Below are positions 1 through 38,373 of a stretch of 38,373 nt of DNA, piece by piece. Each line of letters starts with the position of its first letter. Positions within the stretch are counted from its first letter, which is position 1. The stretch lies in assembly GCA_964644695.1 (NCBI GenBank), contig CAZXWN010000018.1, positions 1 to 38,373 on the forward strand. The letters run 5' to 3'. Position numbers and translations under genes: made by a program. The DNA comes from an uncultured bacterium. GTDB taxonomy: Bacteria > UBP4 > UBA4092. Below the pieces are notes generated by a model, which ran no database searches, was not told the origin of the DNA, and saw only the letters and a program-made list of their open reading frames with translations.

Positions 1-453
1 CTTCTGGAAACCAATCTGGATGATGTGAACCCCCAGACTTATGACCTGGTGATGGAACGGTTATTTGAGGCCGGAGCATTGGATGTCTTCCTGACTCCCA
101 TTCAAATGAAAAAAAACCGGCCGGGGATATTACTCTCTGTCTTATGTAATCCGGGAGATACAAAAGCTCTGGAATCCATCATGTTCCGGGAAACGGGGAC
201 TTTCGGGATTCGGTCCACGACTCTGACTCGGACGATTCTGAATCGGGAATTCAAAACAGTCACTACGCCCTATGGAGATATCCGAATCAAAATAGGATCC
301 AGAGGAAACGAAGTCATCGTCACCTCGCCCGAATATGAGGACTGTAAACAGGCGGCACTTGAAAACGGCGTTTCATTAGACCAGGTCAGACAGGCCGCAC
401 TTCAGGCTTATCGTAGATGGGTCGATGGCACCACCAAAGGATGCGGCTGTTAA
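1..453 (+). CDS. larC: LarC family nickel-insertion protein, C-terminal part (5' end lies outside the window)
   Basis: Frame is open from base 1: LLETNLDDVNPQ...GALDVFLTPIQMKKNRPG...ETGTFGIR...TPYGDIRIK...PEYEDCKQAA, typical of the LarC C-terminal domain. Confidence 0.9.
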   Translation, partial: LLETNLDDVNPQTYDLVMERLFEAGALDVFLTPIQMKKNRPGILLSVLCNPGDTKALESIMFRETGTFGIRSTTLTRTILNREFKTVTTPYGDIRIKIGSRGNEVIVTSPEYEDCKQAALENGVSLDQVRQAALQAYRRWVDGTTKGCGC

Positions 454-607
454 TTACAAAAAATATATAAAATTGTACTTCGTACTTTTCTAGCAACGAA
501 TTAACATCTCTAGCCAACAAAACAGAAATATACGGTCAAAGAGTTAATCCAAATTATTAACGACCGGCTACAGGTAAGAGAGTAAACTTATAAATTGGTG
601 GGGGTGG

Positions 608-629
608 CAGAGTAAGAAGTCTTACTCTG
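608..629. repeat. Perfect 10-bp inverted repeat with 2-nt spacer
   Basis: cagagtaaga-ag-tcttactctg, within an AT-rich intergenic region. Confidence 0.6.
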
Positions 630-979
630 GGGCTATTTGTCTGTCTTTATAGTATTAGTTGCTTGTTGCTAATATAATGAGTGCACACCTAATCCCCACA
701 AATAAGCCCGCACACCCACTGTTCATTATTAATGTTTGCATTGTTGCTCCTCCCAGCTGATTTAAGATGGATATTACAGTTAAAACATCCTTCATATACA
801 GCAAAAAGAGATTGTCGTGCAACATTACAATTAACAACCAAACAACTACATAACAGCTTTTCTTATACTACCATACTATTAAATCCTCGTAATTGATTAA
901 AGCAAAACACCAAGCATACATGTTCACACTTTATACAATTTCTCATCCTTGACTAAGTAGCTCACTCCGGCTCCTGCAA

Positions 980-1024
980 CGAAGCATATACGGAGGTGGT
1001 CCGAGCAGGTCCGTGGATGATTCG
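980..1024 (+). repeat. REP-like imperfect palindrome, copy 1
   Basis: 990-1024 (acggaggtggtccgagcaggtccgtggatgattcg) matches the reverse complement of 12982-13016 at 32 of 35 nt. Confidence 0.75.
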
Positions 1025-1140
1025 TTATGAAAAAGATTTTGGAGGAAAATCGGAAGATTTATTTACGGAAAGATAAATCATTGAGTATCATTAAAAGAAG
1101 GATTATTCTTAATAATTAAGATAATCAGAAAGTAGATACC

Positions 1141-1425
1141 ATGGCCGATACCGTTATTGAATTAAAGTTACAACCCCGATCCAGTACCAATGAAATTATT
1201 GGATTTCGGAATAACATCCTCTGGGCAAAGACCACCGCTCCACCCGTGGACTTTGAAGCTAATTCCAAGCTACTGAAGATGTTATCCAAGGCACTGGATG
1301 TTCCGAAAATGGACATCACCATCATTAAAGGACTCCGGAATAAATATAAAGTCATCAAAATAACCGGACTGTCTCGTGATGAAGTGATAGCAAAATTAAC
1401 TCCCCCGGAGGAGAAGCCGGAATGA
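1141..1425 (+). CDS. DUF167 (YggU/UPF0235) family protein
   Basis: 94 aa; KLQPRSS...TAPPVDFEANSKLLKMLSKALDVPK...IIKGLRNKYK pattern; stop overlaps the next start (ATGA). Confidence 0.85.
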   Translation: MADTVIELKLQPRSSTNEIIGFRNNILWAKTTAPPVDFEANSKLLKMLSKALDVPKMDITIIKGLRNKYKVIKITGLSRDEVIAKLTPPEEKPE

Positions 1426-2270
1426 ATGACACCCTGTTAATGGTCAATCGCCGCCAGGTGCAGGAAACCGCCGCCTGGTTAGAAAAAAAATTGCCCGTCA
1501 TTCCTCATACTGCTATTATGCTCGGTTCCGGTCTGGGAAACCTGACCACCTATTTTGAAAAACCAGAACCTGTTTCCTACATTGATGTCCCCAATCTCCC
1601 GACATCCACCGTCATGGGACATAAAGGTGAAATGGTTTTTGGATACGCCGAAGACAAACCCGTTCTGGCATTCCGCGGCCGCTGGCATTTTTATGAAGGG
1701 TATCTGATGTCCCAGGTAACCTTTTATGTCCGGGTCCTGAGAGAACTGGGAATCCGGAATCTGGTGGTGACAAACGCCGCCGGAGGTTTGGGACAGGGAT
1801 TTCGGGCCGGCGACATTATGCTGATTCAGGACCATATCAATATGATGGGGACCAATCCCCTCCTGGGTCCTAACGATGAATATTTCGGTCCCCGATTTGT
1901 CAGTATGAGTAATGCCTATGATCATAAATTACGGCAGCTTGCAGAAGAAACCGCCTCCCGTCTGAATATTCCCCTCCAGAAAGGGGTTTATCTGGCGGTA
2001 TCCGGCCCAACCTATGAGACCCATGCCGAAGTCAAAATGTTCAAAATCCTGGGTGCGGATGCAGTAGGGATGTCCACCATCCCGGAAGTCATTGTCGCCA
2101 ATCAGTGCGGCATGAAAGTCCTTGGATTCTCCGCCATCACCAATGTGATCAATCCGGGAGACACCTCTCCTGTTACCCATGAAGAAGTTCTCGAAGCCGG
2201 ACAAAGAATGGAATCCCGGTTCTGTACCTTGATTATGGAAATTTTAAAGAATATACCAAAAGGGGAATAA
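1422..2270 (+). CDS. punA: Purine nucleoside phosphorylase I (trimeric, inosine/guanosine type)
   Basis: LGSGLG, GRWHFYEG, TNAAGG, GPTYET, GADAVGMST, ITN motifs. Confidence 0.95.
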   Translation: MNDTLLMVNRRQVQETAAWLEKKLPVIPHTAIMLGSGLGNLTTYFEKPEPVSYIDVPNLPTSTVMGHKGEMVFGYAEDKPVLAFRGRWHFYEGYLMSQVTFYVRVLRELGIRNLVVTNAAGGLGQGFRAGDIMLIQDHINMMGTNPLLGPNDEYFGPRFVSMSNAYDHKLRQLAEETASRLNIPLQKGVYLAVSGPTYETHAEVKMFKILGADAVGMSTIPEVIVANQCGMKVLGFSAITNVINPGDTSPVTHEEVLEAGQRMESRFCTLIMEILKNIPKGE

Positions 2271-2273
2271 ACT

Positions 2274-3461
2274 ATGACCACCACCCAAATCAACCGTGCT
2301 GTTATTATTGTTCTGGATGCTGTCGGTATCGGGGAAATGCCTGATGCCGCCCAATTCGGTGACCAGGGAAGTAATACCCTCGTCAATACAGCACGCGCCG
2401 TGGGTGGACTCCGCCTCCCGACTCTGGAAAAAATGGGGCTGGGGAAAATCACACCGATTGAAGGAATGTGTCCCTGTGCCCATGTCCTCGGGAACTATGG
2501 GAAAATGGCCGAACTCTCTGGAGGAAAAGACACCACCAACGGCCACTGGGAAATTGCCGGACTTCCAACTCCGACAGCCTTCCCCACTTATCCCAACGGA
2601 TTCCCCATGGACATCATCACCCCCTTTGTTCAAAAAACGGGACGAGGGATACTGGGGAATAAACCTGCTTCCGGGACTGCCATTATTGAAGAACTGGGGG
2701 AACAACATCTCCGGACGGGTGATTTGATTGTCTATACCTCCGCAGACAGTGTCTTCCAGATTGCCGCCCATGAAGATATCGTACCGATTGAAGAATTGTA
2801 CCGGTATTGCCAGATAGCCCGTGAGTTACTGACAGGGCCTCATGCCGTCGGTCGAGTGATTGCCCGACCTTTCATCGGGACACCGGGGCAGTTCAAACGT
2901 ACGGAACGCCGGCATGATTTCTCGCTCGAACCTACCGGACCCACCCTGTTGACTCGATTAAAAGAAGCCGGGTATCCAGTGATTGGTGTCGGTAAAATCG
3001 AAGATATCTTTGCGGGTGTCGGAATCACCAAAGCCGTTCATTCAAAAGGAAATCCTGCCTGTATCACCGCCACAATTCAGGAAATGCTCACCCCCGGCAA
3101 CGGATTGATATTCACCAATCTGGTTGATACGGACATGATTTATGGACACCGTAATGACCCGGTGGGATTTGCCCGGTCACTGGCAGAGTTTGATGAGGCT
3201 CTCCCTCGAATCATGGCCAACCTCGGTCAGGATGACCTGCTCATTATTACCGCTGACCATGGGTGTGACCCCACCACCCCCAGCACGGACCATTCACGGG
3301 AATATGTCCCTCTGTTAGTGTATGGACCGGGATTAAATCAGAATGTAAACCTGGGGACTCGGTCGTCCTTTGCGGATATTACAGCCACCCTGTTAGAAGG
3401 ATTCGGTCTGGGGACCTGGCCGGTAGGAACTTCTTTCTGGACTGAATTAACGAAGAAATAA
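2274..3461 (+). CDS. deoB: Phosphopentomutase
   Basis: [62 protein letters not shown]. Confidence 0.97.
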
Positions 3462-3534
3462 ATCAGATATTTCCGTGCAGGGATTCTCTATTGAAGGTGA
3501 TGGAGATGTTTCTCCATGAGAGTACGCATTGAGA

Positions 3535-4680
3535 TTACTTGTTCTTGATTTCAAACAGACTCGTCATCTTTCTGCTGGCCATCATAAATACAAAATTCAA
3601 AACAGCCGCCGTCACCACAACGGTCCGGCCCAAATCCAGCCCCTTCATCAGAAACGCCGCTGAGGCTGAAATCATCAGCCCTAGAAATGAGGCTTTTAAT
3701 ATGGCATAGGTTTCCTGATATTCATTGAGAGGTTTCTTACGATGATACAATCCGAACCAGGCGGAACAGAATATCCAGAGCAGAACGATGACTGGGAAAG
3801 CTATCACATAAGGTTTGAGGTCGTTGATAGGACCCATCCAGTCGCTTAATGAATAACGAAGTCCATAAGCCGCAAACCATGCACTGGTGGCGGCGATAAT
3901 ATCGATGAATACAAGGGCAATGACTCTCATAATAAACAATATGTTTCCAATCAGATAGCGTTTCCACATCCGTCCCGGTTCCAGGATGAGGCGATACAAC
4001 CACTCCAGGCCATTGGACCGCATCCAATAAGGTGCCCGGCTTACTTTTCCTGCATAATATTCAAATAACGCACCTACCCCCCAGGCAACAGGAACATTCA
4101 GTTCCTGAAGGTGTTCCCTCAACCATTTTTCCTGTTGTGGAACTCCCATTCCCACCAGAAGGATTTCAGGCCGTTTCTCTTGTATATCCTTGATGATATC
4201 CTTTTCTTCCTCAGGTGTAAAATATCCATTCCGAATCCCGGCGACTTTTAAATCCGGCACTTGTTCCTGAATCATCTCAACACACCGCCGGGCAATGTCC
4301 GACTCTGAACCCAGGAAGTAAACGGAATATCCTTTTTCATAACACCAGCGGCAAAACGGTATCAGGAAATCGCCGATATTCACTCGTTCCGGGATGGGAT
4401 GATGGGTCAGATGAGAGGCCCACACAACGCCCATGCCATCCGCATAAACCAAATCGGATTGTTTGATGATGGCTCGATACTCATCATCATCAAATGAACG
4501 GTTGATACAATGGGCATTCAAATAGAGTATCTGGTGGGGCTTTCCAGATTTAACATAGGATTCCACACGGTCCATGACCTGACCCGTAGTGATCCGGTCA
4601 ATCGGTAAACCGAACATGGAACAGATGAGACGAGATTCTCCCGGGTGTCCCGGAAGGCTATGTGTGGTTACCGGTGCCAT
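3535..4680 (-). CDS. WecB/TagA/CpsF family glycosyltransferase with a C-terminal 4-TM domain
   Basis: ADGMGVVW, YFLGS, RNGYF, VGMGVPQQEKW, GLEWLYRL..EP.R.WKRY; start chosen at ATG 4680 (GGAG upstream, overlaps the GT2 stop) instead of 4866. Confidence 0.88.
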   Translation of the reverse strand: MAPVTTHSLPGHPGESRLICSMFGLPIDRITTGQVMDRVESYVKSGKPHQILYLNAHCINRSFDDDEYRAIIKQSDLVYADGMGVVWASHLTHHPIPERVNIGDFLIPFCRWCYEKGYSVYFLGSESDIARRCVEMIQEQVPDLKVAGIRNGYFTPEEEKDIIKDIQEKRPEILLVGMGVPQQEKWLREHLQELNVPVAWGVGALFEYYAGKVSRAPYWMRSNGLEWLYRLILEPGRMWKRYLIGNILFIMRVIALVFIDIIAATSAWFAAYGLRYSLSDWMGPINDLKPYVIAFPVIVLLWIFCSAWFGLYHRKKPLNEYQETYAILKASFLGLMISASAAFLMKGLDLGRTVVVTAAVLNFVFMMASRKMTSLFEIKNK

Positions 4681-5507
4681 ATACTCCGCATATCTGCATA
4701 GATTGAGTAAAATCCTAACGCGAAATCCAAACCCAGTAAAGAAAACCGGAAATGAATCAAATCCTGTAATGTATATTTTGTCATCCGAATCAGATTCCGT
4801 CCCTGATTTTTCATGATTTCCCAGGGTGTTATGGGTCCATGAACTCCCAGCGAAGTCCAGCGCCATCGGGTCCGAATCACGGTATAAGCAGTGTCTTTCC
4901 TTAAATGATAGACCTTTGCCTTCGGTTCATACACTAAATCAAATCCAGCCGCCCTTAATCTGCGGGAGATATCCAGGTCTTCATAATTCGTTCGGTATTT
5001 GTCGAGATACCCACCCACAGCCATCAGGGCACTCCGGCGAAACACCGCGCTGTGTCCATACAACCATTGAGGGTTTCGGATGGGAAGTGCACCCCAGTGC
5101 TGTTTCATATGGATGACTCGCCAATAATCCGGGATAGTCTCTCTGTTGGATTCAATCAACATACTGCCCACACCGGCAATCTTTCCCTCAAGCATGTTAT
5201 CCATGAGCCGTTCTAACCAATCAGGTTCCGCCACACAATCCGAATCAATATTGGCGATAAATTCTGTCGTAATGTTTTTGAGTGCCGTATTCCGCGCTAC
5301 CCCCAGCCCCTTATTTTCCTCATGTTCGATGATCCGGACCTGGGGATATTTCCTGACTCTGTCCATGGAATCATCCGTAGAACCGTCATTGATGACCAGG
5401 ATTTCTTTAACGGGAAAGGTTTGGGCTAACAGGCTTTTTATACAACGGTCAATATGAGCCGCTGCGTTATAACAGGGAACATAAATGGTGACTTCTCTCT
5501 GACTCAT
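4668..5507 (-). CDS. Glycosyltransferase family 2
   Basis: VPCYNAA, NDGSTD, NKGLGVARN, DSD, EDLDIS motifs. Confidence 0.93.
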   Translation of the reverse strand: MSQREVTIYVPCYNAAAHIDRCIKSLLAQTFPVKEILVINDGSTDDSMDRVRKYPQVRIIEHEENKGLGVARNTALKNITTEFIANIDSDCVAEPDWLERLMDNMLEGKIAGVGSMLIESNRETIPDYWRVIHMKQHWGALPIRNPQWLYGHSAVFRRSALMAVGGYLDKYRTNYEDLDISRRLRAAGFDLVYEPKAKVYHLRKDTAYTVIRTRWRWTSLGVHGPITPWEIMKNQGRNLIRMTKYTLQDLIHFRFSLLGLDFALGFYSIYADMRSIWHR

Positions 5508-6664
5508 CGGGGGTTCTCCGTCAGAGTATGATAGGCGTTCAGAAACAGGTCCGCTAATGACGACCAGTTATAGGTCTTCTCCGCCTGTTGCCGGGCAGTG
5601 ATTCTCATTTGGGTCATGCGGTCAGGCTGCGCCAACAGTTGAATCAAGGCCTGTGCTATTGCTTCTGAATTTCCGGGAGGGACCACAACTCCGGCATCTC
5701 CTACCATGAGGGGCACATCACCTACATCAGACGCAACAATGGGTTTACCCGCCGCCAGGTACTCAGCGATTTTCAGGGGACTCTTACACCGGGTCAATTC
5801 GTTATCTTCGAAACAGGCCACACAAATATCCGCCATCCCGACATAATCGGGAATCTCTTCATGGAGAACATAGTTCGTAAAATAAACCTGTTTATGAATA
5901 CCTAATGTTTCGGAAAGTTTCTGGAGTTCCGGTAATCGGTGTCCACCCCCTACCACCAGGAACCGACATCCGGGATAACCCGCCAATACGGCAGGTGCCG
6001 CCTGCAGCAACAATTCAGCATAACTGCCTTCTTCAAGCTGCCCCATGTATAAAATAACCGGACCGGGTAAATCATATTTCGCGCGCAGGTTTTCACCGCG
6101 GCGCTCCGGCTTAAATCGTTCCAGGTTTGCACCAACGGGGGCCATGTGCATCCGGTCCTTCACACCGCCTCGGGTCAAGGTCATTTCTTCCACATACCGG
6201 GTGGAACAAGCCGTCCAATCAACCAGTGAGGGTAAGACCTTCTCATATTTATCAACCAGATTGTAAATAACCGGCGACTTTGTCCATTGCGGAACAAAGG
6301 CTATCTCCAAGTCATCCCAGTCATAAACAACAGGTTTCTTCTCCAGCCAGGAAGCCCACAACGCCAAAAGTGCAATCTCGGGGAAACACTTCTGGAAATG
6401 AATCACATCGCTGGTTCGGGCAAGCTGACGGATAATCTTCAGGTTACTGAAAAAGGCGGTCTTCTGGGAAGGAAGTTCAACGACTCGAACCCCATCAGGG
6501 TTCTTGGTTCGGATGAGAGGCAGATGTTTCCGGCGTTCATAGTTTGGGTAATAAGCCAGAGTGACTTCATGGCCTTTCCGGACAAACTGTTCAGACAGTT
6601 CAACCATTCGAACGGTACCGGCAATCGTAAAGATATCAAACCGATTCAAAAGAAGAATCTTCAC
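5504..6664 (-). CDS. Glycosyltransferase family 4 (GT-B)
   Basis: SPLKIAEYLAAGKPIVASDVG (EX7E-like) motif; GTG start preceded by AGGAG. Confidence 0.92.
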   Translation of the reverse strand: MKILLLNRFDIFTIAGTVRMVELSEQFVRKGHEVTLAYYPNYERRKHLPLIRTKNPDGVRVVELPSQKTAFFSNLKIIRQLARTSDVIHFQKCFPEIALLALWASWLEKKPVVYDWDDLEIAFVPQWTKSPVIYNLVDKYEKVLPSLVDWTACSTRYVEEMTLTRGGVKDRMHMAPVGANLERFKPERRGENLRAKYDLPGPVILYMGQLEEGSYAELLLQAAPAVLAGYPGCRFLVVGGGHRLPELQKLSETLGIHKQVYFTNYVLHEEIPDYVGMADICVACFEDNELTRCKSPLKIAEYLAAGKPIVASDVGDVPLMVGDAGVVVPPGNSEAIAQALIQLLAQPDRMTQMRITARQQAEKTYNWSSLADLFLNAYHTLTENPR

Positions 6665-6804
6665 GATTTCTTCTCCTGAAAAGTCTCTTTGAGTTTTGGC
6701 TGAATGATTTGTTTACCAAAGAGGGCAAGCAGGATAAAGCACCACCCGGTATATACAGTCAGGCTCATCAGCCGAAAAAGTTGCCGAATACGACTATGTC
6801 TCAT
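6661..6804 (-). CDS. Small single-TM membrane protein, 47 aa (absent from the ORF track)
   Basis: MRHSRIRQLFRLMSLTVYTGWCFILLALFGKQIIQPKLKETFQEKKS*; fills the gap in the operon and its TGA overlaps the GT4 GTG start (GTGA); no clear Shine-Dalgarno. Confidence 0.6.
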   Translation of the reverse strand: MRHSRIRQLFRLMSLTVYTGWCFILLALFGKQIIQPKLKETFQEKKS

Positions 6805-6826
6805 AGGTAGATAAACAGCCGAAGGA

Positions 6827-8287
6827 CTAGAACCGGCCCTCGGTTAAATAGGTTTTTAACCGGCGTAAGGCTCGGGTGGGATGTTTCACAAACTTACCCG
6901 CCGTTTGCAGGAGTTCGACACCCTGAAAAGACCGGAGAAATCGTTGTCGGGCAAACCGTTTTTCTGCATCGCGCAGGATTTTCACGATATCCTCAGGACC
7001 TAATTCATCGGTACGGGTGACAGCATTATTGTACCCATCATATAAATCCCAGTCCTTCGTCAGCAGGTTACCAGACTTTTCTAACTCCTCAAATAGCCGG
7101 CTGCCTGGGTATGGGGTCGCAATCGAAAACTGAAGTGAATCGGGATTGAGTTCCAAGGCAAGCTTTGTGGTTTTCTCAGCGGAGGCCCAGGTTTCCCCAG
7201 GATGACCGTAAGTGAAGGTCAAGTGAACTTTCAAGCCCAGCTCTTTACTCCGTTTAACGGCTTTCCGTAAGGTGTCCAAATCCAGATTTTTCTTCATTTG
7301 GTCCACAATATCCTGGTCACCGGATTCCACACCGTATTTAATCGCGACCAGGCCCGCATCACGAAGTTTCTCCAGCGTATCAAAATCACAGGTGTCGGCA
7401 CGCGCCATCGCCGCCCAGGGCAAACATATCTCACGCTTTTTCAATTCTTCAGCAAACTTCAATAATCTCGGCTTGCCAATATTGAAAGTGTCGTCATCCA
7501 CATAAAAAGACTTGTATCCGTACTTCTCTTTACACCAGGCTATTTCATCAACGACGTCTTTAGGGTCCCGGACACGATAGGAATGGTCTCCATACATAAT
7601 CTGGGGCCAGGCACAGAAGTTACACTGGAAGGGGCACCCCCGGGATGAATGGATCTGTAAACTGGGTTCGGGTATTCCACCCGGGCAATCATGATATTTC
7701 ATCATCGGGAGCTGTTCACGGGAGGGCCAGGGCAACTGGTCTAAATCACTAATTAAAGGACGTTTCCCGGTATAAAAACCGGCGCCGTCCTTTCGGAAAT
7801 ACAGCCCCAGACAATCGCTTAAATCTTTTTTATCACTCAAACCACGAACCAAATCCCGAAGCGTGTACTCATACTCACCCTCAAGGACATAATCTACATA
7901 AGGCGTTTCTTCAAGGAATTTGGGGGAATACATGAAGACATTCAAACCACTGTAAGCAAGACGGGTCTCCGGTAATCGTTCCTTGATCTGTCTTCCCATC
8001 TGCTCATCAACTTTGCTGGAGCTGGTAGAAACTTCCAAGAGTACTAAATCCGGCTTGAATTCTACTACCCGGTCAAGGAATTGTTCCGGCGTTAGATCTT
8101 CGGCAATCCCATCCACCAGACAAACATCCTGTCCATCCTTCTCCAATACCGCCGCCGCATACGCCAGGAAAAATGGAAACGGCATATAGCCAGATTCATC
8201 ACGTTCGAAGTGCGGCCACCGTGACCCGGCTCGTACTCCATAAAAACCTTTTTTTCTCCAGGGAGAATTTCCTAAAAATATCTTCAT
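6827..8287 (-). CDS. Cobalamin-binding-domain radical SAM protein (HpnJ/BchE-like architecture)
   Basis: RAGSRWP N-terminus, B12-binding-type domain, GEYE, SRGCPFQCNFC (CxxxCxxC), DDDTF, YGVESGDQ, GHPGET, TPYPGS. Confidence 0.92.
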   Translation of the reverse strand: MKIFLGNSPWRKKGFYGVRAGSRWPHFERDESGYMPFPFFLAYAAAVLEKDGQDVCLVDGIAEDLTPEQFLDRVVEFKPDLVLLEVSTSSSKVDEQMGRQIKERLPETRLAYSGLNVFMYSPKFLEETPYVDYVLEGEYEYTLRDLVRGLSDKKDLSDCLGLYFRKDGAGFYTGKRPLISDLDQLPWPSREQLPMMKYHDCPGGIPEPSLQIHSSRGCPFQCNFCAWPQIMYGDHSYRVRDPKDVVDEIAWCKEKYGYKSFYVDDDTFNIGKPRLLKFAEELKKREICLPWAAMARADTCDFDTLEKLRDAGLVAIKYGVESGDQDIVDQMKKNLDLDTLRKAVKRSKELGLKVHLTFTYGHPGETWASAEKTTKLALELNPDSLQFSIATPYPGSRLFEELEKSGNLLTKDWDLYDGYNNAVTRTDELGPEDIVKILRDAEKRFARQRFLRSFQGVELLQTAGKFVKHPTRALRRLKTYLTEGRF

Positions 8288-8400
8288 TATTCACCTTATA
8301 TGCTAGTTATACATAAATTTTATATCATTAATCATCAATTAAGGGATAAACTAAATATCAGAATGCCTTTTATCTGGTTTAACTCTGTTATCCATGCACA

Positions 8401-8429
8401 TTGGATTCTGACATAAAATTGTGTATAAT
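8401..8429 (+). promoter_or_regulatory. Putative sigma70 promoter for rplJL
   Basis: TTGGAT-N17-TATAAT just upstream of the L10 leader. Confidence 0.5.
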
Positions 8430-8463
8430 TATTGTATTGTTCTTTAAAAATCAATCTCACATT

Positions 8464-8638
8464 GTCAAAGACCGCCGGTCCCTTTTATAAGGGTTAATTT
8501 TCCTGCAACGGAAAGCCTGCCAAGACGGATGAGTGGATTGGACAGGTTGTTGAACGGAAGAGTTTATCTCTTCAAGTCAACTGCCTGTCTAAACGAATCC
8601 CCATCGAAGGCACTGGTCTTCGATGGGGATTTTTGTTT
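8464..8638 (+). promoter_or_regulatory. Ribosomal protein L10 leader (autoregulatory RNA)
   Basis: gtcaaagaccgccggt...ttaa...cctgccaagac resembles the L10-leader core (AGAC..GG / TTAA / CCT.CC.AG); located directly 5' of rplJ and ends in a terminator hairpin. Confidence 0.75.
8596..8638 (+). terminator. Intrinsic terminator/attenuator in the rplJ leader
   Basis: aatccccatcgaag-gcactggt-cttcgatggggatt followed by tttgttt. Confidence 0.8.
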
Positions 8639-8660
8639 ATGACAGATTGGAGGTGAATGA

Positions 8661-9188
8661 ATGCCTAAGCAATTTAAGATTGATGAAGTACAGTTTCTGA
8701 CCTCGAGATTTCAGGAAGCAAAGACATTCTTTGTAACTGAATACCGTGGTCTGACTGTTAAGGAAGACTGGGAATTGCGCGCTGCTTTACGGGGTGCCAA
8801 TGCTCAGATGAAAATCGTCCGTAACCGCTTGACCAAGATTGCCTTGGAAAATGTCGGGTTGGGTGATTTTAAAGAACACTTTGTGGGTCCAGTGGCCGTG
8901 GTTTGGGCCTATGGTGATGCTGCACAAGCTGCCAAAGCACTGGTTGATTTCCAGAAAGCACATGAAAAACTGGTTATCAAGTACGGTGTTATGGACGGTG
9001 TTGGATTAGACAAGGCCAATGTTATGGCTCTTGCCAGTCTACCTTCCCGCGAAGTTCTACTTGGAAAACTGGTATCTTCCCTGTCCTCGCCGCTCTACGG
9101 CCTGGTCCGCGTCCTGCAGGGTCCAATCTCCGGTTTGGCCAATTGTCTCGACCAAATCAAAAAGCAAAAAGAAGGGACGGCTGCCTAA
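8661..9188 (+). CDS. rplJ: 50S ribosomal protein L10
   Basis: EYRGLTV, LRAALR, VRNRLTKIA, LASLPSREVLL; GGAGGTG ribosome-binding site. Confidence 0.97.
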   Translation: MPKQFKIDEVQFLTSRFQEAKTFFVTEYRGLTVKEDWELRAALRGANAQMKIVRNRLTKIALENVGLGDFKEHFVGPVAVVWAYGDAAQAAKALVDFQKAHEKLVIKYGVMDGVGLDKANVMALASLPSREVLLGKLVSSLSSPLYGLVRVLQGPISGLANCLDQIKKQKEGTAA

Positions 9189-9249
9189 AACGGCAAGCTG
9201 CCTGATATAAACCAAAACAGATATTCAATTTTTCAAGGAGAAAAATAAA

Positions 9250-9618
<369 letters not shown>

Positions 9619-9637
9619 TTACCTTTTTTCGATATCG

Positions 9638-9672
9638 AAAGCCCTTTCATCTCCGGATGAAAGGGCTTTTTT
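9638..9672 (+). terminator. Rho-independent terminator after rplL
   Basis: aaagccctttcatc-tccg-gatgaaagggcttttt. Confidence 0.9.
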
Positions 9673-9777
9673 GTGTCTGAAACTCAGTTTTGTACTATAC
9701 TTTGTCCACTGGGAATTATTTTCCAGAGTAACTGTTATTATGTAGGTTAAGTAGTTTATTTATGAGTGGAGGTCCGT

Positions 9778-10518
9778 ATGTCTTACCGAGTATCAATAAT
9801 GCTTTGTGCTGCAATCTGGTTAGGTTTACAAATCCCTGCGATATCAAAGGATATCCAGCCTTCTCAAAACATCAATTCCGTCAAAGGGGTTACTGTTTCG
9901 GCCCAGACAACTAAAGGGGACAAATCTGCTTTAGATTACCAATTAATATATCCGGTCATCAAAGGAGCTCCAAACCGTTCCGTTCAAAAGAAACTAAATA
10001 GCCTTTTCAAAAACGAAGCGCTTCGCTTCAACAAGAAAATGATAAAAACAGCAAAAGAAGACCAGGAATCCGCCAAAAAGGATAACTACCCCTTCCGAAA
10101 ATATCAGGCATTTACTGCGCCAGACCTGAAATACAACGATGGCAGAATCCTCAGCCTGACTCGGGATTTCTACGAATATACCGGGGGTGCGCATGGAAAC
10201 ACTCTGAGAACACCCACTAATATCGACCTGAAGACCGGTAAAACAATCAAATTAAAAAATCTGTTCAAAGCCGATACTGATTACCGAGATTTGTTATTAA
10301 AAGAAATGAAACATCAGATAAAAGGACATGAACAGGAATATTTTGCTGAGGAGATCAAACCCTTCGAGAAAGACCCCTTATTCTTTCTGGAAAAAGGTAA
10401 TATTGTGATTTATTTCAGCCAGTACGAGATTGCACCCTATGCGTCCGGGATGCCGGAATTCAGAATATCTGTTGAGAAATATAAAGAACATCTGACACCC
10501 ACCGCTCAAAAACTATAG
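9778..10518 (+). CDS. Exported DUF4163/DUF3298 (PdaC/RsiV-like) protein
   Basis: Signal-peptide-like N-terminus; YTGGAHG, DLKTGK.I.L..LF, YFSQYEIAPYASGMPEF; ATG 9778 follows GGAGG. Confidence 0.88.
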   Translation: MSYRVSIMLCAAIWLGLQIPAISKDIQPSQNINSVKGVTVSAQTTKGDKSALDYQLIYPVIKGAPNRSVQKKLNSLFKNEALRFNKKMIKTAKEDQESAKKDNYPFRKYQAFTAPDLKYNDGRILSLTRDFYEYTGGAHGNTLRTPTNIDLKTGKTIKLKNLFKADTDYRDLLLKEMKHQIKGHEQEYFAEEIKPFEKDPLFFLEKGNIVIYFSQYEIAPYASGMPEFRISVEKYKEHLTPTAQKL

Positions 10519-10538
10519 TATAACCTGCCCTCTAAAAT

Positions 10539-10581
10539 AAAAACCCCGAATCACACTCATCGGATTCGGGGTTTATTTTTT
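10539..10581. terminator. Bidirectional terminator between convergent genes
   Basis: aaaccccgaatc-N10-gattcggggttt flanked by A-rich and T-rich runs. Confidence 0.8.
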
Positions 10582-10587
10582 ATAAAA

Positions 10588-10968
10588 CTACTTCCGTATT
10601 ATATATTTATAAAGACTAACCAATATATAACCTACGACAGGGATTATCATTGCCAAAAGAGTATAGTAGATAAAACCCATAATAATTTTCCTAGACAGAT
10701 TACTTTGGGGCTGGAGATTTAATGGAGTCGTTACTTCTTCCTTATCAAACGGAAGCGACTCCAGCACCTCATTCGCCTTATCATATAAATTCTCTGGAAC
10801 AAAGACCAGGTGCTCCATCAGATGAGCTTGAGTACCGGGGCTAAAAGTAATACCGGACACATTCCCCTCCTGTAAATAGAAAGGAATCCCCGCCTCTCTG
10901 AGAGCATCCTGTAACATTGACGATTTCCAAAGCATGTCACTCCGAAACAGTAATTTGTGGTCATTCAT
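10588..10968 (-). CDS. DUF2007-like domain protein with C-terminal TM helix
   Basis: LREAGIPF...VFVPE...KANEVL pattern and a hydrophobic C-terminus; AGGGGAA ribosome-binding site. Confidence 0.7.
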   Translation of the reverse strand: MNDHKLLFRSDMLWKSSMLQDALREAGIPFYLQEGNVSGITFSPGTQAHLMEHLVFVPENLYDKANEVLESLPFDKEEVTTPLNLQPQSNLSRKIIMGFIYYTLLAMIIPVVGYILVSLYKYIIRK

Positions 10969-10983
10969 GTGAATCGTTCCCCT

Positions 10984-11322
10984 TTATATTATGTTTTGGA
11001 TCGTTTTCATATAATGACTAAAAAGTAATAAACCCACCAACAGTAGAATCATGCAAATTATCAGATAAATCAAATAAAACCATTTCATGTAGGAACGCTG
11101 CCGTTTGGGTTTTGGTTCAATCGGCATCGGAGGAATAAATTCCACAGGTGTGGATTTGACCGGTAAAGACAATAAGATAGTAACGGCCCTGGACACATCC
11201 TCTTTTGCAACATAGACATGTCCGGGTTCATAACGACAGGGAATACCCGCGATCCCTAATGTATCGCGAAACAAAAGGGCTTTATCCCCATCGCCTTGAA
11301 ATACTTCCACATTACAATCCAT
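10984..11322 (-). CDS. DUF2007-like paralog with C-terminal TM helix
   Basis: LGIAGIPC...VYVAKEDVSRAVTILLSLP; start at ATG 11322 after GGAGG. Confidence 0.65.
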   Translation of the reverse strand: MDCNVEVFQGDGDKALLFRDTLGIAGIPCRYEPGHVYVAKEDVSRAVTILLSLPVKSTPVEFIPPMPIEPKPKRQRSYMKWFYLIYLIICMILLLVGLLLFSHYMKTIQNII

Positions 11323-11463
11323 ACCCTGTCCTCCACCATAATTGTATTCAAATTTCATCCAAACTACAAATGACACAACAGATTCCGTTCAGCCCCCATG
11401 TCAATTGCCTTATAATAAAAGTTCCAAGTTTTAATTATTTCCACTATTTTAAGGAGTCCATCC

Positions 11464-12894
11464 ATGGCAACAAAGAAAGCGGACAAACAGGGTCATGCCG
11501 CTCACATGAAAAAGGCGGACAGCCAACTTGGTTTGCCCGGTAAATTCCAGAGATCCATCAAAGTAACCATGATGGGAGCGGGCAGCGCCTTTACCCCTCC
11601 TCTTATGAGTGATATTCTCCAGATACCCAACAGTGGTCCTATTACGATTGCATTGGTGGATATTGATGACCGCCGATTAAAAATCAACCTGGGACTAATC
11701 AAAACCCTTGCAAAGAATCTCGGTCGTGACGATGTGACCGTTCTGGCCTCTACGGACCGGAAAAAGGTTCTCCCCGGAACAGATTACATTATCAACTGTA
11801 TTGAAGTGTCCGGTGTGGACTGTGTCCGCTTCGATAATGATATTCCCCTCAAATATGGGATTGACCAGTGCATCGGCGACACCATTGGGCCCGGCGGCTT
11901 ATTCAAAGGGCTCAGAACTATCCCGGTTTTCCTGGAAATCCTGAAGGATGCGGAACGCCTGTGTCCCAATGCGATTGTCCTGAATTACACCAACCCCATG
12001 AATATGCTCTGTCTGGCAGCCGGAATTTCCAGTTCCATGCAGGTGGTCGGTCTTTGCCACAGTGTTCAGGGTACCAGCCATATACTCGCCCGTCGTGCCG
12101 GTGTTACTTATGAAGAAATGGATTGGGAATGTGGTGGTATCAACCACCTGGCCTGGTTCACCAAACTGGCGCATAACGGAAAAGATTTATACCCGATTCT
12201 TAAGAAGAAAGCCCAACAGGACTTGGCTGGAAAACCCTCTGACCCGAACGACACCGCAGATTTGGTTCGAAAAGATATTATGCTCCACTTCGGCTATTTT
12301 GTGACAGAGTCCTCCGGTCATTTCTCCGAATATGTCCCCTACTACCGGAAACGGAAAGACTTGATTGAAAAATACTGCCGTCCCGGATACGATGGCGGTT
12401 CCAGTTTCTACGCAGATGGTTGGCCCCAGTGGCGAAAAGCTGCCGATGAGAAACGGATGCAGATGGTCAAGGGTGAATTACCTGTTGGCTGGCCGCGGAC
12501 TTGGGAATATGCCTCATGGATTATTGAAGCCCGGGAAAAGAACTCCCCCTTCCGAATCCACGGCAATGTTATGAACCGTGTAAATGGAGCAGGTCCTTTG
12601 ATTTCTAACTTGCCGGTGGATGGATGTGTCGAAGTCCCCTGTATGATTGACCGGAACGGAATCAATCCCTGTGTGTTCGGGAAACTCCCCCCACAGGTAG
12701 CCGCTTTGTGTGATGCCAATATGCGGTTCTTTGAACTGGCTTCTCAGGCTGCCGTTGAACGCAGTAAAGAATTGGCCATCCTCGCCCTCATGCTGGACCC
12801 ATTGACCTCCGCGGTTTGTGCCCCGGCTGAAATTAAGAAGATGACCTTGGAACTCTTCAAAGCTGAAACTCCGTTCCTAAAAGGGTTCAAATAA
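11464..12894 (+). CDS. melA: GH4 NAD+-dependent alpha-galactosidase/alpha-glucosidase (MelA-like)
   Basis: MGAGS, DIPLKYG..QCIGDTIGPGG, LNYTNP, GLCHSVQG, GINHLAW, TESSGHFSEY. Confidence 0.9.
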   Translation: MATKKADKQGHAAHMKKADSQLGLPGKFQRSIKVTMMGAGSAFTPPLMSDILQIPNSGPITIALVDIDDRRLKINLGLIKTLAKNLGRDDVTVLASTDRKKVLPGTDYIINCIEVSGVDCVRFDNDIPLKYGIDQCIGDTIGPGGLFKGLRTIPVFLEILKDAERLCPNAIVLNYTNPMNMLCLAAGISSSMQVVGLCHSVQGTSHILARRAGVTYEEMDWECGGINHLAWFTKLAHNGKDLYPILKKKAQQDLAGKPSDPNDTADLVRKDIMLHFGYFVTESSGHFSEYVPYYRKRKDLIEKYCRPGYDGGSSFYADGWPQWRKAADEKRMQMVKGELPVGWPRTWEYASWIIEAREKNSPFRIHGNVMNRVNGAGPLISNLPVDGCVEVPCMIDRNGINPCVFGKLPPQVAALCDANMRFFELASQAAVERSKELAILALMLDPLTSAVCAPAEIKKMTLELFKAETPFLKGFK

Positions 12895-12916
12895 GAACAA
12901 TCATTATTGAGTCATT

Positions 12917-12955
12917 AAAAGACCCCCTTTGGACTTCGGACCGAAGGGGGTTTTT
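12917..12955. terminator. Terminator after the GH4 gene (probably bidirectional)
   Basis: aaaagacccccttt-gg...cc-gaagggggttttt with a cTTCGg loop. Confidence 0.8.
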
Positions 12956-12981
12956 ATTTATATAAATACAGAAGAGGCTTT

Positions 12982-13026
12982 CGAATCATCCACGGACTTG
13001 CTCGGAGCAGCTCCGTGGATAACTCG
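12982..13026 (-). repeat. REP-like imperfect palindrome, copy 2
   Basis: atccacgga-cttgctcggagcagc-tccgtggat hairpin; inverted near-copy of 990-1024. Confidence 0.75.
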
Positions 13027-13038
13027 TCTCATTTAGAC

Positions 13039-14106
13039 TTACAACAGGGATTTATAGAGGGTTTCCATCCGGTCCATCTGAGAAGAAAAACAAGCCTTCT
13101 CCGTAATGACTTTTCGGGAAGATTCTCCCCCCATCTCTTGTGAATCCATGGCAGTTAACAACATATTGGATAAAGCATCCACTGAATCCCCGGGATAAAT
13201 CCAACCCTGCTGCGGTTCAGTAACCCATTCCCGGTTGGAAGGGAGGTCACTGACCAGAACCGGCAATCCACAGGACATGGCCTCCAACAAGGATACGGAA
13301 GTCGCATCACTGGAGGGAATACTGACAAAGAGGTCAGATGCCTGAAGGTATTCAGGCAAATCCGAATATTTCACTTCACCGACGAATTGGACTCTATCCG
13401 ATAGATTCAACTCCATGACTCGTCTTTCTAATTGAGGCAGTTGACTTCCAGTATGGAGAATCACCAGGAGTGCATCTATTCTATTCATCCTGGCAAAGGC
13501 TTCCAAAATCAAATTCACTCGGTAGAGAGATTCTAATCGGCGGTTGGAGAGTATTACATACTTATCTTTCCATCCGAATTGTTCTTTCAGAAACTCTTTA
13601 TTGATTTTGGGTGTAAATAAATCCGTATCCACACCAAAGAATATTAATTCAGGAGATTTCACAGCAGGTTGGAGGGTTTGAATCGCTTTATTCATGTCCC
13701 GACTGTCTCCCGTCACCAAATCTGCATGACTCAATGCTCGCCGAATCAACTGACGAGACAGAACACTCTCCTCCGGCACTTTATATATATCAGACCCCCA
13801 GGCCGTCAGTACCAGAGGATGAAATCCAGACAAATCCGCCCAATATCCGTAACCACTGATAAAGTGGGCATGAAGAATATCGGGTTTCCATCGGATAATC
13901 TCTTTTTTGATGAGAGTAACACATCGAAGGTAATGCCAGAGTTTATTTCGGTCAGGTGACCCCATATTGATCGGGTCCACACCTCGGTAGGGTGTGTCAG
14001 AAGGATAATCTGTCATTAACCGACATTCATGACCCCGACGGGAAAACTCCTCAACCCATCGTCGTGTGTGAATACTTCGGGCATCTCCAATAAATAAAAT
14101 CCGCAT
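13039..14106 (-). CDS. Glycosyltransferase family 4
   Basis: SIHTRRW, PDILHAH, TAWGSD, SVSLLEAMSCGLPVLVSD. Confidence 0.92.
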   Translation of the reverse strand: MRILFIGDARSIHTRRWVEEFSRRGHECRLMTDYPSDTPYRGVDPINMGSPDRNKLWHYLRCVTLIKKEIIRWKPDILHAHFISGYGYWADLSGFHPLVLTAWGSDIYKVPEESVLSRQLIRRALSHADLVTGDSRDMNKAIQTLQPAVKSPELIFFGVDTDLFTPKINKEFLKEQFGWKDKYVILSNRRLESLYRVNLILEAFARMNRIDALLVILHTGSQLPQLERRVMELNLSDRVQFVGEVKYSDLPEYLQASDLFVSIPSSDATSVSLLEAMSCGLPVLVSDLPSNREWVTEPQQGWIYPGDSVDALSNMLLTAMDSQEMGGESSRKVITEKACFSSQMDRMETLYKSLL

Positions 14107-14451
14107 ATCTCTAACACTATACTCATTCAGGCCGGAGATTACAATCCCGAAGGATTCTTTTTAATCAATCCGCATCCTCATGTTCTTATGAATTGATTCC
14201 GAACCACTTAAAGGGAGAATACCACCTCTCAGGGGATAACAACCTTCTCTGATAAATACTATTTCTACACATTAAATATATATTTACCATATATTTCGTA
14301 TTATTATTATATATAATACCCTTGACTACCCTATTTAATCTGACATATACTTCATTTTTAAACATACATTTACCATTAATAGTATATTTATTAGGTTTTA
14401 ATGAGAGCCTTGTCTCTCATATTTTAATTAAAAGGAGTAGGGAAAACCCCT

Positions 14452-16131
14452 ATGAAGCACACATTTTTAAAAGTAGCCGTGGTGGCAGCCGTCCTCTGCC
14501 TGACCCTTCCGGGCTACGCAAAAAAGTACTCTGATGACCCTGCGGGACAGGGAACATCCACTGTGGGAACAGGTGGTGATTACGCCAGTATTCTGGAGGC
14601 ATCACTGGATTTCAACACCACAGCAGCAACAGGAAGTTGGACATTAGAAATCCTCAATGATTTAACAGAAACAGCTCCCGTATTTTTCGGAAAAACTGTG
14701 GATGCAAGTTACACCAACACCATTAAACCCGCCGCCGGAACTAATCCTATAGTTACTTTTACAACATCTTCTACAACCTTGGCTGGTAATTTAGTGTTCG
14801 GTGCTTCTTTCAACACAATTGCCGACCTTATTCCCACAAACAACTTTGTTGTTGATGGTTCTAACAACGGTACCAACAGCAGAAATCTTACATTGACTAA
14901 TACTTCTACATCTAATTCTGCCTGGGTTTATACCGTTCGTGTTTATGGTGACTGTGATAACTTCACCATTAAAAACTGCAATGTTTATAACCGAACCACC
15001 ACGGTAAATTTCTCCTCTGCTATCGGGTTCTGCTCTCGCGTAACCACAGGTGCAACGATTGCATTACATCCTGACAATGCCAAAGTTCAGAACTGCTATG
15101 TTGTTGCCTCCACCATACTGAATGGATCCAGTGCTGCAATAACTTTTGAAGTCAGCGGCACACTCCCAACGGGTTCTGTGGCTACCGGTTTAGAAATAAC
15201 CAATTGCTTTGTGCAAACTTACAATATGCCCCGAGAAATCTTTATTAACAATGCGGTTGGACAAGGTGTCATTTCTTCCAACACCGTTCGTGGTTACCTT
15301 CCTACTGGGGTAAGTGTCGGTTTATGGCCTATCAATGTTAACGGCTCAAACAATTTGGATAACTTCGTTATTTCAAACAATGTAATTGACGAGATGATTA
15401 CGGGCCGTACATCCGCTGGTGACGGCATTATTGCGATGAATCTGAACGGTAAAGCAGGTGGAAATGGCACTGTTGGTAAGTTCTATGTTTATAACAACAC
15501 CATCAGTGGATACAACCTTAACGGAACTCCAAATGCTTTAGGGGTAAAAGTAACCGGTATTCGCCATTATTCAACCAGCGAAGGGTTCTATGTATTCAAC
15601 AATTCCATTAATGTCCCCAATCTAGGCAACTGGACTGGATTAGCAAACTGTTATGCTATTGGATTTGAAAGTGGCGCATACGCTGGTCCGGCTGTTGTGA
15701 AAAACAACATCATTCGAATCAACAATAACCGGTTCGTTGCTATTGCCAAATACAATTCGACCTTAACCACTGCCATCGTGTCCGATTACAATGACATTGT
15801 CACTTTATCTGGTTCCAGTGTTGGTCGTTTTGGCTCAACCTACTATGGTGATTTAGCTTCCTGGCAGGCAATTCCTCTCGCCAACCTTGATGCTAACACA
15901 CAGACTATTAACCCCATGACATCCACCCCTGGTCATTGGATTTCAGAGACCAATCATCACTTTACGGATTCCAATGTAACAGGATTAGCCGCAGGAACAC
16001 CGATTACTACACCGTTCGCCCTGAACACTGATATTGACGGTGATCCCCGCAGCGCAACAACACCATGGCGTGGAATAGATGAAAACGGCTCATTAGTACC
16101 CGTTGAACTATCCGGGTTTGATGCCGAGTAA
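14452..16131 (+). CDS. Secreted right-handed beta-helix-like protein ending in a PVEL motif
   Basis: Signal peptide (..LPGYA); TVGTGGDYASILEA cap; repeated I.NN/VYNNTI/VKNNII strands; TDIDGDPR; ends VPVELSGFDAE*. Confidence 0.75.
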   Translation: MKHTFLKVAVVAAVLCLTLPGYAKKYSDDPAGQGTSTVGTGGDYASILEASLDFNTTAATGSWTLEILNDLTETAPVFFGKTVDASYTNTIKPAAGTNPIVTFTTSSTTLAGNLVFGASFNTIADLIPTNNFVVDGSNNGTNSRNLTLTNTSTSNSAWVYTVRVYGDCDNFTIKNCNVYNRTTTVNFSSAIGFCSRVTTGATIALHPDNAKVQNCYVVASTILNGSSAAITFEVSGTLPTGSVATGLEITNCFVQTYNMPREIFINNAVGQGVISSNTVRGYLPTGVSVGLWPINVNGSNNLDNFVISNNVIDEMITGRTSAGDGIIAMNLNGKAGGNGTVGKFYVYNNTISGYNLNGTPNALGVKVTGIRHYSTSEGFYVFNNSINVPNLGNWTGLANCYAIGFESGAYAGPAVVKNNIIRINNNRFVAIAKYNSTLTTAIVSDYNDIVTLSGSSVGRFGSTYYGDLASWQAIPLANLDANTQTINPMTSTPGHWISETNHHFTDSNVTGLAAGTPITTPFALNTDIDGDPRSATTPWRGIDENGSLVPVELSGFDAE

Positions 16132-16174
16132 TTCAAACAAGATACTCCCATAACGGTTCTCCGTTTCCCTTTCT

Positions 16175-16206
16175 GGGGAAGGTCCAAGTGACCTTCCCTT
16201 TTTTTT
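16175..16206 (+). terminator. Rho-independent terminator
   Basis: gggaaggtc-caagt-gaccttccc followed by a T8 run. Confidence 0.9.
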
Positions 16207-16279
16207 ATTTATCTTTACCCGGAGGATTCGGATTTACTATAATCAAGAGGCAAGCATCTTCCAAGGGAGATTCGTTTTT

Positions 16280-18910
16280 ATGCCTGAACAAAAGCCCCTT
16301 TTTCATATCGTCAGCCACACTCACTGGGATCGGGAATGGTATCGCGGATATCAGTCATTCCGCCTTCAGTTGGTAGATTTGGTAGACCACCTGTTAGATA
16401 TTTTGGATAGGGACCCAGACTACAAGTTTTTCACTTTAGATGGGCAGACCATCGTACTTGATGATTATCTGGAGATTAAACCCCAGAATAAAGAACGACT
16501 GAAGAAGTACATCGAATCTGGCCGTATCATGGTGGGGCCCTGGCACATACTGCCTGACGAGTTTCTGGTCTCTGGAGAAGCAACCATCCGGAACCTGATG
16601 TTCGGCAGTCAAAAAGCGGCAGCGATGGGTGGATGTATGAAGGTCGGATATCTTCCAGACCCTTTCGGTCATATTTCCCAGATGCCGCAAATTTTAACCG
16701 GATTTGGAATCAATAACTTTATCTTCACCCGCGGGATTGGATCATCTCCTAAAACTGAGTTTTGGTGGGAATCTCCGGATGGGTCACGGGTATTAGCCAT
16801 TAATCAGAGAAATGGGTATTGTAACGCCATGTCACTTCCATCAGGAGTGGATGATATCCTGAAGAAATTTGATATGCTTTATCTTGATTTAGTCCCCTTT
16901 GCCTCGACTCGTCATGTTCTGGTAAACAACGGATGTGACCATCTGGAGCCTCAGCCGGAAATCCCTGATATATTGAAGACCCTGAAATCTCGATGGCCTA
17001 AAGCAGAAGTTATTCACTCTACCTTTCCCCAATTTGTGGAGTCGATACTCAAGGATAATCCCGAACTGGCAACATTCCGGGGTGAACTTCGAGACAATAC
17101 CAGACACTTCCTGCTTTACGGGATTTTATCTTCCAGAATGTATCTGAAACAAGCCAATGAACGATGCCAGACCCTTCTGGAAAAAACAGCAGAGCCACTC
17201 AATTCAATGGCCTGGCTGGCAGGACTCCCCTACCCACAAGAGGCACTGCATAAAGCATGGGATTATTTGATTCAGAACCATCCCCATGACTCCATTTGTG
17301 GATGTTCTATTGATGAGGTCCACGACCAGATGATGACGCGGTTTGATTGGTCCCGGGAAATATCCCAGAACCTGTCACTTCGAGCTCATCAGACACTGGC
17401 ACCCCATATTGATACGACATCATTGGAAGGGGATGAGGTTGGGCTTGTGATATACAACCCAACTAATTGGGCACGGCAGGAAGTCTTCACCACAGAAGTT
17501 CTTTTCCCGGAAGGATATCGGGTCAAAGGAGTCAGGGTATTTGATTCTGAAGGAATTGAACACCTTTCACAATTACTGGAAGCAAACTCCTGTATCAATA
17601 CCGTCTTAAATCCGCAACAAGTGCCCTCTTTCCCGAAAGCAATCAAGGTAACACTGGCCTTTGAGACAGGGGTTATTCCGGCAGGAGGCTATGCCTTCTA
17701 TCGAATCAAACCTTACCAAATAGCCAAACCCATTGCGGGGGTACCAATTGCTGACGGACGAATCCTGGAGAATGAATATATTCGGCTGGCCATCAATTCC
17801 AATGGTTCTTTTGACTTATTGGATAAAAAGACAGGATACATATTTGAAAGCGCCCATATCTTTGAAGATGGGGGCGATATGGGGGATGAGTATAATTACT
17901 CACCGCCCATGACGGACCAGACATTTACGACAGTTGACAGTGACCCGGAGATGGAATTAATTGCCAATAGTCCCCTCTTTGCTACGGTAAAAGTCACACA
18001 TCAACTACAAGTCCCCACAGGGATATCTTCTGACCGGAAATCTCGGAAGAAGGAATTAACCCCCTTCCAAATCGTGTCATTTATCACTGTAAACAGGAAT
18101 TCCCCACGGGTGGATATTAAAACAGAGATAGACAATCAAGTGACAGACCACAGGCTGCGAGTATTATTTCCTGCCCTATTAGCGACGAATTACTCCTATG
18201 CTGAAAGTCAATTTGATGTCGTCCAGAGACCTATCACACCCCCCACTGTCCCCAATCAGGACTGTGAGTCCATACCTGCAACCCATCCGCAACAGTCTTA
18301 TGTCTCACTTTCAGATGATAAAGTAGGATTGACCGTTATTAATCAGGGTTTACCGGAATATGAAATCATTGATTCTCCCGGACGCGCCATTGCCCTGACC
18401 CTCCTCCGAAGTGTACAATGGCTTTCCAATGATGACCTTTTAACCCGGTGTTCGGATGCAGGCCCCCGTTATGAAACTCCTGGTGCCCAGTGTCTCGGAA
18501 AACAAACCTTCCATTACGCTGTGTATGTTCATCCAGAGAATTGGGAGAAGTCTCAAGCCTATCGTTATGCGCACCTGTTTAATGAGCCCCTGGTCAGTTA
18601 TATGGAGACAAAACATCAGGGGTCATTCCCTGCGGTGATGAGTTTTGTCCGCATTGAACCCGAAAACATCCTCCTATCGGCGCTAAAGAAATCGGACAGA
18701 GAGGATAAACTGGTAGTCCGGGTATGGAATACAGGAACGCTGATAACCCGAGGCCGGATTGTTTTCTTCCGACCCATAAAATCAGCCTGGCTCGCCAATA
18801 TGAACGAAGAACCTATCCGGGAAATAGGCCTGGATAAAAATCAGTCAGACCAGATTTCTTTCGATATTAACGCTAAACAGATTATCAGCCTGTTGATAGA
18901 GCTAAACTAG
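16280..18910 (+). CDS. GH38 alpha-mannosidase (MngB-like)
   Basis: SHTHWDREWY, LDGQT, GPW..PDEF.VSGE, YLPDPFGH, NGCDH, NHPHDSICGCSIDEVH. Confidence 0.95.
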   Translation: MPEQKPLFHIVSHTHWDREWYRGYQSFRLQLVDLVDHLLDILDRDPDYKFFTLDGQTIVLDDYLEIKPQNKERLKKYIESGRIMVGPWHILPDEFLVSGEATIRNLMFGSQKAAAMGGCMKVGYLPDPFGHISQMPQILTGFGINNFIFTRGIGSSPKTEFWWESPDGSRVLAINQRNGYCNAMSLPSGVDDILKKFDMLYLDLVPFASTRHVLVNNGCDHLEPQPEIPDILKTLKSRWPKAEVIHSTFPQFVESILKDNPELATFRGELRDNTRHFLLYGILSSRMYLKQANERCQTLLEKTAEPLNSMAWLAGLPYPQEALHKAWDYLIQNHPHDSICGCSIDEVHDQMMTRFDWSREISQNLSLRAHQTLAPHIDTTSLEGDEVGLVIYNPTNWARQEVFTTEVLFPEGYRVKGVRVFDSEGIEHLSQLLEANSCINTVLNPQQVPSFPKAIKVTLAFETGVIPAGGYAFYRIKPYQIAKPIAGVPIADGRILENEYIRLAINSNGSFDLLDKKTGYIFESAHIFEDGGDMGDEYNYSPPMTDQTFTTVDSDPEMELIANSPLFATVKVTHQLQVPTGISSDRKSRKKELTPFQIVSFITVNRNSPRVDIKTEIDNQVTDHRLRVLFPALLATNYSYAESQFDVVQRPITPPTVPNQDCESIPATHPQQSYVSLSDDKVGLTVINQGLPEYEIIDSPGRAIALTLLRSVQWLSNDDLLTRCSDAGPRYETPGAQCLGKQTFHYAVYVHPENWEKSQAYRYAHLFNEPLVSYMETKHQGSFPAVMSFVRIEPENILLSALKKSDREDKLVVRVWNTGTLITRGRIVFFRPIKSAWLANMNEEPIREIGLDKNQSDQISFDINAKQIISLLIELN

Positions 18911-18947
18911 CCAGTTTCGGAACTAATCAGTATAATTACATCAATAT

Positions 18948-18988
18948 AAGGGGCGGGGATTTGATCCCCGTCCTTTCCGTTTATTTTA
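18948..18988 (+). terminator. Probable terminator after the GH38 gene
   Basis: gggcggggat-ttg-atccccgtcc followed by a T-rich tail. Confidence 0.6.
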
Positions 18989-18999
18989 AGGATTTAATC

Positions 19000-19299
19000 A
19001 TGACTTGGCAGGACATCTTTAATATTGTCATTTTATTCCCCATCTTAGGGGGAGGCCTTTGGCTGGGACACTTGACCAACCCAAAGGCGGGATGGGTCAA
19101 ATGGGCCCGTCGGTTGGGTCTGATTGGATTATTTGGTCTAATCTTTGTACTGGGTCTAAAAATCGGGAGTTCACCCCGAGTTATGGGAAATCTCCGTTCA
19201 ATTGGAGTTAAAGGGGCTACTTTTGCTGTTTTAACCACACTTGGAAGTGCTCTTGGCGGGTATGCCATCATGCATAAAATCCCCCGGAGTCACCACTAA
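19000..19299 (+). CDS. Small membrane protein, LysO (DUF340) N-terminal-like subunit
   Basis: Three hydrophobic segments; LIFVLGLKIG; AAGGA before ATG 19000; TAATG coupling to the next gene. Confidence 0.7.
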   Translation: MTWQDIFNIVILFPILGGGLWLGHLTNPKAGWVKWARRLGLIGLFGLIFVLGLKIGSSPRVMGNLRSIGVKGATFAVLTTLGSALGGYAIMHKIPRSHH

Positions 19300-19916
19300 T
19301 GCGAGACGTCATCATAACCCTTTGCATTTTTGCCTGTATCGTCGGTGGAATCATTTTAGGAGCCACAGGACTGGTACCCAGTACGACAATCTCTCAACTG
19401 GATTCGTATGCCTGGTATTTATTGGAACTCCTTATTTTTCTGGTAGGAATTGATTTGGGAATCAATCATATCTGGAAACGACTCAAGGCGGTAGGTTGGA
19501 ATATGCTGTTATTGCCTGTGGCGGTCATTTTAGGTTCTTTCATGGGAGGAATAATTGCCACCGTTCTGTTGCAGTTCCCTTTCATGAAGGGGATGTGTCT
19601 GACCGGAGGCCTTGGATGGTATTCACTGACTTCAATTCTCATGGATAAATGGATGGGACCTGAAATGGGTGCCCTCGCCTTTATTTCCAATGTGATTCGG
19701 GAAATGCTCACCATGTTATGTTTTCCCCTGCTGCACCGCATGGGACTTTCAATACCCGGAATGGCTATGGGCGGCGCTACCACGATGGACAGCACTTTGG
19801 TCCTCATCAATCGGGTATCAGGACCCGAATATGCTTTCCTCGCCTTTTTTCAGGGCCTGATAATAACCTTGATCGTTCCTTTCCTCGTTCCAATCCTGGC
19901 TATGTTCTGTAAATAA
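19299..19916 (+). CDS. LysO (YbjE/DUF340) family exporter
   Basis: LIFLVGIDLG, GLGWYSLTS, SNVIRE, GGATTMDSTL motifs. Confidence 0.88.
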   Translation: MRDVIITLCIFACIVGGIILGATGLVPSTTISQLDSYAWYLLELLIFLVGIDLGINHIWKRLKAVGWNMLLLPVAVILGSFMGGIIATVLLQFPFMKGMCLTGGLGWYSLTSILMDKWMGPEMGALAFISNVIREMLTMLCFPLLHRMGLSIPGMAMGGATTMDSTLVLINRVSGPEYAFLAFFQGLIITLIVPFLVPILAMFCK

Positions 19917-19935
19917 TCACCGTTAATGAGCAGAC

Positions 19936-19979
19936 AAAAAAAATCCCCCTCTCAAGGGGGTTAGGGAGGGAGAGGGGGT
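19936..19979 (-). terminator. Minus-strand intrinsic terminator
   Basis: ccccctctc...gagaggggg stem preceded on the + strand by an A8 run (U-tail on the minus strand). Confidence 0.65.
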
Positions 19980-20166
19980 ACTTGTAATGAGAGTAAAACT
20001 TTTAGTCAATCGCGCTCGTCAGAAAGACAATCCCCAAACTTTTATCATTTTTTAAATCCTTTAATGTCGTATCTATTTAATTACTAAACACTTTGAATAA
20101 GCAGAGCGTCTCCTAGGCCATTTGCCCTACAACTATTTTTAAAAAAATCGAAAATAATTTGATTTT

Positions 20167-20631
20167 TTATGAAAAATCTCTCGGATCGGGGTCAAAACGG
20201 GTATTTCCGAGCAAAAAAGGATGTTCTGAGGCAGTATTTCCCGAGATTCGATAGTTTCGAATCTGAGGAAAACCGGGGTTGGTGAGGGAAACAATAAGAT
20301 AGAAAACGGATGGAGAATAGGCTCGCTCGATATCCTGAAGAGAAATGTCCGGGGGTGTATGGGGGTGGGAATGATAAATACCTACTAATTGGAGCTTCTT
20401 CTTACGGATATCTTTCATGGCGGAATACTGGTCTTTAGGGTCGAGTAAATAATTGGAGTTGGGGTGGGTATGTGTATTAGTTCCTGGATAAACCTGAAAC
20501 ACTTGGGCTGAACCATCAGAATCAAACCGTCCCCCCAGTAATCCACAGGCTTCCCGGGACAGGTCTTTACGCAAATGAGAAATAATCATTTCCCAACACG
20601 TATCCGGAATTGAAAAGAAAGGTTTAACCAT
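20167..20631 (-). CDS. JAB/MPN (M67 family, Mec-like) metallopeptidase
   Basis: EACGLLGG...GIYHSHP..PPDISLQD (JAMM E-HxH-S-D motif). Confidence 0.9.
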   Translation of the reverse strand: MVKPFFSIPDTCWEMIISHLRKDLSREACGLLGGRFDSDGSAQVFQVYPGTNTHTHPNSNYLLDPKDQYSAMKDIRKKKLQLVGIYHSHPHTPPDISLQDIERAYSPSVFYLIVSLTNPGFPQIRNYRISGNTASEHPFLLGNTRFDPDPRDFS

Positions 20632-20634
20632 AAT

Positions 20635-21222
20635 TTACATGAGAATATACCCTCTGAAGAGTAACAAAATTAGAGCAGAGGACACCCCGATTGTAATATT
20701 ATCATCCCAAGGCAGGGGTAAGGATTCCAAGAATCCAGCAACCAATGAAGCAATGAGAACTCCCAACCAGATTCCATTCCAAGTCAAAGCTGGAGTCGTC
20801 CATAACATCATGCCCATCGCCGCCAAAAACCCTAACAACCCAAAGAAGAAGGTTCCTTCGATGGTTTTTGAACGATTCCAAGACCAATAATGCCATCCCA
20901 CCCATCGGCTCACCAAGTCAGAAGAAGCGTCCCCGATAGCCAAAATAGCCCATGCCCCGGCAACGACATCCTTATACTGCCATGGAACAACCAAAACCAG
21001 GATCAAAATCGTTACGGGATACGACATGATTCCTCTGAGAAGATGGGAAGATTTCTCCCAGGGCCGAATAATTTCCGGGAAGAGTCGAGGCAGGAGCCAG
21101 AGATTAAATAAGACTGCCATAAAAACGAGGATAGCCGAAGGATATTTACCCATAAAACGCAGGGTAAACGCCCATACTAAAAAGAGGATATGGAGTACCT
21201 TCCGTTTATCTTCACTTAACAT
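20635..21222 (-). CDS. Phytol/dolichol kinase-like (CTP-transferase family) membrane protein
   Basis: RKVLH, GDASSDLV, KTIEGT, ESLP...DDNITI motifs. Confidence 0.8.
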   Translation of the reverse strand: MLSEDKRKVLHILFLVWAFTLRFMGKYPSAILVFMAVLFNLWLLPRLFPEIIRPWEKSSHLLRGIMSYPVTILILVLVVPWQYKDVVAGAWAILAIGDASSDLVSRWVGWHYWSWNRSKTIEGTFFFGLLGFLAAMGMMLWTTPALTWNGIWLGVLIASLVAGFLESLPLPWDDNITIGVSSALILLLFRGYILM

Positions 21223-21265
21223 GAATCCATGATACCAGATTCATCGGAAGAATATGAGACCTGAA

Positions 21266-21745
21266 TCAACTGTTTGAAGAAACAGAGGCTGAAGCGGGTG
21301 TGTTCATCAACTCAATGAATTTTATCAGCGTATCTGTTGAAGGGTTTCCCCGTTTCAGGTACCGGATAACACCCTCTTTATCTATGATGATGACGGTCCG
21401 TTGTACAAAGTTTATCAGTGGAAACAGAACCCCATAATTATGACTAATGGACTTATCTTCATCCGCAATCAGGGGGATTTTAAATCCGAACCGCTTCTGG
21501 TATTCCTGGTGTTTCTCCAAAGATACGGGATTAATGGCTAAAACGACAGTATTACACTCGGAAAATCGTTCCAAATCCCGGTTAAATTCATTTAATTGTT
21601 GATTACAGACAGGGGTGTCATTTGCCACATAGAAACAAAGGATAACATTGGATTTACCCCGATAACTGGATAGTTGTATGGTCCCTTCCGTAGAGATACA
21701 AACAAAGTCGGGAGCCACATCACCTGGTTTAATCTTATCGGACAT
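21266..21745 (-). CDS. Peroxiredoxin (BCP/AhpE-like)
   Basis: GDVAPDF, FYVANDTPVC, LIAD, RTVIIIDKEGVIRY. Confidence 0.88.
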   Translation of the reverse strand: MSDKIKPGDVAPDFVCISTEGTIQLSSYRGKSNVILCFYVANDTPVCNQQLNEFNRDLERFSECNTVVLAINPVSLEKHQEYQKRFGFKIPLIADEDKSISHNYGVLFPLINFVQRTVIIIDKEGVIRYLKRGNPSTDTLIKFIELMNTPASASVSSNS

Positions 21746-21865
21746 AATCTACTCCTCTACAACAATACTTACATATAATAACCAAGGGTGTAACCAGATA
21801 ATTCCCAAATAATACAATTTTGGGCAGACCCTCTTCGCTTCTGCTCCAGTGGTGCACCATAAGTA

Positions 21866-21915
21866 AACCTGATTATCAAACCAATAACACACAATTTTGG
21901 TTCGATAATCAGGTT
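21866..21915 (-). terminator. 19-bp-arm hairpin directly after the GH2 stop codon
   Basis: aacctgattatcaaaccaa-N12-ttggttcgataatcaggtt; the single mismatch is a G-U pair in minus-strand RNA. Confidence 0.6.
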
Positions 21916-21927
21916 ATTCAGGTTAAG

Positions 21928-24996
<3,069 letters not shown>

Positions 24997-25012
24997 TCAG
25001 AATAAGGGTGGT

Positions 25013-25981
25013 TTAGCCGCGTAAGATTGACAATACTTCTTGATATACAGCCGGAGGGTCTTGAATAAACTGTTTCAATTCTCCGGATACAGGATGGATA
25101 AATTGAATCTCCCGCGCATGCAACATACAGCCCTCGGACTTTTCAAATAAATCCGTGAACTTATGGGTCAACCTATTATACTGGGAAGGACCATATACCA
25201 TATCCCCCATAACCGGATGTCCTAAATAAGACATATGAACCCGAATTTGGTGAGTCCGACCGGTAGTTAATTGACACTCTACCAATCCAAATTTCATTAA
25301 CTCAGAACCCATTTTGTATTGAAACTGTTCCAGCTGATGATAATGTGTGCCGGCCATTCGGCCGCCTTCCTGGACAACAGTTACTTTCTTCCTATCTTTT
25401 GAATCCCTTGCTAATTGAGTTTCAATAAATCCCTCAGGAGAGTGAAAGACACCATTCACCACAGCCCAGTATTTACGAGTAAGTGTCCGGTGCTTTAATT
25501 GGGAGGAAAGAGAATGGTGAGCTTTATCCGTCTTTGCCACGAGCATCAGGCCAGAGGTAACTTTGTCCAACCGGTGAACAATACCAGGGCGTTGAACCCC
25601 ATTAATTCCAGACAAATCTGCAAAACGAAACAGGAGGGCGTGTACCAGCGTCCCTGAATAGTTACCACAGGCAGGATGGACCACCATTCCTGTTGGCTTG
25701 TTTATGACTGCCAGTTGATCATCCTCATACACGACATCCACAGGAATGTCTTCGGGAATGATATCAATATTCTCTGGTTCCGGGACATTTAATTCTATTT
25801 TGTCCCCTGTTGTAATTTTGTGACTGGGACGAATAAAATGGGCATTTACTCGGATATGACCTTCCTGGACCAAGTGTTGAATATAGCTTCGGGAAAGGCC
25901 CAGGTCCTGATGGGAAAGATAAACATCTAATCGTTCCCGGGTCACGTTTTCAGGAATGATTATTTCTAGTTGGCGTGGCAT
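25013..25981 (-). CDS. rluD: RluA-family pseudouridine synthase with S4 domain (RluD-like)
   Basis: RLDVYL, NKPTGMVVHP, RPGIVHRLDK.TSG, TGRTHQIRVH. Confidence 0.92.
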   Translation of the reverse strand: MPRQLEIIIPENVTRERLDVYLSHQDLGLSRSYIQHLVQEGHIRVNAHFIRPSHKITTGDKIELNVPEPENIDIIPEDIPVDVVYEDDQLAVINKPTGMVVHPACGNYSGTLVHALLFRFADLSGINGVQRPGIVHRLDKVTSGLMLVAKTDKAHHSLSSQLKHRTLTRKYWAVVNGVFHSPEGFIETQLARDSKDRKKVTVVQEGGRMAGTHYHQLEQFQYKMGSELMKFGLVECQLTTGRTHQIRVHMSYLGHPVMGDMVYGPSQYNRLTHKFTDLFEKSEGCMLHAREIQFIHPVSGELKQFIQDPPAVYQEVLSILRG

Positions 25982-25996
25982 GAGTGAGGTTTGACC

Positions 25997-27076
25997 CTAC
26001 TTCTTTTCCTGCACTGAATAGACTTCTGGTTTAAGAACTCCAACATAAGGTAATTGGCGATACCGCTCCCCATAATCCAGTCCATATCCCACAACAAATT
26101 CATCTGGGATATCAAAACCAACATAATGGAGTTCCGCCTCACAAGTTCGAGTTGTCTTCTTGTTCAATAATACACAGGTTTTCAATGAGGCTGGTTTGCG
26201 AGAGTTAATATGGTCCACAATGTATCTTAATGTCCGGCCAGAATCATAGATATCTTCCACAATGATGATATCTTTTCCTTCCACATCTTGTTTTAAATCC
26301 ATCACCAGCTTAACATTTCCAGAAGAGGTGGTCTTATCACCATAACTGGACACGGTCATCAAGTCGAATTTACAGGGGATAGTTATTTCACGAAGTAAAT
26401 CTGAAAGAAAGAATAAAGAGCCTTTAAGAACGGATATAAAAACCGGCTCTCGGCCTGCATAATCCTCGGAAATAGCTCGAGCTAAATCCTTTGTTCGTTT
26501 GAACAACTGTCTTTCATTAATCATTATTTTTAATATATCGGGATGTCCGTGAAGAACACCTTCACCATGAATAATTGGCTGTTCCATGGAAGACCTTTCT
26601 GCCATACTCGGCACTGCGGGCGTTTCGCCCGGATGTAGTACCTGCCATATTTCCTTACGAGCTCGAGTCAGGGTAATTCCGTTTTTGTTCAAAATCCGGT
26701 AGGCGATTCCTGTCCCTTCCCGAATCAAACCTAATAACAGATGTTCTGTCCCGACATGGTAATGCCCGAGCAACTGGGCTTCTTGTCGAGCTGATTCAAT
26801 GACATTTAAACCCGTTGGACACATCCTGATAGATTCCAAATCTAGATCATTGGCCACAGGTCGAGACTGAATAGATAAGTGAATAATTTCCCGGCGCATC
26901 AAATCCAAATCAGGATCAAATCGTAATATGGCCTGAATCCCGGGATTGTCATTAGACTCAAGTAAAGATAACAGGATATGTTCAGTGTCGATTTGACGGT
27001 GTTTCATCCGGAAAGCAATTTCCCGGGCACCCATCATAACAATATCCTGAGATTGTTCATTTAGTGATAACCGCAT
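25997..27076 (-). CDS. hpt: Fusion of a Clp N-terminal repeat domain and hypoxanthine phosphoribosyltransferase
   Basis: N-terminal IDTEHILLSLL and EAQLLGHYHVGTEHLLLGLIREGTGIA; C-terminal VLKGS..F.SDL, SSYG, IIVEDIYDSGRTL, FVVGYGLDY.E.YR.LPY; single uninterrupted frame. Confidence 0.9.
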   Translation of the reverse strand: MRLSLNEQSQDIVMMGAREIAFRMKHRQIDTEHILLSLLESNDNPGIQAILRFDPDLDLMRREIIHLSIQSRPVANDLDLESIRMCPTGLNVIESARQEAQLLGHYHVGTEHLLLGLIREGTGIAYRILNKNGITLTRARKEIWQVLHPGETPAVPSMAERSSMEQPIIHGEGVLHGHPDILKIMINERQLFKRTKDLARAISEDYAGREPVFISVLKGSLFFLSDLLREITIPCKFDLMTVSSYGDKTTSSGNVKLVMDLKQDVEGKDIIIVEDIYDSGRTLRYIVDHINSRKPASLKTCVLLNKKTTRTCEAELHYVGFDIPDEFVVGYGLDYGERYRQLPYVGVLKPEVYSVQEKK

Positions 27077-27102
27077 AATTTCCTATCTCTATTTTATGGC
27101 GA

Positions 27103-27876
27103 TTATTCGCCAGTAACAATGGAAACCCCGGCGCTTGCACCAATTCGGGTCGCTCCCGCCTCCACCATAGCCATAGCAACAATGGAGTCTCGAATACCAC
27201 CCGCAGCCTTTACACCGAACTTTGGTCCCATCACAGAGCGCATCAGTTTCACATCATCAACTTCAGCACCCCGAGGGCCAAATCCTGTGGAAGTCTTTAC
27301 ATAATCAGCTTGAGCAGCCTTTGCTATCAAACAGGCTTTGACTTTTTCCTCATCTGTAAGATAACAAGTTTCGATAATTACCTTCAGGAGACTCTCTCCA
27401 CAAATCCGTTTTAACATCAAAATTTCTTCATAGACCTGGGTATACATACCAGACTTCAGCAGTCCGATGGGGATAACCATGTCAATCTCATCAGCACCAT
27501 CTTTCAAAGCAGATTGGGTTTCAAACGCTTTTACTTCTTCAGTAGTGGCACCTAAAGGGAATCCAACGACTGTACAAACTTTTACAGAACTGTCTTCCAA
27601 TTGGTTTTTGGCCAGTTCCACATACACAGGGTTTATACAAACAGATGCAAATCCATGCTCATCAGCTTCGTCACAAAGCTTATAAATCGAAACCGGTAAA
27701 GCATCTGCCTTCAAAATCGTATGATCAATAAAGGGAGCTAAGCCTGTAGCAGAACTTGGAATAATTGGGAACTCTAAAGTACGCACAGGCTCAATCGAAT
27801 CAAAGCTTTTAATTTCATCAGGCTGGTATCCCAGCTGTGGAAGTAATTCCTGTTTAATTTTTTCAATATCGGGCAT
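27103..27876 (-). CDS. deoC: Deoxyribose-phosphate aldolase with N-terminal extension
   Basis: IDHTILK, CTVVGFPLG, GADEIDMV, KVIIET, VKTSTGF, VKAAGGIR; start at ATG 27876 after GGAGG. Confidence 0.95.
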   Translation of the reverse strand: MPDIEKIKQELLPQLGYQPDEIKSFDSIEPVRTLEFPIIPSSATGLAPFIDHTILKADALPVSIYKLCDEADEHGFASVCINPVYVELAKNQLEDSSVKVCTVVGFPLGATTEEVKAFETQSALKDGADEIDMVIPIGLLKSGMYTQVYEEILMLKRICGESLLKVIIETCYLTDEEKVKACLIAKAAQADYVKTSTGFGPRGAEVDDVKLMRSVMGPKFGVKAAGGIRDSIVAMAMVEAGATRIGASAGVSIVTGE

Positions 27877-27897
27877 ACGAAATAACCTCCGTCTCAA

Positions 27898-28767
27898 TTA
27901 CTTATAATATTTACCTATTATGGGTTTCAGGTCTTCCTTTACCTGTGCAGGAATGACACTTGGATTTGTCATAACAGCTGTCTGAAGGGCTGTTCCACAA
28001 GCGCATGTTCGGCTTTCCTGTTCCAGTAAGGGAATCATATTTCGGATAATCTGTTTAGCGTTAGAAACATTACTTTGAAGGTTTTCTATTACCATATCCA
28101 CTGTCACAGAATCATGCTCCTCATGCCAGCAGTCATAATCAGTAACGAAGGTCAGGGCCGCATAACAAATTTCCGCTTCCCTCGCTAATTTAGCTTCAGG
28201 CGAGGTAGTCATACCGATAATATCCATTCCCCAAGATCTGTAAAGATTTGACTCTGCTTTTGTGGAAAAAGCTGGACCTTCCATACATAGCAGTGTCCCG
28301 GCAGAGTGAACATTCAAGGTCAAACCTTCCGTAGCCTGAAGAGCTAACCGCCGCATATTGGGGCAGAAAGGCTCTGCAAAGGCAATATGTCCCACAATAC
28401 CATTTCCAAAAAAAGTATTCGGCATACGACGAGTCCGATCAACTAATTGATCAGGAATCACCAGGTCTCGAGGGCAATAATCAACCCGAAGGGAACCGAC
28501 AGCATTGATACCAATAATTCGTTCTACACCCAGAGATTTCAGTGCCCAGATGTTTGCCCGAACATTCACTTCTGTAGGCAGAATCCGATGCCCACGGCCA
28601 TGTCGGGGAAGAAAGGCAACTTCCCATTCGCCGAGTTTACCAATCATAATTGAATCAGAGGGATCCCCAAATGGAGTTGATATCTTCACCTCACGAAGGT
28701 GGGTCAGCCCTTCAATTTCATATAAACCGCTGCCACCGATTACCGCTACTTTAACTTGCTCACTCAT
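27898..28767 (-). CDS. mtnP: S-methyl-5'-thioadenosine phosphorylase
   Basis: IGGSGLY, TPFGDPS, PRHGRGH, EGPAFSTKAES, IGMT..PEAKLAREAE, VTDYDCW (DxD, adenine-type); ATG 28767 after GGAGG. Confidence 0.95.
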   Translation of the reverse strand: MSEQVKVAVIGGSGLYEIEGLTHLREVKISTPFGDPSDSIMIGKLGEWEVAFLPRHGRGHRILPTEVNVRANIWALKSLGVERIIGINAVGSLRVDYCPRDLVIPDQLVDRTRRMPNTFFGNGIVGHIAFAEPFCPNMRRLALQATEGLTLNVHSAGTLLCMEGPAFSTKAESNLYRSWGMDIIGMTTSPEAKLAREAEICYAALTFVTDYDCWHEEHDSVTVDMVIENLQSNVSNAKQIIRNMIPLLEQESRTCACGTALQTAVMTNPSVIPAQVKEDLKPIIGKYYK

Positions 28768-28871
28768 ATTCACATCCTCCGGTGAATCACATTAAGTCCA
28801 AACAGGTACCCATTCAATATAGATATAGTTTTTCATTATATCGTATCCGAGAACTGCAGGGAGTCAAACCA

Positions 28872-30338
28872 TCAGGGGCGAGATTCTACTCGGATAATCA
28901 CAGTCTCAAAAGACTGGGGGAAATAGCGATATAAAAGGGCTTCCGGCCTGCTGGTCACCTGTGGCGTCACCATAATATCCGGTAACAAGGGTAAAGTGCG
29001 CGCAGTAAATTGAGCTTCCGGAATAATTACAAACCGCCGATTAATCTGACCCAGTTCGTAAGCTAAATCCGTTTGAATATTATGAAGACAAATATAATCA
29101 CCTGGCTGGACTAGCGCCAAATCATAGTATTCAACGGGCAACCCACTCCAGAACCGAATTTTAGAATTAGTGGTTCCCTGCCGATATATCTCATTATCAA
29201 AAATTCGTTTCCCAGCAAGTTTATCTCTCATGTAATCCGCGGCCTGGTGAATATCTCCAAAGGTGCCTCGCTGTACATATAACGATACTATTGCAAACAA
29301 AAGACTGTACAATATCATAAAACCAACAACACTCTTCCTCCAAACCCTGTTATTTACCTCTTGTAGCTGAATTGCACCACAGGCACTAACAACAATCGTT
29401 AGGGATATCAGAGGGAGAAAATATCTAAACTGAAAAGACTGGAAGGGGGCATGTGCCGCCAGCCAGGCCATCCACAGATAAACAAGTAAACCTATCATAA
29501 ACTTAAAAGATCTATTCCAGTGTCCACAGAACAGGGCATAAAGGAAGACAATAAAAACAGGGTAAGTCGCTACATAGGGGAAGAAGGTGACAAAACCTTC
29601 ACCCATTGTCAGATATGCCGCTAATGTCGTGAAAGTATCGGTCGCCGTGCGTTCCATATACTGACCCATATGACCCGATCCGCGATAACTCCACCAAAGA
29701 GGTAACATCACCCAGGACACAAAGGCTGTCACCCAAACACTTAAATTGGATGGCTTAAAAAGCATTTTGAATGATACCTTCCTGCGAACCGTCATCCAAC
29801 CCAGTATCGGGAATAAAGCCATTCCCTGGTATCGTGTCAACACAGCCAACCCACCCGCCAACCAGGCAAATCCAAGATGTTTTATGATAGATTCCCCATC
29901 ATCCTGACTATCCCAAACAGCCACCAGATGTGCCAGACACCAAAGAAACAGGGTGTTAAACAAGGCGTCCGTCATTACCCGATTGTGCCAACGCCATATT
30001 TCAGGAGATACCAGATATAACGCTGCGGCCAAAACACCCGCTCTATGGTTTTTGAGTCGCCGAGCCATAAAATATACAGGGAAAATCCCGGCAACACCTG
30101 AAATCATGGAGACTAGTTTTCCGGAAAGTTCCATATCCCTGAACAAACAGTTCAAACCTTCAGCTAAAACCGTATATAACGGCATAAAAAAGGTATTACT
30201 GGCAGCGGAACTAAATAAAGTCAGCTGGAGAATACCATCAGTGTATTCTCCCTGATTCCAATAGACAAAAATCAACCGGCTGGCTAATCCCAGCAAGAAG
30301 AGTATCCATAACTGTTTTTTCTGATTTCCAGTCATCAT
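28872..30338 (-). CDS. GT-C fold (GT39/PMT_2/ArnT-like) polytopic glycosyltransferase
   Basis: Many TM segments; EYTDG loop, PLY, MTDALF, LTRYQG, FRYFLP. Confidence 0.75.
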   Translation of the reverse strand: MMTGNQKKQLWILFLLGLASRLIFVYWNQGEYTDGILQLTLFSSAASNTFFMPLYTVLAEGLNCLFRDMELSGKLVSMISGVAGIFPVYFMARRLKNHRAGVLAAALYLVSPEIWRWHNRVMTDALFNTLFLWCLAHLVAVWDSQDDGESIIKHLGFAWLAGGLAVLTRYQGMALFPILGWMTVRRKVSFKMLFKPSNLSVWVTAFVSWVMLPLWWSYRGSGHMGQYMERTATDTFTTLAAYLTMGEGFVTFFPYVATYPVFIVFLYALFCGHWNRSFKFMIGLLVYLWMAWLAAHAPFQSFQFRYFLPLISLTIVVSACGAIQLQEVNNRVWRKSVVGFMILYSLLFAIVSLYVQRGTFGDIHQAADYMRDKLAGKRIFDNEIYRQGTTNSKIRFWSGLPVEYYDLALVQPGDYICLHNIQTDLAYELGQINRRFVIIPEAQFTARTLPLLPDIMVTPQVTSRPEALLYRYFPQSFETVIIRVESRP

Positions 30339-30346
30339 TTAGTCGT

Positions 30347-30496
30347 TTAAAAAAGAGTATAGATAAACGGTGCGACAGCGCTGCCACTGGTCAGAATTAT
30401 TAACAGACCAATCAATAACAGAATAATGATCATTGGAAGCAACCACCATTTTTTTCTTTCTTTTAGAAAAAGCCACAAATCTTTAAATAATTCCAT
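30347..30496 (-). CDS. DUF5989 / SxtK-like small membrane protein, 49 aa (absent from the ORF track)
   Basis: MELFKDLWLFLKERKKWWLLPMIIILLLIGLLIILTSGSAVAPFIYTLF*; AAGGA ribosome-binding site. Confidence 0.9.
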   Translation of the reverse strand: MELFKDLWLFLKERKKWWLLPMIIILLLIGLLIILTSGSAVAPFIYTLF

Positions 30497-30499
30497 AAT

Positions 30500-31756
30500 T
30501 TATTTCCTTTTAGGCTGGTACGGTTTCTGAAGTTTCTCCAGTATAAACTGCGCAAGCCGCCGATGTGCCAATCGAGAGGGATGTCCATCTAAGGGTATGG
30601 AATATAAATCATGATGATCGCCATACCGGCGGGACATCTCCATGGATGTGTACACTTCAGCCGGACTTTGTTTCAACTTATAGTATAGGTAATTATAGTT
30701 AGGGTCATAATCCGCCGTCCATAAAATAACAATGAACCGATCTCCATATTTTTTCAAGAACTCTTCACGAGTTTGAGCGATGATGGCTAATAACAAGTCC
30801 TGATCGGCCTGCGTAGTTTCCCAGCCCAGCCAGTGAGATTCAACAGCTCTTTGAAAAAGCACCGACATATGTAAATAGATAGACCATGATTTATGCATCC
30901 ATCTGGAATTAGCATTATCATCCATGGGACCTTTATACTTAACTTTTCCCGTAGATTCCAAGATATATTGGGGACCCCCAATACCATACAATACACTGGG
31001 ATAATTTCCAGACACCCGATTTACATGATCTCCAAATACCTGAATCACTCCAATCATCGGCTTATCGGAAGAAACATATTTACTGAGTTCCCCTGTTTCC
31101 AGAATTCGCAACGACTGGTGGGGCCCATATCCAATATAGGCAAGATTATGAGTCCGGTATTTCCCATCAGACATATCCTCTAATAAATAAGACATCGTCT
31201 GATTATCTTTCACACCCTGCCCCCAAACAAAAGAACATCCGAAACAAACAATATCTCTAACATCCGACCGGAATTTCATCGGCTTTATATCATGGGGACT
31301 GACCCGAAGCCCTTGATGATTGGTTGTGTAGATTACATCAAATACTTCCATCCCATTGACCACTTTTCTGCTACTGAATCGCCGATCAGAGGGAGGGATT
31401 TTCCCCCGGATAGAGTCACGGATATCGTTCTCGCTGGAATAAAAGTTGCCTGACCATTGCTCTTGATGAATATTTTTATTCAAACGACCCAGAAAATACC
31501 ATCCTCCAAGGTAATCCTCAAAACCCGCAAGCACCACAAAAATTAAACTCAAATTGAATAATAAAAGCTTGAAATTCTCTGAACGCCCGGGGCGTGTCAT
31601 TAGATAAAACAAAAGACCTGCGATACCCCCAAAGATATACACATAGGGACAAAAAGCAATATAGTGAATGATCGCCCAATAAAGAAACAACAGGAGGATT
31701 GCAATTCCTGCCCTGCGAAAGAGTTTCAAGAAACGGTTTGTGGGATAAAAATACAA
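30500..31756 (-). CDS. Membrane-anchored SGNH/GDSL-fold protein
   Basis: N-terminal TM segments; TNHQGLR, FGCSFVWG (GDS-like block I), GYGP, DGHPS (block V); TTG start. Confidence 0.75.
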   Translation of the reverse strand: MYFYPTNRFLKLFRRAGIAILLLFLYWAIIHYIAFCPYVYIFGGIAGLLFYLMTRPGRSENFKLLLFNLSLIFVVLAGFEDYLGGWYFLGRLNKNIHQEQWSGNFYSSENDIRDSIRGKIPPSDRRFSSRKVVNGMEVFDVIYTTNHQGLRVSPHDIKPMKFRSDVRDIVCFGCSFVWGQGVKDNQTMSYLLEDMSDGKYRTHNLAYIGYGPHQSLRILETGELSKYVSSDKPMIGVIQVFGDHVNRVSGNYPSVLYGIGGPQYILESTGKVKYKGPMDDNANSRWMHKSWSIYLHMSVLFQRAVESHWLGWETTQADQDLLLAIIAQTREEFLKKYGDRFIVILWTADYDPNYNYLYYKLKQSPAEVYTSMEMSRRYGDHHDLYSIPLDGHPSRLAHRRLAQFILEKLQKPYQPKRK

Positions 31757-31770
31757 ATTACCCTCTCTGA

Positions 31771-33633
31771 CTAATCCAGGACATAATCCGATTTCCAGTC
31801 CTTCTTATCTTTCCACACGGGTTGCTGTTTCTTATCCAGAAGATATGGACCTACCACCAGATAGTCCATTTCCGTCCGCATAAAACACCGATAAGCATCT
31901 TCAGGAGTACAGACTATGGGTTCCCCACGAACGTTGAAACTGGTATTCACCAAAACAGCAACTCCTGTTAAGTCAAAAAATGAAGATATCAACTGGTGAT
32001 ACACCGGATTCGTTTGTTTGTTTACCGATTGGATGCGAGCCGAATAATCAATATGAGTAATCGAGGGTAAATCTGATCTCAGGAAATATAACTTCTCTTT
32101 CCAAGACTGATCATGATAATCCCAGGGAACAGGTATCCGCCTTGACTCTTTGACTCCTGCTATCAGCAACATATATGGGGAAGGCCGGTCCAATTCAAAA
32201 TAATCAGCCACATTCCCCTCTAAAACGGAGGGAGCAAAGGGACGGAATCCTTCCCGATATTTAATCTTTAAGTTTAATTTCTTCTGCATCTCCGGATTAC
32301 GAGGGTCTGCCAATATAGACCGATTTCCCAAAGCTCTGGGACCAAACTCCATCCGTCCTTGAAACCATCCAACGACATTTCCTTCAGAGATCAACCGAGC
32401 AGTCTTGTCACAAAGAGTCTTCATTGAATCTGTCTTTTCCATGACAGCTTGATATCGGCGGAGTGATTTTTCGATTTCCTTATCTGAAAACTCCGGACCC
32501 AGGTAAGACCCGGACATCCTATCTGTTTTATCATCCGACACCCGAAGACAATTTTCTTTAAGATGATGAACACAAAATGCCGCCCCTACAGCACCACCCG
32601 CATCACCCGCCGCAGGTTGAATCCAGATATCCTTAAAGATACCTGAACGGAGTAATTCACCATTTGCCACACAATTCAGAGCCACTCCTCCGGCCAGACA
32701 TAAATACTCTGCACTCGTTAATGACCGGACATGTTTCGCCATCAGGATAACAATTTCTTCTGTGACCTGTTGAATAGCCAGTGCCAGGTCACAATGTTCC
32801 GCTGACATATCATCCTCTGGTTTCCTGACTTTGATACCAAAAAGTTTTTCCCATTTTGATTCCCGGACCATCTTCAGGCCAGTTGCATAATCGAAATAGT
32901 CCTGATTTAACCACACGGACCCATCTTCATAAATCTGGATCAGATTTTCTTTTATCTTTTGTATAAACTCTTTCACCCGCGGCGACCCAGGGTTTCCGTA
33001 AGGAGCCAAACCCATCAGTTTATATTCACCCGAGTTAACACGAAAACCCAGATAATAAGTAAAGGCTGAATATAATAATCCAATTGAATGAGGGAAATGC
33101 ATTTCCTTCAACAATTCAATTTGATTTCCCTTTCCATGACAGATGGATGCGGTAGCCCATTCACCCACACCATCCAAAGTCAGGATGGCCGCCTCATTAA
33201 ACGGTGAAGGATAAAAGGCACTGGCCGCATGCGATAAATGATGTTCAGGAAACAACAGGCGAATCTGTTTATTATGACTGGGGCTGATTTCCGCCAGTTC
33301 TTTTCTGAGCATGTCTTTCAATAACAGTTTTTCTTTAATCCAGACCGGCATCGACTTCAAAAACGAGACGACTCCCCGGGGAGCAAAGGCATAATATGTT
33401 TCTAATAACCGCTCAAATTTAATAAAAGGTTTATCGTAAAATGCCACCCACTCCACTTGATCTAAATCGATACAGGCCTCATCCAGACAATATCTTATTG
33501 CATTTGTGGGAAAAGACGGATCATGTTTTTTTCGGGTAAACCGTTCTTCCTGAGCGGCAGCAATCAGCACCCCATCTTTCAATAAGGCGGCGGCGGAGTC
33601 ATGGTAAAACGCTGAAATTCCAAGTATATACAT
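31771..33633 (-). CDS. NodU/CmcH family O-carbamoyltransferase (SxtI-like)
   Basis: ILGISAFYHDSAA, EERFTRKKHD, HHLSHAASAF, GEYKLMGLAPYG, GGVALNC, GPRALGNRS, NTSFN. Confidence 0.95.
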   Translation of the reverse strand: MYILGISAFYHDSAAALLKDGVLIAAAQEERFTRKKHDPSFPTNAIRYCLDEACIDLDQVEWVAFYDKPFIKFERLLETYYAFAPRGVVSFLKSMPVWIKEKLLLKDMLRKELAEISPSHNKQIRLLFPEHHLSHAASAFYPSPFNEAAILTLDGVGEWATASICHGKGNQIELLKEMHFPHSIGLLYSAFTYYLGFRVNSGEYKLMGLAPYGNPGSPRVKEFIQKIKENLIQIYEDGSVWLNQDYFDYATGLKMVRESKWEKLFGIKVRKPEDDMSAEHCDLALAIQQVTEEIVILMAKHVRSLTSAEYLCLAGGVALNCVANGELLRSGIFKDIWIQPAAGDAGGAVGAAFCVHHLKENCLRVSDDKTDRMSGSYLGPEFSDKEIEKSLRRYQAVMEKTDSMKTLCDKTARLISEGNVVGWFQGRMEFGPRALGNRSILADPRNPEMQKKLNLKIKYREGFRPFAPSVLEGNVADYFELDRPSPYMLLIAGVKESRRIPVPWDYHDQSWKEKLYFLRSDLPSITHIDYSARIQSVNKQTNPVYHQLISSFFDLTGVAVLVNTSFNVRGEPIVCTPEDAYRCFMRTEMDYLVVGPYLLDKKQQPVWKDKKDWKSDYVLD

Positions 33634-33642
33634 GGGGATTTT

Positions 33643-34026
33643 TTACCAGATATTATCCAGGTCCTTTCCTTTATAGGGATGGGATCGGGTAATCCAGATA
33701 GTTTTTTCCGGTTTTTTCAGGTTCAGTAAATCCCCTTTAACCAGACGAAATGCCAGAGCGATGGGTACTAAGAAAACATAATAAATGACGGATAATACCA
33801 GTGGATTTACAATCCTGCTCAATAAATCCCCCAGCTTCATCCAATAGGTAGCGATGAGCCGCGCCACAGGTTGAATCCACAAGCCAATAACCATAAAGAT
33901 TACAGCCAACCCAAGCACGAGGGGAATATTCACCCTTTTCCCCAACAAACAAAACAGAACACAAACCAGTGCAAATAAACAATGGATTTCCAGTATTTGA
34001 TATCGTGTTAAGGGTTTATTTTTCAT
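33643..34026 (-). CDS. SxtJ-family membrane protein
   Basis: W..LG..L...V.P.VL..IYY.FL.PI...R...D.L pattern; immediately upstream of the carbamoyltransferase. Confidence 0.8.
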   Translation of the reverse strand: MKNKPLTRYQILEIHCLFALVCVLFCLLGKRVNIPLVLGLAVIFMVIGLWIQPVARLIATYWMKLGDLLSRIVNPLVLSVIYYVFLVPIALAFRLVKGDLLNLKKPEKTIWITRSHPYKGKDLDNIW

Positions 34027-34160
34027 TTATTAAACTGATTTCTGTACTTAGTAGGTTTATTATACTTTTAAAACCTGTTTTATATGGATAAATTCCTCGT
34101 TGTTTTAGATGAATCATGTAAAATGTAAAGAAATTCATCGATACCCAACAATCATTCAAT

Positions 34161-35699
34161 ATGCCGAATTATTTTACACAGACTGATTCATCAGAAACAA
34201 TTCACCTTCATCAAAGCCAAAGCCTTATCAATCTGGGGGCTTTATTTTATACGGGATTAGCCATTTTCCTGGCATTTGCGGGCAATTTTGCCATGATTTA
34301 TACCGAAAAAGGGATAGGCGAATGGTTGTTAGCCGTTGGATTTATTGTTTCTTCGTTATGTTTAATGATAAATATCTCTGACCGAATGAGAAAACCAACG
34401 GATTTATTTTATATTCTAATCCCTCTGTTTTTGATTCTTCGGTTTGGGTGGATTTGCCTGATGCCGCCAGTTCAACGGTTTGATACAGACCTTTACTTGT
34501 CTCTGGCCACCCAATATTCACAAGACAATTTTAATATTACCAGTAAGGATGCAGAGATTATTTATACTGTCCCCTTTAAGGTAGGTTACCCCTTCCTGAT
34601 GTCTTTCATTTTCAGGATTTTTGGTGCTGAGCAAATCACAGCGCTGACTGTCAATTTACTGGCGGATGTCGGCTGTCTGATTACCCTTTATTTTCTGGCC
34701 AGGGATTTATTCAATCAAAGAGTCGCTCTTTGTACGGTAATTCTTTACACTCTGTTTCCTACGGGCATCATGTATTCCATGTTTGTGACTTATGAACACT
34801 GGTATATTCTCTTTATGCTGTTGATGTTGATGACCGCCCTTCGCGGCATCAAATCTGATAAAGAGTATCTTCTGGGTCTCAGCGGTGTATTAGGAGGAAT
34901 CACTTATCTGATTAAACCCACCATCAGTCCCATGATATTCTTGTTTCTCCCGTATATCCTCCTGGTATCACCCTTTAAAGAATGGAAAAAGAAACTCAAA
35001 GAAGTCCTGTTCATCATTCTGATATTTATCTTTTCCTGCCAAATCATCAACTTCTGGGTTACATCCTCCACAGGGGTACGGATTCAAGACCATTCCGCCG
35101 CTTATTCCATGATGATGGGGTCAAGCCTCATTTCACGAGGAGGGGTTGATGATACGTTAGTGGACAGGCTTAATCCTTACCTGGCATACCCACAAACAGC
35201 AAATCAAATCGCCAAAGATATTGCTGCCGAGAACTGGGAAAACAACCCGTCCATGAAATCCGTATTAATTTATTGGAAGTTTCTGATTCAGTGGTCTGAT
35301 GAACATGTCACACATTATCTCTGTGCTTATGTTGATTCGGATAATCCCGGGAAATTCCAGCATTTCGTCTTCACCTTCATCAAAGATTTTCGGTGTTATG
35401 TCATGACCTATTACGGAATCATATTGGCTCTGGCTTTTGTAGGGATATTCCTGGGATATTCCCGTCAGCCCTGGACAGTGTATTTCTGTTTGTTTTTACT
35501 GTTTAATATCGGGATGTATTTTATTCTGGAAGTCACCCCTCGATACCGATACAGTATGACCCCGCTTATGATGATTTTTGCGGGGTATACCCTCAGTTAT
35601 TTCCCGAAAGAACAGGTCAATCTGGATTTAGGGAAACTTTTTAAACAAACAATTCCAGGCTTTTTTCGAAAGGCGGATAAATCACACCTCGGTCAGTGA
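34161..35699 (+). CDS. GT-C fold (GT39-like) membrane glycosyltransferase
   Basis: Polytopic; FDTDLY, PFKVGYP, TYEH, IKP, EVTPRYRY. Confidence 0.75.
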   Translation: MPNYFTQTDSSETIHLHQSQSLINLGALFYTGLAIFLAFAGNFAMIYTEKGIGEWLLAVGFIVSSLCLMINISDRMRKPTDLFYILIPLFLILRFGWICLMPPVQRFDTDLYLSLATQYSQDNFNITSKDAEIIYTVPFKVGYPFLMSFIFRIFGAEQITALTVNLLADVGCLITLYFLARDLFNQRVALCTVILYTLFPTGIMYSMFVTYEHWYILFMLLMLMTALRGIKSDKEYLLGLSGVLGGITYLIKPTISPMIFLFLPYILLVSPFKEWKKKLKEVLFIILIFIFSCQIINFWVTSSTGVRIQDHSAAYSMMMGSSLISRGGVDDTLVDRLNPYLAYPQTANQIAKDIAAENWENNPSMKSVLIYWKFLIQWSDEHVTHYLCAYVDSDNPGKFQHFVFTFIKDFRCYVMTYYGIILALAFVGIFLGYSRQPWTVYFCLFLLFNIGMYFILEVTPRYRYSMTPLMMIFAGYTLSYFPKEQVNLDLGKLFKQTIPGFFRKADKSHLGQ

Positions 35700-36675
35700 T
35701 CCACGCTGTAATTAACTCATGGGGTGTGACATCAAAAGCCGGATTAAACACTTTTACATTGTCCGGTGCCGTTTGTTTACCAAACCCGTTTATGATTTCG
35801 TGAGCAGGCCGTTCTTCAATAGGTATTTGAGACCCATCGGCAATATTCAAATCAATTGTGGAGGTTGGAGCGGCAATATACATGGGGATTCCATGATATT
35901 TGGCATTGATGGCAACACTGTAAGTTCCAATCTTATTGGCAGTATCCCCATTTCGAGCAATCCGGTCTGCTCCCACAATGACCGCATCAATCTTTCCCTG
36001 CTTCATCACCATCGCCGCCATGTTGTCACAAATCAGAGTCACATCAATGCCGTTTTCCTGGAGTTCCCAGGCTGTTAACCGGGCACCCTGTAATAATGGC
36101 CGGGTTTCATCGGCATATACTTTGATTTTCTTACCCAGTTCAACGGCTCGATAAATAACAGCCAGCGCAGTCCCATAATCCGCCGTTGCCAGTCCGCCCG
36201 CATTACAATGGGTCAGGACCGTCATTCCATCCTGAAGCAGGTCAGCACCATATTGTCCCATCTTCCGGCACATCATCCGGTCTTCTTCATAGATAGACAG
36301 GGCTTCCTGTTTCAAACGGGATATCAATTCCGGAACGGGAAGAGACACCTGAGTCTGGCAAAAAGACCTCATCCGTTCAATGGCCCAGGCCAGGTTTACT
36401 GCTGTCGGTCTGCATTCTTTCAGGTAATCTGCCAGCCGGTTAAATTCATTCATAAACCGGTCTTTATCCCAGGCTTGAAGATTCTGGATTCCCAGACATA
36501 ACCCAAAGGCTCCAGCGATGCCAATAGCCGGTGCTCCCCGTACTTTCAATACCTTGATGGCATCCCAGACTTCCTCAGGGGTAGTGTAATCTACCTGTTC
36601 ATATTTGATGGGAAGTTGGGTCTGGTCAATAATTCGTACTTTATCATTTATCCATTGAATTGTCGGTACAGGCAT
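35641..36675 (-). CDS. mtnA: S-methyl-5-thioribose-1-phosphate isomerase
   Basis: IDQTQLP, VRGAPAIG, RPTAVNL, LTHCNAGGLAT, ETRPLLQGARLTAWE, GADRIA.NGDTANKIGTY, NPAFDVTP. Confidence 0.97.
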   Translation of the reverse strand: MPVPTIQWINDKVRIIDQTQLPIKYEQVDYTTPEEVWDAIKVLKVRGAPAIGIAGAFGLCLGIQNLQAWDKDRFMNEFNRLADYLKECRPTAVNLAWAIERMRSFCQTQVSLPVPELISRLKQEALSIYEEDRMMCRKMGQYGADLLQDGMTVLTHCNAGGLATADYGTALAVIYRAVELGKKIKVYADETRPLLQGARLTAWELQENGIDVTLICDNMAAMVMKQGKIDAVIVGADRIARNGDTANKIGTYSVAINAKYHGIPMYIAAPTSTIDLNIADGSQIPIEERPAHEIINGFGKQTAPDNVKVFNPAFDVTPHELITAWITDRGVIYPPFEKSLELFV

Positions 36676-36762
36676 AGTCGGTTCCTTGATATATAATTAG
36701 TTCGCTGGTACATGCAATTTTAACATTACCAACAATAACGACGGGTTGTATAAGATTATATT

Positions 36763-38220
36763 GTGACCTCAAACTGGGAAAACATACAAACGAAACTTCG
36801 GCACTATACGATGATAACTGCCGCCGGATTCCTGTTGTTAGCCATCCTGGGAGCATTACCTTACCACATCTTATTCCAATTCAGAGGAGTTCCAGCCTTT
36901 GTATTGGGAATTACCGTACTGGGGTTATTCCTCTTTTTCTGGAATAGAGTAACCCAGCCGATGTCATCCCGAGTAAATATCATCCTTGATATCGTCTTAC
37001 TCTCCCTGATATATATTGTCCCCCGGGTCCTGATAATCCATTATTTCCCAGTTCATATTCAGATCGATTTTTCTCAATACCATGAATACGCCTCTCAACT
37101 TGCAAAAGGAATCACTTTCCCTATCCGGGAGTATGACCAGTGGTTTTTATATCTTCCGTTCAAGGCGGGATATGCCGCTTTTTTGTCTCTGATTTACCAA
37201 TGGTTTGGAACTGACCCGGCCTGGGGACGAATCATAAACCTGATTGCGGGATACCTGTCCATGGGATTGGTCTATCGAATCACACTTGAAGGGTTTTCCC
37301 GACCCGCGGCCCGAGGTGCGGCTTTAATGATGGCCATGCTTCCTTCTTATCTGTTGTATGTTCCACATCTGGGGACAGAACCACTCTTTACCCTGTTTTT
37401 CCTGACAACAGTCTATTTGATTTGGAAGTCTATCCATCATCCCAAAGGATATCTCTATTTCGCCGCAGGATTGACCGCGGCCACGGCGACAGTATTCAGG
37501 CCAACGATTCCCCCATTACTGGCGGCGATGATTGTCTGGTTGATTTTATATCTCCCCCGAACAGTCTGGAAAAAGACTCTCCTTTACCTGGGAATCCTGT
37601 TAGTTACTTTTATTTCAGGTGTCAGTTTCTGGACATATTCGATTGAAAACAGAACCACTCTGAACATTCAGGAAACCTCTCCATGGTTATCCCTGATGAT
37701 TGGATCCACAGTTTCCTCGGGAGGGCGGCCACTCCCCTATCATTACCATTCACTGGACCCGATTCTCAAAGACCGGGAAGCCTGTGACCGATTCTGTATC
37801 CAGGAAATCAAAAAGAATCTGAATGACATTAAATCCGTATGGCCCTCTTTCCTGTGGCAAAAGTACCGGAATACCTGGTCAGGTGATGATTACAGTCTGA
37901 TATTTACTCATGACTATCTGATTCAAAGTAAGGCACCCAGGGTATGGAACTGGTTTGACCGGAATTTCTATGCCATCTGGCATATTCAAGCCATGGCGTT
38001 CACTCTTTTGTTAATCCTGACACTGGCAGGGTTCTGGTATTACCGAAACGGTCATCCTCTCATCACTTTAGTGTCGTTTGTTTTTCTGGCTTACATGGTC
38101 TTCCACATGATTATGGAGGCACAGTATCGGTATCATTACCAGGTTGTGCCATTACTCATGATTCCGGCAGGTGCGGCTATTGCTCGACTCTTGAAATCTG
38201 ATACCACCCGTACACAATAA
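36763..38220 (+). CDS. GT-C fold (GT39-like) membrane glycosyltransferase, paralog of 34161-35699
   Basis: Polytopic; IDFSQY, PFKAGY, GTEPLF, FRP, EAQYRYHY; start codon uncertain (GTG 36763 or a later ATG). Confidence 0.75.
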   Translation: MTSNWENIQTKLRHYTMITAAGFLLLAILGALPYHILFQFRGVPAFVLGITVLGLFLFFWNRVTQPMSSRVNIILDIVLLSLIYIVPRVLIIHYFPVHIQIDFSQYHEYASQLAKGITFPIREYDQWFLYLPFKAGYAAFLSLIYQWFGTDPAWGRIINLIAGYLSMGLVYRITLEGFSRPAARGAALMMAMLPSYLLYVPHLGTEPLFTLFFLTTVYLIWKSIHHPKGYLYFAAGLTAATATVFRPTIPPLLAAMIVWLILYLPRTVWKKTLLYLGILLVTFISGVSFWTYSIENRTTLNIQETSPWLSLMIGSTVSSGGRPLPYHYHSLDPILKDREACDRFCIQEIKKNLNDIKSVWPSFLWQKYRNTWSGDDYSLIFTHDYLIQSKAPRVWNWFDRNFYAIWHIQAMAFTLLLILTLAGFWYYRNGHPLITLVSFVFLAYMVFHMIMEAQYRYHYQVVPLLMIPAGAAIARLLKSDTTRTQ

Positions 38221-38306
38221 CCCTCTCACATAAAAACAATCAGGAGTGTCCACCGGTTGGAACCCGATACAACACCCCTGTTATGACTCAGAATAAAGAT
38301 AAGATA

Positions 38307-38333
38307 CTGGATTCCTGTTTCCGCAGGAATGAC
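38307..38333. repeat. ATTCC-N-GGAAT type REP-like palindrome (dRS3/RPE-like)
   Basis: ctggattcctg-tttccg-caggaatgac resembles the widespread CTGGATTCCCGC..GCGGGAATGAC extragenic repeat. Confidence 0.65.
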
Positions 38334-38373
38334 CGTCATTCATAGAGATTACTATTTGATTCTTCAAACAATG

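Follow-up and report, generated by a model that had tools for sequence, protein, structure and literature searches.

A Clp_N domain fused to HPRT in a purine-salvage gene cluster of an uncultured bacterium

Described Clp_N proteins and HPRTs, and the Clp_N-HPRT gene

Phospho-arginine is a degradation mark read by ClpC, whose N-terminal domain (B. subtilis ClpC, M. tuberculosis ClpC1) receives phospho-arginine and adaptors for the ClpCP protease and consists of two Clp_N repeats folded into eight helices. Clp_N also occurs without AAA+ modules, as in plant ClpT1 and ClpT2, which bind the ClpP core, in orphan Clp_N proteins, and in tandem Clp_N arrays of Chloroflexota and Planctomycetota, which are devoid of an enzyme domain. 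For ClpC, passages of PMC12583610 assign E32 and E106 to two phospho-arginine pockets, describe R9 and K85 as the residues that anchor the resting state, and report that K85 touches cyclic peptides in ClpC1. ClpC2 (mycobacterial and Streptomyces) is an HTH repressor whose C-terminal domain resembles the ClpC1 NTD, and it acts as phospho-arginine sensor and cyclomarin sponge. A 2026 preprint presents phospho-arginine as also being a signal, with the ClpC2 repressor as its reader, and passages of PMC13345244 provide the precedent of Clp_N on a non-AAA+ protein, with one phospho-arginine site whose binding changes both oligomer state and output.

Regarding HPRT, passages of PMC6783271 give K81 as the mark of tetramer-forming, (p)ppGpp-sensitive enzymes, and W82/P86/A110 as that of the dimeric type. 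HPRT is likewise found fused or genetically linked in other multidomain versions (TilS-HPRT, HPRT-FtsH and SnoaL-HPRT), including a link to an AAA+ protease (P0268), and Clp_N was present in 0 of the 13 scanned. No description of a Clp_N-HPRT architecture was found in the literature, the largest result set being sampled by titles only, and passages of a review retrieved for HprT, arginine phosphorylation and ClpC draw no link between HprT and ClpC.

Such a gene lies in the window (the whole stretch of 38,373 nucleotides analysed), on the minus strand, a point left unstated in the sequence-only reading, and is organized as follows:

27898..28773, minus strand: mtnP-type S-methyl-5'-thioadenosine/purine nucleoside phosphorylase, first in the cluster (TIGR01694, 321.4 bits versus 274.85; PNP_UDP_1)
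27103..27897, minus strand: deoC (deoxyribose-phosphate aldolase), upstream of the fusion gene (TIGR00126, 277 bits versus 117.3)
27081..27084, minus strand: Shine-Dalgarno-like AGGA, 4 nt before the ATG, a sequence pattern only
25997..27076, minus strand: whole Clp_N-HPRT gene, 359 codons plus stop
26633..27076, minus strand: ClpC-type N-terminal domain, residues 1-148 (Pfam Clp_N, PDB 5hbn_A, AF2, VIA)
26546..26632, minus strand: linker, residues 149-177, unconserved and predicted to be disordered
26000..26545, minus strand: HPRT catalytic domain, residues 178-359 (TIGR01203, PDB 1r3u_A, VIA)
25013..25981, minus strand: rluD-type pseudouridine synthase, downstream, 15 nt past the fusion gene (PseudoU_synth_2, 114.7 bits, plus S4)

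The TIGR01694, TIGR00126 and PseudoU_synth_2 plus S4 matches agree with the mtnP-deoC-hpt-rluD order previously read from the letters. Gaps of 26 nt and 15 nt flank the Clp_N-HPRT gene, and a scan for promoters and terminators gave counts at the level of shuffled sequence. Since the stop-to-stop frame amounts to 361 aa against the 359 aa of the ORF, the ATG is essentially the earliest possible start. Pfam and TIGR01203 bear out a single 359-aa frame made of a double Clp_N followed by a complete HPRT, with Clp_N (PF02861) scoring 88.5 bits in two stretches (cut-off 20.7; repeat 1 at about residues 1-72, repeat 2 at about residues 80-148) and Pribosyltran scoring 98 bits over residues 189-335. 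These are the sole Pfam matches in the ORF; as had been noticed, no AAA+ module is seen in it, the next gene is rluD, and none of the features of an AAA+ unfoldase (D1/D2, M-domain, ClpP-binding loop) is found. Both motifs quoted earlier are in place: residues 29-36 read IDTEHILL, and residues 108-125 read VGTEHLLLGLIREGTGIA.

Recurrence, fold and origin of the fusion

The fusion occurs in three out of three genomes of family f1 (G000, G001 and G002), among 41 genomes searched. Each of the three was assembled on its own and shows the architecture in frame, the contigs measuring 38-561 kb; the recurrence in relatives by which the architecture was to be checked was thus found. Both domains were present in 6 of the 120 homologues listed and, in one stretch, in 2 among the 150 matches listed from a library of 1.84 billion representatives. 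A contig (L133) of a separate metagenome, from a near-identical strain, holds the 359-aa gene intact and between the same neighbours. Another study supplied run X6, one contig of which spans 25900-27001 and bridges the domain junction with no indels, a result in line with the coverage check suggested for ~26540-26640. Contigs of runs X3 and X12 stop near 26522-26541, close to the domain boundary, and stretches of 25900-27200 are uncovered in runs X3 and X20. Clp_N-HPRT is confirmed as a real, conserved gene and not an artefact.

The 80 loci kept from a genome-contig scan, from which records near the source genome were possibly excluded, all match the HPRT part only and include no further fusion, and a protein atlas search yielded no usable match. 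Two proteins labelled Pribosyltran in the database (P0127 and P0175) were pure Clp_N arrays on scanning, and matches in 403-aa and 480-aa frames of another genome (G004) corresponded to ClpC and ClpB cut by contig ends. The only sign of expression is a single contig of 223 nt, obtained from an RNA library, which lies within the HPRT part.

The HPRT part scores 198.6 bits against TIGR01203 HGPRTase (cut-off 150; 200.9 bits in the genome search), matches PDB 1r3u_A with E=2.9e-56, and its model superposes on 3acb_A by VIA with Z 24.4 and an rmsd of 1.8 Å over 165 aligned residues. L217, G219, Y245, E274, D275, D278, G280, K306, G330, G332, D334 and R340 are invariant in 37/37 sequences of alignment A5, in motifs that we take to be the LKG loop I, the SSYG loop II, VEDIxDxGxT, the purine-binding Lys and the Asp of GYGLDY (catalytic/PRPP-binding). 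Motifs, fold and profile score together show this part to be, as far as prediction goes, catalytically intact. It resembles the bacterial HPRTs (HprT/Hpt) that (p)ppGpp regulates through a dimer-tetramer switch: it is 50-52% identical to those of T. tengcongensis and B. anthracis, K256 aligns with K81 of the tetramer-forming, (p)ppGpp-sensitive type, and the dimeric-type W82/P86/A110 signature is absent; unlike them, it is preceded by a 177-residue N-terminal extension. In the HPRT rows of alignment A2, residues specific to the fusion are few (K193, D197, D247 and K307), none of them being striking. No second, unfused hpt exists in the genome, as the sequence-only reading had asked: the next-best phosphoribosyltransferase match is PyrR, and the third one scores 20.7 bits.

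In the AF2 model the N-domain is predicted with pLDDT 91-98 as eight helices (7-23, 31-40, 45-51, 57-71, 87-102, 110-120, 123-131 and 136-147), so that both its two repeats above the gathering score and its eight-helix pseudo-dimeric fold are those of Clp_N. Its best PDB match by sequence is 5hbn_A (E=3.4e-29), and VIA gives Z values of 18.8-19.8 to ClpC and ClpB N-domains (18.8, with 36% identity, for 3pxg_A), of 18.4-19.8 across ClpB, ClpC, ClpA and ClpC2, and of 17.2 to ClpT1. The HPRT core reaches pLDDT 92-98, linker residues 154-171 fall below 50, and the whole-protein pTM is 0.58. These values come from the model built on alignment A5; an earlier one built on A3, with a mean pLDDT of 68.9 in its HPRT half, was used solely for a Foldseek search, which listed HPRTs. 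The linker (HPGETPAVPSMAERSSMEQ...) is only 11-17% identical among relatives and varies also in length; the two domains are joined by a tether of ~25-35 residues, unconserved and predicted to be disordered. AlphaFold displays no confident contact or fixed docking between N-domain and HPRT (pTM 0.58), and therefore lends no structural support to allosteric coupling.

The five fused N-domains group in a single clade with support 100/100, itself nested with the ClpC N-domains of their own phylum (support 97/99), on a long stem of 1.02 changes per column. Such nesting indicates an in-lineage duplication, and the N-domain is shown, on the basis of this tree, to be a diverged duplicate of the N-terminal domain of the lineage's own ClpC. 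The PNP-DeoC-HPRT-RluD cluster is conserved, and a sister-family genome (G003) contains an unfused 179-aa hpt at the equivalent site; together with the in-lineage origin, this surviving unfused ortholog provides a clean before/after pair. In G004 (95% complete, 360 contigs) no hpt was detected above the cut-off, which in an incomplete assembly is not proof of absence. As a separate observation, a sister genus carries an independent ClpC-NTD-GNAT fusion.

Compared with ClpC2, Clp_N-HPRT shares the presence of Clp_N on a non-AAA+ protein, ligand sensing being established for ClpC2 in passages of PMC13345244. On the contrary, its partner is a metabolic enzyme and not a DNA-binding domain, its Clp_N is N-terminal, and the arrangement of a ClpC2-type repressor, with an N-terminal DNA-binding/dimerisation domain followed by a Clp_N-like one, is not found. 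Their sequence relation is also distant (E 1e-7 to 2e-7, versus ~1e-29 for ClpC), and Clp_N-HPRT has an independent origin, from the phylum's ClpC.

Conservation of the N-domain and of its putative pockets

The pocket residues considered here were taken from passages of PMC12583610 and PMC13345244, the second site being placed by pseudo-symmetry, and include both TEH motifs:

26978..26986, minus strand: first TEH motif, T31 E32 H33, aligned to T31-E32-H33 of B. subtilis ClpC
26741..26749, minus strand: second TEH motif, T110 E111 H112, aligned to T105-E106-H107 of B. subtilis ClpC

All 5/5 full-length family members have E32 and H33, residue 31 being T or S, and E111 and H112 are invariant in 6/6 members, in which residue 110 is T, V, I, P, P and T. 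Position 6 is N in the protein under study and T in four of the five members, and position 86 is C in the former and S in four of the five. As in ClpC, both TEH Glu and the second REGxG loop are retained (LIREGxG, canonical). Unlike in ClpC, no AAA+ modules, M-domain or ClpP loop follow, their place being taken by HPRT; the α2-α3 loop of repeat 1 reads ESNDN and not REGxG, several pocket Thr are changed, and the anchors R9 and K85 are gone, the latter replaced by L/A/I. By residue composition, the putative pocket around E32 (S/C86, T/S31) is the better preserved one, and that around E111 is remodelled. The phylum's ClpB N-domains likewise keep both TEH Glu, and most TEH Thr/Glu, so that their retention is not specific evidence for phospho-arginine binding; as judged by these alignments, the Glu of both TEH motifs is necessary, not sufficient, for a phospho-arginine reader.

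Across the five fused N-domains 48 columns are invariant. Family-specific invariants (L5, E40, N44, F53, G89, Y126, T137, K141, W144 and V146) each appear in 0-6% of 17 ClpC N-domains, and a new α8 surface, the stretch L-T-R-A-R-K-E-x-W, is invariant in the fused family and absent or rare among the same 17. This family-specific surface, together with the long stem, suggests that the N-domain may have shifted to a new ligand. Between genera, fused N-domains are 47-52% identical, compared with 48-53% for the ClpB and 53-63% for the ClpC N-domains of the same genomes. Among the listed differences from a close strain (25 more are unlisted), 13 synonymous and 5 nonsynonymous ones fall in the N-domain, with pN/pS 0.12; the latter are all the nonsynonymous differences listed, and they include H107N and H112D, one of them at the TEH His. 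By these comparisons, the N-domain is under purifying selection.

The check for mcsB and clpC suggested earlier was positive, the genome carrying an mcsA (173 aa)-mcsB (360 aa)-clpC operon. ClpC and ClpB proper are encoded at other places in the genome, in frames of 832 aa and 869 aa, respectively, and CtsR was not found in the genome (98.7% complete). McsB adjoins clpC in 5/5 genomes of the phylum; since all five have McsB, with the fusion or without it, no co-occurrence signal is possible.

Possible functions of the fusion

Our preferred reading, put forward tentatively and short of being called probable, is that the N-domain is a tethered module reading phospho-arginine or McsB, which would make the activity, oligomeric state or turnover of HPRT respond to proteotoxic stress. 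As reader or docking module, it would link HPRT to the McsA/McsB-ClpC arginine-phosphorylation system, most likely still binding phospho-arginine, on auto-phosphorylated McsB or on McsB-marked damaged proteins, through the better-preserved pocket (S/C86, T/S31-E32 and the canonical REGxG loop), and its occupancy would alter HPRT output under proteotoxic stress. Two routes are conceivable: (i) a shift in the dimer/tetramer balance that sets bacterial HPRT activity and (p)ppGpp sensitivity, comparable to the way ClpC2 oligomers fall apart on binding phospho-arginine, and (ii) recruitment of the kinase to HPRT, which would then be marked for ClpCP degradation. By either of them, increasing protein damage would lower purine salvage and GTP supply. 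The earlier interpretation is supported in part. The gene is real and recurrent, it encodes the sole HPRT and mcsA-mcsB-clpC is present, all in favour of a fusion that may be meaningful; that purine salvage is controlled by, or feeds into, arginine phosphorylation or Clp proteolysis is a conjecture. The TEH Glu are non-specific and one site is remodelled.

Alternatively, the N-domain might have been re-purposed, losing the reading of phospho-arginine and binding a lineage-specific partner, or HPRT itself, via a new surface or hydrophobic groove, so that HPRT would be localised, assembled or regulated by it with no need of McsB, which we regard as unlikely, with a share that still has to be reckoned with. 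The invariants E40, N44, F53, Y126 and the α8 stretch, all rare in the 17 ClpC N-domains, the long stem branch after duplication, the remodelling of one pocket, which varies between strains, and the loss of R9 and K85, anchors of ClpC in passages of PMC12583610, point in this direction. So does the occurrence of Clp_N on many unrelated non-AAA+ proteins (HIT, DinB, ArgC-like, GerE, glyoxalase and PIG-L), which suggests a general-purpose binding module. Nonetheless, there is strict conservation of both TEH Glu and of the canonical loop in the second repeat, the domain originated in the lineage's own ClpC and the genome retains the arginine kinase operon, the gene context points to no partner beyond salvage genes, and no docking on HPRT appears in the AlphaFold model. 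Candidate partners for a re-purposed N-domain are another salvage enzyme, an unfolded client or a small molecule.

It is less plausible, and in our view decidedly improbable, that the fusion serves as a multivalent decoy, sponge or holdase, in which an HPRT dimer or tetramer displaying 2-4 N-domains would buffer phospho-arginine-marked proteins, or soak up natural products that target N-domains, shielding ClpC while catalysis is unaffected. ClpC2 is an antibiotic sponge and a proposed chaperone for phospho-arginine proteins in passages of PMC13345244, K256 gives the HPRT part the interface lysine of the tetramer type, and the predicted flexible linker would give the N-domains reach. Still, this would leave unexplained why the scaffold would be a conserved HPRT of the salvage operon, the only one in the genome, and why three genera retain the fusion in situ; K85, a cyclic-peptide contact of ClpC1 in passages of PMC12583610, is replaced by L/A/I, and a stoichiometric sponge would require high or inducible expression. 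The scaffold/decoy idea is, on balance, neither supported nor excluded.

That the N-domain is a neutral passenger, a tolerated leftover of duplication and insertion, with HPRT active at full length or from an internal start at M158 or M164, is very improbable. Confinement of the fusion to one small family, the location of all 5 listed nonsynonymous differences in the N-domain, one at a TEH His, and an AGG 6 nt before M164 would fit with it. On the contrary, pN/pS in this domain is ~0.12 among the differences listed, identity over three genera (47-52%) is similar to that of the ClpB N-domains of the same genomes, 48 columns are invariant in the five fused N-domains, and the AlphaFold model of the domain is well folded. 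The short HPRT from an internal Met, earlier named as a possible product, finds no backing in conservation, a linker Met occurring in 2/6 family members only. Finally, an assembly chimera or lost stop codon, to which the ends of the X3 and X12 contigs near 26522-26541 might have pointed, is refuted by independent assemblies (three genomes, contig L133 and the junction-bridging X6 contig) and by conserved synteny.

Returning to the N-domain as a phospho-arginine reader tethered to HPRT, signals of protein damage may act straight on nucleotide metabolism in this sludge bacterium; if true, it would be the first case of a phospho-arginine signal reaching a metabolic enzyme, here an essential-type salvage enzyme. 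A further step would make arginine phosphorylation a metabolic signal, the cis-fused reader letting phospho-arginine switch purine salvage beside or instead of (p)ppGpp, and would let ClpC-NTD-GNAT, together with the many Clp_N-enzyme fusions of other phyla, point to a wider and so far unrecognised class of phospho-arginine-gated enzymes; we consider this extension doubtful. As a compact two-domain protein, Clp_N-HPRT lends itself to a direct test of phospho-arginine gating, and the many uncharacterised non-AAA+ Clp_N proteins suggest that the question is wider than one gene. The genome also encodes two LMW phosphatase homologues and a RelA/SpoT homologue.

The Clp_N-HPRT gene and its neighbours

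The sequence-only reading had placed a Clp-N double repeat and an HPRT in one 359-aa frame lacking an AAA+ module, within an mtnP-deoC-hpt-rluD neighbourhood, and profile searches confirm this arrangement. In Pfam, the ORF shows two Clp_N stretches (88.5 bits, cut-off 20.7) and Pribosyltran at residues 189-335 (98 bits), with no AAA+ module, and its C-terminal half matches the NCBIfam HGPRTase equivalog TIGR01203 (198.6 bits, cut-off 150). The cluster comprises:

25997-27076, minus strand: Clp_N-HPRT fusion gene, single ORF of 359 codons
Flank of the fusion gene, minus strand: MTAP-type nucleoside phosphorylase (TIGR01694, 321 bits vs 274.85)
Flank of the fusion gene, minus strand: deoC (277 bits)
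Downstream of the fusion gene, minus strand: RluD-type pseudouridine synthase

All four genes share the minus strand; 26 and 15 nt separate the fusion gene from its neighbours, and its ATG has an AGGA 4 nt on the 5' side. The frame measures only 361 aa from stop to stop, and the start can therefore lie no further upstream. Further nucleoside-salvage genes occur in the window, namely a second PNP_UDP_1 phosphorylase followed by a Metalloenzyme-family, phosphopentomutase-like protein (1422-3461, +) and an IF-2B family, MtnA-like methylthioribose-1-phosphate isomerase (35641-36675, -). Around the salvage cluster are genes for three membrane glycosyltransferases of the PMT_2 family and for a carbamoyltransferase (28872-30338 -, 34161-35699 +, 36763-38220 +, 31771-33633 -), and a PMT_2 gene also follows it in G001, a genome of the same family. 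Pfam gives no match at E<=1e-5 for five window ORFs of 126-559 aa (14452-16131 +, 30500-31756 -, 20635-21222 -, 10588-11376 -, 33643-34026 -), of which the 195-aa one adjoins a Prok-JAB domain gene (20167-20631).

An architecture search for Clp_N plus Pribosyltran, as that reading had proposed, found both domains on 6 of the best 120 matches listed from 5.8 billion clustered proteins: P0002 (99% identity), P0003 (60%), P0004 (59%), P0005 (53%), P0006 (54%) and the fragment P0007, the remainder being plain HPRTs or Clp_N proteins. With HMMER on 1.84 billion cluster representatives, P0003 and P0007 were the only 2 of the 150 proteins listed that matched both domains in one stretch; Clp_N was found in none of the 13 other multidomain HPRTs of this list, which are TilS-HPRT, HPRT-FtsH, SnoaL-HPRT or unassigned. 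HPRT thus recurs linked with TilS (several proteins) and with an AAA+ protease, the latter in P0268, a 576-aa representative carrying FtsH AAA and Peptidase_M41 domains that may be a read-through gene call. Among 41 genomes searched, the fusion is present in all three of the family, G001 and G002 belonging to genera different from that of the window's genome; the entire phylum counts only five genomes in the collection.

The fusion is real. On a metagenome contig of a close strain (L133), the 359-aa gene is intact and has the same genes on either side, and a 1131-nt contig from X6, a run of a different study, spans 25900-27001 through the domain junction without indels, thereby bridging the linker region where the sequence-only reading had asked for coverage to be confirmed. 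Contigs from runs X3 and X12, of different studies, both stop near 26522-26541 at the linker/HPRT boundary, at a depth of only 4-6x; considering the X6 bridge, L133 and the related genomes, these ends are not read as a chimera sign, and an assembly artefact is extremely improbable as the explanation. The four sequencing runs are biogas-fermenter, wastewater and sludge metagenomes. One RNA-library contig of 223 nt falls on the HPRT part, a weak hint of transcription.

Origin of the N-domain and related Clp_N proteins

The PNP-DeoC-HPRT-RluD order is kept in the three family genomes, each with the fused gene. A sister-family genome shares this order and carries at the fusion's position a plain 179-aa hpt, 65-66% identical to the HPRT half; one family thus acquired the N-domain segment in situ, joined to hpt at its 5' end. 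A maximum-likelihood tree was built from 29 N-domains, of which five are fused, one is GNAT-fused, and the others carry ClpC-type (18) or ClpB (5) labels. In it the five fused ones form a single clade (support 100/100) on a long stem branch of 1.02 changes per column, nested in a 97/99 clade otherwise made up of only the phylum's own ClpC N-domains. By this nesting, the fused N-domain derives from the lineage's own clpC.

The genome (3.07 Mb, 98.7% complete) contains mcsA (173 aa), mcsB (360 aa) and clpC consecutively, together with ClpB, two LMW phosphatase homologues, a RelA/SpoT protein and PurH; CtsR was not found in it. McsB adjoins clpC in 5/5 phylum genomes and consequently cannot be correlated with the fusion. 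Regarding a second, unfused hpt, no HPRT besides the fused gene scores above cut-off, the next-best phosphoribosyltransferase being PyrR and the third match scoring 20.7 bits; in G001 and G002, likewise, only the fused hpt does.

The protein is an HPRT family member with a bona fide Clp_N domain, neither ClpC nor ClpC2. Closest in mode is ClpC2, a Clp_N sensor on a non-AAA+ effector, but the effector here, unlike that of ClpC2, is an enzyme; no description of an enzyme effector under a Clp_N sensor was found in the main texts of freely accessible journals. A search with the N-domain region (best 120 of 5313 at E<=1e-5) returned many non-AAA+ Clp_N proteins of 197-629 aa, including, among the matches listed, tandem Clp_N arrays and fusions to GerE, HIT, ArgC-like, DinB, glyoxalase, UVR and ClpX zinc finger domains; PIG-L is a further partner. 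Clp_N is thus common as a portable module, yet essentially unstudied. Examples of this large, apparently uncharacterised population are P0016, P0176, P0196, P0204, P0207, P0208, P0212, P0218, P0160, P0167 and P0438; the arrays hold 2-3 full N-domains, the GerE partner is an HTH and the ArgC-like one a dehydrogenase, and source names, where present, point to Chloroflexota, Limnocylindria and Planctomycetota.

A second fusion event in the family, independent of Clp_N-HPRT, is represented in G002 by:

L103:2297-3367, minus strand: Clp_N-GNAT fusion, 356 aa (Clp_N x2, 104 bits; Acetyltransf_3, 83.5 bits)

Its acetyltransferase is RimL-like (best NCBIfam L7/L12-serine acetyltransferase, 112.8 bits, under the 184-bit cut-off). 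The N-domain shares 76% identity with that of G002's own ClpC, and in the protein database the fusion is a singleton.

Predicted structure and the HPRT half

An AlphaFold model built on an alignment of 6 fused proteins and 31 plain HPRTs has a mean pLDDT of 89.4, with an eight-helix N-domain (91-98), an HPRT core at 92-98 and residues 154-171 below 50. The two domains are thus folded with confidence, but at a pTM of only 0.58 their mutual placement is not confident. Against 48,161 representative chains, the HPRT half matches an HGPRT (Z 24.4, rmsd 1.8 A, 165 residues) and the N-domain those of ClpB, ClpC, ClpA and ClpC2 (Z 18.4-19.8); none of the matches listed covers both halves.

The HPRT half keeps all columns invariant in 37/37 aligned HPRTs and, judged by sequence, appears catalytically intact. 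According to PMC6783271, the PRPP-bound dimer of HPRT is active, (p)ppGpp holds the tetramer, and W82/P86/A110 is the signature of constitutively dimeric, (p)ppGpp-insensitive HPRTs. If chain index and PMC6783271 numbering differ by 3 residues, as assumed here, K256 aligns with the B. anthracis Hpt-1 interface lysine K81, and the W82/P86/A110 signature is not present in the fusion.

Putative phospho-arginine pockets, selection and possible function

As described in PMC12583610, E32 and E106 mark the two phospho-arginine pockets in ClpC, T7 lying in that of E106. In ClpC2, PMC13345244 reports a single pocket formed by the alpha1 N-terminus and the alpha2-alpha3 and alpha5-alpha6 loops, where two Thr touch the ligand and Thr-to-Ala change kills binding. 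When the sites are mapped onto the fusion N-domain, the second being placed by pseudo-symmetry and so inferentially, the E32 pocket appears well kept, with C86 (S in 4/5 members), T/S31 and a canonical LIREGxG loop. The TEH Glu and Thr are necessary for phospho-arginine binding rather than diagnostic of it, since the Glu and most Thr are also kept in the phylum's ClpB N-domains.

The gene is a conserved, selected one in which a flexible tether joins a ClpC-derived N-domain to the sole HPRT, and its lineage has an arginine kinase system. We tentatively infer that the N-domain may read phospho-arginine or auto-phosphorylated McsB, tying HPRT to proteotoxic stress. It could do so by shifting the dimer/tetramer balance on which the activity of HPRT and its sensitivity to (p)ppGpp depend, a route ranked slightly higher given the ClpC2 precedent, or by bringing the kinase in, so that HPRT would be marked for ClpCP.

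The E111 pocket appears remodelled: N6 stands here (T in 4/5), position 110 is T/V/I/P, and the ESNDN-type loop has family-specific, invariant E40 and N44. An alpha8 stretch (L136-T-R-A-R-K-E-x-W144) is new and invariant, without counterpart in 17 ClpC N-domains. R9 and K85, which hold the N-domain in place in resting ClpC (PMC12583610), are replaced, as expected for a protein with no AAA+ body for docking. Re-purposing of the N-domain for binding a new partner is a less likely alternative to phospho-arginine reading, and a multivalent decoy or holdase is less probable still.

Between genera, fused N-domains are 47-52% identical, the HPRT half 67-72% and the linker 11-17%; in the same genomes, ClpB N-domains are 48-53% and ClpC N-domains 53-63% identical. 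At strain level, 27 of 32 listed differences in the fusion gene are synonymous, with 13 synonymous and 5 nonsynonymous in the N-domain (pN/pS 0.12) and 14 and 0 in linker plus HPRT, counts that are partial as 25 further differences lie beyond those listed. A neutral passenger N-domain, with or without an internal start, is very improbable. The five replacements listed are E19K, D54N, L103I, H107N and H112D, the last three grouping around the second TEH motif. The close strain (L133:4144-5223) carries H112D, H107N, D54N and E19K, and L103I occurs in run X12; the sites are window positions 26743, 26758, 26770, 26917 and 27022, none in HPRT.
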